From the IMG/VR virus record IMGVR_UViG_3300030117_005059, positions 1-63,714 of that record: a DNA stretch of 63,714 bases. One strand, given 5' to 3'. Shown here one piece after another: positions 1 through 63,714 of the stretch; the stretch's first letter is position 1, and every line of letters begins with the position of its first letter. The position numbers and the translations under genes were made by a program. The notes beneath the pieces were generated by a model, which had not been told where the DNA came from, ran no database searches, and worked only from the letters and a program-made list of their open reading frames with translations. Origin of the DNA: a virus. Its lineage: Duplodnaviria > Caudoviricetes.

Positions 1-1932
1 CCCCCCCTGGTGGGCAAAACCACCTTGTTCAAGAAGCATTCTTGGTCCAAAGTATCCCAACAAACCACCAGCAGCAGCACCAACGGCACCACCAACTAAA
101 GTTCCAATACCAGGGAATATTGACCCGATTGCTGCACCAAATTGAGCGCCCTTAAGCATACCACCGCCGACCAAAGCTGCTGTACCGGCACCGCTGGTTA
201 AAGCACCTTTGATAACACCTAATAGGGCTTTTCCAATGGCTGTCAAAGCAGGCACAGCAGCGGATTGAAATTTATCCATAGCGCCCTCAAAATCCCCTTC
301 AAGGATCATACCAAACGTATCTTTTATACCCCGTATAAAACCCTGCACAGGTTCAGAATTAAATATCGATATCAGTGTAGGGAACAAATCATTAGCTAGG
401 TAGTCAATACCTGCGATTAAATTGTCAGCGATGAAGTTTGATATCCCCACTAATGTCTCGCCGAACTGCCCAGCACTGCCGCCGGTCATGTCCATCAGTG
501 GCAAAACTCTCTCAGACAAAACATCACCAATATGTGTAATAACATTTGCAAGTGGTGCAAAGACTCTTTTTGATAGATCAAAATAAACTTTTGACATATT
601 GTCTGACCTTTGTAATAGTGGTGTTAATACTCTTGTACCCAAATCAATAAGACTAGTCACCAACGGGCTAACATCAAGAACCATCTTTTGGAAGAAACCT
701 TTGATCTTGTCCATAAGAGAAAGATAATCTTTACCTCTCTTTTCTGCCTCTTCCCTTTCCATCCTTTCTGTCTCAAAAGCCTCTCGACTTACACTAAGTC
801 TCTTAAGGTCGGCTACTTCAAGTCCAGTAATACCAGCCAAGTTTCTCTTCTGAAACTTACTTAATTGATCAAACTGCACTCCCTGTGCCTTAAGATTGTT
901 CATAACAGCTAAAGCACGATCTGTTTCACTCATCTTCATAAGTTCTATCGTGTTAAGTTGTGTCCCGAACGTGGCATTCAATTTAGACACCACGTCCGAC
1001 GCTGAGTCGTAGTCCTCAAATTTATCAGAGAAAGCTAATAAAGCTTCGGCGTTAACGCCAAATTGTCTTCCCATCTTTTGAAACTCCAAAGCGGTTCCCA
1101 TTGCCCTTGGTCCTAGCTCTGCCAAAGATTTTGACATCCCTAGTGTCGCTCTCCCCAACGCTCCTGGGTCCATCCCCATGTTCTTAGCGGTGCCAAGAAT
1201 TGTCATAGAAAAATCTTCTACTTCCTTCATTCCTCCACCAAAAGTCCCAACAATCTGGTCTATCGCCTCAGTCGTTGTTGTGGCATCAATACCAAGCTGA
1301 CTTACGTCCGCAGCAAGATCAATGGCTGACTTACGAAATCCTGCTGATTCTCTCTGGAAGAAAGCAAAGTTATCATTCATTGTTCCAACTAGTTGCGCTG
1401 CTTGCTCCGTGGTGCCACCAAATAAAGCTAACTCTCTCTTAGCAAAGGTAAGCTCCTCAGTGAAAGCCATCGCACCACCAGTAGCTTTTCTAAATTCCTG
1501 TGATTGTTTTTCTACTTCTAAAGTCGCTGTAATTATGCTACCAACAAAACTAGAGACTACAGCCTTAACACCCTCGTAAGCTCCCTGTAGTGCTCGGATG
1601 CGTCTGATGGCTGCTGCGTGGTTTTTCTTGGCTTTCTTTTCTTCAGCATCTTGAAATTCAGCAACCTCATTGTTGTAGGCTCTTTGCTCTTCTTCAGACT
1701 GTCTCCTGAGAGCAGCAATCTCCGCCTCAATTTCTGCGGTCGCCTCGCCTCTCGCTCTGGCTTCCTCAAGGGCTTCTTTTTCAGCTTCAATGCGAGCATT
1801 AAGACCTTGGAGTTCAATTTGCAGTTGTTGTTCTCTCTCTGCGAATTGTTCTCTGGTTCTATCAGCAATCTCATCGAGAGCCTCTTGAAGTAATCGTCTT
1901 CGTTCTTCTACTGCTTCTTCAAAAGTAGCCAA
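1..1932 (-). CDS. Tail tape measure protein (runs off the window start; absent from the ORF track)
   Basis: TTG start at 1932 with AGGAG 10 nt upstream. Manual translation gives MATFEEAVEERRRLLQEALDEIADRTREQF..., a long helical/coiled-coil stretch, and the same frame at the window edge gives a Gly-zipper (GAAIGSIFPGIGTLVGGAVGAAAGGLLG). It lies downstream of the tube and chaperone genes. I checked both ends of the frame, not every codon. Confidence 0.8.
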   Translation of the reverse strand, partial: MATFEEAVEERRRLLQEALDEIADRTREQFAEREQQLQIELQGLNARIEAEKEALEEARARGEATAEIEAEIAALRRQSEEEQRAYNNEVAEFQDAEEKKAKKNHAAAIRRIRALQGAYEGVKAVVSSFVGSIITATLEVEKQSQEFRKATGGAMAFTEELTFAKRELALFGGTTEQAAQLVGTMNDNFAFFQRESAGFRKSAIDLAADVSQLGIDATTTTEAIDQIVGTFGGGMKEVEDFSMTILGTAKNMGMDPGALGRATLGMSKSLAELGPRAMGTALEFQKMGRQFGVNAEALLAFSDKFEDYDSASDVVSKLNATFGTQLNTIELMKMSETDRALAVMNNLKAQGVQFDQLSKFQKRNLAGITGLEVADLKRLSVSREAFETERMEREEAEKRGKDYLSLMDKIKGFFQKMVLDVSPLVTSLIDLGTRVLTPLLQRSDNMSKVYFDLSKRVFAPLANVITHIGDVLSERVLPLMDMTGGSAGQFGETLVGISNFIADNLIAGIDYLANDLFPTLISIFNSEPVQGFIRGIKDTFGMILEGDFEGAMDKFQSAAVPALTAIGKALLGVIKGALTSGAGTAALVGGGMLKGAQFGAAIGSIFPGIGTLVGGAVGAAAGGLLGYFGPRMLLEQGGFAHQGG

Positions 1933-1951
1933 CTTATATTAACTCCTACTC

Positions 1952-2284
1952 TTATTTAAGAGGCCACGAAATGCCCGTTTCCTTTTCAAACATTTGGATC
2001 GAGCGGTTTAGTTTAGCTCTTTGTTTATAAGTCATTGGGCTATCTAAACCGTGCCTCTTAATAGAGTCCATATACTTTTTCTCGCCAATCAAGGCGGAGG
2101 TAAATCGATCAACTTGAATCCTGTTACCAACAACTCTTACTGGCACTCTTGTGCCCTTAAACATCTTCTCCAACAAGTATTGAATCCAGGCACCAAAGAC
2201 CTTTAACATGTTCTCGTCAAGCTGGTCTTTATTACCGCTGTCCAGATCAAAAACAAATTTATTAAAGTCAATCATATCTTTCAC
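1952..2284 (-). CDS. Hypothetical protein between tail chaperone and tape measure
   Basis: 110-aa ORF, GTG start with GGAGG SD, AACTATTTA motif upstream. Confidence 0.75.
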   Translation of the reverse strand: MKDMIDFNKFVFDLDSGNKDQLDENMLKVFGAWIQYLLEKMFKGTRVPVRVVGNRIQVDRFTSALIGEKKYMDSIKRHGLDSPMTYKQRAKLNRSIQMFEKETGISWPLK

Positions 2285-2313
2285 GGTCTGCCCTCCAAGT
2301 ATACAACTCTTAT

Positions 2314-2322
2314 TAAATAGTT
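2314..2322 (-). promoter_or_regulatory. Putative late promoter motif AACTATTTA
   Basis: Exact motif recurring in intergenic gaps just upstream of structural genes. Confidence 0.65.
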
Positions 2323-2341
2323 GGCATAGTCAAATAAATAC

Positions 2342-2367
2342 AAAGGGGAACCCTGTGGCTCCCCTTT
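2342..2367 (-). terminator. Probable intrinsic terminator
   Basis: Minus-strand hairpin AAAGGGGAGCC-ACAG-GGTTCCCCTTT followed by GTATTTATTT, at the stop of the 2366 ORF. Confidence 0.7.
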
Positions 2368-2558
2368 ATTTTTTGTTTGCGGCTCGCTTTCTCGCTTTGG
2401 CAGTGTCCTCAATTTCTTTTTGTAATCTTTTTAGGAACCACCTTCTCAGTTTAATTGGGAGATTATAAGATTCAAAGAAGCTCCATCCACCATAGTGTTT
2501 CAACAAGAAAAGCTCTTCATACACTGATTCTATATATGCGTTATTCAGGCCAAAAAAA
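2366..2558 (-). CDS. Tail assembly chaperone C-terminal extension (gp51/gpT-like), probably made by frameshift
   Basis: FFGLNNAYIESVYEELFLLKHYGGWSFFESYNLPIKLRRWFLKRLQKEIE resembles the gpT/gp51-type helical domain. It has no good start or SD of its own and overlaps the upstream gene at a T7 run. Confidence 0.65.
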
Positions 2559-3392
2559 CTCCGCACTAAGCGGGATCTCCATCTCCTCATCATGTCCACA
2601 ACTATTACACACGAAGTAATCACTGAGGACAATATCAGGATTCACTTGCTTATATACTTTTCTCATATGCCTAGCGTCCAATGCTGGCATTAGCTCAACT
2701 GCTCTAGCTAGATCAACGGGTTGAGTTGAACCATTGACACTAACTAGGATTGACCTTAGCAGGTCGGTTGATTGAGTTTCACCTAGTTTATGTTTTTTCT
2801 TTTGCTCTCTTTGTTTTGTGGCTTTCACCTCATCCCCAGCAGTAAGAAGTCTAAACTCAACAGGGTAACCGCTTTTAGGGAGAGTGGTCAGATACAATCC
2901 ATTTGCTGAACCTTTGGAAACACCTAGGCTATCTAAGTCTTGCTCTTTAAATTGCGTGATTCTCTCAATGCTATACGAAACCTCTTCCGCTGCTCCACAA
3001 GATGGGCAAACCATTCTTACTTCATAGTCATCACCATAACCAGTGACTCTCGCTGCCACCAAGATAGCATTTCTATCACCGATCAAGAGGTCATTTGCCC
3101 TGATTCTTTTATCAAGAACAAGACTGTCAACCAATCTATTCAAAGCCATGCCACTTTTCAATAGCGATCTAGACGTTAGAATATCTTCCTCTTTTGCTGT
3201 CATAAAACGAATCTCTACTTCGCCAACGCCAGCTAAAGGATGGGGATCTTGATAACTTTGACCTTTCGATGGCAATTTGACCATTTCCGTAGGAACTGAC
3301 CAATCCATCTGTGCGGCAGGTGCTTGAGTTGGAGCAGGGCTATTACCCTCGTGTAGATCTGGTACGCCCATACGCTCTTCGTTTCTGCTCAT
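2541..3392 (-). CDS. Baseplate hub/tail assembly chaperone, T4 gp26-like
   Basis: VKLPSKG...IRFMTAKEEDIL...GYG...CPSC and a C-terminal CNSC, ending EFFWPE; located after the tail tube gene. Confidence 0.75.
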   Translation of the reverse strand: MSRNEERMGVPDLHEGNSPAPTQAPAAQMDWSVPTEMVKLPSKGQSYQDPHPLAGVGEVEIRFMTAKEEDILTSRSLLKSGMALNRLVDSLVLDKRIRANDLLIGDRNAILVAARVTGYGDDYEVRMVCPSCGAAEEVSYSIERITQFKEQDLDSLGVSKGSANGLYLTTLPKSGYPVEFRLLTAGDEVKATKQREQKKKHKLGETQSTDLLRSILVSVNGSTQPVDLARAVELMPALDARHMRKVYKQVNPDIVLSDYFVCNSCGHDEEMEIPLSAEFFWPE

Positions 3393-3421
3393 AAATAAAA
3401 CCTTTCCTAGATGTAGTATCT

Positions 3422-3450
3422 AGTTTACTCTAATAATATTGTGGTGTTAA
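3422..3450 (-). promoter_or_regulatory. Possible sigma70-type promoter TTAACA-17-TAAACT
   Basis: Near-consensus hexamers with a 17-nt spacer in the tube/chaperone gap. Confidence 0.45.
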
Positions 3451-3453
3451 ATT

Positions 3454-4014
3454 TTAGACAGTGCCCGCATAGCCAGCCACTGCGTTACCACTCCTTGTAA
3501 GTTCTGCCCAGTCGAATGAGATATCAACGCTAAGCTCTTGCAAGCCGTCATCACCGTAGTCAAGTCCCTGACCAAAGGACACCTTCTCAATCCAAGCGTT
3601 CTTAAGTTCCCACACTTCAATTTCACTTCCGTTATTATCAAGCTGCACAATACGAACAGCGCCTCCGATAGCTTCAATCGCTTTACCTTTACTGGTAGTG
3701 CGAATCGCACCGGGACCAGTTGGGTAATCATACCCTGATTTTCTAATGATATTAATAAGAGTTCTAGCAAGATCTGGATTAACAGGATCGCCCATGGTGA
3801 CACTAATAGGAGAGTTCCAAGTAACTCGCCCAGGATACTTAAACGTATGGTTCAAATATTGGTGCTCCTGCGATGCAATGGTTGCCTCCGGCTTAGCCGA
3901 AACACTCTTAACTACCCAAACAGGAACCCCACCTAGATAAAAGAAGAACCTATATTTTCTTTTCGGATCTGCCTGAGCGTCTCCCCAGAAAATTCCTTCA
4001 CCTGCATTTGCCAT
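3454..4014 (-). CDS. Tail tube protein (gp19-like)
   Basis: DPKRKYRF...YPGRVTW...WELKNAWI...LDY...ISFDWA pattern, directly after the sheath gene. Confidence 0.9.
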   Translation of the reverse strand: MANAGEGIFWGDAQADPKRKYRFFFYLGGVPVWVVKSVSAKPEATIASQEHQYLNHTFKYPGRVTWNSPISVTMGDPVNPDLARTLINIIRKSGYDYPTGPGAIRTTSKGKAIEAIGGAVRIVQLDNNGSEIEVWELKNAWIEKVSFGQGLDYGDDGLQELSVDISFDWAELTRSGNAVAGYAGTV

Positions 4015-4056
4015 TCTTATTTTACTCCCTTGTTAAAGTATATAGTCCTTTGTCGA

Positions 4057-7000
4057 TTAATCCGCAAACGATGCTCCAGTATTTGTAATCACAAAATCGA
4101 TTGCAAAGAACTCGGCAGTCCGGGTTGGTTTCAACAAAATCTTAGCGTAAATAATATTTCTATCAACTAAGTCTGGAGTCGTTGTTGATTCATCCAAAAT
4201 CAAGCGGAACTCTTCGAGACCAAATCTCGACTGAACGCTCCGAAGAACTGGCTCTGCTTGTCCAATAAATCTGTTCCATGTTGACTGAGTGTTTTGATCA
4301 AACAACATCCGACTTGCAATGAAACTAATCTCTTTCTTGAGGAACACCATCAAGCGGCGAACGTTAATACGGTCAAGTGCTGATCGAGTTACCTGTAGAG
4401 TCTTCTGTCCGAAGATCACAATACCCTCTGCTGGGAACTGTGCGATTGGGTTAATGTTAGCAGCGTACAACTCGTCTCTTTCGTCAGACGTCAGTCGTCT
4501 TGAAACATCAAGCACTGGTACACCACCCGCACCCTCAGACAATCCACCTCGTGCAAAGCCGGCTGGTGCATACCAAGGAGCCCGGACACGATCAGTGAAC
4601 GAGAACGCACCCAGGGCTGCAACCGAAGGCGGTGCCCAAAGAGCCTGACCGCTAACCGTATCTTGGATACGAACCCAGGGATAGTAAGCTGCACCGTAAC
4701 TATTGTTGAGCCCTCTTTCACGAAGCGAATCAACTGCCTGCTTGATAGAGAACGAGTTACGATCTTTGTAGCTCTTAGTATTTTCGCTTTGTGCGTCATA
4801 GACCTTTTCGAGATCAATGATAGCGATAGCGTCACCACGATCCTCAGTTACGTCTAAGAGATAATCAGTCACACCAACGGCAGTAACACCAGGGACGGTA
4901 ATGACATTAAATTCAACTACCTCTGGATCTCTTACAACATTAATCGCTCGGCGCAAGCTATGGAGTTCATAACTTGTTTTTTCTGATGTGCCGATATTTC
5001 TATTTGCAAAAGGTTCACGCTCAGTGATGTCCAAGCCATCAAAACCGCCGTGGAGGCAAGTGGTGAACTGGTTGTAGTTGTTTTCCAACACTCGCTTGTA
5101 TGAGGCGGACGCAGCCGAGGCGGAAACGATGTTTTGTCCGTTTTCAGTTGGAACTTTTGCACCAGCCGTGAAACTAAAGTCCGCAGCACGCTTACCACGT
5201 CGGTACACAGCCGCATCCGTCGATCCACTAACAGGTCCAACATCGTCCAATGAGAAGCACCACATGTGCTGCAATGGACTTGATCCTGCGTTTGTATCTT
5301 GACCAATGAAGCCACCATTACGCCCTTGGGCACCTGGCTCTGCGCCAATGTCAAGATTAGTAGTAGGTGAGTTCGAGTCATTTAGCCCCTGAGCCCTAGA
5401 CCTTAGAAGGTCAATAACCTCTGTGCTAAATCTATTGTCCGAAAAGGCTTTGCCAGTGTAAGCACCAAAGTAAATATTCTTTGGACTATTCGGGCTACCA
5501 TCAGACGAACTAATACGAAGTGGCAAGCTTGGCATGACAACTGATAGCTGCTGTGCGGCTTCCGTTCCTGAGATTACAGTTGCTGCACCGCCAAGGTGTC
5601 CACCGACAACACCGAACGCTGACTGTTCGCCACCGTCAACCATAACGTGACGACTGACAGCAGCAGGATTACTCAAGGTACCAAAGCTGGCAGCGCCACT
5701 AACGATTGCAAAGTCTCTGTATTTGATAGGACCAAACACACCGAAGGGTAGATACTCAGGGTTTGTTACCGCACGATCAACATCCTCATCCATTACCACA
5801 CGAATGTAGCGAGACTTGTTCGGATAGTTGCCGTAAGTTCGGTTTGCACCCTCTGAAGTTTGATATTCTACAAACTGATCACCGATTTCTCTAGCGATAT
5901 ATCTTCTAGCCGCAGGATTCAAACTTAAGTTATCAAATCTCTCTAGCACAACTGGTCTATTATCATTATCCGACAGACGACGAACAACAACAGAGAACGT
6001 ACCATAAGGATCAAAGTCATTAGTAGGTGCAGTGATGTTAGTGATAGAAATTTTAATTTCTCTTTGCGTGCTTTCCCCAGCGGAGATAGCTTCAAATCTA
6101 AACAGCTTCTGCATATTCTCTGGCTTGAAGCCAGAAGTATTAGAGCCTAGATCCTGTGAGATGTACCAGCCAGTTGTAGCCTTAGAGGCTGCTTGGCGGT
6201 GATCTGCTTGCTCTTGCTCGGTATTCTGATCATTGCGGAGCGGCATGACAGCGCCAATAAGGGTACCGGCAGTCTGCACAGTACCAGTAATCGCCAACTC
6301 AGCAAAATCAGTCTGGTTAACGTGTCTCTCGAAGGTTTCCCCCAAGAAATAGTTAATGTTTGTAGTAGTCCCAGGGAACTTAGCCGTTGAGATACCACTG
6401 TTTGTTAGCGTTGGGTCAGTGTTAAACACCTTACGGATAAATCTTTCACTGTTGGGATTAAAGTTGAACCTAATCTTATCAACTTCGCTGCCACCAGCAG
6501 TGATACTAGCAACAAACTCACCATTGGAATCACTCTTAATCAGAGTACAGCCACGGCTCTGGGTTTGTCTATTGTTACCAGTCGTTCCTGACAGGAGGAC
6601 ACGCCCACCAGCAGTATCATCGTCTACACAGTAGAAAATAGCTGCCAGGGTACCCGTTGCTTGGAGAACTTGAGCACCAGTTGCTGGTCCTGAAGCGGAT
6701 GGCCAAACAAATAGCCCCCAAGCACCACCCTCAGTATCAGTGGCACTGATTGACCCAAACTTCCAGCCGGCTTTGCCGCCATTAGCTTCTGTTGCATTGG
6801 GGTCCTCTTCGCCTAACAGGCGAACAACGTTTAGAGTAGGATTGTTTCTTAACCAGGCTTGTGCAGCATAAGCAGCGTAGGTTGGGGAAGTCATGTTTCC
6901 TTCACGCCAAACATCTCCACTACGACCGCCGGGAACTGGTGCCCCGAATACATCAACAAATTCTGCGAAAGACTCAACTCTGACTGGAGTCATAGCCGGT

Positions 7001-7122
7001 CCTTTTTGCATACGACCAATAACTAGGGGTCCAATATCACCGGGTTCTCTTGGGATCTCCGAGTTGTCGATCTCATTAACGAAAACGCCGGGAGACACAA
7101 ACTTAAACTTTCTTTCAGCCAT
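4057..7122 (-). CDS. Contractile tail sheath protein (gp18-like)
   Basis: N-terminal FVSPGVFVNEIDNS; C-terminal YYPWV, PWYAPAG, INPI, GQKTLQ, SALDRINVRRL. Confidence 0.97.
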   Translation of the reverse strand: MAERKFKFVSPGVFVNEIDNSEIPREPGDIGPLVIGRMQKGPAMTPVRVESFAEFVDVFGAPVPGGRSGDVWREGNMTSPTYAAYAAQAWLRNNPTLNVVRLLGEEDPNATEANGGKAGWKFGSISATDTEGGAWGLFVWPSASGPATGAQVLQATGTLAAIFYCVDDDTAGGRVLLSGTTGNNRQTQSRGCTLIKSDSNGEFVASITAGGSEVDKIRFNFNPNSERFIRKVFNTDPTLTNSGISTAKFPGTTTNINYFLGETFERHVNQTDFAELAITGTVQTAGTLIGAVMPLRNDQNTEQEQADHRQAASKATTGWYISQDLGSNTSGFKPENMQKLFRFEAISAGESTQREIKISITNITAPTNDFDPYGTFSVVVRRLSDNDNRPVVLERFDNLSLNPAARRYIAREIGDQFVEYQTSEGANRTYGNYPNKSRYIRVVMDEDVDRAVTNPEYLPFGVFGPIKYRDFAIVSGAASFGTLSNPAAVSRHVMVDGGEQSAFGVVGGHLGGAATVISGTEAAQQLSVVMPSLPLRISSSDGSPNSPKNIYFGAYTGKAFSDNRFSTEVIDLLRSRAQGLNDSNSPTTNLDIGAEPGAQGRNGGFIGQDTNAGSSPLQHMWCFSLDDVGPVSGSTDAAVYRRGKRAADFSFTAGAKVPTENGQNIVSASAASASYKRVLENNYNQFTTCLHGGFDGLDITEREPFANRNIGTSEKTSYELHSLRRAINVVRDPEVVEFNVITVPGVTAVGVTDYLLDVTEDRGDAIAIIDLEKVYDAQSENTKSYKDRNSFSIKQAVDSLRERGLNNSYGAAYYPWVRIQDTVSGQALWAPPSVAALGAFSFTDRVRAPWYAPAGFARGGLSEGAGGVPVLDVSRRLTSDERDELYAANINPIAQFPAEGIVIFGQKTLQVTRSALDRINVRRLMVFLKKEISFIASRMLFDQNTQSTWNRFIGQAEPVLRSVQSRFGLEEFRLILDESTTTPDLVDRNIIYAKILLKPTRTAEFFAIDFVITNTGASFAD

Positions 7123-7182
7123 TAAACTTTTCTCCTCTAAGACGAGTTACACTTTGGCGCAATCGCCAGTGCCGTTCCTTAG

Positions 7183-7191
7183 TAAATAGTT
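7183..7191 (-). promoter_or_regulatory. Putative late promoter motif AACTATTTA upstream of sheath
   Basis: Exact motif in the intergenic gap. Confidence 0.65.
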
Positions 7192-7218
7192 ACTTGATAT
7201 TGCAAACTCCCCGCAGTG

Positions 7219-8166
7219 TTATGGTTTTCCGAATGGTTTAATTTTGCGGGGAATTATCTTTTTACTTGCACGCACCTGATCAGCTAATCTGAACACTCCA
7301 CTTTCAAGCTCAACCTTCTGAACAAACTCTACTTCTTCCTCAACTAAAGCTCTTTCATTTTGGAATACAATTTCTGCTGCTGATTCTCTGATGACAACGT
7401 TTGGCTTGTCTTGATTCTTATCTCCACCAATAATATACCCGAGCACATTGATTGTCACATCGGTTTTAAATAATCTCTCGTCCTCACCAAGAGATGCAGC
7501 ATTGTTTGCCAACGAAAAGCTAGCGTCTACAAACGCCTCGTATCTATTGCCCTCATGAGTAATAAAGAAACTATTGATTGCACCCTTGTCAGTTATGATC
7601 GGTGCTAAAATTTGATTCATCTGTTGGACATATTCAGTTGTTATTGATACCGTATAAGAAACATCAATGTAGACCGGCTGAGGTATGGAGATCACCTCGT
7701 ATACAATTTTGCTGTTTTCCCTAGGAAACGTTTTGCGGAACTTGTCCGCACCAGACAAGCTTCTTCTAATCGAATCGGCGTTAGCTCTAACCGAAGTTTT
7801 GCTTTGTTTTATCCTTCTAGCAATAGTAATAGAGCCACCCTTCTCATCATTGACCCCTGGGAAATTACCGTGGTATATGCCACGGTTACCTGGGTCTTTT
7901 GACACAGATGTTCTCTCCAGAGAAATCAAAGGATAAATTAACGTTGTGTTATTGTCTCTAAGGTTCACATTATTCTTTATCATGTGCGCCCGCTCTTGTG
8001 TGGAAAAGAGCACGGGGACTTTTTTAAACCCCTTGTTTGTATCGCAATGAATATCTAAAGTTTCATTGATATATTTGAACATAGCAAAGTCAATATCCTC
8101 AATTCTTGAGGGGTTGATCGGCAATTGGGTTTCTGTTAACTCATTTGTCTTGGTTCTACGAGGCAT
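7219..8166 (-). CDS. Tail completion/sheath terminator (gp15-like)
   Basis: KVPV...ER, LIYPLIS, PQPVYIDVSY...YVQQMNQI motifs; lies between neck and sheath genes. Confidence 0.7.
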   Translation of the reverse strand: MPRRTKTNELTETQLPINPSRIEDIDFAMFKYINETLDIHCDTNKGFKKVPVLFSTQERAHMIKNNVNLRDNNTTLIYPLISLERTSVSKDPGNRGIYHGNFPGVNDEKGGSITIARRIKQSKTSVRANADSIRRSLSGADKFRKTFPRENSKIVYEVISIPQPVYIDVSYTVSITTEYVQQMNQILAPIITDKGAINSFFITHEGNRYEAFVDASFSLANNAASLGEDERLFKTDVTINVLGYIIGGDKNQDKPNVVIRESAAEIVFQNERALVEEEVEFVQKVELESGVFRLADQVRASKKIIPRKIKPFGKP

Positions 8167-8665
8167 CGAACAGTCCCTCCCTTGCCTTTCTACAAGTAGC
8201 TACAACCTCAACCTGTTTGTTATCTTGCCCAAAGAGTCTTCTAGGTTGGGATAATTTAACAATTTCATAATGTTGTTTTTCATACTGCACATAATCACCA
8301 ATACGGGCAAACAGGTCTTGATCCTCAGTTAATCTACGCTGGTGCATATGAACTGTTATGTTTGCAACTCTATCAATACCATATTTTTCACTGGTTTGAT
8401 TTGAACCCTCCCACACAACCAGGGCATATATGCGAATTGGAGGCAGGAAGGTTTTCTTGATCGCTTCTCCATATAAGGAGTGAAAGTTGGAAGCTTCCAT
8501 GTCAATCGGAAAATACAGAATCTGCTGTCCAACAACGTTTTCAATAATTTCATCATTGATTTGTTTGACAAGATCACGCTCTTTCTCACCAACAAACATT
8601 GGTGGTGGAGGTGCAGTGGGTTGTGTCCAGAGATTGTCGGGTTTTGATTTAGTGGAGTCAGACAT
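8156..8665 (-). CDS. Neck/head-closure protein (gp14-like)
   Basis: EIIENVVGQQILY, LYGEAIKKTF, IGD..YEI pattern; follows the gp13-like gene. Confidence 0.7.
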   Translation of the reverse strand: MSDSTKSKPDNLWTQPTAPPPPMFVGEKERDLVKQINDEIIENVVGQQILYFPIDMEASNFHSLYGEAIKKTFLPPIRIYALVVWEGSNQTSEKYGIDRVANITVHMHQRRLTEDQDLFARIGDYVQYEKQHYEIVKLSQPRRLFGQDNKQVEVVATCRKAREGLFDAS

Positions 8666-8670
8666 TTAAA

Positions 8671-9930
8671 CTACCCCACATAAATACCGTGAGGAACAAC
8701 CTTAAGTGTTTCGCCAAGAGAGTTCTGGAAGGCTGCATCACTTTCAGCAAGCTTGGAGTACGTCATTTCATCAAGCACTGTCTTAAGCTCTTCTCTTAAA
8801 GCGTTTTGTTCTTCTTTTCCTTCACTTATCAACGCAGATCCATTTAGCGTTACATCGTTGCCTGGGATGGGGATGCTGCCTAGTTTTGACCTAACCTGCC
8901 CCAGGGTTTCCTTACACAAAGCCAATGCAAACCTTCTAATCCACTGCTTGCCAATAGAGTTAATTCTGTTATAAGGCACATTAGGAAACGGTAACGTGTT
9001 CATGTTGTTGATACCATCAGCACCGTATCTACGATCACCCTCTTCATCATAATTCTCCTCTGGTAATCTAAACTTAACCCAGAACTTTTCTGGTGCAATA
9101 CCATCTTTAGGAGCAGGAAAGATTCTTAATTTATTATTTCTAAGTTCATATGAGTAATGAGAGCCACGGACTTTAATATTATCCTCATAGGCGTTTGCCT
9201 GTAGTTTGTTTTGCCAAACTGGGACTAATTGAAATGTGCTGTCATCTGAATACATACCATAAGTTGACAGGTTACCAACAATACCATAAGTGCCACCACC
9301 AAAGAATCTCCAAGCTGCGGCAGGGGTTTTATAATATACTTGCTCAATAATAACCTTGTTCTCCCCAACTTGGTTGAAAAATCTAGATGAACTATCAATT
9401 GAAGCCGAATATATCACTTGCTGTAAATCATAGTCCTGCTGATCATCGACTGTATCAAAAGATGCCGAATAGGCGGACTGGTGTCCACCAACTCCAGCAA
9501 GAACACCGACAGCTTCTGCCATATGCCTTGGAGCTTCAAGAGTAAATCGTGGAAACTTTAAGTTGGGTTTAATGTTTGTATCTGATCTATAAGAGGTAAA
9601 CTCTCCATCCTCATCAAAGGAACCAGTGGCTCCACCAAGCATATCTGATAAAACGTTTTTAGCTTGGTGCGTGTTAAGAATGTAAGAATACTCAAGACAC
9701 GACTCTTCATACGCTTGATAAACATTTCTTTCTTGCAGTTCGATATCTAATATGTTACCGCCCAACTTATTGAATACATATGCTACCTGATCAACCGCAC
9801 CACTAACAAACTCAGCAGATCCGCTATAAACACCGATAGCTAAAGAACTAGCCACGTTTTGATGTGTTCCAGTTATCGGTAAAACTTTTGCACTAGTTGT
9901 ACTGATTGGGCTTATGTTTCTTGCTACCAT
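8671..9930 (-). CDS. Neck protein (gp13-like head-tail adaptor)
   Basis: KLGG..LDIEL, WIRRFALALCKETLGQVRSK, IPG..VTLNG..L. Start moved to the ATG at 9930, behind a GGAGG SD. Confidence 0.85.
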   Translation of the reverse strand: MVARNISPISTTSAKVLPITGTHQNVASSLAIGVYSGSAEFVSGAVDQVAYVFNKLGGNILDIELQERNVYQAYEESCLEYSYILNTHQAKNVLSDMLGGATGSFDEDGEFTSYRSDTNIKPNLKFPRFTLEAPRHMAEAVGVLAGVGGHQSAYSASFDTVDDQQDYDLQQVIYSASIDSSSRFFNQVGENKVIIEQVYYKTPAAAWRFFGGGTYGIVGNLSTYGMYSDDSTFQLVPVWQNKLQANAYEDNIKVRGSHYSYELRNNKLRIFPAPKDGIAPEKFWVKFRLPEENYDEEGDRRYGADGINNMNTLPFPNVPYNRINSIGKQWIRRFALALCKETLGQVRSKLGSIPIPGNDVTLNGSALISEGKEEQNALREELKTVLDEMTYSKLAESDAAFQNSLGETLKVVPHGIYVG

Positions 9931-9970
9931 AATATGAATAGCCTCCAAGTAATGTAGGAGTAACCTTTAC

Positions 9971-9979
9971 TAAATAGTT
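9971..9979 (-). promoter_or_regulatory. Putative late promoter motif AACTATTTA upstream of neck genes
   Basis: Exact motif just downstream of the capsid terminator. Confidence 0.65.
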
Positions 9980-10003
9980 TGCCTTTATGTTAACTTGTCC
10001 TAT

Positions 10004-10036
10004 AAAAACAGAAAACCCCGCCACAAGGGCGGGGTT
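10004..10036 (-). terminator. Rho-independent terminator after major capsid gene
   Basis: AACCCCGCC-CTTGT-GGCGGGGTT stem-loop followed by TTCTGTTTTT on the minus strand. Confidence 0.9.
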
Positions 10037-10064
10037 CCTGAGTCATCATCTGACTAGCCTACTA

Positions 10065-11828
10065 TTAGTTGACTAGATCACGGCAGATAACAAGACCGTA
10101 CATGTCCGAGCGTACCATCTGCTTAGCATACCGAGTCATCACAGCCTTGGTAGGTGCGAATGTATCGGGATTAAAGATGGTAGGCGTGACTTGCAGTGGC
10201 ACATAAGGTGCGTACACATAGCCGCTTTCAAGGAAGCTGTTACCCTTACGACCGACCAAAATCAACCCACGAGGGAAGTAAGGATCGACATAAACGTCCA
10301 TCTTCTTGCTTAGCGAACCAACGTTTTGAGCGCCCCAAGATCCACCTTCGTCGTCAACAGCGACCGAAGCACGGAATCCAGCGGTAAACTCAAGAATGCT
10401 GGCGACCTCGGGAGAACAAACAATAAAGTTTGCGCCACCACGGAGGGTCTTACGATGAATACGAGCACTGACATCATTGATGGTTTCCATCAAAGTCTCG
10501 TACCACTCGCTCACGGTACCCGTAAAGTCGGGAGGAGCGGTAGCCGAAGTAATGTCTGCACCACTTTCACGGTCGAGGAAACGACCAGGGCGACGACTCC
10601 AATAAAGGGTGCCACCAGTTGCGCCTTGAACAAGATCGTTAAGAATTTCTTGATCGATCTCAAGAGCAATTTGCTCCGAAAGAACGCTAGTAAGCTCAAC
10701 CTCAGCGTCAAGGTTGTGATAAGCATTGAGGTCCTGAGCAAGCTCCGGGGTCCACTTAGCTTTCAACTTACGGGTCATGGCGGTAACAGCAATGCTGTCA
10801 ACCTTGATATCGATCTCTGGAATGGTATCATTGACACCAAGATCGCCACCAAGTTCCAAGCCCCAACCTTCGGCACCGACGACGGAGCCAACAGATCCAC
10901 CAGCGGAGAACTTATCTTTTCTTCCGAAGAAGAGAGTACCTGAAACGCCAGCAATGTTACCAACGTTCAACGCACTATTACCATGGACAACCATAGTAAG
11001 GTAGTGACTACCATCGGACGAAGCAGAGTGCTGCGTCAAACGGCGAACAACTCGGGTTGCAGTCGTTGCAAGGTCACTGTTGTCAAGGTCAACGGTCGTA
11101 AGGTTATCAAAGTTAAGATCATCCTTAATAGTCGTGACTTCAACACGAATAACACCAATCTTGTCGGTGTCAGTTTGACCCAAGAGGTCTGCATCATACT
11201 CGATGCGCTTGAACAAATCAGCGTTAGCCGAAGCGGTCAGAGCACGAATCTCGGTTTCAGCGGTAAGCTCAGTGAGGAGCCCAGCAGCAACTGCCAAAGT
11301 ACCCGTCGGGGTGCTATAGCCGTTAGCCAAGTCGTAAGCGCCTGCACGGTACGAACCATCGTTGTCAACCAAACCTGCATCGGGAATCGAAAGATCGACA
11401 CCACCAGTGATCTGCGAACCAACTCGACGACCACCGTAGATTGATTTTCCTTTTTGGTTATAAGGAATGTCTGAACCACCAGCACGGTTAGTACCGAGCG
11501 TGAAGTCCAAGAAGAACACGAGCCCACTGGGGAGACTCATCGGTTGCACTGACACGAGGTCCTGTGCAAGTAACCCGCCGAATACACGACGTACAATTGG
11601 GAATGCGACTGAAGCAAAGCCTTCAACGTCACCCGCAGCCATGGAGCTAGCTTCCTTGAGAAGTTGAGCAGCCTGGTTTTCAAGAAGACGACTCATCGCC
11701 GATCGCTTAGTATCGTCGCCGAGTCCTTCCAAAAGACCAGTTCTTTCCCACTTCTCCAGAAGAGCCTCACCCTCACGAGCCAAGGAACGTTCACGAATGC
11801 CTTCAGTCAATTTTTCTAAATAAGACAT
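10065..11828 (-). CDS. Major capsid protein (T4 gp23-like)
   Basis: LLENQ, VSVQPMSLPSGL, RKLKAKWTPELAQDL, EIDQEI, VYVDPY, YAPYVPL, MTRYA; strong AGGAGG SD. Confidence 0.97.
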   Translation of the reverse strand: MSYLEKLTEGIRERSLAREGEALLEKWERTGLLEGLGDDTKRSAMSRLLENQAAQLLKEASSMAAGDVEGFASVAFPIVRRVFGGLLAQDLVSVQPMSLPSGLVFFLDFTLGTNRAGGSDIPYNQKGKSIYGGRRVGSQITGGVDLSIPDAGLVDNDGSYRAGAYDLANGYSTPTGTLAVAAGLLTELTAETEIRALTASANADLFKRIEYDADLLGQTDTDKIGVIRVEVTTIKDDLNFDNLTTVDLDNSDLATTATRVVRRLTQHSASSDGSHYLTMVVHGNSALNVGNIAGVSGTLFFGRKDKFSAGGSVGSVVGAEGWGLELGGDLGVNDTIPEIDIKVDSIAVTAMTRKLKAKWTPELAQDLNAYHNLDAEVELTSVLSEQIALEIDQEILNDLVQGATGGTLYWSRRPGRFLDRESGADITSATAPPDFTGTVSEWYETLMETINDVSARIHRKTLRGGANFIVCSPEVASILEFTAGFRASVAVDDEGGSWGAQNVGSLSKKMDVYVDPYFPRGLILVGRKGNSFLESGYVYAPYVPLQVTPTIFNPDTFAPTKAVMTRYAKQMVRSDMYGLVICRDLVN

Positions 11829-11843
11829 TTTTTTCCTCCTAGA

Positions 11844-12929
11844 TTAGTTGTCTTTTAATCCTGCGAGTTTCGCCCATCGATTCTTCACAGGATTATTATC
11901 AGTTGATGGAACTTCCTTTCTGGAACTTATAATAGTTGAAGATTTTCTAGTGATAGCCTCTGACAACGTATTAGCTTTTTTAGCCGGACGGCTGCTATTA
12001 GTTCTCTTAAGGGTCTCATAAATCGTCTTCGCCTCATCAACCGTTTGTGCATTCGTGATGTGTTCGGCAATCTGATTTCTCTGCCGCTCATTCAGGGAGC
12101 CATCCTTCAGTACACGATTTGTATAAAGCAGTCTTGCATTTGAAAGGTTGATTTCTTCCAACCGATCTTTAGCTTGTACAAGCAGTGCTTTAAGTCCGTT
12201 ATTTTCTTCCAACAAAGTGTTATAATTTAATTCTAATTGTAGTTTCTCTTCGATAAAGCTTTCCATTGCCTCATCTTTTTCTTGCCCGTCACGAGCATTG
12301 CTGACTGGAACCTCTTCTAGTTCTTCTGTATAGCCGTGCTCATCTTCGTGAGCCATGGCGTCTAGTTCCATTTCAGCCTCTTCGGGGAGATCTAAGTTTA
12401 GCATTTCTTTAAATACTTCTACTAGTTCTTCCTCGTCAATCTCAATATCTTCATCTCTATTTCCAGGCGCAGCCTCTAACTCTTCATCAGAAAACTCTGG
12501 TGCGAGTGCTTGCTCTTCATCAGCCAACTCAGGAATACCAACTTCATCCGCTAGTTCTTCACGATTAGCCTTTTCATCTTCTGCACCTTCAGCTTTAGCC
12601 GCAGACATAATAGCACCTAAATCAATCTCGACCACATCCGTCCCGGCAGCCTGCCCCATTGGGAGGCTATCCATAACTGCAACTTGTGCGGGGTCTTCTT
12701 CTCCGGCTGGGTCAGCGGCTGGGTCAGCCATTGGATCAGCGGCAGGATCGTCCATACCCAGGTCCATTTCCCCTGCGTCTTCTTCTCCGGGTTCTTGTTC
12801 TAGAAGTTTTTCTACTCTTTCTCTAACTTCGTCTGAATATTTCTCAACCACCGCAGATTCTGCGTTTCTTAGCGCAGCCTCACGCAGTTGTTGTGCATCT
12901 AAAATAGCCTGATCTAGCATACTTGACAT
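11844..12929 (-). CDS. Prohead core scaffold protein (gp22-like)
   Basis: Very acidic N-half, coiled-coil C-half (NLSNARLLYTN), ending RWAKLAGL; immediately before the capsid gene. Confidence 0.75.
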   Translation of the reverse strand: MSSMLDQAILDAQQLREAALRNAESAVVEKYSDEVRERVEKLLEQEPGEEDAGEMDLGMDDPAADPMADPAADPAGEEDPAQVAVMDSLPMGQAAGTDVVEIDLGAIMSAAKAEGAEDEKANREELADEVGIPELADEEQALAPEFSDEELEAAPGNRDEDIEIDEEELVEVFKEMLNLDLPEEAEMELDAMAHEDEHGYTEELEEVPVSNARDGQEKDEAMESFIEEKLQLELNYNTLLEENNGLKALLVQAKDRLEEINLSNARLLYTNRVLKDGSLNERQRNQIAEHITNAQTVDEAKTIYETLKRTNSSRPAKKANTLSEAITRKSSTIISSRKEVPSTDNNPVKNRWAKLAGLKDN

Positions 12930-12963
12930 TTGTTTTCCTCTCTGTGATGAGATTTCATCAAAG

Positions 12964-12972
12964 TAAATAGTT
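12964..12972 (-). promoter_or_regulatory. Putative late promoter motif AACTATTTA upstream of scaffold/capsid
   Basis: Exact motif followed by the inverted repeat TGATGA-N4-TCATCA at 12945-12960. Confidence 0.65.
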
Positions 12973-12995
12973 GCAACACTGTCAAAACTCCTTTA

Positions 12996-13463
12996 TTAGA
13001 CGCCAGGCAAATAATAGACATAGACATGAAATTTGCCACCGGTTAAAGCAGCAGTGCCAATTACAATCCCTACTGGTAGTGATCCTTGCAGTTTAACTCC
13101 GCCGTTTGGTGCTGCAATGTTAGTCAAAAGAAGACCAGAGGCGTTTGCAGTAAACCCAGTAAAAGCTGCGGCATCTCTAAACGCATCATAATCGCCCTGG
13201 AGACCAATACCAACAGTCGCTGATCCCGCAGATGCAAGGTCTGTCTCTATATCAATGTGTCCGCCAATAAGAACAGCATTGTCTGGAATCGAAGTGCTTA
13301 GGTTTATGTTACCAGTATCACCGCCGTCAACTGAAAAATCATAAGTTGCCTTAAGGATTCTAGGCACAGCCACCCAAGTTCCCTCAACGGGGACGTTGGA
13401 TTGACCGCTGGCACCAAGATCAATATCTTGAACTTTTGTGCGACCCGGTGTGAATTTACCCAT
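12996..13463 (-). CDS. Hypothetical beta-rich virion protein (possible head decoration)
   Basis: 155 aa, Gly/Ala/Thr-rich with a beta-strand pattern, in the head module. Confidence 0.6.
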   Translation of the reverse strand: MGKFTPGRTKVQDIDLGASGQSNVPVEGTWVAVPRILKATYDFSVDGGDTGNINLSTSIPDNAVLIGGHIDIETDLASAGSATVGIGLQGDYDAFRDAAAFTGFTANASGLLLTNIAAPNGGVKLQGSLPVGIVIGTAALTGGKFHVYVYYLPGV

Positions 13464-13477
13464 GTGCTAGTGCCCCC

Positions 13478-13924
13478 TTAACTGTCAATACCATCGCCCG
13501 AAAGCGAGAACATTTGGTCTGGATCGATGCCTGTAAGCTCTGCAAAGATTTCAACATGTCCGTTCGCAGCTTTGGAGGTAACGTAAACTCTCTCAGCTTT
13601 TACGTCCATTGCGAGACTATCTCCAAAGTTATCTAGAGTAATATAATGGTTGTTAACATCCCAGTTACTAGTTTCGGAGAAGTGTACTTTTAGCCCAACG
13701 TTAGTTGTGCTTTTATTAACCACCGTAATGTGCCTTGACACCGAAGGGAATGAGTATCCCATTGTGCTTCCACTTGCGATCGTAGCACCTGACCCAGTTA
13801 CATAGGGGATACCTGCAACTTGATAAGAGCCTACGTTACCAATCCCCGCTCTATAAGCTGAATGATAACTTGTGTTGTCTTTGGATTCTGCTCGACCTGT
13901 GTGTGCGCCTTTCCTAAAACTCAT
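13478..13924 (-). CDS. Hypothetical virion protein
   Basis: 148 aa, GNVGSYQVAGIPYVTGS, beta-rich. Confidence 0.6.
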   Translation of the reverse strand: MSFRKGAHTGRAESKDNTSYHSAYRAGIGNVGSYQVAGIPYVTGSGATIASGSTMGYSFPSVSRHITVVNKSTTNVGLKVHFSETSNWDVNNHYITLDNFGDSLAMDVKAERVYVTSKAANGHVEIFAELTGIDPDQMFSLSGDGIDS

Positions 13925-14214
13925 GAGTTCTTTCTCCTATTGTACCTTTTCTTGCTAAGGTTGCTATAGTTATATAGTTCCTTTTCTTTTTGATTCAACT
14001 TGTTAAGTAGTTTTTGCCTTCTTCTTTTTTGTTCGTTCTTAACAATAGACGGCTTTTTGTAATATTTTCGGTCTCTAACCTCATCCAAAATGCCAGACTT
14101 GCGAACCTTCTTGATAAACTTCCTGACCATAATTTCTGAGTTGTCTCGACACTCATCGGACCTAACCTCAATAAAGGTTGAGGTTTTTCGCATCTTAGTT
14201 TTTTGTCTTCTCAT
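13921..14214 (-). CDS. rpsU: Phage-encoded 30S ribosomal protein bS21
   Basis: IEVR...SEIMVRKFIKKVRKSGILDEVRDRKYYKKPSIVK matches the S21 pattern (LrrFkrkv.k.GIl.e.r.r..YeKPS). Confidence 0.88.
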   Translation of the reverse strand: MRRQKTKMRKTSTFIEVRSDECRDNSEIMVRKFIKKVRKSGILDEVRDRKYYKKPSIVKNEQKRRRQKLLNKLNQKEKELYNYSNLSKKRYNRRKNS

Positions 14215-14222
14215 TTATAAAC

Positions 14223-14624
14223 TCACTTTCTTTTGTTCATTTTGTCTAAGATATTACCCCAGTTAGACATTCCTGGGATGCTCTCGATTCCAACTCCCGC
14301 ACTTGATGGGTCAACACCAATTGGACTGTTACCGCCAGGCAGTGGCTTTGTCCCTTCAAATAAAGCGGGGTTATCAAATTTTCTTTTTGCATCTTCGTAG
14401 CCGCTTTTCCCGATTGAGCCGAGAACTTTTTTACGACTATCCTTCATTTGTTTTCTAAAGCCTTGCTCATGGCTAGGAACAGGGGCTTGTCGGCTTTCAA
14501 CAACCAGACCCGCATTCAAACCTTCAGCAACCTCTGTTACAATTGTCTTTAGAAGACCCTCTTCAAGAATAATCTCTCTCACACACTCTTTGACTAGAGC
14601 CTTAAGTTGTGAACGTTTCATCAA
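14223..14624 (-). CDS. Hypothetical protein with KRSQLKALVKE leader (putative prohead/internal protein)
   Basis: 133-aa ORF overlapping the protease stop. Confidence 0.7.
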   Translation of the reverse strand: MMKRSQLKALVKECVREIILEEGLLKTIVTEVAEGLNAGLVVESRQAPVPSHEQGFRKQMKDSRKKVLGSIGKSGYEDAKRKFDNPALFEGTKPLPGGNSPIGVDPSSAGVGIESIPGMSNWGNILDKMNKRK

Positions 14625-15214
14625 TCCTCCAAGATTTCGTTTAACGCACGATTAATACGGTCAGCCTTTGTTAAGTTAGACTTAACTTGACTCTCCGCAA
14701 CCAAATATGCACCGGTAGTGCTTGGCTCTGAAACTAAATCAAAGCACAAGAGTTGAAAATCATCTTCAACCATAGTTGTTTTACCTTGTTGTCGGGTAGA
14801 GCCGAGCCCTCTGGAAGATATTCCCAACTGGACACCGCCTTTTACAAGTTGTTTAGCAACTTTTCCTGCCGGTGTGTCAAGAATCTTCAATTTGCCCATA
14901 ACATCATCACCATTCCACCAAACTTCGGTTACAAGGTGACTAGCATTCTTCAATTCCACAACTGAACTGTCTGGGTGATCGAGTTCTCCAATAGCTCGAC
15001 CTTCACGAACGAGCTTTTCGTAGTTTTTCATCTCTCGCTCAAGGATTGGCTTAGGATAAATTCTACCATTGCCGTTTTTCTTGCCTGCGGCTTGGATTTT
15101 GCCTGCTAGAACCAGATGGATACCGCTTTTATTACCCTCTCGCTCTTCTTCAGTCAACAATGAATCGCTATAATCCAAATTCATAAACTCTTGAAGCACA
15201 TATTTCTTTGTCAT
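14621..15214 (-). CDS. Prohead core protease (gp21-like)
   Basis: NGNGRIYP, GELDHP, SH, LGISSRGLGS, FDLVSEPST. Confidence 0.95.
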   Translation of the reverse strand: MTKKYVLQEFMNLDYSDSLLTEEEREGNKSGIHLVLAGKIQAAGKKNGNGRIYPKPILEREMKNYEKLVREGRAIGELDHPDSSVVELKNASHLVTEVWWNGDDVMGKLKILDTPAGKVAKQLVKGGVQLGISSRGLGSTRQQGKTTMVEDDFQLLCFDLVSEPSTTGAYLVAESQVKSNLTKADRINRALNEILED

Positions 15215-15224
15215 TTTTGTCTCC

Positions 15225-15329
15225 TTAAAGTGCGGGCGCTACCCGCACGATACTACTACCCCTGCAACACCTGGCGACTGGTCTCAGTCTCCACTTCTGG
15301 GTCCACATCCCCTTTAGCTCGATATTCAT
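15225..15329 (-). CDS. Possible small ORF (34 aa, MNIELKGMWTQKWRLRPVARCCRGSSIVRVAPAL)
   Basis: ATG preceded by GGGGGA at 7 nt; overlaps the 3' end of 15256..15609 in another frame; its stop abuts the protease SD. Confidence 0.45.
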   Translation of the reverse strand: MNIELKGMWTQKWRLRPVARCCRGSSIVRVAPAL

Positions 15330-15609
15330 GTTGAAATCCCCCATCTGATATCAGCATACACAACGCATAAGATGTGCCAGACGATAACCAACCCAATAGG
15401 AGGGCGTTAACGACTGTTACATCAAATGTAAATAGTTCTGTAAATGGGTTTAGGAGCACAAGAAGTACACCAACCCAAAAGCCAACACACATTGGGCAAT
15501 GAAAAAAGTGATGTGAGGGTCGATATGGCTTAAATAAGCTAGAGAAAACTAATATTTGAGTTAAACCATAAGCACAAAGAACAAAAACCAGAACGCTTAT
15601 TGCGGACAT
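15256..15609 (-). CDS. Membrane protein, DUF1360-like (CPxCxGFW)
   Basis: Three hydrophobic segments and FFHCPMCVGFWVG. Confidence 0.65.
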   Translation of the reverse strand: MSAISVLVFVLCAYGLTQILVFSSLFKPYRPSHHFFHCPMCVGFWVGVLLVLLNPFTELFTFDVTVVNALLLGWLSSGTSYALCMLISDGGFQHEYRAKGDVDPEVETETSRQVLQG

Positions 15610-15621
15610 ATATCTCCCATT

Positions 15622-16188
15622 CTAGAACATGTAGCCATAGCCGGCATATGTGTAATAAGGTAGATCACTTTGCCCGTGCTTACGTCTATTTTGTTCTGGC
15701 TCTATCTCACCATACTCAGTGGACTCGTCTGGGTCTGGGTTAACAAACCTGTCCTCAATCTCAGTTTCGTAGTCCTTCCCAAATTGCTCTTCAATCGCAT
15801 ACTGTTTCATAAATTTTTCAATCTCAAACAGTGCCACTTGCAATGGGCTAACATCCTCTTCTAATGATTGAGTCAACGTTCCCTCTAAGACTCCTCTTAG
15901 AATACCGCCCTGAATAGTGTTCAATCCTAGTACACCTGTTCTCGCTAGCGAATCCAAAAGAAACTTTTGATAATAATAAACTTCATCCCCTAGACCAAAT
16001 TTAGGCATCGTCATAATCTTACTCTCCGCCGGGATCACAACAATGTCCATCATATCATGATCTTTAATGAGGATATTTCCATCAAGCGTCTTGTGAGCCT
16101 TAAGACGAACAGTAGCCTGAACCTCTTCGACCTCTTCGACATCAGCACCACCAGCAGCGGCTTTGTTTATAGTAATTTTAATCGCCAT
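15622..16188 (-). CDS. Hypothetical protein
   Basis: About 188-aa ORF in the head operon, likely start MAIKITI. Confidence 0.7.
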   Translation of the reverse strand: MAIKITINKAAAGGADVEEVEEVQATVRLKAHKTLDGNILIKDHDMMDIVVIPAESKIMTMPKFGLGDEVYYYQKFLLDSLARTGVLGLNTIQGGILRGVLEGTLTQSLEEDVSPLQVALFEIEKFMKQYAIEEQFGKDYETEIEDRFVNPDPDESTEYGEIEPEQNRRKHGQSDLPYYTYAGYGYMF

Positions 16189-17008
16189 CTTTCTTGTACT
16201 CATTAGCAAGTTTTTGTATTTTTAAAACTGTCTTTAGATCATCTTGAGAAAACTCTGACATGCTAAAGTTCTCAATAATTCTTAGAACACTCTTTGTGTT
16301 TTTAACCATCTGGTCGTCACTTTTTACATCTTCCATCACCAGTGAATTCTTTACCTCACTATGCAACCGGGCTAGTTCAGAATTTAAATAAACTCTAAAA
16401 TCAACACCACCATCCCTGATTGATAGAATGTGTCGATTCAATAATCCTTTTTGCTCAGGCAGTAAGTCTGAGTATTGAGAATTGTATTTTTTGGTGAAGC
16501 TCTTTATAACCAAATCATCAATTGGCTTAAGTTCAGACTCTTCTCTATCCTCATCCTTTTGAGTCAAATTTTCTAACACTGTTCTTTCCATCAACACCTT
16601 CTTCTTCACTGGTGTTTGGTCACTAAAAATTTGAGATATTGTAGCTAATGCTCTATAGTTTGGAACAAACGCAGAAAACACATCGTTACCGATTTCGTGG
16701 TTGATACGCCTAATCATTGCGCTTTGCTCTACAAAGAGTTGCTTTTGATTTATATTCCCATGTTCCACCTTGGTCTGGTAAACTAACTTCTCAGCAGTAT
16801 ACCCATCAAGGTTATCAGCCTCACACAAAGCCTTATAGCAATCAAGCTCTTTTCTTAGAGCCTTTGTCTTTGCAAACGATTCTTTTAGAATTGATCTAAT
16901 AGACGAAGCTCTTTTATAGTCTTTTGCCAGCACAGACTTAGTTAACTCACGAACCAGAGCTTCAAAAATAAAACCAGTGTTTCTTTTCTTATTGTGCTTG
17001 GTCTTCAT
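16178..17008 (-). CDS. Hypothetical helical protein downstream of portal (prohead-core-type)
   Basis: 276 aa, KHNKKRNTGFIFEAL N-terminus, overlaps the portal end. Confidence 0.7.
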   Translation of the reverse strand: MKTKHNKKRNTGFIFEALVRELTKSVLAKDYKRASSIRSILKESFAKTKALRKELDCYKALCEADNLDGYTAEKLVYQTKVEHGNINQKQLFVEQSAMIRRINHEIGNDVFSAFVPNYRALATISQIFSDQTPVKKKVLMERTVLENLTQKDEDREESELKPIDDLVIKSFTKKYNSQYSDLLPEQKGLLNRHILSIRDGGVDFRVYLNSELARLHSEVKNSLVMEDVKSDDQMVKNTKSVLRIIENFSMSEFSQDDLKTVLKIQKLANEYKKDGD

Positions 17009-18917
17009 TCTTAGCCTCCAACTGACTGATCAAATTCTTAATTTGATTCTTGGTCTCGAATAAAAGAGTTTCATCCTTTTCGTACATCTCAGTCACCCCA
17101 ACTGCTAACTTATTTATATCCTGTGCCCCTTTAAATAGGTTCCTAGTTGCGCTTGAGGCAGTTTGTTGTCCAGCTTGTGCAGCATAACTTCTACGCCTAG
17201 GTCCCATACCCTTTCTGCTGTCCATTGTCTCGGGAGTATAAAACTTCCCTTTAGCCCCTGGTGTGAGGTATGCCTGATCTCTCATACCGGGCGCTGCCAA
17301 TAGTGGACTTTCATCTCCTGCCGGCTCCTCGGCGGCGGCTTCCTCACCACCTCCTTCTTCACCTCCTAAACCTAAGTCCTCACCACCTAAGTCCTCTCCG
17401 CCAGCTTCTTCTCCACCAGCAGGTGCAGCAGCGGCGGCTGCTGCGGTAGCTGCCTCACCTGCCGCTGTGGCAGCGGATTCAATCACAGCGTCAAGCTTAG
17501 AGTCGTGATATCTTTCTTCAATGATTCTATCAATCTCTTGCTCATCAAGTTTGAAGATGTTTTTATATACCCATCGCTTTGAGAAGAACCCTTCTGTTGC
17601 GGCACCAGCGATGTCAAATCTAGTTCTCATGTGCTCCAACTCTTGAAGTTCAGCAATCTTAGATGGATTGTTTAGTGACAATTTGAAAGACAAAAGATCA
17701 TCACCTCTATACCCTAGTGTGTATAGGTGAACAACCGCCATCTTATGAAGCTCTGCGATAATAACTCTTTGCAGTCTTTGAATGGTTCTAGCAAATCGAA
17801 TATCTTTTTGCGCCAAAGTTGCTTTGTCTTCCATAGCATCTGACTGTGCCAAATAAGCCTTTGGAATCTTAAGTGCTGAAAACAACTTGTCCCTAAGATA
17901 CTGGACGTCTTCAATAGCACTGGTAAATTGTCCACCAGCTAAAGTTTCAACCCTTGATGAGTTGCCGGCTCTAACAGGAATATAATAATCCTCATCAATG
18001 CTCATCGCATTGTAACGAAGATCCACCCTACCAGTATCAGCATCAACGATTTGGTTTCGCTTCATTTGAGTTCGCACTTGCTCAATGTATTGCTCGACTT
18101 CTTGCGGCGGGATGTTGCCCACGTCAATGTAAAAAACACGACGCTCTGGGGAACGCACCACCCGGTAAGCCATCATGGCATCTTCAATTAGAGTAAGCTG
18201 TCTCCAGATTCTTCTTGCTGGCTCTAATACTGACGTTCCATACGGGGTATATAATTCATTTCCCAGGACCCTAAAGTGTGCAATCTGCCAGTTCTCGAAG
18301 GTAACTCCCGAAGGCGAGTTTTGTCCCCCGCTCCAAAAGTATTGAATGTAATTTGGGTTGGTCGGGTCTGTGCCCTCGACTCTTTCGCACTCTCTTAGCG
18401 GCAGCGGCACCACGTTTGTAATACCAAGTTCTTCATCAATGTCAAGATATAAAAAATAATCTCCGTATTTACAAGTTGACCGAGCCCAGCCAAATAAGTT
18501 AAAGTCAATGTTCAGCACACTATACAACAAAACGTTTATGATGTGCTTAATCTCTTGGTTTTGACAATCAACCCTAACGATTGGGGAGATCTCTGAAGAA
18601 GTTGTAATCTCATCGGCGTACACATCTAACGATGACGCAATCTCTGGCATATATTCCATTTGATCAAAGTCAGCATATCGATACTCACGATTCTGCTCAG
18701 ACAGTTGTTTGCTTTGCAGAGGTTCAAATATATTATAATATTCTTTTTTCTTGAACTCTTTGCCCGTGCTAGTAGTAAAGGTGTAGTTCTTGATACTAGT
18801 TGATTTTAGGCGCTTAACCTGTTGCTTATTGTAGTTGACAATAGGACCACTGAATAGTCTTGTCAGCCTCTTAAACAGGGTAGCTTGTTTGTTTCTTGGG
18901 TTACTGTTGTCTGCCAT
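16989..18917 (-). CDS. Portal vertex protein (T4 gp20-like)
   Basis: EDAMMAYRVVRSPERRVFYIDVGNIP, EDYYIPVR, LKIPK; acidic Gly-rich C-terminal tail. Confidence 0.97.
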   Translation of the reverse strand: MADNSNPRNKQATLFKRLTRLFSGPIVNYNKQQVKRLKSTSIKNYTFTTSTGKEFKKKEYYNIFEPLQSKQLSEQNREYRYADFDQMEYMPEIASSLDVYADEITTSSEISPIVRVDCQNQEIKHIINVLLYSVLNIDFNLFGWARSTCKYGDYFLYLDIDEELGITNVVPLPLRECERVEGTDPTNPNYIQYFWSGGQNSPSGVTFENWQIAHFRVLGNELYTPYGTSVLEPARRIWRQLTLIEDAMMAYRVVRSPERRVFYIDVGNIPPQEVEQYIEQVRTQMKRNQIVDADTGRVDLRYNAMSIDEDYYIPVRAGNSSRVETLAGGQFTSAIEDVQYLRDKLFSALKIPKAYLAQSDAMEDKATLAQKDIRFARTIQRLQRVIIAELHKMAVVHLYTLGYRGDDLLSFKLSLNNPSKIAELQELEHMRTRFDIAGAATEGFFSKRWVYKNIFKLDEQEIDRIIEERYHDSKLDAVIESAATAAGEAATAAAAAAAPAGGEEAGGEDLGGEDLGLGGEEGGGEEAAAEEPAGDESPLLAAPGMRDQAYLTPGAKGKFYTPETMDSRKGMGPRRRSYAAQAGQQTASSATRNLFKGAQDINKLAVGVTEMYEKDETLLFETKNQIKNLISQLEAKNEDQAQ

Positions 18918-18920
18918 TTC

Positions 18921-20480
18921 CTATCCCTTATAAATCCAAGGTAAGTAATTACCTCTAGGGCTGGGCTGTTTTCTCTTATCCGAATATCCTGCCATACCCT
19001 TAATTCTAGTATCTAGTTTGCTACTGTCAGATCTCCACGCTGTAAACATGGCTTTTCTTTGCTCTACGTCTCTTTGATTAACTGTCAATGCCGTATCCCT
19101 AATCCAACAAGCTATTGCCAAAGCAATAACCAAATCATCATTATAACCTCTCATACCTTGCGGTCGCCCATTGTGCCAAATGAAAGTCTTAATTTCATTA
19201 ACCGTTCGTAAAGAGTTCAATGTAAGTAGTTTATTTCTGACGAACTCTTCAAGTTTTGATATAACAAGAGGTCGAGTTTTCATAGACATTGTAAAACCTG
19301 CTACCCCACCTCTTGCTTCAGCCGTAGATCGATCAACAAATTCGTGCGTCGCTTTAAGACTGTAGTAGATGTTATCATAACCTATCTCTTCTATTTTGTT
19401 TAACACACCATAGTCGTGATTATTTTCAATAACCAGCAGTGCATTGTTGTACTCACTAGCCATGCTAACTAAAAGAGGAGCAAACATATCAGAGGTCACT
19501 TTACCTTGATATTCTGCAACTTGTTCTAAGGTGTCCAGTCTAATAATTTGTGCAACACTAAAGTCACTACCGTCACCTCGTGCAACGTCAGCACATAAAA
19601 GATATTCTGCCCCTTCCTCAACAGGTTTCCAGATCCAATAGTTTCTATCAAAACCGGTTCTGTGTTGTGGCTCAGAACAATTATCTAACAATCTTTTTAT
19701 ATCATCGCCCGATACAACTGTATCACCGGATGCGTTAAAGTTGCATTCTAACTCTTGAGCTATTTCTCGGGCGGACATGTTTCTTGTCTCTTTTTGAAAC
19801 CATTTTTCGTCTCTATCTGGATGCACTGACCAAGGTAACTTAATAGTAAAGAAATCGTTTTTACTCTCAATAGCCTCGTTGTAAGTTTTATGAAACCAGT
19901 TGCCAACCCCATTAGGTGTAGACAGTGCGATACACCGACCACCTGTTGACAGAGTGGGGTAAAGACCAGCCCACAATTCATCCATACCTTCAACAAAAGC
20001 TGCCTCATCCACAACCAAAAGAGACAGCGCCTCCGAACGACCAGCATCACCAGAGGTCGAGGAAGCCTTGACTTGCGACCCATTACTTAACTCAAACGAG
20101 GTTCTATTATTAATGCTGATGTCTGCAATCTTCAGCCAAGGCGGCAAGTGCTTATGAATTGATTTGATCTTCTTAACTAAGTTTGTAGCTGTGCTTAGTT
20201 TTGTTGCAACGACTAAAACGTTCTTTTCTCGCTGAAACAACATTAGCCAACAAACATAAGCGGCAACCGTTGTTGAGATACCTAGCTGCCTAGCTTTTAA
20301 GATGACACTAAATCTATGTTTTGTAAAATCATTTAGTGCCTGTTTCTGAAAATCATATAGATCAAAAGGTATCAAGCCCCTCATGGGCTCAGAAATTCTT
20401 GCGTAGGTATTAGTAAAGTAAACAGGGTCTCGTCCACAGCGGACGATCTCTTGCATTATCTCCTTTTTTGTAAGAGACAT
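18921..20480 (-). CDS. Terminase large subunit (gp17-like)
   Basis: KARQLGIST (Walker A), LLVVDEAAF (Walker B), STPNG, ADVARGDGSD, NDDLV nuclease motifs. Confidence 0.97.
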   Translation of the reverse strand: MSLTKKEIMQEIVRCGRDPVYFTNTYARISEPMRGLIPFDLYDFQKQALNDFTKHRFSVILKARQLGISTTVAAYVCWLMLFQREKNVLVVATKLSTATNLVKKIKSIHKHLPPWLKIADISINNRTSFELSNGSQVKASSTSGDAGRSEALSLLVVDEAAFVEGMDELWAGLYPTLSTGGRCIALSTPNGVGNWFHKTYNEAIESKNDFFTIKLPWSVHPDRDEKWFQKETRNMSAREIAQELECNFNASGDTVVSGDDIKRLLDNCSEPQHRTGFDRNYWIWKPVEEGAEYLLCADVARGDGSDFSVAQIIRLDTLEQVAEYQGKVTSDMFAPLLVSMASEYNNALLVIENNHDYGVLNKIEEIGYDNIYYSLKATHEFVDRSTAEARGGVAGFTMSMKTRPLVISKLEEFVRNKLLTLNSLRTVNEIKTFIWHNGRPQGMRGYNDDLVIALAIACWIRDTALTVNQRDVEQRKAMFTAWRSDSSKLDTRIKGMAGYSDKRKQPSPRGNYLPWIYKG

Positions 20481-21035
20481 TTACGCTTCTGGCGTATCAG
20501 GATTCTTCTTCGATGTGTCGTTTGATGGTCTCTTATCAGATGAAAGCTCCAAGAACTTCTTGAAATTGTCATCAAGCCTGTCTTTATCTGATCTTTGACC
20601 GATAGGATCGACTCCCTCTACGCCTCCAATCTTGTATGCTTTCTGTGCCTGAATCCAAGTTCTAACACGGGAAATACTTTGTGCATCAACTCTAGCCTCA
20701 TCGATAGGCGACAAAGTTACAGATCCGTTACCAAGTCGTCTATATTCTTTTTTAAGATACTTTAGAATATCTGCAAAGCGTGCTTCAACTTCATTAACAA
20801 GTTTGTTGGGTGGGTGCATATCTTTCATACTCATCTCTGAGTGATAAGAAACAACCATTTGATCTGCGGCAAATCTAATTTTGAATCCATCAAGTGCTGC
20901 CTTATCATAGATCCCTCTGCCACTTTCTCGCTTTAGACCTAGTTCCAACGGATCACCGTTCTCATCTAGAGCACCATCATATGCGTTTGCTGCTGCTTGA
21001 GCCAGACCTTTTACAACATCATTAATATTAGCCAT
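20481..21035 (-). CDS. Hypothetical protein immediately upstream of terminase
   Basis: 184-aa ORF abutting the terL start. Confidence 0.7.
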   Translation of the reverse strand: MANINDVVKGLAQAAANAYDGALDENGDPLELGLKRESGRGIYDKAALDGFKIRFAADQMVVSYHSEMSMKDMHPPNKLVNEVEARFADILKYLKKEYRRLGNGSVTLSPIDEARVDAQSISRVRTWIQAQKAYKIGGVEGVDPIGQRSDKDRLDDNFKKFLELSSDKRPSNDTSKKNPDTPEA

Positions 21036-21450
21036 GCTGTTTCTTTCTCCTCTTCAATGCGATTTGTACTCGCTCTTCGTTAGGTCGCCATCCCTCTTGC
21101 CATCTTTCTTCACGGTCGTGAACAAATTCATAATAGCAATCTTGACAACACTTAAACCTATTCATATATAGGTCGTCTTTCATAGAAAATGAATATGTTT
21201 TACATACAGGGCAAGTCCTATCGTATTTTCTTTTGCTAGCTTTTTTTGAAATGAGAATACCATCAACATCTACCTTGTCCTGATTGGACTCACTTTTAAT
21301 AAGAGTTGCGCTCTTTAGTTGCTCTAAGTATTCTTTTTCTTTTTGCTCATCCCACTCAGACCTAAAATCTTGTACTGTTTGTTTGCCGTACTTTTTAGCG
21401 ATCGCCTTTTCTACTGATGCGACATATTCCCAGTCAAGTTTTTTGCTCAC
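21028..21450 (-). CDS. Hypothetical zinc-finger protein
   Basis: CPVC...CCQDC motif, GWRP. Confidence 0.7.
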   Translation of the reverse strand: MSKKLDWEYVASVEKAIAKKYGKQTVQDFRSEWDEQKEKEYLEQLKSATLIKSESNQDKVDVDGILISKKASKRKYDRTCPVCKTYSFSMKDDLYMNRFKCCQDCYYEFVHDREERWQEGWRPNEERVQIALKRRKKQHG

Positions 21451-21827
21451 TGTGGATACACCGCATGTACGATACCAATAGAGACACCAACCCCCACTGT
21501 TAATCCAGTAAGCAAACCAACAACACCTCTATTCCTGTCAAACCAAGAGTTGTTTTTTCTGAGTTGTTGCTCTAACTTAGTTATGGATAATTTGTAGGTC
21601 TCTTGCATCTGGGTGCATACTTTTTTATCCACTTGACACTCAGCCATCTTAGCGTTAGTATCAATCTTTTTCTGGAGCATAGTGCGAAAGTCTTCCTCGC
21701 TCATTAATATGCCAACATAACTACTACCATCTTGCTCAACAACCGCTGGGCGAGGCTTGAACTTTACAACCTCTGCCGCAGCGGCGTTGAACGAAAGTAG
21801 TAATGCGAGTGCAACCGTTATCTTCAT
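21447..21827 (-). CDS. Exported coiled-coil protein with C-terminal TM (spanin-like topology)
   Basis: Signal peptide MKITVALALLLSFNAAAA, central coiled coil with two Cys, Gly-rich hydrophobic C-terminus. Confidence 0.6.
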   Translation of the reverse strand: MKITVALALLLSFNAAAAEVVKFKPRPAVVEQDGSSYVGILMSEEDFRTMLQKKIDTNAKMAECQVDKKVCTQMQETYKLSITKLEQQLRKNNSWFDRNRGVVGLLTGLTVGVGVSIGIVHAVYPQ

Positions 21828-21828
21828 T

Positions 21829-22971
21829 TTACTTTAGAAACTTTTTCAAGCCCTCAATGCGTTTGCCGGGTCGCTTGAGACCGCTAACCAAAGTGTAAGT
21901 TACAAGCTTGTCTCGCTTGGCATCCTCATAAATACCACGATGCACGATAGCTCCACCGGTCAAAGCTGCCAAAGTATCAAATCCAAACTCGATGTTATCC
22001 ATTAGACCCACAGTCTCCTCAAAGATAACTTCGCCACCCACCACAATACAAGCGGCACCTGATGCAGTGGTTAGATCAAAACCCTCCGCAAGAAGAGTCT
22101 TCTCTAGGTTCTTTTTAAGAGCAGTCGAAACAGCAGTTTCATTCTCTGGTTCTTTAACTGTGGTAACACCCATAATCATACAGCCTGGTTGTTTCATAAT
22201 GCTATCGTAATCTGTAGCGTCGAAGGTCGTATACTCAGAGTCCTTGTTTGCCAAGACGTTGAAGACATGAAATAAACCAGCGACTGTGTTGTTAATGGTC
22301 TTCCAAAATTTCTTAACCGTAAGTTTAGGGTAAAGCTTTTTAATCTTTTCGTTGTCCACCATAATGAGTGGAGCAATCTGTCCCTTTTCTGCGAGCCCGC
22401 AAAGTTGAGTGATTCGATTGTGGGCATTTTTTGCAACGGTTGGTGATGCCGACTCGCCAGCCGTTGGTAGTGATGCGACTACACCAACTCGCTCATCTAC
22501 GTTCTCAACACCAATGTAAGTAAAGTACTTCTTTGCCACCTTGATGAGAGTGTTAACCGTTCCGCCACCAGAACCACCAGAAACACCAAGACAGATCAAG
22601 ATACGATCAACGTTGTTCCCGAAGATCTCACGGAACTTATTGAATACTTCTTGCTCCTTACGTTCGATAGCAGCTTCGGCTTTAGCTTGGTCTTTGCCAG
22701 CACCCTGCTCGCCATGCTCATCAACTAAGAACTTTTGGTTTTCTGGTAAGTCAAGCCCATTCAGGTCTGACTTCGCTGTGTTTACGGCAACAGTCTTGGT
22801 GTAACCCATATCATAAAATGCTTTTGCCATACGTCCGCCGCCTTGACCAGCGCCAACAATTGCGTATACCAAAGCACCACCTGATTTGTCCTCAACAGAC
22901 TCTTCCTCTTCATTTAGTTCGGGATCATAATCCTCGATATCTAATTCAGGAATATCTAAATCAATAGTCAT
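21829..22971 (-). CDS. Tubulin/FtsZ-family GTPase (PhuZ/TubZ/CetZ-like)
   Basis: GAGQGGGRMA, AVNTA..DL, GAGKD, GVSGGSGGG (tubulin signature-like), VDNE, and T7-loop-like FDATD. Confidence 0.92.
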   Translation of the reverse strand: MTIDLDIPELDIEDYDPELNEEEESVEDKSGGALVYAIVGAGQGGGRMAKAFYDMGYTKTVAVNTAKSDLNGLDLPENQKFLVDEHGEQGAGKDQAKAEAAIERKEQEVFNKFREIFGNNVDRILICLGVSGGSGGGTVNTLIKVAKKYFTYIGVENVDERVGVVASLPTAGESASPTVAKNAHNRITQLCGLAEKGQIAPLIMVDNEKIKKLYPKLTVKKFWKTINNTVAGLFHVFNVLANKDSEYTTFDATDYDSIMKQPGCMIMGVTTVKEPENETAVSTALKKNLEKTLLAEGFDLTTASGAACIVVGGEVIFEETVGLMDNIEFGFDTLAALTGGAIVHRGIYEDAKRDKLVTYTLVSGLKRPGKRIEGLKKFLK

Positions 22972-23198
22972 TTGGTTCTCCTTTTTTTTGGGGCTGCTTT
23001 CGCCCTTTTTGTTTTTGTTTTTTTTTGCGTAGGCTTAATTGCTTCGGCTTTTGCCACTGCTTCTTGCGCCCTCATTTGATTTTGTTTTATCAGTTCAATA
23101 GCTCTAGCTTTTTTGGCTTCTTCGATCTCAGCCGCTAATTGCTTTTGTTGCTCCAATGCAATCGCAACTCTTTGCTTTCTTCTTTTCGGTGCTGGCAT
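22968..23198 (-). CDS. Small basic coiled-coil protein
   Basis: 76 aa, Lys/Arg-rich termini around a helical core; GGAG SD. Confidence 0.65.
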   Translation of the reverse strand: MPAPKRRKQRVAIALEQQKQLAAEIEEAKKARAIELIKQNQMRAQEAVAKAEAIKPTQKKTKTKRAKAAPKKRRTK

Positions 23199-23210
23199 AA
23201 CCTATCTCCA

Positions 23211-23525
23211 TCAAATATCTAACTCTTCGTGAAGTCTAATAAGTGCGTTTAGTCTGTCTTCTCGATTGTCTATCTTCTTTGTATCTTGCAGACGACTCTC
23301 GAATACTTTCTTAACCGCACCTATCTTATCCTTCTCTAAGTCAGCCCTTAACTTACTTTCTTTAGCATGGATCTTTACTTGTGTTAAGACATCATCAACA
23401 ACAGTTTCATTTTTTTCTGCTGGCTTAACCAAGCGATACATATAATAGGCAACTGCAACAAGCAGCAAAGCTGCCGCTACAGTTGACCAAAAATATTGCT
23501 TTACCTTAAGTTTAAGCCAGTTCAT
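23211..23525 (-). CDS. Single-TM coiled-coil protein (i-spanin/FtsL-like topology)
   Basis: N-terminal TM FWSTVAAALLLVAVAYYMY followed by a coiled coil. Confidence 0.6.
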   Translation of the reverse strand: MNWLKLKVKQYFWSTVAAALLLVAVAYYMYRLVKPAEKNETVVDDVLTQVKIHAKESKLRADLEKDKIGAVKKVFESRLQDTKKIDNREDRLNALIRLHEELDI

Positions 23526-23707
23526 TTACCGTGCTTCCACTTGGATGCAATATCTGCTGCGCCTTGAAGCCCAATGTAAGCTAGCGAAACAGCAACCCAC
23601 TGATCACCAGTAAGCATACCAAGTGGTAAAAGCACAGTAGAGGTGCCCCACACAATTAACTTTCTTGACGCCCATTTGCCGAGCAGTTTGTCAATTTTAC
23701 CTGCCAT
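23522..23707 (-). CDS. Small two-TM protein, holin-like
   Basis: 61 aa, SRKLIVW...two hydrophobic helices...YIGLQGAAD, basic C-terminus. Confidence 0.6.
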   Translation of the reverse strand: MAGKIDKLLGKWASRKLIVWGTSTVLLPLGMLTGDQWVAVSLAYIGLQGAADIASKWKHGK

Positions 23708-24606
23708 TATTTTTCCTCAAGTGCAAACGGTGCTTTGGGTTCATTCCAATCAATCTCGCCTTGGGCTAAAGCCTTGGCGGCAATCTTGTCTGCGTTAGGA
23801 ACTCTTTTTGGATCAATCACAGGCATATCGACTCTATCAGGAGCGCCGGCAGGCAACTCGAAAGATACTTGCCCAAGATTATCTACGAACTTCTTCACGG
23901 CGGCGTCAACTGCTGCGTCGCCGTCCTCACCCGTAAATTTCTTCAAAGCCGCCATCACATCAGCAGGCTTCATGAACTCGTTGCCCTCGCTAGCCAGTTT
24001 AGTTAATTCTTGTCTGATTGGAGCTTCCTTAAATTGGTCGAAACCACCAGTGCCCTCTTTACCTTGCATAATACCCAGCTTACCAACGGTGATTGAGTTA
24101 AGCAATCTAATTAAGTCAGTGCCTGGGAAATCCACTGCGTAGCCACCAACTTCCTTAGAGGGATCAACCATACTCGTTGCAACCCATCGATGGTGACCAT
24201 CCATAATATGATTATCACTACTAATAAACGCACCCAAGTTACCACCAGTCGGCATTTTTCCAGCGATCATAGAAATAGCCATACCCATAGCCTTTCCAAT
24301 ATTCATGCTTGACTGAGATGGTTTTAACTGAGACACTGGGAATGTAGCGTTTGGCTTGACATCAATAACGTCATCAGTCTCACTACCATCCTGCCTACCC
24401 TTGGTCACATTTTGTTTGGCATCGCTCGCATCAGCGGCAACGTCCGAAAGCTTAAGAGGGAACTCTTCTGGGTCCACCTTCTTCTCGTTGAGCAATACTT
24501 TTCTAACTGCCCTACTGACAGACTCTCTTAAAATTTGTTTTCTTTTGGATTTTAAAACTTGTTCTTTAATAATTCTAGCGAGTTTTTGCTTGTTAATCTT
24601 TTTCAT
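23707..24606 (-). CDS. ParB/Sulfiredoxin-like domain protein
   Basis: VSQLKPSQ and ISSDNHIMDGHHRW motifs; N-terminal KLARIIKEQV leader. Confidence 0.75.
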   Translation of the reverse strand: MKKINKQKLARIIKEQVLKSKRKQILRESVSRAVRKVLLNEKKVDPEEFPLKLSDVAADASDAKQNVTKGRQDGSETDDVIDVKPNATFPVSQLKPSQSSMNIGKAMGMAISMIAGKMPTGGNLGAFISSDNHIMDGHHRWVATSMVDPSKEVGGYAVDFPGTDLIRLLNSITVGKLGIMQGKEGTGGFDQFKEAPIRQELTKLASEGNEFMKPADVMAALKKFTGEDGDAAVDAAVKKFVDNLGQVSFELPAGAPDRVDMPVIDPKRVPNADKIAAKALAQGEIDWNEPKAPFALEEK

Positions 24607-24618
24607 TTTTTCTCCCAA

Positions 24619-25080
24619 TTAGGTTAGCTTCAGCATTGCATTCATAAATTTATCAACGGACTGGTCACCTATTTGCTTGCTCTTTAGACTAAGCAACATC
24701 TCTTCAACGCCATCAAAACCACGCTTTGAACCTTTTTCTTTCAAGGCGTTAAATTCAGTCATAGCTTTAGCAATAAGGTTTTCATCGTAAGGGGCTGTCC
24801 CACCTTTAGCAAAAGCCTTTGCCATGTTTGAAAATAATTGTGGAATGGCTTTTGCACCCATGCCTGACATTGCTCCACCAATTTCATTAAAAGCTTTCTG
24901 AAGCTGTCCGGTGTGTTTATCGGGATTATCTAAAGCAACAACATTGCCCTTCTTTTTCTTTTTTCCGAAGAGTCCACCTAAGAATTCGTCAACACGACCT
25001 TCTTTGATAACTTTCCTACCTACCTCTTGGTAAATCGCTTCTCTAATAACTTTGTGTAAATCAGACTTTTTAAATTTCAT
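24619..25080 (-). CDS. Hypothetical protein with KSDLHKVIRE leader
   Basis: True start most likely the ATG at 25080 behind GGGGAGG; promoter motif upstream. Confidence 0.7.
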   Translation of the reverse strand: MKFKKSDLHKVIREAIYQEVGRKVIKEGRVDEFLGGLFGKKKKKGNVVALDNPDKHTGQLQKAFNEIGGAMSGMGAKAIPQLFSNMAKAFAKGGTAPYDENLIAKAMTEFNALKEKGSKRGFDGVEEMLLSLKSKQIGDQSVDKFMNAMLKLT

Positions 25081-25105
25081 TATCAATAACCTCCCCAGGC
25101 TAAAA

Positions 25106-25113
25106 TAAATAGT
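25106..25113 (-). promoter_or_regulatory. Putative late promoter motif ACTATTTA heading the ParB/tubulin/terminase operon
   Basis: Motif 25 nt upstream of the 25080 start. Confidence 0.6.
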
Positions 25114-25117
25114 ATGT

Positions 25118-25324
25118 TTATATCGTTTTCGCCCGCCTATGAATTTGAACGTCGCCTGCTCTAATTCTGTATTCCTGCCCATCGCAAATAATAGTTGCTA
25201 TTTTTTCCCAAGTATGGTATTGTTTAAGTAAACCAACACGCCACTTGGAATAGACAGTTGGGCGATGTAACCCAGCGCCGTGATCTAATATTTCTCTGAA
25301 TCTAACGAGGTCGCCGGCTTTCAT
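25118..25324 (-). CDS. Small KOW/SH3-like hypothetical protein
   Basis: MKAGDLVRF start, 68 aa, beta pattern. Confidence 0.6.
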   Translation of the reverse strand: MKAGDLVRFREILDHGAGLHRPTVYSKWRVGLLKQYHTWEKIATIICDGQEYRIRAGDVQIHRRAKTI

Positions 25325-25769
25325 ATTTCCGTACCCTTTCTAGGAAAATCTGACGATTACCTTCTGTGTTCATAGAACTAATCTCAGTTGTAGGACAATC
25401 AAGTGACTGGTGCATTGGTGCTTTTATTGTTCTACCTAAATCTTTTACGCCCACAGACAAACCACAAGTGGGTGATCTAGCTATGCCAATAAAACCAACA
25501 ACTTCATCGTAACGCTGCTCTATTTCTTCGCACTTGTCTTTAAGTTGCCTGTAAACCTCTCGCTTACCAGCAAAGGCTTTTATGTCACCATCAACTGAAC
25601 GTAATCTTATAGTTGAACGTGGAGTGCCAAACAATTCGTGCTCTGGACACACAGGCACAAGCTCAAAGCCGTTAGCTTCTGCCCACTCATATATTTCTTC
25701 GTTCCGGCGATTGCTGCCGTTCCACCTGACGTTTTCGCCATACACACAAGCACTAATAAGTATTTTCAA
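25302..25769 (-). CDS. DUF523 family (thiouracil desulfidase TudS-like)
   Basis: ILISAC.YG..VRWNG, VPVCPE, G.PR, SPTCG: the three conserved Cys motifs. Confidence 0.85.
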   Translation of the reverse strand: MKILISACVYGENVRWNGSNRRNEEIYEWAEANGFELVPVCPEHELFGTPRSTIRLRSVDGDIKAFAGKREVYRQLKDKCEEIEQRYDEVVGFIGIARSPTCGLSVGVKDLGRTIKAPMHQSLDCPTTEISSMNTEGNRQIFLERVRKYESRRPR

Positions 25770-26220
25770 TTTTCTTATGCTCTGCTTTCATAGCTAGGTA
25801 ATCCTCGTTCTCTCGTGCCTCTTTCCAGCAACTATAAAAAACCCTAGCACTATCAGCTTTCTCGCAAGTCAGAGCGTCTGGCTCTTGTGGTAAAACACTG
25901 CCATCAGTAGCGTATTTCTTTCCATCTCTATGGTTAGCATATCTACGAGCACGAGTGAAACCCATGTGTAGAAACTTCTTAGCCATATCTGCACCAACAA
26001 AATCCCCTTGCTCCACGAAGTCGTAAAACATCTTTAAGATTATCTGACTAGAAACTTCTGCCTCTGGAACAGTCTTGAATCGCCAGTGAGCACAGATCTC
26101 TGACTTATAGGGCTCGCAGATTAGGACACCCTGTTGTCCTCTACCAATATGGTACAGGTGCGGATTCTGACGATAGTCAACTTCAGGGTTCCACTTCTTA
26201 AAATAATCTTTACTAATCAT
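25753..26220 (-). CDS. DUF4385 family protein
   Basis: Y.IGRG.QGVL..EPYKSEI...WRFKT, DFVGADMA.KFL.MGFTRARRYANH. Confidence 0.85.
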   Translation of the reverse strand: MISKDYFKKWNPEVDYRQNPHLYHIGRGQQGVLICEPYKSEICAHWRFKTVPEAEVSSQIILKMFYDFVEQGDFVGADMAKKFLHMGFTRARRYANHRDGKKYATDGSVLPQEPDALTCEKADSARVFYSCWKEARENEDYLAMKAEHKKIENTY

Positions 26221-26594
26221 TCTATCTCTTTCAAATATTTCTGCGCTCTTGCTAAAGCCCTAATACTATCCTTGAATAACCCAAGTCCACGATTACATTG
26301 ATGACACAAAAATCCTCTGAACTTATTAGTGACGTGGCAATGGTCTAATACCCAAACACCAGCCCAACCTCCTGTGCCTTCTAACTCCTTTTCATCTCTC
26401 TGGCATATAGGGCAAATGTGATCTGGCGGGGCTGTGCCATGTTTTTCTTTTAGCAACCTACGCTGGCGAGACAGTTCATTGTTACACTTTTTGCACTCTG
26501 GTCGGTATATGTTCTTTCCGCCGTGGGCACGACTAAAACAAGAAAGATCTAAAGATTGTCCACATTTACTACACTTCTTCTTATTGGTTGACAT
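26217..26594 (-). CDS. Endonuclease VII-family (His-Me) nuclease
   Basis: CSKC/CKKC zinc finger, then CPIC...VLDHCH...FRGFLC..CNRGLG. Confidence 0.88.
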   Translation of the reverse strand: MSTNKKKCSKCGQSLDLSCFSRAHGGKNIYRPECKKCNNELSRQRRLLKEKHGTAPPDHICPICQRDEKELEGTGGWAGVWVLDHCHVTNKFRGFLCHQCNRGLGLFKDSIRALARAQKYLKEIE

Positions 26595-29500
26595 AAGCAT
26601 ACCCCGATTGACGCTCAATGTCAATAGTCATATCGGCAATATCTTTGAGACTATCCAAGTGAGTAATCAAAAGCACAGTCTTGTAGTAGCCCTTAATCAT
26701 TTCCATCACTCGCATAAAGCCTTCAAGGTTTTCGGCGTCCAACGCTGTGCCTGGCTCATCCATAATCATGATGTCTGATTTTGGTAGGGTTGACACATTG
26801 GTTAGGGCGATACGGATGGCAATTGCTGCTAGCGTTTTCTCTGCTCCAGAAGCCATCTCTAAAGGTCGTGCTTCGTACTTTGGATGCTTGATGAAGATGT
26901 CTAGCTTATTCTTTTCTGCCTCAAAGAAAATATCAAAATCGGTGACGTTGGCAAGCACCGTACTGACCTCTTCATTGATAAGAGGTAGCATCCGCTTCAC
27001 AACATCATAACTGATACCATTAGGATGAGTACACCGCATAAACAAATCATAGGCAGCGTACTCTGTCCGCAGGTCTTCCAATTCTTGCTGCTTCTCTTTG
27101 ATGTTCGCAATTTGAGTTTCAATACCACCGTGTGATTTTACTAGGTCAAGCACCTTGGTTTCACAGATGGCAATATCGCTTTCCATCTTGATGGCTTTTT
27201 CCTTGAGGTCATCCTGTTCTTTGATAAGACCTTCTCGATTCTCAATTGCCTCCTTGTTCGTTTCATACAAATCAATCTTGGTTCTGATGTTTGTCATTTC
27301 GCTGGTGAGAAGATGGATTTTATTTTTTATCTTTGCAAAAGATAGGTCAAGGTTGGTTGCTTCAGTACAAAGATCAGCATGTTCTTTGTCTCTGCTGATG
27401 TACAGTTTCCGCTCTGCTTCCAGAGTTTTTACGTCCATATCTTCCAGCTTAGCTGTCAATTGATTGTGGCGGCGCTTTAAATTAGTAAGCGTCTTCTTTA
27501 CCTCTTGAAGAAGCTCCTTAGCTTCATAAGCATCTTTGATATATTTGCGGAGACCGCAGTCAGGACCGCAAGGTACTTCGTCAAGAGCATCGAGCTTCTT
27601 TTTGTAAACTGCTTGATTATTTTCTTCAAGCTTAATCTGGTTCTCAATGTCTCTAAGGTCTTTTTGTAAAACCTCACATCGATTAATTTGACTTGCAAGT
27701 GTATCAACGTCTGTGGCATCTAAAAGCTTTTTTAGGACTTTGGCTTGCGCCAAAACATCTTTCTTTTGCTTTTTGGCTTGCGTTGATTTGGTATTGAGGT
27801 CTGCTGATTCTTGCTCTGCTGTCGCAAGTCTTGCTGTCTCTTTTCTAATATTAATAAGTTCAACAGGGGCAGATGCGAAAAGTCCATCAATCTCTCTCAC
27901 TCGTTCGGAAATGGTTTCTAACTGTGTAGTTAGTTTAGCACATTTCCTTTCTTGTGTTTCCCTTGCTTTTTCATTATCGGTCAGTTGTCCGAGGAGTTGC
28001 GTAATATCTTCATCAAAATTATTATCTTCCAACTTTTTCAGGAGGGCACGGGTCTCAATACTATCGTTCTTGGATAGTTTGAACTTCTTCTCAAACTGGT
28101 CAAGGTCCAAAAACTTGGCAAGGATTTCCTTGCGCTTGGTTGAGCCCTCGTTGATGAAAGTCATTGCACCCATCTGGCTGGACATGCTGGTCAACAGGAA
28201 GTCGTCAATGCTACCAAAGATTTTACGGATAGCTTTGTCGGTGCCGTTACGGTCCAGCGAGTTGAGGCTGGTTTCCTCATCAGTGGCTGGATCAATCACA
28301 ACAAATTCCACATCAGTCTTAGCTTCCTCTGTTTCCTCCCCATGGAGTTTTCGAGTATATTTCTCTGACTTCCTCTCAATAATATAGTTCTTGCCAGCGA
28401 TGTCAATTTCAACTCGACCATATCCAGACGGTTTGTTCTGATTAATAATATTAAGATTCTTACGACTGTTCTTGCTGATTGAGTTATACACTGTGTAGAG
28501 CATACTGTCAACGACAGAACTCTTACCTGAATAGTTTTTACCGAAGATGCCAACGACGCCATTAAGTTTATCAAAGTTGACAGCATTACCCTCTCCATAG
28601 TTGAAGAGGTTGTCCCATTCCATCTTCTTCAGAGACCATTCTACGTTTCGCAGTCCTGCCTCGTCGCCATTAACATGTGCGTCATAACGTGAGTTAAGCT
28701 GAAATACTTTTTCTAGTGTCTTATCATCGGGTTCGTATTCTTTTAGATACTCTCGAATAAGGCGCTCTTGAACTGCTTGATCCCGCAGGTTCTCTGTGTT
28801 GCCAAGGTCGTCAACGTTTACGCTATCCCGTTTGAGACCAGCCTTGTTGACGAACGATAGGCTCTCGGGCTTGAAGCGGGTTTTGACAATATCCATCACA
28901 CGGCGGATTTTGTCTAGCGAGACTTTGTGGTGTGTCACCACACGCAGTCGGGCACCCTCTGGGATATCCAGCTTGCGTGGGATGTTCCCCTTCGCTGTCA
29001 TCTCAATTGTCATAAAGGGTTTAATATTTTCAACGAGACAATGCTTAACTTCATAGTCAGTCTTGCTCTTGATGTCCCAGATTAAAAAGCCCTTGTCGTT
29101 TGTCTCACCATGGTTTTGCTGGATAGTAGAACCACAATAACGAATGGTGCCACTCTCGTTGAGGACTTGGTTAGTCTTGTGGATATCACCCAACATAGCG
29201 TAGTCAAACTTATCAAACACTGAGATGTCATGATCGCCGTGGTCCATCACCCAACCGAGGTCTGTTTGACTATTATTAATTGCTCCGTGATAAAGAGCGA
29301 TATTGATTGCATTAGGATCAGACGGATCTTCCCAATTAGTCTCATCAAAGATTGACAAAACGTTTAGGGTCAAGTCGTCTTCCAACTGAACCTCACCTGA
29401 GTACTTGTGTAGGATTAGGCTTGGGTGATTGAGTGCTTCCACAATCGGAGTGATAGCATCTTGGCGAGCAGCGTTCCGTAGGTTGCCGTCATGGTTCCCA

Positions 29501-29730
29501 AGAATAATATGGGTCTCGGCGATGTCAGCCAAGTTCTTTAGGAAGTCTGTAGCTAACTCAAAGTACTCTGGCGAGAGTTGTGTTTTTGTGTGAGCCAAGT
29601 CGCCAGTATGGACGATGTAGTCTACATTTTCTTTTCTCAGGGTTTCATATATATGCTCAAATGCCTTACGGTACTCGTAATGGTATTTCAGATTTTTGAT
29701 ATGGGTGTCCCCAAAGTGTGCTATTCTCAT
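26581..29730 (-). CDS. Fused Mre11/SbcD nuclease-Rad50/SbcC ATPase (gp47+gp46-like)
   Basis: N-terminal GDTH, HTGD, GNHD, GDIH phosphoesterase motifs; GKNYSGKSS Walker A, long coiled coil, ASGAE signature, IMIMDE Walker B, ITH. Confidence 0.93.
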   Translation of the reverse strand: MRIAHFGDTHIKNLKYHYEYRKAFEHIYETLRKENVDYIVHTGDLAHTKTQLSPEYFELATDFLKNLADIAETHIILGNHDGNLRNAARQDAITPIVEALNHPSLILHKYSGEVQLEDDLTLNVLSIFDETNWEDPSDPNAINIALYHGAINNSQTDLGWVMDHGDHDISVFDKFDYAMLGDIHKTNQVLNESGTIRYCGSTIQQNHGETNDKGFLIWDIKSKTDYEVKHCLVENIKPFMTIEMTAKGNIPRKLDIPEGARLRVVTHHKVSLDKIRRVMDIVKTRFKPESLSFVNKAGLKRDSVNVDDLGNTENLRDQAVQERLIREYLKEYEPDDKTLEKVFQLNSRYDAHVNGDEAGLRNVEWSLKKMEWDNLFNYGEGNAVNFDKLNGVVGIFGKNYSGKSSVVDSMLYTVYNSISKNSRKNLNIINQNKPSGYGRVEIDIAGKNYIIERKSEKYTRKLHGEETEEAKTDVEFVVIDPATDEETSLNSLDRNGTDKAIRKIFGSIDDFLLTSMSSQMGAMTFINEGSTKRKEILAKFLDLDQFEKKFKLSKNDSIETRALLKKLEDNNFDEDITQLLGQLTDNEKARETQERKCAKLTTQLETISERVREIDGLFASAPVELINIRKETARLATAEQESADLNTKSTQAKKQKKDVLAQAKVLKKLLDATDVDTLASQINRCEVLQKDLRDIENQIKLEENNQAVYKKKLDALDEVPCGPDCGLRKYIKDAYEAKELLQEVKKTLTNLKRRHNQLTAKLEDMDVKTLEAERKLYISRDKEHADLCTEATNLDLSFAKIKNKIHLLTSEMTNIRTKIDLYETNKEAIENREGLIKEQDDLKEKAIKMESDIAICETKVLDLVKSHGGIETQIANIKEKQQELEDLRTEYAAYDLFMRCTHPNGISYDVVKRMLPLINEEVSTVLANVTDFDIFFEAEKNKLDIFIKHPKYEARPLEMASGAEKTLAAIAIRIALTNVSTLPKSDIMIMDEPGTALDAENLEGFMRVMEMIKGYYKTVLLITHLDSLKDIADMTIDIERQSGYAYVNQ

Positions 29731-29743
29731 AGTGTCCTCTTGT

Positions 29744-30676
29744 TTAAATTGCTAAAGCGGCACGCAATAGAAATGTATCAGAATCAAACGGCTCCGCTGC
29801 CTTTTTTCTGGCTTGGTATTCTTGCTTTGTCATTTCACCTACATCATTATACGGAGCGATAGGTACTTTATATACCTCTAAGTCATATTGTAACAAAGCT
29901 TTGATCAATCGTAAAGCCTTCTTTTCAGCATCAGGATCAAGTGCAACATAAACTGGTGTGTCATTATAAGCTAGCTTTTGAAACAATTTACTTTCTTCCC
30001 TGAGTGTAGATCCAAGCAATGGAATAGAATTTGGTCCTGCCACGATCGCATCAAATACACCCTCAACTAGTGACACATCTGTAGTCCAATCGACATACAG
30101 ATCATTAAATATGATATCTTTATTGCCGGGTCCATTAAGGTAGGGTGGCCAGTTGTCCTTAGTCCATGACCTAGCCGTGAAGAAATTGCAATAACCCTCT
30201 ACACCAAAGCTAGGAATAATGATCCTGTTTTCATACTGACCGACCGCACAGTAACCAATCTTCCATCTGAGAATATCCTCTTTGGTAATTCTTCTTGATC
30301 TCAAATAGGACAGAGCCCTATTGTCAAGAACACTTGGGACACCTGTAAGTGTCTTAAACTCTGCGGGCAAATCAATTCTTTGCTCTTGTTCTGTCGCTAT
30401 CTCAAACAAGTTGTCAAGATCGCCTGTGTGTGCATCACCCTCTAGATCTCTCCAGGCGTCAAGGTGTTTTCGAGTACCCCATCGCCTTACAACCCTTTTA
30501 ATATTTTTGGTGCGCCAATCACACACCCAACACTTAGCTACGTTTTTCTCAAAGTTGATCGATAGCTTTTTCTTGTGGTGCCCGCAGCAAACCGAAGGAT
30601 ATAGATATTCTTGGTTTTGACGACTTGGGGTCCCAAGAATATCTGTCACGATTCTTTGTTTTTTAATTGTAATCAT
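29744..30676 (-). CDS. DNA primase (Zn finger + Toprim)
   Basis: CCGHH...CWVC, YL.SR.IT, RIIIP, LVEGVFDA, ALDPDA; start likely the ATG at 30676. Confidence 0.9.
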   Translation of the reverse strand: MITIKKQRIVTDILGTPSRQNQEYLYPSVCCGHHKKKLSINFEKNVAKCWVCDWRTKNIKRVVRRWGTRKHLDAWRDLEGDAHTGDLDNLFEIATEQEQRIDLPAEFKTLTGVPSVLDNRALSYLRSRRITKEDILRWKIGYCAVGQYENRIIIPSFGVEGYCNFFTARSWTKDNWPPYLNGPGNKDIIFNDLYVDWTTDVSLVEGVFDAIVAGPNSIPLLGSTLREESKLFQKLAYNDTPVYVALDPDAEKKALRLIKALLQYDLEVYKVPIAPYNDVGEMTKQEYQARKKAAEPFDSDTFLLRAALAI

Positions 30677-30681
30677 ACCCA

Positions 30682-30710
30682 ATGATATATGAGCACAGCT
30701 TTTATGTCAA
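30682..30710 (-). promoter_or_regulatory. Sigma70-type promoter TTGACA-17-TATCAT for the replication module
   Basis: Perfect -35, 5/6 -10, 17-nt spacer, AT-rich upstream element; ATG 5 nt after the -10. Confidence 0.8.
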
Positions 30711-30723
30711 ATTTTATTTTGTC

Positions 30724-31284
30724 TTAACTGGCAGGGGCTACTGCGTCAAGTGCCCTTTTACTAGCATCTGAGAATTTATCAAGCATTGATTGTCCTTTTT
30801 CCTCTGGTGCTTCACCAGCCGCAGGCTGATCCGTTGATAACGCCCTAAGATCTGTAAACAACTTATCCATAGTCTGTTCGTTTCTCGCCTCTTCGGGGAT
30901 AGTTTGATAAATTTGTTGCGCCAGTTGTTTAGTATCAACGCTAACAGTGACAGCGCCTCCAGCAGTTTCCATCTCATCTTGCTCCTGCAATGACTCGTAG
31001 TGCATTCCATGTTCAGCTTTGTACTCAAGATAATGTTTGACTGATCCAACGTAGTCTGCAATTTTTGTTAATTTACTTTGCACCCAAGCTGGCAACTCAG
31101 CATCGTCTGGGACATTATCGTAAATTTCCTGTGCATACTGCATAGTCTTATACATCTGTTGTCTAGCCATAGAACCCTCGTGATCGCCATGATCACGCTT
31201 CATCATAGAAGGTCCAACTCCACACATCTCATCGATCTGCTCTTTAATCATTTTGACTAAAACGTCTTTATTTAATTCTTTCAT
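30724..31284 (-). CDS. Hypothetical (putative internal head) protein
   Basis: KDVLVKMIKEQI leader; EGSMA...LPAWVQSKLTKIADYV helical domain. Confidence 0.7.
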   Translation of the reverse strand: MKELNKDVLVKMIKEQIDEMCGVGPSMMKRDHGDHEGSMARQQMYKTMQYAQEIYDNVPDDAELPAWVQSKLTKIADYVGSVKHYLEYKAEHGMHYESLQEQDEMETAGGAVTVSVDTKQLAQQIYQTIPEEARNEQTMDKLFTDLRALSTDQPAAGEAPEEKGQSMLDKFSDASKRALDAVAPAS

Positions 31285-32045
31285 TTCTTTCTCCTGTTCT
31301 TAGGAGCCTCTTTCTTTTCTTCAGGCTTCTTTTCCTCTGGCTTTGTGTCGGCTGGTTTTTCTTCTGGTTTCTCTTCCGGTTTTTCTTCGGGCTTCTTTTC
31401 TTCTGGTTTTGCTGCTGGTTTCTTTTTTGGCTTATCTTCTCTGTCAAGAAAACCTGTGGTGCCCTTAATCTCGGGTCCCTTATCTACCTTAGCCTTAACC
31501 CTGGTGCCTTTCATTTTCATTATGGCATCTGCTTCTTCTTTGCCTTTTTTCCTTGCTTTGCCCATCTCATCAGTAAAAGCTTTTGTACTGGCACCAGCGC
31601 CAGCTAAGGCTCCAAGCGCCTGAGCCGCAACACCAGCACCAGCAGCGCCAACGTCCCCTGCTGCGCCTGCCACATCTTTACCAACCTCACCTGCTAAAGC
31701 TCCGGGTGCGGAATATTTGATCGCTCTCTTAGCACCTTGAGCTTTTCCAACCCCTCTGCGTATTGCACCTTTGGCAGCCGTTGCTCCTCGCTTAACCGCC
31801 TTAATACCTTTAGCTGCTGCCTTCACACCTGTCTGCACGGCTTTCTTTTTTGCTGCCTGATATTTTTTTCTGGCTTTGCCTGCTGCCTTAGCGGCTTTGA
31901 CTGCCTTGCCCACCATGCCTTGCTCGATTAGCACATAGGCTGTCTCTTCAGCAACAATAGCAAAGAGGTCTGACTCAGAAAGAATCTTTTCTCTCTCCTC
32001 ACGAATAACTTTCCTAACTTGACCTTCCGTCATTAGTTTTGTCAT
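31281..32045 (-). CDS. Lys/Ala-rich low-complexity protein
   Basis: QVRKVIREE leader, basic AK-rich core, KPEE repeats. Confidence 0.7.
   Translation of the reverse strand: MTKLMTEGQVRKVIREEREKILSESDLFAIVAEETAYVLIEQGMVGKAVKAAKAAGKARKKYQAAKKKAVQTGVKAAAKGIKAVKRGATAAKGAIRRGVGKAQGAKRAIKYSAPGALAGEVGKDVAGAAGDVGAAGAGVAAQALGALAGAGASTKAFTDEMGKARKKGKEEADAIMKMKGTRVKAKVDKGPEIKGTTGFLDREDKPKKKPAAKPEEKKPEEKPEEKPEEKPADTKPEEKKPEEKKEAPKNRRKK
31310..31430 (-). repeat. Coding tandem repeat (KPEE)n
   Basis: KPEEKKPEEKPEEKPEEKPADTKPEEKKPEEKK. Confidence 0.8.
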
Positions 32046-33838
32046 TTTTTAGGTTCCTCTTTTGCTTCGGGCTTTTCTGCTGGTTTGGCAGCAGGGGCGG
32101 CTTTGGCTTGTCCTAAATCTTTGTATTTTGATGGATCAAAACCCTTCGGCAAGGAATACCATGATGGAACATCCCCGGCTGCAACTTGTGCGGCTAAAGG
32201 TGTTAGTTCCCCAGTCTTAGGATCGTACAAGCTTGCAAAATCTGTTTGATTACCGACTGTTCCTTGTGCTTTTTTCTCAGCAGCCATTTGTAGTTTAGAT
32301 TGTTCTTCCCAAGCTGACTGCATTTTGGGGGATTTAATCCAAGTTTCAAAGTTCTTATCGTCTATGTTCGCTATCTTATTAGCAAAGACACCTAGCTCTT
32401 TCTTTTCTTCTGGGTTTAACATCTCTCTACCATTGATCACCCCAGGTGCAATTAATCTTTCGGGACTTCTAGTATACATTGTATCTGCTACTTCTTTTCT
32501 AACTCTAACATTGCTATTTGCTTTCTTTAGTTTGAATGAAAGTAGCCTGTCTAGGTGAGGACCATACTTCTTCCAATAATACTCGTCAGGTGCGTCAAGT
32601 TTAGCTGTTGCTGTTTTGCCAAATGCTGATTTATCCCTTTGCATTAAAGCGTTGGCAACTCCATTAAGTTTATTTACTTGTCCTCTTGCCTTCAACACTT
32701 GCGACAAAGCCCTCTTCTTTGCGGGATCTTTTTCTTTTTGCAACGCCTTCTTAAGTTGAGCCTCTTTTTCTGGAGTCATTTGCATTGCCTCTTTTTCTGC
32801 TGGGCTGCCGCCGGTTGGTGCGGCAGCACCCCCACCAACGGTTCGTTGTGTTGCTTGGATTGCACCCTGTCTCTTCTCTTCATAAGCCTTAATTTCTTCT
32901 GGGCTCATGTCAGCTTTCTGTTCGTCTGTTAGTTCTGGCGGAACATCTGCGGCTGCGGCTGCACCACCAGTCGGCTGTTCTCCGCCCTCTTTAGCTTTCT
33001 TCTCACTAGCCTTCATAAGAAAGCCTAACTTTTCGTCAAACATCTTGTTAAGACCTTTTAACTCAGCGCCCACCTTCTTAAGATCAGCAGCATCAGAATC
33101 GAGCAAGAATTTAGATAGAGTTGACAACTGCGGGATAATCGTACCTGCTAAAGTTTCGGCGTTCTTTGTGACATCGGCAAAGTTGTTAAGTGCCATACCT
33201 GCTGCGCCACCAAGTAATTGTGCTGCCTCTACGCCATAACCGCCTGCTAGTGCTGCGCCTGCGGCAGCCCCAACACCTTCAAGTCCCTCTACATCTCCTG
33301 ATGCAATTTTTTCACCTGCATCAATAAGTGCATCCTGACCGGGTAATCCGCCTAGCAAATCTTCTACCTTGGCGTTCTGTCCAGCCTCCATCGCAGCGGT
33401 TAACTCTTTTGCTACTTCTGGGTTATCTTTAAGATATTGTTTTGTATCTTTGCCCAATTGGTTCATGGCTTTCTTTGGGTCTTTCATCATACCCGCCGCA
33501 AAGGCTTTTAGACCGCCGACGGAGGGTCCGCCAGCTTTCGGCTTTTCGCCCTCTGGTGCGGGAGCATCCCCGGCAGGAGCATCCCCTGCGGGAGCATCGG
33601 CTGCTGGTGCTTCTTCTCCCTGTGCTTGTTCGGCTTTAGCGGCTTTTGCTTTTTCTTTTTTAGCTTGGGCTCTTGCTTTCTTTCTCTGCGCTCTACCCCT
33701 TTTACTTTTCTCGTCAAGAATCTCTTGATCTGGGTTCGCAAGAATTTCTTCGATCGCAGCTTGAATCTGCCTCTTGCGCTTTGTCGCTTTGATATTTTCT
33801 AAAACTCTTTGTTTGAGCTTGTCTTTAGACATTTTCAT
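32042..33838 (-). CDS. Ala/Lys-rich hypothetical protein (putative internal/ejection protein)
   Basis: 598 aa, KDKLKQRVLE leader, DAPAG repeats, Gly/Ala hydrophobic segment. Confidence 0.7.
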   Translation of the reverse strand: MKMSKDKLKQRVLENIKATKRKRQIQAAIEEILANPDQEILDEKSKRGRAQRKKARAQAKKEKAKAAKAEQAQGEEAPAADAPAGDAPAGDAPAPEGEKPKAGGPSVGGLKAFAAGMMKDPKKAMNQLGKDTKQYLKDNPEVAKELTAAMEAGQNAKVEDLLGGLPGQDALIDAGEKIASGDVEGLEGVGAAAGAALAGGYGVEAAQLLGGAAGMALNNFADVTKNAETLAGTIIPQLSTLSKFLLDSDAADLKKVGAELKGLNKMFDEKLGFLMKASEKKAKEGGEQPTGGAAAAADVPPELTDEQKADMSPEEIKAYEEKRQGAIQATQRTVGGGAAAPTGGSPAEKEAMQMTPEKEAQLKKALQKEKDPAKKRALSQVLKARGQVNKLNGVANALMQRDKSAFGKTATAKLDAPDEYYWKKYGPHLDRLLSFKLKKANSNVRVRKEVADTMYTRSPERLIAPGVINGREMLNPEEKKELGVFANKIANIDDKNFETWIKSPKMQSAWEEQSKLQMAAEKKAQGTVGNQTDFASLYDPKTGELTPLAAQVAAGDVPSWYSLPKGFDPSKYKDLGQAKAAPAAKPAEKPEAKEEPKK

Positions 33839-33858
33839 AAATTATGAGCCTCGCAAAA

Positions 33859-33867
33859 TAAATAGTT
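33859..33867 (-). promoter_or_regulatory. Putative late promoter motif AACTATTTA
   Basis: Exact motif in the 31-nt gap upstream of 33838. Confidence 0.65.
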
Positions 33868-33869
33868 AC

Positions 33870-34448
33870 TTAATCAACTAAAACTATCTTCTCGGACAGA
33901 AATCCTTCATTGTCTTTATTCCGTAGAAGAAACTCACCCGCCCTTGCGATAACAATAGCATCGGCTCTATCGTCAGTACCCTTTTTATAGTTCTTGCCAC
34001 CACGAGCCATTTCGTACTTAAACGCTGTCTTTTCTTTTTCGATTACAGCTTCAACAACCATCTTCTTTCTTTTTGGTCCCTTGGTGCCTCGTGGAAATGA
34101 TAAGCCATACAAAGACCTAGCTGTATTAACATTCAAGTAGGTGGGTTGCAAACCAAACGTGTCATAACACATCCACGATACGATACCATTAAACTTTGCT
34201 AGCTTAACAATTGTATCGGCACGAGATCTTCCTGGGATAAACCTCATCAAAGCTGTTTCGACAAACAAGTTTTTAATATCATGGTTGTTTCCGATTTGCC
34301 ACAACTCTGAGCCTACAAGTTCCGCTTTTGAAAAAACACTGTCAATTTTTGTCAGGTCAATATGTTCGCTAACAATTAGATCTTTTGTCTCAGGATCTAC
34401 GATCGCTACACCAACCACGCTAGTGGATATATCTAAACCAAGTATCAT
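33870..34448 (-). CDS. RuvC-like Holliday junction resolvase
   Basis: MILGLDISTSVVGVA, FVE, DDRADAIVIA RNase H-fold acidic residues. Confidence 0.8.
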   Translation of the reverse strand: MILGLDISTSVVGVAIVDPETKDLIVSEHIDLTKIDSVFSKAELVGSELWQIGNNHDIKNLFVETALMRFIPGRSRADTIVKLAKFNGIVSWMCYDTFGLQPTYLNVNTARSLYGLSFPRGTKGPKRKKMVVEAVIEKEKTAFKYEMARGGKNYKKGTDDRADAIVIARAGEFLLRNKDNEGFLSEKIVLVD

Positions 34449-34461
34449 AGTTTATATTCTA

Positions 34462-35598
34462 TTACAAGTCAAGCTTAAGTTTAAATGTATAAGAGTCTTC
34501 TTCTCTTTTTCTTATCGGCTGCGCTAACTTTGCAATAGCAATTAAGTTTCTATTTTCGTCATAGATGCCAACCTTAGAAATAAATGTCTGCTTCTCAAAA
34601 CTAGCAGTTGTATTAGTAAAAGGACTTTTGGCAGTGTTTTTGATTGGTATCTCGTCGTCCTCAACAAAACTGGCTGAGTTGTTACTGGTTAATCTAACAG
34701 ACCCACTTACGCTACTAGAGATAAAAGTTGGGTTTAAAGAATTGTTTAGTTCGCCCCGGCTAGCATGAGCCATCATCGTCACAACCGGCACCGTGTGTGT
34801 CCCTTTAAACTCTAGGGAAAAAACAGTTTCTCTAGGTTTATTTGTTCCTTGGTGGTGTGATCCAAAATAAATCCAACTGGCAGTTACACGAGCAGCAGTA
34901 CCCGTGTAAGTGTCATTGACTGCCGCTACCGTATCGCTTGAAGTTAAAGCCAGGAACCCCTCACCATACAGAGCTACACCAACAACTGAACCTGAGTTAC
35001 TGCCCGTGATACAGATCAGTTCTCCATTTCTTCTGATGTCTTTAGCTCTACCAACAAGAGTTCCACTGTGGAAAATCTTTAGATCAAGACTGCCAGGTTT
35101 AATCCTAGAACCAAACATAATACTAGGAATAGAAATCAGGTTTACGTCGCTACCTGAATAATATGTTTCGTAGTCATAGACCGGGGAGAGATATTTGTAA
35201 TAATCAAAGGTTGTTCTCATAGCGTGCAACCTTAATCTTTCGCTTGCACCTAATCCATCCGACGCATTAAAAAGCTGTCGTGCTATTGAACTGGTAAGCG
35301 GATACTCACCCTGAATTGTTGAACCGTATGTTGACCCCGAAAAAGAGGAGACCGGGGTTGAGTTCAATCTGATTAAACTGCCCGCCTTTTCAATGAAGGG
35401 AAAAATCCTGGCTTCGCCTGCCGCTCTGTTTACATTATACTCATACAGATTGACGGTACCCGTTTTAATATCGATACCCTCATGTTTTCTGTTGTTTAAG
35501 TATTCCGTACCGTTCCACATCACAAATTCATATTGTGGATGTGTTCGCAGTTCGTTTACATATATGTCGTTTGGACCAAATTTACGAAGGTACGACAT
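34462..35598 (-). CDS. Baseplate/tail structural protein
   Basis: IKPGS motif; C-terminal ISKVGIYDENRNLIAIAKLAQPIRK, paralogous to 35611..36786. Confidence 0.7.
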   Translation of the reverse strand: MSYLRKFGPNDIYVNELRTHPQYEFVMWNGTEYLNNRKHEGIDIKTGTVNLYEYNVNRAAGEARIFPFIEKAGSLIRLNSTPVSSFSGSTYGSTIQGEYPLTSSIARQLFNASDGLGASERLRLHAMRTTFDYYKYLSPVYDYETYYSGSDVNLISIPSIMFGSRIKPGSLDLKIFHSGTLVGRAKDIRRNGELICITGSNSGSVVGVALYGEGFLALTSSDTVAAVNDTYTGTAARVTASWIYFGSHHQGTNKPRETVFSLEFKGTHTVPVVTMMAHASRGELNNSLNPTFISSSVSGSVRLTSNNSASFVEDDEIPIKNTAKSPFTNTTASFEKQTFISKVGIYDENRNLIAIAKLAQPIRKREEDSYTFKLKLDL

Positions 35599-35610
35599 TC
35601 TGCACCTCCG

Positions 35611-36786
35611 TTAATAATCCAGCCTCACTCGAACGGTCAACTCATTGCTTGGCGTCTTCTTGAGAGGCTCACTTAGTTTGCCTACTGCCAACAACTCATT
35701 GTTAGGTCCATACAACCCAACAGTTGTAATGTAGGATACTGGCTCTGCTCTTGAATCATCTGCCTTAACACGAATCTTACTATCTTTGAGGTAAGTTGGG
35801 TTACTGCTGTAGTTGAACTCGTTTGCATTTGCTCGACAGAAATAAATCGTTGAGTTTAGTTCTGTAGTATTATTAAACGAGAGATTTCCAATACGGTGAC
35901 GTAAAGCGTTACAAGCACCAGAAATAGAGGAGCTTGCAAACAACTTAAAGATTGAGTTCAGAGGACCTGGCTCTGAGAAGCCTGCCACAGATGCAGTATG
36001 TGTCATATCCATTTCTGGGAAATGGTTTTCATCAAGAATACCATGTCCAGCAATCGAAGTATCTCCCTTAACATTGTTGTGGAAAATAGAAGAACTCAAC
36101 ACAACAACACCAGCCTGGTAGAAGATAAGACCAACATTGTGACTTGCAGAAACAACCGCTCGGGCTTCATTACCAGTTGATGGTCCACCAGTTAAAGTAT
36201 TGGTCTTAAGAATGCCATATTCCCCTGCTGGTGAATTTGTCTTGTATGACGTTTCTGCATTCGTATCAGTAATACTAAGCGAGGCACTAAACGCTTTATC
36301 GTAGTTTGGCTCTAGCCCAAGATCAATCTGGAAGCTGCCCTTCTTAATCTCATCTTTGCCAAGAAGGCGAGAAATATTAATAAAGTAACAAGATCTAATC
36401 TTTGAGCCGCCCGTAAGATCACCATCAGCGTCAAACTCACGAATGTTACCATCGGCGTCATGACCCATAAGCACTTGTGCCATTTGGTTGTAAATGTTAA
36501 TCTTTGATTTCTGCTGTTTGTATCCAGCCACACTAGAGGCGCTAATGGGTGAGTTTGAACTATAACCCATCGTGAGATCAAAAATATGGTTGGCAGAAGA
36601 ACTTAAGAAAGGATAATCAAAAACAGATTGAAATAAGCCGTGGCTATAATCTTTAATGTTTCTTTCTTGACCTTGTGGTCCGTAAGTACCGGAGACGATT
36701 GTACCAGTGATCGGGATTGATTCATGTAATCTATTCCTAGTATCAATAACGTCGCCGGGTAAGAGTGTTTTAAAAGTTGTAGCCAT
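35611..36786 (-). CDS. Baseplate/tail structural protein
   Basis: IKKGS motif; C-terminal ITTVGLYG..NELLAVGKLSEPLKK. Confidence 0.7.
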   Translation of the reverse strand: MATTFKTLLPGDVIDTRNRLHESIPITGTIVSGTYGPQGQERNIKDYSHGLFQSVFDYPFLSSSANHIFDLTMGYSSNSPISASSVAGYKQQKSKINIYNQMAQVLMGHDADGNIREFDADGDLTGGSKIRSCYFINISRLLGKDEIKKGSFQIDLGLEPNYDKAFSASLSITDTNAETSYKTNSPAGEYGILKTNTLTGGPSTGNEARAVVSASHNVGLIFYQAGVVVLSSSIFHNNVKGDTSIAGHGILDENHFPEMDMTHTASVAGFSEPGPLNSIFKLFASSSISGACNALRHRIGNLSFNNTTELNSTIYFCRANANEFNYSSNPTYLKDSKIRVKADDSRAEPVSYITTVGLYGPNNELLAVGKLSEPLKKTPSNELTVRVRLDY

Positions 36787-36800
36787 TGTTGAATCCTAAT

Positions 36801-37802
36801 TTAAAATGCCTTTAGCAATCTTACAGGGACATCCACCCTGTAGCCTGTGGTAAACCCAGTGATTCGCACTGTGGTGTCAATGAATCTTAGACCAGTTGTT
36901 AAGCCGGTTGCGCCAAGGGTGTCTGTAGTTGTATTACCAAAAGTCGTAAATAAATAGTCGGTAGTCTCGGCATCTTGTGCTGCTTTGAGACCAAACCTAA
37001 ATCTATACCCTGGTCGTCCATTAACGGCGGTATCATCTTGTTTTTGACCATTGTTATCTGTTTCAATAGTTGCAAAATATTTGTTGTCGCCCAGGTTTTC
37101 TGCGCCACCCTGGAAAGAGATAAAGTAACTTGCGATATTATCATCATCAATAAAACTTGGCGACAAAACTGGTCTAGCATTGTTAACTCTACCAGGGGCA
37201 CACAAGTTAAGCAACCTATTATCAACCTCAATAATATACTGTGATTCTCTTAGTTCAGAACCAAGACCAAGTGGCTGAACTCCAGTAGCAACATTATCCA
37301 ACCCTTGATCAAAAGTTAACGGGTTGTTCTTGCTCGAATCAGCATAATTTACTCCGTCAGCGAGCAACAGCCCCTGTAGCTTATCGTTTCCTAACGGAGT
37401 GCTGAACTTAGTGCTGGTAGTAGAATCAACAGATAACAAGATGGCTCCGTTAGTATCTGAAAGGTGACTGTCGCCAGTTGTCTTCATAAGTTGTGGACCT
37501 GCAACCTGATTTAACTTTTTAACCGGAAGGTACAAAAGATTATTATTAGCAATCGTTAGGAGTTTTGACTTCATGGTTGACGTGTTGTTCGTGAACGCCT
37601 CAAACACCGGGGACTGTAGAATGTCCAAGTCTCTATTTGCGCCGGCTGCGCCCGTAGCGTAAAGCTCATAGTTGACCTCATCGTCACCAAACGCAAACTT
37701 CACAATCCTAAAACTACCGTCGCCTCTAGCTAGTTGGCGTCGCCCCGTATCGGTCAAAACTGCATCTAAGATGATATCACCACTATTGTCTAAGAATGAC
37801 AT
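36801..37802 (-). CDS. Baseplate/tail structural protein
   Basis: MSFLD...DAVLTDTGRRQLARG..FRIVKFAFGDDEVNY; paralogous N-terminus with 45480..46379. Confidence 0.7.
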   Translation of the reverse strand: MSFLDNSGDIILDAVLTDTGRRQLARGDGSFRIVKFAFGDDEVNYELYATGAAGANRDLDILQSPVFEAFTNNTSTMKSKLLTIANNNLLYLPVKKLNQVAGPQLMKTTGDSHLSDTNGAILLSVDSTTSTKFSTPLGNDKLQGLLLADGVNYADSSKNNPLTFDQGLDNVATGVQPLGLGSELRESQYIIEVDNRLLNLCAPGRVNNARPVLSPSFIDDDNIASYFISFQGGAENLGDNKYFATIETDNNGQKQDDTAVNGRPGYRFRFGLKAAQDAETTDYLFTTFGNTTTDTLGATGLTTGLRFIDTTVRITGFTTGYRVDVPVRLLKAF

Positions 37803-37832
37803 AATAACTCCCTTTCATATAACGAATCAAAA

Positions 37833-37841
37833 TAAATAGTT
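37833..37841 (-). promoter_or_regulatory. Putative late promoter motif AACTATTTA
   Basis: Exact motif 30 nt upstream of the 37802 start. Confidence 0.65.
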
Positions 37842-37867
37842 CCTGAAAATCATTTTGTTCTACTTTA

Positions 37868-40800
37868 TTATTCTGTGTCCCTGCCTTGGAATTGATCCAA
37901 GAACTCCTCGTAATTACCTTCTCCAAATAATTGTCTCAATCGATCCTCTAATTGAGCACCAACATCTTGAATAGATACGTTAACTGATTCTAATCTACTT
38001 CTAATTTCTTCAATCCTATCTTCAACTAACGCAGGGGTGCTCTCTTGCAAGTCGTACCTTAATCTGACAAGATCGTCAAGGGCGTCCTCTATCTTTATAA
38101 TAGTTGGAGGCTTAAAGTAAAGATTTAAATCTACTTTTCTACCGGTGTCTCTCGAAGTTACCCTTACCTTAAATCTTGATCCTAAAGTTTTTTCTGGCAA
38201 TTGACCAACTCTCTCCTCTGAGGCTGCTGCCTGAGTTTGTAAAACATACGGCTGTATCATGAGGAACTTTCTCATTTTCTTCGTATCTCTTTGATTCTTT
38301 GGTCTAACCGGTTTAAACGCCTGAATCGATGGCACCACCTGACCTTTATCCTCGCTTATATAAACCTTATAAATTTCTGTTGGATTAGAAATATTACCTT
38401 GCTTATCTACCGCACGGAATGTATAATAATAAGTTACGTTCGGTCTTATGTTATCAGTATAGGCTTGTCCAAAAATTCTAGTGACATCAGCAATTTTATT
38501 GCCAGCAAAAACACTATACGGTGAGCGGGGATCTGGCACAAACGTAGTGCGATACACCTCAAACCTCTCTAGATCTTCACCCTCACTGGCAAACTCCAAA
38601 TGACCTTCTGGTAGGTCAAAATTTTCAAGTAATTGAGCTTGTCGAATCTGCTCAAAAAGATCTCCATCTCCGGGCTCGATTGGTATATACGGAATAGAAT
38701 TGTCTTGATCGTTAACGTCGATATCTTTTGACGGAAAGATTTTATCTGTCTGTCCATTAAAGTTCATCATGATCTGGCGGCTATTGTTTTTAAACGGAAC
38801 AATGTCAACAAACGGTGGAACTGGTGGTCTATCAAGAACCGTAGCAGTTGGCAAAGAAACGCCAAGTTTGCCCCCAGTCTCATACACTATAGATGATATC
38901 GGCACTTTAGCTAGCACAAGCCTGCTACGAGAGTACACATTTACTGCCATGTTCATTTCCGTATAGGTGGCATCACCATCATCAATTAGGTCTGCTACAG
39001 CCCTTGAGCGCCCTTGTCCACTTAAGAAATTAGATAAGTTTCCTTTTGCAGTATTGTACGCCTGAACAAACGTATCATTTTCATTTCCCCTGGCTACATC
39101 TGATTGAAACGGGTCTTGCTCAGATGAAAATAATCCGATCTGTCCATCTAGCTCCATCTGGCGATTGTTGCGAACATTGGCATCTGGTTCAACTTTTGAA
39201 ATCTGATATTGAAGTGCAGGCGCTATCACATATGCGTAAACAACATATTTATACTTTCCACCAAACTCCACTCTTCGATCAACGTAGGTGTATTTTGTTT
39301 TTCCACCACGAACGTAGTATTTTACTCTTGGCTCTAAGTTCACCTCACCATCAATTACTTCGTGTTGGTCAATTCTATAAAATAGGACCTCTGGTTTTTT
39401 TGAGTTCAAGGTAACCTTATTTGGATCTGCGGTCCTTAATTCTTCAGCTATCGCACCCGAGTACCCATTTTGCTCTAATCTTTCTCTTTGGTTTTTTAAC
39501 TTAGTCTGTCGATCAACTTCATGAGTAAATCTCCACACATTTTCATATGTCAAGTCGTCTGTAAAGTCCTCTTGCAATGATCTTATTTCAGATCGTAAGG
39601 CGGTCATTTTTATTCTGTCTAAAAAACTAACACAAGCATCTTGTTGCGGAGGCGCATCATTACCAAATTCATCTTTTACCACCGGCTCTGCGCCAAAGTA
39701 ATTTGGAGGCAGCGGCTGCGGCTCATCTTGGCTTGTCATAGCTGCAAGGAATATATCTAATTCTGTTTCTAAATCAACGGCTTCAATAGTAATTTTTTCG
39801 TTCGCTGTCTTCACTTCGCCGTCGGGATTTAAAAATTGAAATGAACTATTTAAAACATATTGCCTAGCTCTTCCTGATTCCATCTTTTCAACCATTCTTG
39901 GTATGATTGTTGAAAAACCGTTAGCCTCCTCAATTTTTGTAGATAAAGATCCAAAAGACCTTCTATTAAATGTTACCTGAACATATCTTGGTAGTTGTCT
40001 TTTTCTTACTTCTGGTAACGAGTCAAAACTATCAAGCGTACGCTCGACGGTCTCCGAGTATTGATCTGGATCTGCATCATAATATCCAGCCGGCGCTGGG
40101 TAATTATACTCTGCATCCACTGTCGTGACTGCAACATTACCACCGTACCGATTTAAGAAATCATGTGTTACCTTTGAGTCTTTACACCAATCTGTTTGGA
40201 GAGCTAAAGGAATAAGCATACAGTGATACGGATTAACATACTGGTCGCCTGTTAACTCTCCAATGTTTGAAATCAATCCCTGTTGTACTTTTTCCGCACG
40301 ATCTAAAACAACGGTGCGGTTAAATAAACCTGCAAATTTTCTAATAGAGGCAAACTGCCTGTACAACCTTCGTTGATGAAGTAAATATTCATTTTCCCCA
40401 AGTCTAAGATCAGCAGCTTCTGGGGATACAAATTGTGGTTTTATAACTTGAGTAATAATGGTCTGTTTTGTAAAACCCTCTGATCCACCAAGCTTTGTTC
40501 GTGTGAAAAAAAGATTGTTCTCTTCTTGAGAATTATAACTGCTATCATCACCGTCCCTGTTAACAGGACCAAAAATTATATTTACCTGTCCCTGTAAATC
40601 TAACTGTGGGTTTCTGGTCCTTATGTTAAGACTCTTTGTTCTTAGCCATGTAAACTCTCCCGAAACACCAGTCTCTCGAATAAATCTAATATCGTCTTCA
40701 CCCGTAGCTCGTGTTGAACTTATGAGATCTTGTAGCCTCCTTTCTTCTGTTCTATTAAGAGTGCCATCATTCCTAGTTCTTTCTCCCGCTTCTTGTGCCC

Positions 40801-41053
40801 TTAATTCCTCAGCAAGCCGTTCTTGAAAATCAGCAAGAACACTTTCCATTGTTGCTCGGCGTGCTGCAACCTTAGTCTCTATTTCCTGCTCTGTTTCTTC
40901 TGAGGGTTCCGAAGGGAATGGACTAGACGTAGCCAACAACGGATCAACAGCAGCAACACTTGGCAATGGATTGGCGGAACCAGAGACCAGCCCATCGGTT
41001 AGCCTAGCAGGTGGTACAGAGGTATCAGTAAAAAAGAAAATTTTCTTTGACAT
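37868..41053 (-). CDS. Large virion protein with FN3-like segments
   Basis: 1061 aa; YVDRRVEFGGKYKYVVYAY and YTDNIRPNVTYYYTFRAVDKQGNISNP. Confidence 0.65.
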   Translation of the reverse strand: MSKKIFFFTDTSVPPARLTDGLVSGSANPLPSVAAVDPLLATSSPFPSEPSEETEQEIETKVAARRATMESVLADFQERLAEELRAQEAGERTRNDGTLNRTEERRLQDLISSTRATGEDDIRFIRETGVSGEFTWLRTKSLNIRTRNPQLDLQGQVNIIFGPVNRDGDDSSYNSQEENNLFFTRTKLGGSEGFTKQTIITQVIKPQFVSPEAADLRLGENEYLLHQRRLYRQFASIRKFAGLFNRTVVLDRAEKVQQGLISNIGELTGDQYVNPYHCMLIPLALQTDWCKDSKVTHDFLNRYGGNVAVTTVDAEYNYPAPAGYYDADPDQYSETVERTLDSFDSLPEVRKRQLPRYVQVTFNRRSFGSLSTKIEEANGFSTIIPRMVEKMESGRARQYVLNSSFQFLNPDGEVKTANEKITIEAVDLETELDIFLAAMTSQDEPQPLPPNYFGAEPVVKDEFGNDAPPQQDACVSFLDRIKMTALRSEIRSLQEDFTDDLTYENVWRFTHEVDRQTKLKNQRERLEQNGYSGAIAEELRTADPNKVTLNSKKPEVLFYRIDQHEVIDGEVNLEPRVKYYVRGGKTKYTYVDRRVEFGGKYKYVVYAYVIAPALQYQISKVEPDANVRNNRQMELDGQIGLFSSEQDPFQSDVARGNENDTFVQAYNTAKGNLSNFLSGQGRSRAVADLIDDGDATYTEMNMAVNVYSRSRLVLAKVPISSIVYETGGKLGVSLPTATVLDRPPVPPFVDIVPFKNNSRQIMMNFNGQTDKIFPSKDIDVNDQDNSIPYIPIEPGDGDLFEQIRQAQLLENFDLPEGHLEFASEGEDLERFEVYRTTFVPDPRSPYSVFAGNKIADVTRIFGQAYTDNIRPNVTYYYTFRAVDKQGNISNPTEIYKVYISEDKGQVVPSIQAFKPVRPKNQRDTKKMRKFLMIQPYVLQTQAAASEERVGQLPEKTLGSRFKVRVTSRDTGRKVDLNLYFKPPTIIKIEDALDDLVRLRYDLQESTPALVEDRIEEIRSRLESVNVSIQDVGAQLEDRLRQLFGEGNYEEFLDQFQGRDTE

Positions 41054-44000
41054 TAGTAACCTCCTCCACCGCCAAAGCCTCCGCCGCCGCCGAAGCCTCC
41101 GCCGCCGATGCCGCCAGGAATGACAGGAGTAATGTTATCCACCACATCTTTAATGTCTCGTACGTTTTCTGGTGAGACTTGTCGTGGTGGTTGAACCTGC
41201 TGTGGCGGCGGGCTTGGTTGTGGTGCTGGTCTTGGCTGTCGTGCTGGTCTTATCCGTGGGGCTGGTCTTGGCAGTGGGGTTACTCTTATGTCACGCAGAT
41301 CAATTTTCCTTCTTATAGCAGGAGGTGGAGAACCAGCATTAGGACCAAGCCCCATCAAAAGATCTTGCGGACTAACATTTACAGGTATCATAATTTGTTT
41401 TGCAACGTCCCTAAGTTGTAACCCAACCCTAATCTGATTTTCCTCTTCGTTCACACCAATTCTATCTCTGCCTGGATCAACCGCAGGGACGGGTGGTGGC
41501 GGAGGAGGCTGAGGCTGGGTCAACTCAATTCTCTCTGGGTCTCTTGTTTCTACTAGTCCCTCAAACTGATCAATATAATTAAACCCATGGTGTAAAATAA
41601 AATATTGATCATAAATTGGCAAATCAAAGGTATCGATCTTTTGGACTCCAAGCCGTGGATTTGTGTATGGAACTAGCCTACAAATAAAATAGTCTTGCTC
41701 AGAAATGTTAACTCTCTCTTGTGCCACGTTACCTGCTATTGCTTCTTGTCTCTCCTCTGGAACACCTTGTAAACGATCTGCTGTTCGATTAAAGCTTCCT
41801 ACAAAAGCTCTGAGAGCCGCACGTCCCCCAAATAGCACCTCAAGAGGTAATGGGAGCCAGGCTTCATCTTTAATAGAATAATTTCTCTCCCCTCCATTAG
41901 TGCTATAAAATCCATCTAAGTATTCAACTCTTACAAGCTGCTTGTGATTTAACCAAAATGCTGGGAATTTGACTGGATCTTTCATTGGGTCAAATACCGA
42001 CAGGGGTTGATCTCTGTCTGGAATTGATACAAACAATGAATTGAAACGATCTTGATTTCTTAATCTATCAGCCTCATCTTTATCCACATTCAACAAAGGT
42101 AACCTTACATTGTTTGAGTCTATCCCCAAGCTCATCTCAATCATCGATCTCAAAGCCAGAGGGAGGCGGTTTGCGGCTATATTGAATTCAAGGTCACGAG
42201 GATCTTCAATACCAGCGCCCTCAGCAAATCGCTTAGAAACTTTTGCAATAGAGTCAATCCTAACATTCCTTAGAGCCTCGTTTTCACCCGTCATCACAAA
42301 CTGCTTAAACATGGAAAACAGTGTCCTGTCAGATATACTGGCAAACGACTCTTTAATATTTTCATCTTCTTTCTCAAGGGCTTTTTGACGAGCTTTGTTT
42401 ACTTCTCTTTCTTCATCGCCAATATCATTAAACTCATTTCTTACATTTCTAGCTCTTCTAAAATTATCGTCGCCCTCATCAAGTTGCTCTCTTACACCAA
42501 AAACATCATCTGCATTCCCTTGAACACCCTGCCCCTTTCGGATGTCTTCATTAAAGGCTTTTGGGAAAACAAAAGAGAACGAACCTCTCGACAGTGCGCT
42601 TATTAGCGATGCAGTTCTATTAGCATCTTGTTCAGCTTGTTCATCCTTATTAGTTTCTTTTGTATTTCTTAGGTAATAATAATCAGAGTCCTCGTTTCCA
42701 AATTGAAGTTCCAATAAATCAACTAGCAGTTTTTTATAAACTCCATAAAGATTCCTAGTGTTGATTCCCTGGAAGAACATTTCTCCCTGCCCGGCGAATC
42801 CTCCACCAAAAGCACGGATAGATAGGGGTGTTAGAAACGAACCAGCGAGACCGCTAACCGATTGCTGCAATAAACTGTCGTCATCTGTTGCACCATTGTA
42901 AAACTTAACTCTCTCAAATCCAGTTCTTTTTCCATATGTGACTGGGTTCATGGTTCTAAACTGTGTCCCATCGAAACCCGGAGATCTACGACCATCATAT
43001 ACTCGATTATAATTTTCAGACGTTGTATCACGGGGTACAATATACTCATAACCACACTTGTAATATTTTCCTATTCTTACAGTTTGTTCAAACTGTTTAC
43101 GAACTTTTATAGGTTTGATCTTTTGAGAACTACCTTCAGATAAGCCAGTGCTAAGACTACCAGGGTCGGAACTAAACGTAAAGTCTGGTGCTATTCTTTT
43201 TATTAGATTAACCAAAGAATTTTGTGTCACCTTATAGACATCGATCAGTGCATCAAGAGACTGAAGTGAACTTTGAATCGTACCTGAATAAGCCTCAGCC
43301 GCTAAATCTTGTAGCATCAGATAGTAGGCACTTGGTGCTTCTACTTCAATTTGCGCTATCTCCTGTTCGACAATCTGTGCGTTTCCAGCATCGGGTTGAA
43401 TTTCTTGTTGTTGATTTTGCTCTTTAGCTTTTTCCTGCTTCTTTCCTTTCTTACCTTTTTCAATTGGCTTAAGAAATGGTAGTTGTTGCTCACGAGGAAT
43501 TAAAGCGTCTAAGAAAACAGAAAGCACAGTTACGTTTTCAGATGTCTGTGTAAACAGCCTCCTTTTTACTGCTTCGTTTACACTGCCGTTAGCATCAAAT
43601 AATGGTCCACCATAATCTATTGAAACACGATGGGATTGTATTTCGAGCATGTCTTTAGCTATCTCTGCCAACATCGCCTTGAGCACTAGCGCAGAATTAT
43701 CAACAATAGCAACCTCAGCAGAGTATTGAAAATTTCCTGCTTTCTGGCTTGCTATTTCTTGAGACATATCATCTTTACAGTAAAAGAACTTCAACATTTT
43801 ATCAGCATGATTTGCGTTAGTTCGGGAGGGATTTATACTAGCCATCTTTGCACTGCCAATAAACTCCTCTACGTTATATTCTTCAACTGGGTCATCAGAA
43901 TACCCTGAACCTAAAGAGTTTGCTGCACCGGGTCGAAGTCTTACTTTTTTCCTTGACACTCGCACATCTTTTATGTCATACAGCGGGTAATCAATAGAAT

Positions 44001-45480
44001 TGACTATTTGCACAAAAGCGGGTCGTTTAAGTAAATTGTAGATTGGTGAGTTGTCCTCAATAAATTTAGTCAAATCAAAAGCAAACATTAGTTTAATATT
44101 CTCTTGATGATCTTTAGTTGTCCACAAATTAGTAAAGTAATTTTTTTCTGTGTTAAACAACTTGTTAACTTGCTTTTCTCCAAAGGATCGAATACCATCT
44201 GTTAACTCAGAAAAAAGTCGCTCTAGATTATTTTCTAACGTTGGTACTGGTTGTGGTCTTACTATATTAGCCAGCGTCCTTTTGTCTCTTAAAATTTGCC
44301 TGCCTGGACCAAAGACCTGCGGTGGTCTAATATTTTGATTTGCATTTCTAAGGACTCGACGGTTGTAAACCCGCATATTCCTACCTGGCATATATGATCT
44401 AACACCATCATCATTAACATGCACATGGATTTCGTTCCTAAGACCTAGATCCTCGGCTCTTTGTTCGGCTCTTGCTTGGGCATCAGCGTCGGCAGCACCT
44501 ACGCCACTAGTTCTTATCAGTTCTGGGTCTAAATAAAACACATCATCCGGTCTTGCATATATTCCCTCGAACCCCTCATCTCTCCCGAGAAAATCACCAT
44601 TTGGTGCGATTGGGGTTGAGCCTGGGTATTTTATATCGAATAATCTCTGGAGTCCTTCGTCAAAATAACTCTCATCATACGATCCTATAACATTTACAAA
44701 GTTAATGCCGCCAGTTGTAATTGGGTCAAGCTCTGTCATGTTTCTTGGCGCTAACCCTGCAAACAAGCGCAAGTCTAAATAACAGAAAGCAAAGATACTT
44801 AAATGCCCACTGTTACTATTAGCCCCGGTGTTGATTGACTTACCAACGCCAATTAAATTGTTGTCTGATGTCGGTATTTGATTTGTTGATTTGTAAAACC
44901 TAAAGTCAACCTCAAAAGAGAATTTTTTATTGATCTCCGTGCCATCTTGGTATTTTTCTATATCTGGGTTTTTATTATCAATTACATCGGTTGCTTTGAT
45001 ATCATAAAGCTGAACGTCACTCAAAGGCGCAGCAGCTAAAATAACTGGGGACAAAGACTCTGAAGCTGCCCTATGTCGGGGGTTTACATTGTTCCTAAAC
45101 ATCTCTCTGTATAGATTTCTTACTTCTAGTGGTTGTTGTAGGGTTAACAAATCTTTTAAACCGGTCTGGGTGCTGTTAGCCCTAGACATTTTAAACTTTC
45201 TTATACGCTCCGCCAGGTAAAGCATTCTCTTTGTCGCAACAGGACTGGTGGTTGCAATCACTCGAATGTTTGTTACGGCGAGAGATTCTTCTTGATCAAA
45301 CCAAAATTTCTGCGCCTGGTTTCTGACTGTCTGCCTAAAACTTAATCGTGCCTTAATGGTTTCCACGTCGCCACTTGACGCAACTTGATTTCTACCTTGG
45401 TCTGGTAGCCTCTCAATCTTATCGATATGAATCTCGGGAGCTAGATCGCCAAAAGATGAACACCCGTTAAAATCTGCCAT
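41053..45480 (-). CDS. Large hypothetical virion-associated protein
   Basis: 1475 aa, Pro-rich C-terminal region ending in (GGGGF)n-GGGGGY. Confidence 0.65.
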   Translation of the reverse strand: MADFNGCSSFGDLAPEIHIDKIERLPDQGRNQVASSGDVETIKARLSFRQTVRNQAQKFWFDQEESLAVTNIRVIATTSPVATKRMLYLAERIRKFKMSRANSTQTGLKDLLTLQQPLEVRNLYREMFRNNVNPRHRAASESLSPVILAAAPLSDVQLYDIKATDVIDNKNPDIEKYQDGTEINKKFSFEVDFRFYKSTNQIPTSDNNLIGVGKSINTGANSNSGHLSIFAFCYLDLRLFAGLAPRNMTELDPITTGGINFVNVIGSYDESYFDEGLQRLFDIKYPGSTPIAPNGDFLGRDEGFEGIYARPDDVFYLDPELIRTSGVGAADADAQARAEQRAEDLGLRNEIHVHVNDDGVRSYMPGRNMRVYNRRVLRNANQNIRPPQVFGPGRQILRDKRTLANIVRPQPVPTLENNLERLFSELTDGIRSFGEKQVNKLFNTEKNYFTNLWTTKDHQENIKLMFAFDLTKFIEDNSPIYNLLKRPAFVQIVNSIDYPLYDIKDVRVSRKKVRLRPGAANSLGSGYSDDPVEEYNVEEFIGSAKMASINPSRTNANHADKMLKFFYCKDDMSQEIASQKAGNFQYSAEVAIVDNSALVLKAMLAEIAKDMLEIQSHRVSIDYGGPLFDANGSVNEAVKRRLFTQTSENVTVLSVFLDALIPREQQLPFLKPIEKGKKGKKQEKAKEQNQQQEIQPDAGNAQIVEQEIAQIEVEAPSAYYLMLQDLAAEAYSGTIQSSLQSLDALIDVYKVTQNSLVNLIKRIAPDFTFSSDPGSLSTGLSEGSSQKIKPIKVRKQFEQTVRIGKYYKCGYEYIVPRDTTSENYNRVYDGRRSPGFDGTQFRTMNPVTYGKRTGFERVKFYNGATDDDSLLQQSVSGLAGSFLTPLSIRAFGGGFAGQGEMFFQGINTRNLYGVYKKLLVDLLELQFGNEDSDYYYLRNTKETNKDEQAEQDANRTASLISALSRGSFSFVFPKAFNEDIRKGQGVQGNADDVFGVREQLDEGDDNFRRARNVRNEFNDIGDEEREVNKARQKALEKEDENIKESFASISDRTLFSMFKQFVMTGENEALRNVRIDSIAKVSKRFAEGAGIEDPRDLEFNIAANRLPLALRSMIEMSLGIDSNNVRLPLLNVDKDEADRLRNQDRFNSLFVSIPDRDQPLSVFDPMKDPVKFPAFWLNHKQLVRVEYLDGFYSTNGGERNYSIKDEAWLPLPLEVLFGGRAALRAFVGSFNRTADRLQGVPEERQEAIAGNVAQERVNISEQDYFICRLVPYTNPRLGVQKIDTFDLPIYDQYFILHHGFNYIDQFEGLVETRDPERIELTQPQPPPPPPVPAVDPGRDRIGVNEEENQIRVGLQLRDVAKQIMIPVNVSPQDLLMGLGPNAGSPPPAIRRKIDLRDIRVTPLPRPAPRIRPARQPRPAPQPSPPPQQVQPPRQVSPENVRDIKDVVDNITPVIPGGIGGGGFGGGGGFGGGGGY

Positions 45481-46379
45481 TAGTCACAAACCTCACCTGA
45501 ATCATCATCGCCAAACCTAGTAGAATATAAGCTTGCCGCTGCCGTAGATTCTAATATATTATCACCCAGGGTGTCAGTTAGTTCCCCATCTGATTTGATG
45601 CTTAAAAAATATTCAACGTAACTTGGATCTAATCTAGGATACCTGCCATTAATTTCAGCATCAGTGCTTGCCATTAGAACACCGGTCTGCTCGTCAAAAG
45701 CATCTTCTGTTATAAATTTTAGATCCTGCACATGTTTAAATACTCGACTAGTGTCAGAGTCAGTGGGACCTTCGCATAAGAAAACTTCAATATCATAATT
45801 TCCATCTACTTTATCAAAGACATTTTCCTCTTCAATAGATACAACGACCTTTTGATCTTGAATATTATAAGCGAGGTTATCAGGGTCCGTTCCTTGCGGT
45901 ACATATGGAACATAATATGCCCATTCAATATCAAAATGTATTTGTGGAATTTCTGCCATATCAGTTCTCTGACTAAAGGGTGAACTATATTCGACAGAAC
46001 CAGTAATTTGCACAGAGTCCGATATAGTTTGTATGTTCCAAGAAGGAAAGAAATCTGACCTTAGATCTGACGTTCCAAGTGGATTTGAAAGCATACTATT
46101 ACCTTTTCTGGTCACTGGGCTATCAGATGTAATTGGCATACCATCATCATTAAGTGAACCCGATGTTACCATAATCGGTCTAAGAGATAAAGACTCTCGG
46201 ATACGACCAATGATATCATTCTGATCTTCGGACAAATCAATATATTTGCCATCGTATACTACATCATCGTCAAAGAAGGCATAGAACATAGGCTTAAACT
46301 TACCCTTGGAAATAAGATATTTTCCGTGGGGTGTCACAGCGATATCAACAACATCTTCTTTTTTATTTAAGAACGTCAT
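45480..46379 (-). CDS. Baseplate/tail structural protein
   Basis: MTFLNKKEDVVDIAVTPHGKYLISKG..YAFFDDDVVYD. Confidence 0.65.
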   Translation of the reverse strand: MTFLNKKEDVVDIAVTPHGKYLISKGKFKPMFYAFFDDDVVYDGKYIDLSEDQNDIIGRIRESLSLRPIMVTSGSLNDDGMPITSDSPVTRKGNSMLSNPLGTSDLRSDFFPSWNIQTISDSVQITGSVEYSSPFSQRTDMAEIPQIHFDIEWAYYVPYVPQGTDPDNLAYNIQDQKVVVSIEEENVFDKVDGNYDIEVFLCEGPTDSDTSRVFKHVQDLKFITEDAFDEQTGVLMASTDAEINGRYPRLDPSYVEYFLSIKSDGELTDTLGDNILESTAAASLYSTRFGDDDSGEVCD

Positions 46380-46410
46380 GTATTAAGTATTTCCCCATCA
46401 AATATTATTA

Positions 46411-49400
46411 TCAATCTTCTTCTCTACCGCCGCCGCCGATTTCTGGTTGCTTGACCTTGAAGTCACCACCTACATCAATCTCGCTAACGTCAGGTCTGAA
46501 TTGCACACCAGTTGTAACCTTAGCCATCTCGATCATAGAAAAGAAATCATATGGCCAGTTAAAGTTTCGGTCTCTTTTTGCGTAAGCTTTTGGTCCCCTC
46601 AAAACTGGTGCCTCGCTTTCATCAATAGCGCCCGCATTAAGCAAGCTGTTTTGGATCATCTCCTCATAGCTTTGCACAGATCTTCTCTTAACCTTAAACA
46701 CCATCCATCTGACTCTATCGTCTAGACCTGGGGGTGCCCCTAGAATTTCTGGGTTCTGAATATCAATCAGGTCCCTAAGTCGTCGATCAATTCTACCGAT
46801 TGACTCCGCTGTAAAATCCGAACAGGGGATAGCGTGATCAACACTAAACACTGTTCCAGATGTTTCTTCCGCCAAAGTCTTCACAGAAGCACGAGGCATT
46901 ACGTTGTTCCAAATATCTGTAATGTCTTGTTGATTGAGTTCCATGTTAAATTCAAACAAGTAAATGGCAAAAGGTCTTTTCTCTGTATTCAAACGTGGCT
47001 GTGAGAAATCAAACCCATCTGGGATAATCGGAAATTCTTTGGGAATGAGCACTGACAGATTTCTTTCTAAAGCGGGAGGTAAATTATACAGTGCTAATTT
47101 CTCTCTAAGCTTTGCCACCTGGGGTCCTTCATTTTCTCCTTGTCTTGGAGGAGGTATTGTAATAAACTCAAATTCCTCTCCGTCTGTGTTAATGAACGGA
47201 ATAGCTACAATAGCCTCAGAGATAGTTTTACTCGTGGCAACTTTACCTATTTGAAATCTCTTACCAATGTCTTCTTGTTTAAATCCAGTTAGTGTCCATA
47301 GCGACCCTTTCAAATGTTTAATCCTAGACTTTTCGACAGGATTAATTTTATCAATAAGACGAACACTTTGGTTGTAAATGCTACCAGAGCCATCAACTCG
47401 GAACCTATCAATCGATAATAGATTAGCTATGCTGTGGTTATTAGAAACAATGCCACCAAACTTTGCAATTGATGTTCTGTTATTCTCATCCACACTAAAT
47501 CTATATTCAAAATGGTTTGAAGCTATAGAAAGAGAACCAGTTGACCTAGTATCATCAACACTATCTTTCACATTTCTTTCAAAACCATTAGAAATAATTC
47601 TTCTAATTAATTGCTGCTCGTCAGGATCAACGTTGTTCAGTTCCATAAATACGCCTTCACCCTCGAATGGAAGAATTCCATACTGGTGCCACATTCCATA
47701 TGTGTGTGGCGCTGCACTTAAATTTCTGTCTACCCTATTAAATTCTCCGTTTTTAATTGATGAGGAAAAATTGTAAGACCCTTGTGGTCGCTCCGCAAAC
47801 GGGTGCCCTACCTCATTACTACCTTCATCATCATGCCAAGAGGTATTTGGGAAATCAAGAACTGGGCTTTCCCACCTTGTGCCAATAGCCCAAGAATTTT
47901 GTGGTTCAATGCCAGCGTGTCTATTGTCTAGAACAAGTGTTGCATCAAGATTCATTCTGTTTGCCCAAGCTCGATTCCAACCATACGGTGGAATCACAAC
48001 CGTGCCAGAATGGTCGCAATCGTACTTCCAACTATCTTCGTTAAGAAAATCAATTTTGCACCCCTGAATAATTTGCTTAAGTGTTACACTTGTAGCCTCA
48101 TCTGCTCTTAGTGCGTTCCCTTCAGCATCGACACCTGGGGCGATGTATGTAAACCTAGCCACCGAGGGACCATAATAATATGGTGCGGTGTGAGGGGCAA
48201 ATTCACCATGGTGCTTTGGCCATTGGTCGTGACGTGTTACGCCGTCAGGACCTTTTAATGGGGTATGTGCATTGTGTTTACTAGCAACTGTTTTAACGAA
48301 GGTGTCAAGAGCATCCCACCCGATTGACCCAGTTGCTGTTGCTGGTCCATTAGCTTGAGGATTACTATAGATATTAAAGTTGGGTGTTTGTCGGAGCACA
48401 ACTTCGCCCACATACATAGCACCCGACAAAACAGTTATATTTTGAGGGTCCTCTGGTTTCCCAACCACCATAGTCACACCTTCATTTTCCAAGAAAAAGT
48501 CTGGCACAGAACCCAGGAAATTACCCATTGCACTACGGAAAGGAGTGTCATCTGGTGCTGAGGCATCATCAGAAATACTAGCTGTAACCTTTTGTGCAAA
48601 CGTAGGATTAATATGATAATCTACTAAAGGAGTTTTTGGAGTTATAAATTGTTTTGGGTTTAAAAGAGTCTCAAACGGCAACCTACGACCATAGAAAAAC
48701 GACCTGACTGCTGTAGAATGGTTTCTCTCGGTCGTCGTTGCGGCGGCGGGGTCATCAATAATTACCCTACCAGAAAATTCATCTCGTCCGGCTGGGAAGC
48801 ACCTTGTTCCCGCAGCGATCTGGTAAGGCACAGAACCTGATGGCAACAACAAGCCAACGGACTTAGCCAGCACTCCACCTAAAGGACGCTTATGAGAGCC
48901 TGTAGTCTCAAACCCGGATTGGAGTTGGTCAACTGTCCTAACTGGGTGATCGACTGCCACACCATATCTAATACTATTGTATAGAATCCCTGGGGCAAAC
49001 AGCGGGTCGATAAGTGTTTGATATGCTCTTGGGCGTTCTATTGATATGCCACTACCAACAATTGTAGCATCCTCTCCTGTTAGATCACCAACATAAGATT
49101 GGGAGAATAAAGTTGCAATCTGCAATGTTCTATTTACTGGATAAAAGCCATGGTAAGGTAAAAGCTTTTGCACCGTGTTTGTTTTGATCAAATAATCTGT
49201 TGGTCTACTAAGAGCATCAAGATCATCCAGTAAAAGTTTTTCCCCTTGCTGAAATAAATCAGACAACATAAACCTTGATATAAAGCCATCTTGACCAGAG
49301 GATGATACTGCGGCTCCTGTCAGATTAAACATATTCTCAGAGAAAACAAAATTATCACCCTGCTTTGACTTAACCCTATCAAGGACATGATCGCTGTTTT

Positions 49401-52400
49401 TATATTCCGCAAGAATAGTATAATCCTTGCCAGCATTTTCAACATCTTTCTTAAAGTCACTATAAGTGTTATAAAATGGACCCCTTGGAGACGGTAGTAA
49501 TTTTGGAATATATTTAATACTACTATCTGAATCCGGGGAGTTTAACCTATTGATAGCATCATATCTTCTTCTATAAGCCGTCCAAGAAGGTCTTGTTGTT
49601 GGACCGCCTGGAGAGTATCCAATCATCGCTAGTGGTCCAAAATTATCAGAAGCACCAGGGTTGTTACCAGATAGAAGAACGGAGTGGTTAGAGTCGGCGT
49701 GCTTTTGATGAGTAAATGATAAATGAGCGGAAGTAGCCACAGAGTAAACATACTTTGGCATAATATATCTATCAAAGTCAGAAATAGCCACAGAGGATGA
49801 GTCTGCAACTTTGGCAATAGCTCTGTGTTTGGAAGCGGTGTGATGTGTAAAGTGATGACCTGATCTTGCCAAATCTTTAAATGCAAGAACACTACCAGAG
49901 TATTCAATCGGGTCCCAAGGAACCATCATTAGCTCTCCCGCCGGGAAAGTATGAGCAATTGCCGTGCCTGTTATTCCAAGCCTTCCGAAAGACACAGACC
50001 CTGAACCCTCAGTATCAAGGCAGGCATCTGAAAATTGGAACGAGTCTAATGGCCAAGCCGAACCGCTTCTGCTCACAAAAGTAAGGAATGGACCAAAATT
50101 GCTGTAAATCGACTCATTTTCGGTCATAAATCCTCTGTCAGTCATAAACGGTGTAACTGGTGATTGTTTACGCCTAGTAAGCCCAAAACAATTTCTAGCA
50201 GTTGACATTTCATCTGAGGTGTTTTCACTTAGTTGATTCTTTGGTCTAACAGTGAAAGATGAGGACACAGGGTTTGGATGAAAGCTCCAAAGCTTGTATC
50301 TTGGAGTTTGACGTGTCATTTTTTGTCTAATAGAGTCTTGCCCATTAATCGCAGTCGAGCCACCAATAAGCTGCTGGAGGTGTTCATGAGACGATGACAT
50401 ACCATTAGTCGAGGTTGCCGTATTACCAAGAAACCCATTGAATGGCGTATCTAATATGTGTTCTGGGCTAATTTGGTCATCAGCCCAAGATGGGAATCTA
50501 TAATTTTCTCTTCGCCTTGTACCCGACAGTGCTGAGAACTTGTCCCTTGGGAAAACAACTTCTTCATGTTTATATCTTGTCACAGCATAAATACCATTTA
50601 GATACTGCTGAAACGGTGCGTCTTTTCTTAACCTTGTCATATAGGTGTAAGGCGTCTGGGTGTTTTTACCCCTTTGTAATTTTTTGTCAAGTAAAACATT
50701 AGAAAATCCTTGACGAATATTACCCTCAGAAAAAGTAATTGTTTGCTCAGAAAAAACATTTCTTTGCAAAGCTTGATTGATGTTTGTGTTTAAAGCTGTA
50801 TCTAGCGGATCATTGTTAGCCTCTGCAAAGTTAGCAACAACAATATCCATCTCATCAGGCTTTTGATTAATAGACACAGGCGATTCTGTAAATTCTTCTG
50901 CAACCTCAATCACAGGAGCTTGAGGATCATTGGCTTGGTTTTGCTTTGTAACTAATCGTATTGTGTTCATAAATTTAGATCCACGTCTTTTCCTTGAAAG
51001 TGGATGTAAATCGTATTGCCTCAATTGTGTAAATGGAACAAAAGCACGGATATCAGCAGCCCATTTCCAAATCATTTTATTTTGATCTTGACGTGAGATT
51101 TGGATTGAGGATGATCGATAACTATCTAATTCTGTCTGTGTTGGTGCTTTGCCGGTAGTCCCTGCACCAAGAACATGATTGACATATTTTTCTCGATCCA
51201 TTCGCCAATCACCCGCAGGGACACCTGGGTTTGGTGCATTAAGAGGAACTCCTGGCTTACCACCACCGAATACAAAGGGCAAGCCGCCATCAAACCTTTG
51301 ATCAAAAAGAGAGCCAAAATCAGCATCAGATGGAATTTCATCGCCAGGAGTATCTGTCGATAGTGTTTGAAATCTGCCAAAAACTCCACCCTGAAGGTGA
51401 TCTATTTCAAATACATTGTCATCCTTAGAGGCGTTCAAGCCACTACTAGCTGTATAATAAGTACCTGATATTAAGCTCGGACTTGGAATAGCAATGCCAC
51501 CAGTTGGATACAAACTGCTGTTTCTTACCCAGGTGTCGTACAAAGATTCGCCGGCTGCATATCCACTACCGCCCGCCATATGTGCTGCATCAGCACCGGA
51601 CATGTTCATAAACCAAGCAGTTCTATCCGCCCGTGGGATGGGGTGCGATACAAAAGCGTTATCGTATGATGCGCCCGTAACATAGACAACAGCTTTTGTG
51701 AAAGGATCGCCGTCAATCACTTCTGAGAAGTCTTCTATCTCAGGTGATGATGCAGCGTTAGGTGCGCCGTACTCAAATCGCAACAAACCGTTTCTTTGCA
51801 CTTTGTGTGCAGATGCAAGCAATTCATCAATTGAACCAGCCTGGCTGCCTGTTGTCAAATATTCTAAGTGATCAGGCAAAGATAGCTCGGCTGTTGATAC
51901 GCCACCCGGAAGATTCCTATAGCCCTTACCTTGAACTCTGGTACCTGAAACACTTAGTCCGCCCCAGATGCCTGGAATAAAACCACCAAAGGCTTGGTGT
52001 GTTCTAAGCTGTGAGTTTAAAATATTTCTAACAGAAATGTTTCTGAATGTCAAGGCATTGTTTGCAGAAAATTGTTGTGTTTCTCTATCGAGATATGCAG
52101 GCGTTTGAGTTTCAATACCACCCGGCGAAGAGAACCTTTCTACAAACACACCCTTTGTAACTGTTCTGTTTGGAATCAAAAAGTCAACAATACCAGCAAC
52201 ATATGGTGAGGACGATGCGTTGGAGGTATAGTTAGCTGTATTCTTACGATAATCTAAATTGTTAATTGATCTGTCGCTAGTTTGCACAACTTCATATGTG
52301 TTTTGGAAGTTTCCTACAATAACTGCTGACGCTGTAGTTTTAATGTTTGCAATATTTAAAACTGTCCTGTTACCAACCCCACGAAGGAAGTGACCCTTGG

Positions 52401-55400
52401 GCGTTGATCCGGTAATAACTCTATTGATCGATGCGGTACCATTACCCTTAAGATCTAAGGTAAAACCTTCTCGACGATTAGTAATGTCAACTGTGTGTTC
52501 GGACACCACAGAATCAGATCTAGTTGGTGGAAACATTAGATGATTAAGTTGATTCCTATATTGTCTGCCGCCGACATGTTGCCTGGTAAACGGTCCCTGC
52601 ATTCCGTCTTCAAATCCGTCCATACCATCAGAGTCTTCATGATAACCAGAGAAATCAACCTTTCTAATGCCCGCTGTTGATAAGCTGTGTTGATACCCAG
52701 TTTCCACACTAGAACTCTGAACGGTAAACGGTGTAAACAGTTCACCCTTAACAAGCGATCCGTTCTTCTTAGCTCTAAATGGAACTTTTCTTTTTAGCCC
52801 AACTGGGTGACCATATTCGTCTCTTTGGATTAGGTCGTCTTCGCTCTCGATCGTTTCAAATCGGTCAATTAAGATTTGTTCTGTTGGAGCGGTTCTATCT
52901 TTAGGTTGGAACTGGTTTGAACCTTGACGTATAAATCTGCTTAGTTGCAAACTCGTCTTAGCATAACCTTTATGATCTTCGGTTCTCTTAATAGTTGTAA
53001 AGATTCTAGATCTTGTATTAAGGGTGCCTGATAAATGATCTGAGTTGTTTGGTGTTCTCTCTACGTTCTTATCAATTATTGAAGAAGAAAGAATCCCGGT
53101 GCCACGCTCCGCACGCTTTGCCCACCATTGAGTATTTCTATCTTGGTGCCTACTACCAGCACCGTCGCCCGCCATCTCTGCTGGACCGTCGTTCCTTGAT
53201 CCGGTTCGAGGTGGTGCGTGTGCTAATCGCCAATTGTAAGAACGCTCTTCGATGCCTTGGATCGATGCGATTGGCTCTGGTTCGGTTCTCTTAAGGTGTG
53301 TGTAAGCATATTGATATTTGTTTCTTTCTAGAACATGACTTTCAATAATATTCCGAACTTCCTCTGGCACGCCAGCGGAGGCAGGGAATAGTTGTGTTAA
53401 CATACTACCAATCGCACTGTCAAGCCATTTATAGTAGTCAACATAGGCTTCAACATTTGGGGTGTTTTCAATTCTTCTAAAGAATATCTCTCTTAGTTTC
53501 GATAGATCTTTATAGTCTGCACGGTATTTATTTACGGGCTCACCAATCAAATTATTGAAATCATCGATAGACGCAAAGAAGCTTAACATTTCGTTTGAGA
53601 TCGCATCGTACATGCTCTTTTCGACATTAAAGAAATATCTTGTCGGCACATCGTCTCTTTGAAATTGTACATCATCCGTGGTAAGTACTTGGACAAAATC
53701 TTGCGGATGAAGCTCTTCCGGTAAAGCTAACTTACCAGAGTAAACAAATTCTTTTCTTACAGGTTTATCTTTTACCTTGAAGAAGTCACCACGAGCATTA
53801 TGCTTCTGCAAACTCTGACTTAATGCTGCTAAATATGTTTCTTGATATTCGTTACCCACAGAACCTGAACTAAAGTCAAGCACTCTGAATCTGCCTTCGC
53901 CATCACTACCGGTGACGTTTGCAAAGTCCCAATGTAGTGCTAGTGTTTCGATAGAGGGAACGTAAACACTCGGAGTGCTTTCAAAATTATATTCATTTCT
54001 AAATGGGTGTTTAGTCCCGTAAGAATCAGCATCAATAGCATGTGCATTAATAGTCTCGTTATCAAGGAATGAATTCCAAAAACGAACACTAGCAAATTTA
54101 CTTTCTGCTTTTGTTAGCACTGAGCCAGTAAAGTTTGTTCTGCTAGCCCCAGCATAAACAACCTTATTGGACATTAAAATACTAGAACCTGTGGCGTAGT
54201 TTAATGTTGTGGATGCCGAAAAGTGTGCTTGCTTCTCACCCAATAACATGTTTACGCCATAAAGGTCTAGTGTATACGAAGAGGAGAACTTAGTAGCAGT
54301 TGTACCACTAAGCTCTGTGCCACCAGCACCCTCAGCAAACGGTCTCTTAGCCGGAGCTAGTCGTACTGCAATATTCCATTTTTTATTATCAAATGCGTTC
54401 CGCATAACTGAGGATGACAATAGCACATCACCTGCTCTATTCTTGATAATAAAATAAGCGTCCCTAGAAGCTTGGATCGGAGAAACAACCTCGGAGTAAT
54501 CTGTTGTTGAATGCACCGAATATACCTGCAAACCAAAATCGTTATCTGCATCTGCCCATTTTCTTCCTGTACTCACAGGAGACGAGTCGTCCGGGGTGTG
54601 AAACCCAAACATAGACGCCGTAGCATTAGTCAAAGCTTTGTAGAGTTTTTCTCCTGGCTCTGGTCGGCGAGGTAAAATAAACTCACCCTGTAGTGTTATG
54701 GCTGTATCTTTTATATTTGACCCACTAAGAATACCTACTGATCCAAGAGACCCGGTATTATAGTTTTGGTATACAATGCCTTCCATGTCATCGTATCTTC
54801 TTAGACCAGAAACGTCCACATACTTTTTATCAGATACAGAGCTTAAGTATTGACTCTTAAGTTCGTATGTTTGGTCATTAGCATAAGTCTTAACTTTTAC
54901 AAGTTTTTCATCTACACCAAGAGATCGTATTAAGTTTCTAAAGCTTTTGTGAGTGCCCTTTGACTTGTACAAGTAGACAACATTATTATAGAGGTTTTTA
55001 TAAATTTCATTCTTAACGTCGTAAAGTTTGCTCTCAAAGACTCGCTTGTCATCCTTTTGTAAAACCTGTGCCAGAACACTAGCATTAGCAAACAATTCTG
55101 GAGCTTCAAATCCTAAAGATTCAAGTAGTCTTTCACCATATGGAAACGGCTTGTTGCTACCGCTGGTGTATCCAATATCTTTTACTTTTGACAGCGTGCT
55201 AATTTGTGCATATAAAGTATCAAAATAACTTGATATGATCTGAGTTAGTTGTTTAAGTTGACCACCTGTATTTTCGTCTTGTTCGATAATCCAAGTAGGC
55301 ATAGTAAAAAACAGATTTGATGTGTTGTTTTGATCATGGGCAATACCACCAGACAACAAACTATTCCTTGACCCGGTTAAGATTGGATTAGAAGTTCTGA

Positions 55401-56694
55401 TAATTGGATCGCCAAATTCAACAACAGAAGCAGAGGCTTCCATAATAGCGGAACTAGTTGATCTAGTGCCAACGGAATAACCACTGATGGTGCCGTTATT
55501 AATTCTACCGGAGTAATCAAGAACAACTTTATCAATTTGATTGCTGTCAGTTATTCCTTCATTAAATTTAAAGTATACACCAAGCTTTGACTTTCTGCCT
55601 TTTTGGTTTGAGCCGCCGTCAACATTAGAAAACCAGTTTCTTCCAATATCATCCGACTTCCTAAACTGCTTCCAGTATCTAAACTCATCCAAAGAGGCTG
55701 ATAGTTTACCCATGCCACTTACGATAGAAGTAGATGTGCCAGAGGGATTTGTTCTAAGGGCACCAATATGAGCTATCAACGTACCTGTCACTAAGCCAAT
55801 TCCTTGACCTGTAAGTATTTGTTTACCCTCTGGTTCGCCATTCTTATAGAAGTCAATCTGAGTTCCTGTACTAGAACTAAGAAAAGAGAAAGCATAGTGT
55901 GTAAACTGATTGTCAGCTAAAGATAAGCCACCGGTAAGTGGTACGCCTTGCCTAAACACACCCTTGGTTCCAGACTGATGAGTTACATAAAATCTATCGG
56001 CTGAGCGGCTTAGCTCAATCGTAAATCTACCATACGCTTCGCTGGCACTCGGTTCACCATTCCAGACATCTAATACTACCTCTCTTTGCGAGACAGACCC
56101 AGTAAAGTTCTTTTTCTTAAACCAAAACTCTACCGAAGATCCACTTGGTCCACCGAATGATAAGTTATTAGATTTTAAATCGGATGCTTTAAATACATTC
56201 GCTTTACCGTCTCTAATTTTAGGATTACCTGAACGGTCAAGATTGGGACTAGGGTGTGGACCACCCTTTACAATAATAAAGCTTCCGCCCGTAGCGGTCG
56301 AGTAGCCGCCAATAGCTGAACCAGTGGTGCCATATGAAATACCAAGATTAACAAACCCTGTAGATTTTGGGTACTTAACATCAAAGATATATTTCTCAAA
56401 AGGATTTAAACTATTTTCAAACTTTAATTTTTCTCTGTTACTGCCGTCATAAGGATAAAAGTTTACAACATGAGAAAAAGCATTTCTATAGTACTCCTCG
56501 GCTGATCCAAATTTTGCAAAGTTCTCTGGTCTCGAATAGTCCACCGGGGGGACAAACTCAAGTCTTTTCTTTTCAGCTTCTACAATTTGCTGTGGGTCTT
56601 CTACTTCTCTAGCCAAAGTATTTAAACTGTTGGCTTTCAGTAGCTTACCAGAATTTTTACGATTTTTGTCGTCAAATAACTTTTTGATACTCAT
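46411..56694 (-). CDS. Giant baseplate/tail protein with LamG-like domains
   Basis: 3427 aa; SVEFWFKK, LDEFRYW, YFKFNEG, VLDYSG LamG-type motifs; YLYKSKGT..S.RNLIR wedge-type motif. Confidence 0.75.
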   Translation of the reverse strand: MSIKKLFDDKNRKNSGKLLKANSLNTLAREVEDPQQIVEAEKKRLEFVPPVDYSRPENFAKFGSAEEYYRNAFSHVVNFYPYDGSNREKLKFENSLNPFEKYIFDVKYPKSTGFVNLGISYGTTGSAIGGYSTATGGSFIIVKGGPHPSPNLDRSGNPKIRDGKANVFKASDLKSNNLSFGGPSGSSVEFWFKKKNFTGSVSQREVVLDVWNGEPSASEAYGRFTIELSRSADRFYVTHQSGTKGVFRQGVPLTGGLSLADNQFTHYAFSFLSSSTGTQIDFYKNGEPEGKQILTGQGIGLVTGTLIAHIGALRTNPSGTSTSIVSGMGKLSASLDEFRYWKQFRKSDDIGRNWFSNVDGGSNQKGRKSKLGVYFKFNEGITDSNQIDKVVLDYSGRINNGTISGYSVGTRSTSSAIMEASASVVEFGDPIIRTSNPILTGSRNSLLSGGIAHDQNNTSNLFFTMPTWIIEQDENTGGQLKQLTQIISSYFDTLYAQISTLSKVKDIGYTSGSNKPFPYGERLLESLGFEAPELFANASVLAQVLQKDDKRVFESKLYDVKNEIYKNLYNNVVYLYKSKGTHKSFRNLIRSLGVDEKLVKVKTYANDQTYELKSQYLSSVSDKKYVDVSGLRRYDDMEGIVYQNYNTGSLGSVGILSGSNIKDTAITLQGEFILPRRPEPGEKLYKALTNATASMFGFHTPDDSSPVSTGRKWADADNDFGLQVYSVHSTTDYSEVVSPIQASRDAYFIIKNRAGDVLLSSSVMRNAFDNKKWNIAVRLAPAKRPFAEGAGGTELSGTTATKFSSSYTLDLYGVNMLLGEKQAHFSASTTLNYATGSSILMSNKVVYAGASRTNFTGSVLTKAESKFASVRFWNSFLDNETINAHAIDADSYGTKHPFRNEYNFESTPSVYVPSIETLALHWDFANVTGSDGEGRFRVLDFSSGSVGNEYQETYLAALSQSLQKHNARGDFFKVKDKPVRKEFVYSGKLALPEELHPQDFVQVLTTDDVQFQRDDVPTRYFFNVEKSMYDAISNEMLSFFASIDDFNNLIGEPVNKYRADYKDLSKLREIFFRRIENTPNVEAYVDYYKWLDSAIGSMLTQLFPASAGVPEEVRNIIESHVLERNKYQYAYTHLKRTEPEPIASIQGIEERSYNWRLAHAPPRTGSRNDGPAEMAGDGAGSRHQDRNTQWWAKRAERGTGILSSSIIDKNVERTPNNSDHLSGTLNTRSRIFTTIKRTEDHKGYAKTSLQLSRFIRQGSNQFQPKDRTAPTEQILIDRFETIESEDDLIQRDEYGHPVGLKRKVPFRAKKNGSLVKGELFTPFTVQSSSVETGYQHSLSTAGIRKVDFSGYHEDSDGMDGFEDGMQGPFTRQHVGGRQYRNQLNHLMFPPTRSDSVVSEHTVDITNRREGFTLDLKGNGTASINRVITGSTPKGHFLRGVGNRTVLNIANIKTTASAVIVGNFQNTYEVVQTSDRSINNLDYRKNTANYTSNASSSPYVAGIVDFLIPNRTVTKGVFVERFSSPGGIETQTPAYLDRETQQFSANNALTFRNISVRNILNSQLRTHQAFGGFIPGIWGGLSVSGTRVQGKGYRNLPGGVSTAELSLPDHLEYLTTGSQAGSIDELLASAHKVQRNGLLRFEYGAPNAASSPEIEDFSEVIDGDPFTKAVVYVTGASYDNAFVSHPIPRADRTAWFMNMSGADAAHMAGGSGYAAGESLYDTWVRNSSLYPTGGIAIPSPSLISGTYYTASSGLNASKDDNVFEIDHLQGGVFGRFQTLSTDTPGDEIPSDADFGSLFDQRFDGGLPFVFGGGKPGVPLNAPNPGVPAGDWRMDREKYVNHVLGAGTTGKAPTQTELDSYRSSSIQISRQDQNKMIWKWAADIRAFVPFTQLRQYDLHPLSRKRRGSKFMNTIRLVTKQNQANDPQAPVIEVAEEFTESPVSINQKPDEMDIVVANFAEANNDPLDTALNTNINQALQRNVFSEQTITFSEGNIRQGFSNVLLDKKLQRGKNTQTPYTYMTRLRKDAPFQQYLNGIYAVTRYKHEEVVFPRDKFSALSGTRRRENYRFPSWADDQISPEHILDTPFNGFLGNTATSTNGMSSSHEHLQQLIGGSTAINGQDSIRQKMTRQTPRYKLWSFHPNPVSSSFTVRPKNQLSENTSDEMSTARNCFGLTRRKQSPVTPFMTDRGFMTENESIYSNFGPFLTFVSRSGSAWPLDSFQFSDACLDTEGSGSVSFGRLGITGTAIAHTFPAGELMMVPWDPIEYSGSVLAFKDLARSGHHFTHHTASKHRAIAKVADSSSVAISDFDRYIMPKYVYSVATSAHLSFTHQKHADSNHSVLLSGNNPGASDNFGPLAMIGYSPGGPTTRPSWTAYRRRYDAINRLNSPDSDSSIKYIPKLLPSPRGPFYNTYSDFKKDVENAGKDYTILAEYKNSDHVLDRVKSKQGDNFVFSENMFNLTGAAVSSSGQDGFISRFMLSDLFQQGEKLLLDDLDALSRPTDYLIKTNTVQKLLPYHGFYPVNRTLQIATLFSQSYVGDLTGEDATIVGSGISIERPRAYQTLIDPLFAPGILYNSIRYGVAVDHPVRTVDQLQSGFETTGSHKRPLGGVLAKSVGLLLPSGSVPYQIAAGTRCFPAGRDEFSGRVIIDDPAAATTTERNHSTAVRSFFYGRRLPFETLLNPKQFITPKTPLVDYHINPTFAQKVTASISDDASAPDDTPFRSAMGNFLGSVPDFFLENEGVTMVVGKPEDPQNITVLSGAMYVGEVVLRQTPNFNIYSNPQANGPATATGSIGWDALDTFVKTVASKHNAHTPLKGPDGVTRHDQWPKHHGEFAPHTAPYYYGPSVARFTYIAPGVDAEGNALRADEATSVTLKQIIQGCKIDFLNEDSWKYDCDHSGTVVIPPYGWNRAWANRMNLDATLVLDNRHAGIEPQNSWAIGTRWESPVLDFPNTSWHDDEGSNEVGHPFAERPQGSYNFSSSIKNGEFNRVDRNLSAAPHTYGMWHQYGILPFEGEGVFMELNNVDPDEQQLIRRIISNGFERNVKDSVDDTRSTGSLSIASNHFEYRFSVDENNRTSIAKFGGIVSNNHSIANLLSIDRFRVDGSGSIYNQSVRLIDKINPVEKSRIKHLKGSLWTLTGFKQEDIGKRFQIGKVATSKTISEAIVAIPFINTDGEEFEFITIPPPRQGENEGPQVAKLREKLALYNLPPALERNLSVLIPKEFPIIPDGFDFSQPRLNTEKRPFAIYLFEFNMELNQQDITDIWNNVMPRASVKTLAEETSGTVFSVDHAIPCSDFTAESIGRIDRRLRDLIDIQNPEILGAPPGLDDRVRWMVFKVKRRSVQSYEEMIQNSLLNAGAIDESEAPVLRGPKAYAKRDRNFNWPYDFFSMIEMAKVTTGVQFRPDVSEIDVGGDFKVKQPEIGGGGREED

Positions 56695-56697
56695 TTG

Positions 56698-58182
56698 CTA
56701 CTCGTCTACCCTAAACTTAAACACCTCTGGTTGTTCTTGGTACTGTCCAAGTAAGTAGTATGTCAACCTAATTCCATACGAGTATCCGGGCTCTAATAAA
56801 GACATATCCAAATCAAAATAATTTCCACTCACGTCGTAGGAAGTTCTTGTTTGATTATCGCTACCTGTACCATAGCCAATAGCCTCGATGTCATCTGTAA
56901 TTCTGACAACTTTATAGTAAGCATCTTCAATAAGCGAGGTTTCAATTTTCTTACTTGCAACTGAATAAATCGTTGGACTCCAGTCTTTCGGTCTCGCATA
57001 AATCCTTAACCTAGGTTTATCTTTAGGGCGATAGCTTGATTTTAAATTTCTAATACTATTGAGATATGTCCTGCTTTCATCAAACTCTTGAGCTTGGGGG
57101 TTTTTAGGTCTAAAAGACCCTGTGTGAAAGGTCGTTGATCCAGTAAACCAGACATCATGCAAAATAGATGCGGTAAGGGTGGACGCAAAAGAGCAAGTGT
57201 AAATACCGGAAACATGTATGCCGTTTTCAAACAGCCTAGAGGCTTCAACCGCAGTTACTGACTCACCACTTGAACTAACCACAGTCTGAGCAGATTCTGA
57301 CACATTAGAAAAAATGCTGACTTTAAGTTTGTTACTGTTCAGCCCAGGAATATCTTTAAGTTGTCCCCGAAATCTGTTGTACAAATACAGGCGATTAATA
57401 TTGTCCTCTTTATCTAAAAGTGAACTGCTTATAAAAAACGACCCTCTATGATCTTTCCTTGAGTCGTCCCATCTTGCCTCAATGACAGGTCTTCGGTAGA
57501 AGAACTCTGTCGTTCTTGCAAAAAACTTTTTAGTGTAAAGTGTACCATTGTTGCCGCTTAGACTTGAAGCAATATGCTTAAGCAGAAAGCCATAGTTTTC
57601 TTTTGTCCCATCAATCCAGTTTTCAACTGCCGTGGTAACATCAATCTCAATGTCTTCAAAACCATGCTTAAAATTGACTGACGCAGAAAAATTATCTGTA
57701 TCTGTTAAGGAGTGAAAATCACCCCCTGGTTCGTTCCAGGCACTACCAGATGAAGCAGAGAGAAAACTGGAAAAGCCTGTGTCAGAATAAGTGTCCATAT
57801 CAAGACCACGACCTTCGCTCCAACTTTTTGATATAATCTTAACATCAAGATCAAAATCTTCTGGGGTTGACTCTGCGTGCGGCGCATTAAACATTCTTAG
57901 ATAAAAACTAACTTTGCCTTGCGCTGGGATTTTGTTGTCGTTCCTGTCCCTGTGGATTGTTTCAATTGCGGTATCCGTTCCAGAAATAGGAAACTGAATT
58001 ATAATTCTTGCTTCTTCTGCGCTCTCTGCACTGATGCTAGCTGATGTTTGCCCGTGGATAACAAACGTTTCTAAAACATCAGCGGCACCCATGTTTGCTT
58101 TAGTTGCCCTTGTAGAAAGGTTTGATTCAAAAGCGTTTGTGATTGTGTTATCTGCCTCGGCAACATATCTTTTTATAGCCAT
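56698..58182 (-). CDS. DNRLRE-type virion protein
   Basis: ADNTI, SWSEG.G, W..PGGDF, IDVTTAVENWI.G...NYGFLLK, RPVIEARW. Confidence 0.7.
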   Translation of the reverse strand: MAIKRYVAEADNTITNAFESNLSTRATKANMGAADVLETFVIHGQTSASISAESAEEARIIIQFPISGTDTAIETIHRDRNDNKIPAQGKVSFYLRMFNAPHAESTPEDFDLDVKIISKSWSEGRGLDMDTYSDTGFSSFLSASSGSAWNEPGGDFHSLTDTDNFSASVNFKHGFEDIEIDVTTAVENWIDGTKENYGFLLKHIASSLSGNNGTLYTKKFFARTTEFFYRRPVIEARWDDSRKDHRGSFFISSSLLDKEDNINRLYLYNRFRGQLKDIPGLNSNKLKVSIFSNVSESAQTVVSSSGESVTAVEASRLFENGIHVSGIYTCSFASTLTASILHDVWFTGSTTFHTGSFRPKNPQAQEFDESRTYLNSIRNLKSSYRPKDKPRLRIYARPKDWSPTIYSVASKKIETSLIEDAYYKVVRITDDIEAIGYGTGSDNQTRTSYDVSGNYFDLDMSLLEPGYSYGIRLTYYLLGQYQEQPEVFKFRVDE

Positions 58183-59969
58183 TATTTAACTACCCCGACG
58201 ATATCATCATCCAAATCATAAAATTCAAACGCCACATTTTGTGGTGGAGTTAAAACCCTACCATCACGAGATAAATTATTCTTTGCGATAAATGGATACT
58301 GGCTATATCCAGACGTAGTTTTCTCTTTTACTTGGACTGATATTACGTCTATAACACCGGGTACTGAATTCAGGTGTTTTGTGATTTCTGTAATATAGAG
58401 CGGCTCGCCCAAACCAAATGGAACTTTTAGTTTGTCTTTCAACTTTGTTAGGCACGCACGCAAAACATCATATTTATTCAAGTCAAATGCACCAATAACC
58501 TCAAATTTAATTTCAAGATTCGCTACCTTTCCGTCTAAAATGTCGATAGTATCGTTTATCATTTTATATTCTGTTAACCATCTTTTTAAGTTATTTTTTA
58601 AATTTTGTGGCGCTTCTGTAAATCTACCATCCGAGTCCTCGGACAAAACATAAAGGTTGAGATTTCTCTTCAGTGAATCTGGGTCTCTGACAACGTTAAC
58701 TCTCTTTACAGCCCCAAATCTATTTGGCATCCTATACGATAAGGCTATGTAATCCTGTGTCGTAACTGCTCTATTCTGTGTGGCAAAATAGTCATAAGCC
58801 CTTAATCTTACTTCGTCTACAGTGGGTGTAGTAATATCGCCAAGAATAGGGTCCTGATTAGTGCATTCAATTGTATCAATCATGATGCGGATCTTGCCTT
58901 CCTCTAAAGATGGTCTATCTTTAAAAACCAACAAAGGTCTAATAACAGTTGTAACAGTGTCTGCGCCAGCGTTAACATTAGACGTGGTGTTTACCCTGTA
59001 CGAAACAGTGAGAACAGTATTAGCTGGAACAACACCAAATTTGTCGGTCTTAAGAAGCTTAGTTGGGTCAAACGATTCATCTGAAACATAGTTTTTACCA
59101 AACCGCTGTAATGTTACGTCCGCTGGGTCTGCTATCTCATCGTTTGTTAAGCTTTCCTCGGACCCGTATCCAAATTGAATTTTTGTTTCACCGCCTTCAA
59201 AATCAACAGTAAATCTTCTTGGGACTGGTCTAGATCTAAGAGTAAACGGGACACTAGTTTTGTCTGTACCATAGTTTGGAACTTGATCAAAAATCACGTC
59301 TTGTGATAAATATGGAACTTGAAAATACTCATTACCTTCTGAGTCTTTGATGGATATAATTTCTGATATATTATCATCTTCAAGAGTTACCTGTAGAAAT
59401 TTTGTATAAGCGCCAACATCGACCAACTCTTGCCTTAGCTCACCAGAAACAACGTTACCAAATGCCTTGACAGCAAAAAAAGTTGGGTTCCCAGTTTCAG
59501 AGTTTTGTCTTGCGATAACAAATTCGTTTTGGTCTGCCGAAAAATCAACATCCTCTGTTAAGATAAAACTTGTTCCATTATCAGAGATTACTTCAGTATT
59601 TTTTTTCAGAATAGGAAGGTAGTCTCGATCTGGCGATGAACCATTGGAAGATACTGGAACTAACATAAAGAATGTCATGACACCAGTTGAAGATCTGGTT
59701 CCAATATCCCTATACCCAAGCTGTTTTGACAATCTTTCGATATTAGATCTTTCGAGGGCTGTATCCAGAAACGATTCATTGGTTTGATAATCGAGATAAA
59801 AAGAAAGTTGATCACCAACATAAGCAACTGTATCTAAGAGCAAAGAACCAAAAGATGCGTCATTGAAATCTTTAAAGGTGTCAGGGTAGTATCTTTTTGC
59901 ATGATCTACCAGTGCATCCTTGATCGATTCAAAGTCTCTGCTTGTATAACTTATTGGTCTCTTTGCCAT
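58182..59969 (-). CDS. Baseplate wedge subunit (gp6/J-like)
   Basis: YTSRDFESIK..L, DFNDASFG, QNRAVTTQDY. Confidence 0.9.
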   Translation of the reverse strand: MAKRPISYTSRDFESIKDALVDHAKRYYPDTFKDFNDASFGSLLLDTVAYVGDQLSFYLDYQTNESFLDTALERSNIERLSKQLGYRDIGTRSSTGVMTFFMLVPVSSNGSSPDRDYLPILKKNTEVISDNGTSFILTEDVDFSADQNEFVIARQNSETGNPTFFAVKAFGNVVSGELRQELVDVGAYTKFLQVTLEDDNISEIISIKDSEGNEYFQVPYLSQDVIFDQVPNYGTDKTSVPFTLRSRPVPRRFTVDFEGGETKIQFGYGSEESLTNDEIADPADVTLQRFGKNYVSDESFDPTKLLKTDKFGVVPANTVLTVSYRVNTTSNVNAGADTVTTVIRPLLVFKDRPSLEEGKIRIMIDTIECTNQDPILGDITTPTVDEVRLRAYDYFATQNRAVTTQDYIALSYRMPNRFGAVKRVNVVRDPDSLKRNLNLYVLSEDSDGRFTEAPQNLKNNLKRWLTEYKMINDTIDILDGKVANLEIKFEVIGAFDLNKYDVLRACLTKLKDKLKVPFGLGEPLYITEITKHLNSVPGVIDVISVQVKEKTTSGYSQYPFIAKNNLSRDGRVLTPPQNVAFEFYDLDDDIVGVVK

Positions 59970-59989
59970 TTGCTTACCTCTTTAAATAT

Positions 59990-60391
59990 CTAGACTGTAG
60001 AGTTAGATATCGTTAGTGTGCTCCTTGTGTCCAGTGGTAAAATGTTGTACACTATTGTAATCTGTATTTCGTTTGGTCCAAAATCTTGCCTCTCACTCTG
60101 ATTGTTTACGAAGATATCTTCAATTGTAACGAAAGGCATAAATGTGCGTACCTGTCCAAAAATTCTAGATCGAACTTTGTCAAACAATGCTTCGGTTATT
60201 GGCTCAAAAAGCAACTGCCTAATACCGGCACCAAAGTTAGGCAACATAACTCTTTCGCCTGGGTTTGTCAACATTAAGTTTTTAAAATTTTGTTGAACAT
60301 TTTCCCCAAGGGTTTTTGTAAGACGATATGGTCCGTCCTCTGAGTCATAAGCTAACGGAAGCTTTAGACTAATTCCCTGTTTTGATGCCAT
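59990..60391 (-). CDS. Baseplate wedge subunit gp25-like
   Basis: NLMLTNPGERVMLPNFGAGIRQLLFEP. Confidence 0.92.
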   Translation of the reverse strand: MASKQGISLKLPLAYDSEDGPYRLTKTLGENVQQNFKNLMLTNPGERVMLPNFGAGIRQLLFEPITEALFDKVRSRIFGQVRTFMPFVTIEDIFVNNQSERQDFGPNEIQITIVYNILPLDTRSTLTISNSTV

Positions 60392-60428
60392 CTTATTTTA
60401 CCTCTTTCATAAGTATCTTTGTCTTTTA

Positions 60429-63400
60429 TTATTTTCCTTTTTCTGGTTCAGAAAGAGAGTTTCCAGCTATTAGCCTTTTAGAGTCATTAAATTGCTTTTT
60501 TGCGTTTGCCAAAAAATCATCAAACCTTAAACCTATTTCTCCTGGCAAGTCGTACTCACTTGCCCACATGATTTGCATAGCTACAATGCCCTGTAGCGGC
60601 ATAACAAAGTTATTAAGCTCTTTGTCTGTTGGGGTTAACAACTCCGCCTCTTCCCCTTGTCCAATAGTGTATCCATTGGGAAAATACTCCCTAGCATCTT
60701 CAGCAACATCATTGTTACTACCTGACGTTAAAAATAACTGTCCATCATCATCTCGATCAAAATAGGTTAAGCATTTGTATATAAATTGTTTAAGCTTATC
60801 CTCTTCAAAAAGAGCCGAGGAAAAAAACCGCTGGCGTCTTCTCGTCGGCGAGATATTAAGTGTGGCGACTATCTTTTCAACATCTTCAATTATTTCAAGT
60901 TTATTATTTTTCCTAACTCTTCTAGCGATATAGTCTACTATCAATTGTGTTAGGATTGTATCTTGGTCAGATAAAAAGTAAGTTTCATCCCTACTATCTC
61001 TAGCCCCCGTATAGTGAACAACAGCAAAGTAAAAACGCATCAACTCTGCATAAACTATCTGTGCAGCAGCGAGACATTTGTCTTTTCTTACAACTGCCAG
61101 TGGACCAGCACTCAAGTTTTTAGGCATTGATTCCATACATGCATCTGAGATTCCCTGCATAACTTTATCAATATTCATACGGTCAACAACCTGCTGCCTA
61201 TATGTTCGGATATAATTTTCTACCTCTGGGTCATCGTTCGGATAATATAATGCTAACTCGACTGCAAATTTATTCTGCGTTTGAGCGTTACGCTGAAACT
61301 GTGCTGAGTTAAGGATGGTCCCATTAATTTGGTCATTTTGAGCTAGGGTCGCTCGAAGTAAATTTCTGCCTGCCTCATTTTGAATGTCAGTATATGAAAA
61401 AGCTCCTGCTGTAGATACCTCAGCCAATACTTGCCTATCAAAGTTTTCTCCCTCTTTGGCAATAGAAAAGACTGCTGACTCTGGGGTTACCTCCCTAATT
61501 TGCAAAGTAAGATCCTCACCTTCTTTTAGATTCTTAACAAAAACATCATTATCAAGGTTATAAGCAACATTTGTCTCACTACCAATTCTAGTCCTAATTT
61601 CTTCCTGATTATCAAATGTTCCTACAACCCAGAACTTATTTATGGGTAAACCAGCATTATCAAAATCACCTGGCTTAAAAGCAGTGAATTTAAATTCCTC
61701 TGTCAAAGATGGTCCCTTGGTTTTAATACCAGACAGATATTGCTTGGCAGTTTCTGACCCTTTTACCAAGGACACACTAGCTTGTGTTGCTACAGCAGCG
61801 CCTTGGTTTATCACGTTCTTAACTTCGTCTGGTTGTTCTGTGTTATCAATAAGATCTTTAACTGCGCTGCCCACTGCCTTTTGTAACCCACCAGGCTTTA
61901 ACAAGTCAGCTAATCTATTTGACTCCTCGGCTGCCTCACATAATGCGTCTACAAATTGTTGAGCTAAGTCAGCAGGGTCAATACCCATGGCAGACGCATT
62001 TTCAAGAACCTGATTTGCTGCGTCATCTAATTCACCCTCATCACAAATAATCGGTCCATCCTGAAATGGGATATAAGCATCAAATCTTGCTGGGGGTATG
62101 ACGTCACGAAGTGAAATAAAGAAAGCTGCTAGTTGAGAGTCTGTTAATACGTCATCTCCAAAAACTTTATCCGCCACAGACCTAACCGTTCTAAAAATTT
62201 GTCCGCTTGTTGGAGTATCGTATATCATGGTTCTTAATTCTTCGCCCGTTATAGAACGAGAAATAGCATCATAAAAACTTTCAACATCATTTTGATTTGC
62301 GGCAAACCCTAAATTTGCAAACAAACCGGTTGTATCACCCCCTGGGATGGGCGGTATAATTCTAGCTAAGTTTAGACCGTCTTTTATATTGAACGCATCT
62401 AAATCTATATCTAGGTCCAAACCCTCGGCTGCTTTAGCTATCAAACTATCTAATAGCGAATCACCATTGCAACCCAACAACTCTTGAATTGCTTCTCTTA
62501 GAAGCGCACCCAATAGTTGGATTAATGCAACTTTTATTCCCTTGATTAACAACAGACGAATAAAACCATAAATGTCAAGATTTGGTACTAAAGGCAGGGG
62601 CTGCAAGTTTGGTAGCAAGAATTTTAGTGCATCCTCTAAACCATCAAAGGCAAGATTCTTAAGTGCGTTTGGGTCGTTAAGAGTATTAAGAACACTGGGT
62701 ACAAGATCATTTAAAAGATCAAGTGCTTCGCTAACTTCACCACCACATCTTATAAATTCAGAAGCCAACTCCTCTGGTAAAAGCCCTTGCTCATTTAATT
62801 TATTCAGAAGCGCCTGCTGTAACAAAACGTCAGACGCTAGCTTCTTAGCTAGTGCCCCAAGCATTGTAGCAAAATCTACTCTTCCCATCAACTTAAGGAT
62901 GTCTGCCAAACTTTTAATTTGTTTCACTAATCCAGAGTTACATGTAACCAGTGCATCTGTCACACTTAATTCAACCGTCTCTCTAAGTGCAGTCTTTTGT
63001 TGTTGTTTTATTTTTATTCGTGACGCTTCCACGGAAGGATCTGCTACAACCACGCTCGCTGGTTTTTGTGCCTGCTTGTCAACTTTAGGGTCTTCTAACG
63101 CATTTATAGGCGGCTCTTTGTTGTCCTGTGTAGAGCCACCGGCTCTTCTTCTTGATACCTCATCGGCTCTTTCAACCTGACCTTTTTTACAAAGCTGATC
63201 AATATCTTCTTGTGTAAGCGTAACGGCTGGTACAAAGATCTTGGGTAGAAATTCAGTCCATGGTGTAGCTCCGCCACTACCTAACTTTGATAACTCCTCA
63301 TTGATCAGTTTAAGATTCTTAAGAATTGACCAAGTTGTAGGAGTGTATCCTGGGAAAGCATTTTGACCATTATTCTCTGCCGCAAAACCAAACTCACCCT

Positions 63401-63713
63401 GGTCATCCTTTGTAATATCGGGTGAGACACCTAATCCACTAAAACGCCCTGGTCGAAACATCTCTAAACCATCAACATCGATGATCTTATCCAATTCTGT
63501 TTCAAATAAAATAGGCTTAATTTTGCTGTCGAGCGTGATCTTAATTTTGTCTGCGTTGGGCTGCGGAACTTGCTCGTAGATATGTATCTTTAAAAGATTT
63601 CTTGGGATACTTGCAACAAAGTTGGTGTTTGTAAAATTAAGTTCTTGTTGAATCAAGATATCGCTGCCACGGCGATTCCTAATTTGATTTTGGTCTAAAT
63701 ATTGGATAGTGAA
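60429..63713 (-). CDS. Large hypothetical protein, N-terminally truncated by the window edge
   Basis: Frame has no stop from 63656 to the window end (FTIQYLDQNQIRNRRGSDIL...), so the true start is outside the window. Confidence 0.75.
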   Translation of the reverse strand, partial: FTIQYLDQNQIRNRRGSDILIQQELNFTNTNFVASIPRNLLKIHIYEQVPQPNADKIKITLDSKIKPILFETELDKIIDVDGLEMFRPGRFSGLGVSPDITKDDQGEFGFAAENNGQNAFPGYTPTTWSILKNLKLINEELSKLGSGGATPWTEFLPKIFVPAVTLTQEDIDQLCKKGQVERADEVSRRRAGGSTQDNKEPPINALEDPKVDKQAQKPASVVVADPSVEASRIKIKQQQKTALRETVELSVTDALVTCNSGLVKQIKSLADILKLMGRVDFATMLGALAKKLASDVLLQQALLNKLNEQGLLPEELASEFIRCGGEVSEALDLLNDLVPSVLNTLNDPNALKNLAFDGLEDALKFLLPNLQPLPLVPNLDIYGFIRLLLIKGIKVALIQLLGALLREAIQELLGCNGDSLLDSLIAKAAEGLDLDIDLDAFNIKDGLNLARIIPPIPGGDTTGLFANLGFAANQNDVESFYDAISRSITGEELRTMIYDTPTSGQIFRTVRSVADKVFGDDVLTDSQLAAFFISLRDVIPPARFDAYIPFQDGPIICDEGELDDAANQVLENASAMGIDPADLAQQFVDALCEAAEESNRLADLLKPGGLQKAVGSAVKDLIDNTEQPDEVKNVINQGAAVATQASVSLVKGSETAKQYLSGIKTKGPSLTEEFKFTAFKPGDFDNAGLPINKFWVVGTFDNQEEIRTRIGSETNVAYNLDNDVFVKNLKEGEDLTLQIREVTPESAVFSIAKEGENFDRQVLAEVSTAGAFSYTDIQNEAGRNLLRATLAQNDQINGTILNSAQFQRNAQTQNKFAVELALYYPNDDPEVENYIRTYRQQVVDRMNIDKVMQGISDACMESMPKNLSAGPLAVVRKDKCLAAAQIVYAELMRFYFAVVHYTGARDSRDETYFLSDQDTILTQLIVDYIARRVRKNNKLEIIEDVEKIVATLNISPTRRRQRFFSSALFEEDKLKQFIYKCLTYFDRDDDGQLFLTSGSNNDVAEDAREYFPNGYTIGQGEEAELLTPTDKELNNFVMPLQGIVAMQIMWASEYDLPGEIGLRFDDFLANAKKQFNDSKRLIAGNSLSEPEKGK

Positions 63714-63714
63714 T

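What the first reader, a model, noticed from the sequence alone, without database searches (positions are those of the whole stretch)
21028..25113. Late operon coupling a tubulin/FtsZ GTPase with a ParB-like protein, membrane coiled-coil proteins and DNA packaging genes
Seen: behind one ACTATTTA motif lies a tightly packed run: leader-bearing protein, ParB/Srx-domain protein (DGHHRW), 2-TM protein, TM+coiled coil, small basic protein, tubulin, signal peptide+coiled coil+TM, Zn-finger protein, a hypothetical, then terminase and portal. Known: phage tubulins are PhuZ of nucleus-forming phiKZ-like phages (nucleus centring, capsid transport) and TubZ of the type III TubZRC/TubY partition system of phage c-st. 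This phage instead has a T4-type head and tail. Inference: this may be an undescribed membrane-anchored cytoskeletal system that positions DNA or moves proheads to packaging sites, or that links host division to lysis. The basic protein and ParB-like protein are candidate DNA adaptors, and the TM coiled coils are candidate anchors.
Basis: partly seen in the sequence, partly recalled or inferred. Interest (0 to 1): 0.85.

Follow-up and report, generated by a model that had tools for sequence, protein, structure and literature searches.

The report
Stand-alone tubulin in marine T4-type phage
An uncultivated marine T4-type phage carries a very strongly conserved tubulin-like GTPase of an uncharacterised phage family, but the neighbouring genes that seemed to form a membrane-anchored machine with it belong to other, separable late gene modules.

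Summary
ORF 21829-22971 (minus strand, 380 aa) is a genuine TubZ-like tubulin/FtsZ GTPase. Evidence: Pfam Tubulin plus TubZ-like_C, an AF2 model with pLDDT 95, and B. thuringiensis TubZ as best fold match, TM 0.76.

It represents a large uncharacterised family: 886 clusters at 50% identity. It matches no PHROG and no deposited phage at E<=1e-5. Two near-complete relatives lack chimallin (control 106). Against a complete relative it is the most conserved of 48 window ORFs: 91%, versus TerL 73% and MCP 59%.

The proposed multi-gene system does not hold.
- The first two genes, including the ParB/Srx-like one, lie in a variable island. Its unrelated proteins share an N-terminal leader, like T4 capsid-targeted internal proteins.
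- The basic protein is present in 5 of 71 loci.
- In relative G004 the block tm61, TM-coiled-coil, SP-coiled-coil-TM, Zn-ribbon, hyp184, TerL, portal stands without the tubulin, which lies about 76 kb away.

Best reading: a solo, late-expressed filament former. Its function is inferred, not shown.

The parts
25106..25113 (-). ACTATTTA motif, putative late promoter of the run
   Evidence: 10 copies against 2.77 expected, 9 on the coding strand. Seven of these 9 lie 20-60 nt before start codons, among them those of the sheath gene, an adaptor-like gene and the gene before the MCP. The exact motif is found within 3.5 kb upstream of the tubulin in 28 of 51 related loci that have enough upstream sequence, directly before tm61 (13 loci) or before a leader-bearing gene.
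24619..25080 (-). g1, 153 aa, leader-bearing protein; putative capsid-targeted cargo
   Evidence: Start and ribosome-binding site read. N-terminus MKFKKSDLHKVIRE matches the shared leader. No Pfam or PHROG hit. Present in 1 of 80 loci, L071.
23707..24618 (-). ParB/Srx-like protein with the same N-terminal leader (likely true start at Met5, MKKINK); putative capsid-targeted cargo
   Evidence: DGHHRW invariant in 33 homologues. No Pfam hit, and none precomputed for any of the 120 homologues listed. No PDB sequence hit. AF2 pLDDT 90.8. The top 10 Foldseek rows are all ParB, Noc or Atu1540 entries, with sulfiredoxin and serine kinase lower down, but E>=0.04. The VIA top three are serine kinase, sulfiredoxin and Atu1540 at Z 5.1-5.2. 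Leader shown. The identical cluster member P0271 is 299 aa.
23522..23707 (-). tm61, small hairpin membrane protein with basic cytoplasmic ends; envelope module (holin-like architecture)
   Evidence: 36 of 61 columns invariant in 30 sequences. A homologue stands unlinked to the tubulin in G004 at 93.8 kb, E 9e-26.
23211..23525 (-). tmcc104, N-terminal TM helix plus coiled coil with a conserved C-terminus; the coiled coil is probably periplasmic
   Evidence: TM segment at 11-29. The alignment shows a K/R-rich N-flank and the invariant C-terminal motif RLxALIRLHxELD. It lies 11-13 nt upstream of the tubulin in 66 of 71 loci.
22968..23198 (-). basic76, small K/R-rich helical protein, 4-nt overlap with the tubulin start; accessory gene
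   Evidence: 24 K+R in 76 aa. Its cluster holds only the window, L001, L002 and L071. An ORF fills this slot in 5 of 71 loci; the sequences printed for two of them (L030, L043) are unrelated.
21829..22971 (-). TubZ-like tubulin/FtsZ GTPase, 380 aa, with an acidic N-terminal extension (residues 1-35)
   Evidence: Pfam PF00091 at 8e-9 and PF22453 at 2e-6. A profile of 63 family members matches PDB 4ei7 at 1e-43. AF2 pLDDT 95.1. Foldseek best match 2xka, TM 0.76. Invariant G42, G45, G135 in 63 sequences, plus G132, G133, G137, D251, D254 in the 18 closest. Ranks first of 48 window ORFs in identity to G003.
21447..21827 (-). spcc126: signal peptide, periplasmic coiled coil with two Cys, C-terminal TM helix; envelope module
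   Evidence: Hydrophobic segments at 3-21 and 102-120; Cys64 and Cys71. A protein of the same architecture lies in the G004 block without the tubulin.
21028..21450 (-). zn140, Zn-ribbon protein (CPVC...CCQDC); part of the packaging block
   Evidence: Conserved cysteines. Only viral hypothetical clusters in the Atlas. In G004 its homologue (5.5e-44) lies next to hyp184 and TerL, far from the tubulin.
20481..21035 (-). hyp184, unknown; by position possibly the small terminase subunit
   Evidence: Abuts TerL with no spacer. No Pfam, PHROG or Atlas hit. In G004 its homologue (1.1e-51) again lies directly before TerL. The small-terminase reading rests on position only.
18921..20480 (-). Large terminase, T4 type
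   Evidence: PF03237 at 9e-13 and phrog_2 at 8e-51. Best deposited relatives are 41-44% identical.
16989..18917 (-). Portal protein
   Evidence: phrog_213 at 1.7e-74.

Best explanation
The 380-aa ORF is a functional tubulin/FtsZ-superfamily GTPase of TubZ-like fold, and probably polymerises. It belongs to a large, uncharacterised family carried by uncultivated marine T4-type myoviruses of about 170-190 kb that have no phage-nucleus shell.

It is a stand-alone gene. In the window's clade it lies inside a composite late transcription unit whose other genes belong to three separable modules:
(a) a hypervariable island of proteins that share an N-terminal leader, including g1 and the ParB/Srx-like protein, most likely capsid-targeted and ejected cargo like T4 internal proteins;
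(b) an envelope or periplasm set: tm61, tmcc104 and spcc126;
(c) the packaging block: zn140, hyp184, TerL and portal.

Inferred mechanism, about one chance in three. The protein is made late together with head and packaging proteins. GTP-dependent filaments organise the late cytoplasm, for example by positioning or moving proheads or replicated DNA for packaging. Contacts would be made by the protein itself, for instance through its conserved acidic N-terminal peptide, rather than through an adaptor encoded in the operon.

Shown: family membership, fold, conserved nucleotide-binding and T7-loop residues, strong conservation, absence of chimallin, and separability from the neighbours. Inferred: polymerisation, late timing and the cellular role.
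For: Identity.
- Pfam Tubulin plus TubZ-like_C.
- A family profile against the PDB gives 4ei7 (B. cereus TubZ/RepX) 1e-43, M. jannaschii FtsZ 1e-30, CetZ 3e-28, a chain named TubZ (4xcq) 6e-27 and FtsZ/tubulin-related protein 3m89 8e-23; no PhuZ-named chain is among the 60 shown.
- The same profile scores phage c-st TubZ 97.7, pBtoxis TubZ 83.6, E. coli FtsZ 73.1 and phiKZ PhuZ 17.1 bits.
- AF2 pLDDT 95.1. Foldseek best match is B. thuringiensis TubZ, TM 0.76. Among viral models the best is an uncultured Caudovirales 'FtsZ' at TM 0.84, while PhuZ-type rows reach TM 0.50-0.57.
- G132, G133, G135 and G137 of the signature loop and D251 and D254 are invariant in the 18 closest sequences. D251 and D254 align to D and E of 4ei7.

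Selection.
- 85-99% identity in 80 loci, where TerL is about 70-74% and portal about 60-66% in most.
- First of 48 ORFs against complete relative G003.
- Homing-endonuclease inteins interrupt the GTPase domain in 4 of 4 long homologues tested.

Solo status. No chimallin in G000-G003, with a positive control on phiKZ.

Late timing.
- The ACTATTTA motif heads the unit.
- In the 68% clade the tubulin starts its own unit, with the upstream genes on the other strand. In L089, TATAAATA ends 14 nt before the start codon. That this is the T4 late-promoter consensus is recalled.
- TerL lies within 8 kb downstream in 11 of 13 loci of that search.

N-terminal peptide: the motif IPxLxLEDFExP is conserved in the 18 sequences down to 40% identity. 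A strict pattern is found in 22 of 106 representatives, against 1.0 expected.
Against: - There is no experimental or transcript evidence. No RNA holder was listed.
- Late timing rests on sequence motifs alone.
- In G004 and G005 the tubulin is not near head or packaging genes. In G004 it is followed by a small basic protein, a 208-aa protein I read as ClpP-like and a 165-aa protein I read as cytidylyltransferase-like. In G005 it is preceded by an Hsp20-like and a glycosyltransferase-like protein. These four names are my reading of the printed sequences, not search results. The link with packaging is therefore not universal.
- At the deeper divergence of G004 the tubulin (67.7%) is only slightly more conserved than TerL (61.1%) and portal (64.0%).
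- Extreme conservation could equally reflect binding to a conserved host partner.
- In two clades a small TM-plus-coiled-coil protein is tightly packed against the tubulin: tmcc104 and c29 in L085. A membrane link is therefore not excluded.
- The tree could not place the family relative to TubZ, PhuZ and FtsZ, because the references sit on branches of 3.3-4.6.
Confidence: 0.5

Rival explanations
1. A TubZRC-like type III partition system. The tubulin segregates phage genomes kept as plasmid-like or pseudolysogenic episomes, and a small basic neighbour acts as the DNA adaptor.
For: The closest solved relatives by profile and by fold are plasmid TubZ proteins. The TubZ-like_C domain is present. 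Small K/R-rich ORFs lie directly before the tubulin in 5 of 71 loci and in the window, or directly after it in G004.
Against: There is no conserved adaptor: the upstream gene is a membrane protein in 66 of 71 loci. No iteron-like repeat array lies in or before the unit. The protein ends right after its last helix and has no long C-terminal tail. The genome is of T4 type, with the tubulin behind late-type motifs. No close relative was found in 185,579 prokaryote genomes.
Confidence: 0.12
2. A host take-over factor. The phage tubulin interferes with or replaces the host division or cell-shape machinery, for example to block division or remodel the envelope before lysis. Its strong conservation would reflect a conserved host target.
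For: It is an FtsZ-superfamily protein under unusually strong constraint. In two clades it is packed against envelope proteins. A PAP2-like phosphatase, named from its sequence motifs, lies next to it in the 68% clade.
Against: It shares only about 17-23% identity with the FtsZ chains it aligns to structurally, so co-polymerisation is unlikely. Late-type promoter motifs, rather than an early position, precede it. The envelope genes are separable from it in G004.
Confidence: 0.15
3. One membrane-anchored cytoskeletal machine is encoded by the whole operon, with ParB-like and basic proteins as DNA adaptors and TM coiled-coil proteins as anchors.
For: Tight packing in one unit. The order tm61-tmcc104-tubulin-spcc126 is kept in most of the 80 loci of the window's clade. 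tm61 is highly conserved and has basic cytoplasmic ends, opposite in charge to the acidic N-terminal tail of the tubulin.
Against: ParB-like genes are in 19 of 80 loci and g1 in 1 of 80. Both carry the cargo-type leader. The basic gene is in 5 of 71 loci. The soluble parts of tmcc104 and spcc126 are predicted to be periplasmic. The same block exists without the tubulin in G004. No neighbour HMM matches near the tubulin in the 66-68% clades.
Confidence: 0.08

Closest known systems
TubZ of Bacillus plasmids (PDB 4ei7 B. cereus TubZ/RepX; 2xka B. thuringiensis pBtoxis TubZ) and of Clostridium phage c-st
   Same: Tubulin/FtsZ GTPase domain plus TubZ-like C-terminal domain. Best profile match and best fold match. 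The T7-loop acidic residues align.
   Different: No TubR-type adaptor and no tubC-like iterons. No long C-terminal tail; instead a conserved acidic N-terminal extension. It sits in a T4-type genome behind late-type motifs, not on a plasmid or plasmid prophage. Sequence identity is only about 19-22%.
PhuZ of nucleus-forming phiKZ-like phages
   Same: A phage-encoded tubulin with an acidic terminal peptide. That the PhuZ tail is C-terminal and mediates filament contacts is recalled. A role in positioning or transport during lytic infection is the analogy I favour.
   Different: The family profile scores PhuZ at 17 bits. PF22334 and phrog_4733, which mark PhuZ, do not match this protein. Fold TM is about 0.5. 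There is no chimallin. The phage has a T4-type head, tail and prohead protease.
FtsZ and archaeal CetZ
   Same: The same superfamily fold: TM normalised to the query 0.61-0.73, profile E 1e-30 to 1e-28.
   Different: No FtsZ C-terminal domain hit. Phage-borne. No conserved C-terminal anchor peptide.
T4 internal proteins (IPI, IPII, IPIII) with a capsid targeting sequence. This concerns g1 and the ParB/Srx-like protein, not the tubulin.
   Same: Diverse, fast-changing proteins that share only an N-terminal leader, in a phage with a gp21-type prohead protease. Passages read in PMC3012670 describe the T-even internal proteins in just this way.
   Different: The leader sequence differs from the T4 one (the T4 consensus is recalled). 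Packaging and cleavage are untested. One cargo has a ParB/Srx-like core.

Membership tests
Tubulin/FtsZ superfamily | GTPase domain recognised by the family model | tested here: met
   PF00091, 36.4 bits against a cut-off of 33; 36.6 bits in the six-frame search.
Tubulin/FtsZ superfamily | Glycine-rich signature loop (GGGTGxG type) and T7-loop acidic residues | tested here: met
   G132, G133, G135, G137, D251 and D254 are invariant in A2. The window reads GGSGGG, with Ser where most family members have Thr. D251 and D254 align to D and E of 4ei7.
Tubulin/FtsZ superfamily | Two-domain tubulin fold | tested here: met
   AF2 pLDDT 95.1, pTM 0.92. Foldseek E 2.5e-22 and TM 0.76 to 2xka.
Tubulin/FtsZ superfamily | GTP-dependent polymerisation | not testable with these tools
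   Needs purified protein.
TubZ / TubZRC type III partition | TubZ-like C-terminal domain | tested here: met
   PF22453, 28.2 bits against a cut-off of 26.
TubZ / TubZRC type III partition | Adjacent upstream DNA-binding adaptor (TubR) gene | tested here: not met
   The upstream gene is the membrane protein tmcc104 in 66 of 71 loci. A small basic ORF without any family hit is there in 5 of 71.
TubZ / TubZRC type III partition | Centromere of iterated repeats (tubC) upstream | tested here: not met
   No repeat array in 20400-26700: only two-copy families of 12-29 nt. No tandem array there except a 2.7-copy, 9-nt coding repeat.
TubZ / TubZRC type III partition | Long flexible C-terminal tail | tested here: not met
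   The model's last helix spans 369-379 of 380 residues. That the tail matters for TubZ comes from the title and abstract of PMC5322520 (listing).
PhuZ (nucleus-forming phages) | PhuZ C-terminal domain PF22334 / phrog_4733 | tested here: not met
   phiKZ PhuZ matches both. The window protein matches neither.
PhuZ (nucleus-forming phages) | Co-occurrence with chimallin | tested here: not met
   0 of 4 records, including relatives that are 98% and 100% complete, match phrog_4795 or PF25677. phiKZ control: 1.8e-232.
T4-type capsid-targeted internal proteins (g1, ParB/Srx-like) | Shared N-terminal leader on otherwise unrelated proteins in a variable locus | tested here: met
   The leader pattern is in 57 of 1052 distinct ORFs of 80 loci. 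They are concentrated in clusters c13 (28 of 31) and ParB-like (11 of 17) and in single-member clusters; the ORFs printed from the island show the same leader. In the window it is in 2 of 48 ORFs, g1 and ParB-like.
T4-type capsid-targeted internal proteins (g1, ParB/Srx-like) | gp21-type prohead protease in the genome | tested here: met
   PF03420 Peptidase_S77 at 1.1e-27, at 14621-15214.
T4-type capsid-targeted internal proteins (g1, ParB/Srx-like) | Presence in virions and cleavage of the leader | not testable with these tools
   Needs virion proteomics.
ParB/Srx superfamily (303-aa protein) | ParB/Srx fold and family model | tested here: inconclusive
   No PF02195 hit at E<=0.1. The top 10 Foldseek rows are all ParB, Noc or Atu1540 entries, but E is 0.04-0.25. 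VIA Z 5.1-5.2 to serine kinase, sulfiredoxin and Atu1540. DGHHRW is invariant.

The most novel reading that the evidence does not exclude
A third functional class of phage tubulin. It would be a solo, late-expressed TubZ-like filament, widespread in marine T4-type phages that build no nucleus. It would organise virion assembly or DNA packaging through its own conserved acidic N-terminal peptide, without an adaptor or centromere.
Probability: 0.3. Interest if true: 0.8.

Novelty: new variant of a known kind. Interest (0 to 1): 0.6.

Why it matters
Phage tubulins are known from two settings. PhuZ serves the phage nucleus, and TubZ serves plasmid-prophage partition.

Here a third family appears in ordinary-sized, T4-type marine phages that have neither a nucleus shell nor a partition cassette. 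It is abundant: 886 clusters at 50% identity. In its clade it is more conserved than the terminase, portal or capsid proteins. That suggests a cytoskeletal step in the infection cycle of common ocean phages that has not been studied.

The protein can be tested directly by expression, GTPase and polymerisation assays, imaging in a surrogate host, and deletion of the N-terminal peptide.

The report also corrects the operon picture. The ParB/Srx-like protein is more likely an ejected capsid cargo than a DNA adaptor. This points to a leader-defined, fast-evolving cargo locus outside the T-even phages.

Tried and rejected
- Complex prediction with tm61 (A5), tmcc104 (A4) and the tubulin (A1) as partner gave 'no answer': score 0.00, mark 0.32, controls not folded. 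This is no evidence either way.
- The look-up of sequencing runs, kind rna: no RNA holder listed; one run of unknown kind holds 0.20 of the words.
Single distant representatives P0006 and P0013 found nothing in IMG/VR. I therefore have no genomic context for relatives below about 66% identity.
- The genome-contig scan found no relative.
- The tree with four references did not resolve the family's position because of long branches.
- Atlas searches gave nothing for hyp184 and only viral hypothetical clusters for zn140.
- PDB sequence search with the ParB-like protein found nothing.
- No homologue of tmcc104 was found in G004-G008.
- My first leader and N-terminal-motif patterns were too strict and were redone.
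- I considered a tubulin homodimer job, or a job with zn140 or hyp184, and did not run one. Only one job was allowed, and the tool text advises against filaments.
- I considered holin or spanin labels for tm61, tmcc104 and spcc126. I kept them as an architecture-level analogy only, since no family model matched.
Supplementary files were not requested; supplements of PMC7824862, PMC9123017 and PMC12625630 might list further phage tubulins.

Full report
WHAT IS THERE

The window is a whole IMG/VR record, about 35% complete. All genes of interest are on the minus strand.

An ACTATTTA motif lies at 25106-25113. Behind it the following genes are packed with overlaps or gaps of at most 13 nt:
- g1, 24619-25080, 153 aa. 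The real start is MKFKK, behind a GGGGAGG ribosome-binding site.
- A 303-aa protein with an invariant DGHHRW motif, 23707-24618.
- tm61.
- tmcc104.
- basic76.
- The 380-aa GTPase, 21829-22971.
- spcc126.
- zn140.
- hyp184.
- TerL.
- Portal.

sigma-70-like sites and terminator-like sites in the region are at chance level.

The motif is enriched: 10 copies against 2.77 expected, and none of 100 shuffles reaches 10. Seven of the nine coding-strand copies lie 20-60 nt before start codons. These include the tail sheath gene, a head-tail adaptor-like gene and the gene before the gp23-type capsid gene. I read it as a late promoter; this is inferred.

The phage has a T4-type head (Gp23 MCP, S77 prohead protease) and tail sheath. 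Its TerL is only 41-44% identical to the nearest deposited phages, Flavobacterium phage immuto and Microcystis phage Mel-JY01. Both lack the tubulin.

THE TUBULIN

Family and fold.
- Pfam gives Tubulin (8e-9) and TubZ-like_C (2e-6). No PHROG matches.
- tblastn finds nothing in 50,697 deposited phage records at E<=1e-5.
- A search of 1.84 billion representatives finds 886 clusters at E<=1e-3 and 205 at E<=1e-30. Where a source names them, they are called 'cell division GTPase FtsZ' or hypothetical.
- A profile of 63 members matches PDB 4ei7 (B. cereus TubZ, deposited as RepX) at 1e-43. FtsZ follows at 1e-30, CetZ at 3e-28, a chain named TubZ (4xcq) at 6e-27 and FtsZ/tubulin-related protein 3m89 at 8e-23.
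- The same profile gives phage c-st TubZ 97.7 bits, pBtoxis TubZ 83.6, E. coli FtsZ 73.1 and phiKZ PhuZ only 17.1.
- The AF2 model is confident, pLDDT 95.1. Its best solved match is TubZ at TM 0.76. Among viral models the best is an uncultured Caudovirales 'FtsZ' at TM 0.84, and PhuZ-type rows reach TM 0.50-0.57.
- A tree with four references left the family's position open, because the references sit on long branches.

Sequence features.
- The signature-loop glycines and D251 and D254 of the T7 loop are invariant in the 18 closest sequences. They align to the acidic pair of 4ei7.
- The protein ends right after its last helix.
- It has a conserved acidic N-terminal peptide, IPxLxLEDFExP. A strict pattern finds it in 22 of 106 representatives, against 1.0 expected.
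- Four of four long homologues carry a LAGLIDADG intein inside the GTPase domain.

Conservation.
- In 80 related loci the tubulin is 85-99% identical. In most of these loci TerL is about 70-74% and portal about 60-66%.
- Against the complete relative G003 it ranks first of 48 window ORFs at 91.2%. The Mre11-Rad50 fusion is at 87.0%, the prohead protease 83.8%, TerL 73.0%, portal 63.7% and MCP 58.9%.

Phage nucleus. Neither chimallin model matches G000-G003, two of which are 98% and 100% complete. The PHROG model finds phiKZ chimallin at 1.8e-232.

THE NEIGHBOURS ARE SEPARABLE

The window's clade. The order tm61-tmcc104-tubulin-spcc126-zn140-hyp184-TerL-portal is kept in most of the 80 loci. 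tmcc104 ends 11-13 nt before the tubulin in 66 of 71 loci. This clade shares overall synteny anyway, so the conservation says little.

The variable island upstream.
- ParB-like genes occur in 19 of 80 loci and g1 in 1 of 80.
- The island holds many unrelated proteins that begin with the same leader, MK[IL][TS]Kxx[LI]xx[IV][IV]KEE. The pattern is in 57 of 1052 distinct ORFs. These are concentrated in cluster c13 (28 of 31), the ParB-like cluster (11 of 17) and single-member clusters. In the window only g1 and the ParB-like protein have it, 2 of 48 ORFs.
- Together with the gp21-type protease, this matches the description of T-even internal proteins in passages I read of PMC3012670. [quoted passage not shown]
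- The T4 leader consensus and the (L/I)xE cleavage rule are recalled, not checked.

The ParB/Srx core has only weak support. There is no Pfam hit, including in the 120 homologues listed. Foldseek E is at least 0.04, although the top ten rows are all ParB, Noc or Atu1540 entries. VIA gives Z 5.1-5.2.

The small basic gene is in 5 of 71 loci, in unrelated forms.

Topology. tmcc104 has a strongly basic N-flank, so its coiled coil should face the periplasm. spcc126 has a signal peptide and a C-terminal anchor.

The decisive comparison is G004, which is 66% complete and whose tubulin is 67.7% identical.
- The tubulin lies at 17.0-18.2 kb.
- tm61 (9e-26) lies at 93.8 kb.
- After tm61 come a 58-aa membrane protein and an N-terminal-TM-plus-coiled-coil protein.
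- Next come leader-bearing proteins, then a protein with signal peptide, coiled coil and C-terminal TM.
- The block ends with zn140 (5.5e-44), hyp184 (1.1e-51), TerL and portal at 98.5-103 kb.
The block therefore exists without the tubulin.

Other arrangements.
- In the 13 loci of the 66-68% clades no neighbour HMM matches near the tubulin.
- In most of those loci the tubulin starts its own unit. In L089 a TATAAATA ends 14 nt before the start codon.
- In those loci it is followed, in a 4-nt start/stop overlap where I read the DNA (L085), by an unrelated 101-aa TM-plus-coiled-coil protein, or in some loci by a K/D/E-rich protein. A PAP2-like protein comes next, and TerL lies within 8 kb in 11 of 13.
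- In G005 it lies between an Hsp20-like gene and glycosyltransferase-like genes. PAP2-like, Hsp20-like, glycosyltransferase-like and, in G004, ClpP-like and cytidylyltransferase-like are names I gave from reading the sequences; no family search was run on them.

READING

The tubulin is a solo gene that has taken several positions in these genomes.

I put its identity as a working TubZ-like GTPase at about 0.9, and its independence from the operon neighbours at about 0.8.

Its role is inferred. The cues are late-type promoter motifs, frequent but not universal nearness to TerL, and the PhuZ precedent. They favour a filament that organises late assembly or packaging, at about 0.3-0.35.

The rivals are:
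- TubZRC-like partition, 0.12. There is no adaptor, no iterons and no tail.
- Host division or shape take-over, 0.15.
- The original anchored-machine model, 0.08.

The recurrent TM-plus-coiled-coil neighbour in two clades keeps a membrane link possible.

LITERATURE

Six searches of the held library found no description of a tubulin in T4-type or non-nucleus marine phages. I also read passages in four papers.
- PMC7824862 links jumbo-phage tubulins to the nucleus or to pseudolysogeny.
- PMC9123017 ties marine jumbo-phage tubulin to the phiKZ-like group.
- PMC12625630 concerns chimallin-and-PhuZ phages.
- PMC12484599 mentions an FtsZ/CetZ-like gene in phage G.

This is absence in the held library only. 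Supplements were not seen.

Noticed in passing
window 23707-25080; loci L003-L071 between the s68 and tm61 genes: A hypervariable island of unrelated proteins that share an N-terminal leader, MK[IL][TS]Kxx[LI]xx[IV][IV]KEE. The pattern is in 57 of 1052 distinct ORFs and looks like a T4-type capsid targeting sequence.
   Followed up: partly
G004:C1:94558-96631 (part of loci L122, L117): A second shared N-terminal leader type (..ENWR[RK]F[IL]NE..) on three consecutive, otherwise different proteins. It lies in the same block as one protein with the first leader type.
   Followed up: no
proteins P0004, P0055, P0063, P0135: Tubulin homologues of 807-961 aa are interrupted by inteins with LAGLIDADG homing endonucleases. 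In three of them the break is near the signature loop, where the query match resumes at residues 131-134.
   Followed up: partly
window 23522-23707; G004:C1:93822-93995: tm61 is unusually conserved for a small membrane protein: 36 of 61 columns are invariant in 30 sequences. It is kept at 61% identity in G004, where it is unlinked to the tubulin.
   Followed up: partly
window 26581-29730: A single 1049-aa ORF fuses an Mre11/SbcD-type phosphoesterase domain with a Rad50/SMC-type ATPase. It is the second most conserved ORF against G003, at 87%.
   Followed up: no
L085:5628-6299 and cluster c23 in loci L082-L094: A 222-223-aa protein with PAP2-type phosphatase motifs, read by eye from the sequence, lies near the tubulin in the 68% clade.
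   Followed up: no
L089:5400-5443 versus window 25106-25113: The 68% clade has TATAAATA, or in L085 TATATAATA, just before the tubulin. The window's clade instead uses ACTATTTA and has TATAAATA only at chance level, 2 against 2.8 expected.
   Followed up: partly
window 46411-56694: A 3427-aa ORF. It aligns to G003 over only 44% of its length, at 39% identity.
   Followed up: no
window 25302-26220: A 2-thiouracil desulfurase-family gene (PF04463) and a DUF4385 gene lie just upstream of the late unit.
   Followed up: no
proteins P0005, P0008, P0146: Some tubulin homologues are called as fusions: with an AAA+ lid domain at the C-terminus, or with a glycosyltransferase at the N-terminus. These may be read-through gene calls.
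   Followed up: no
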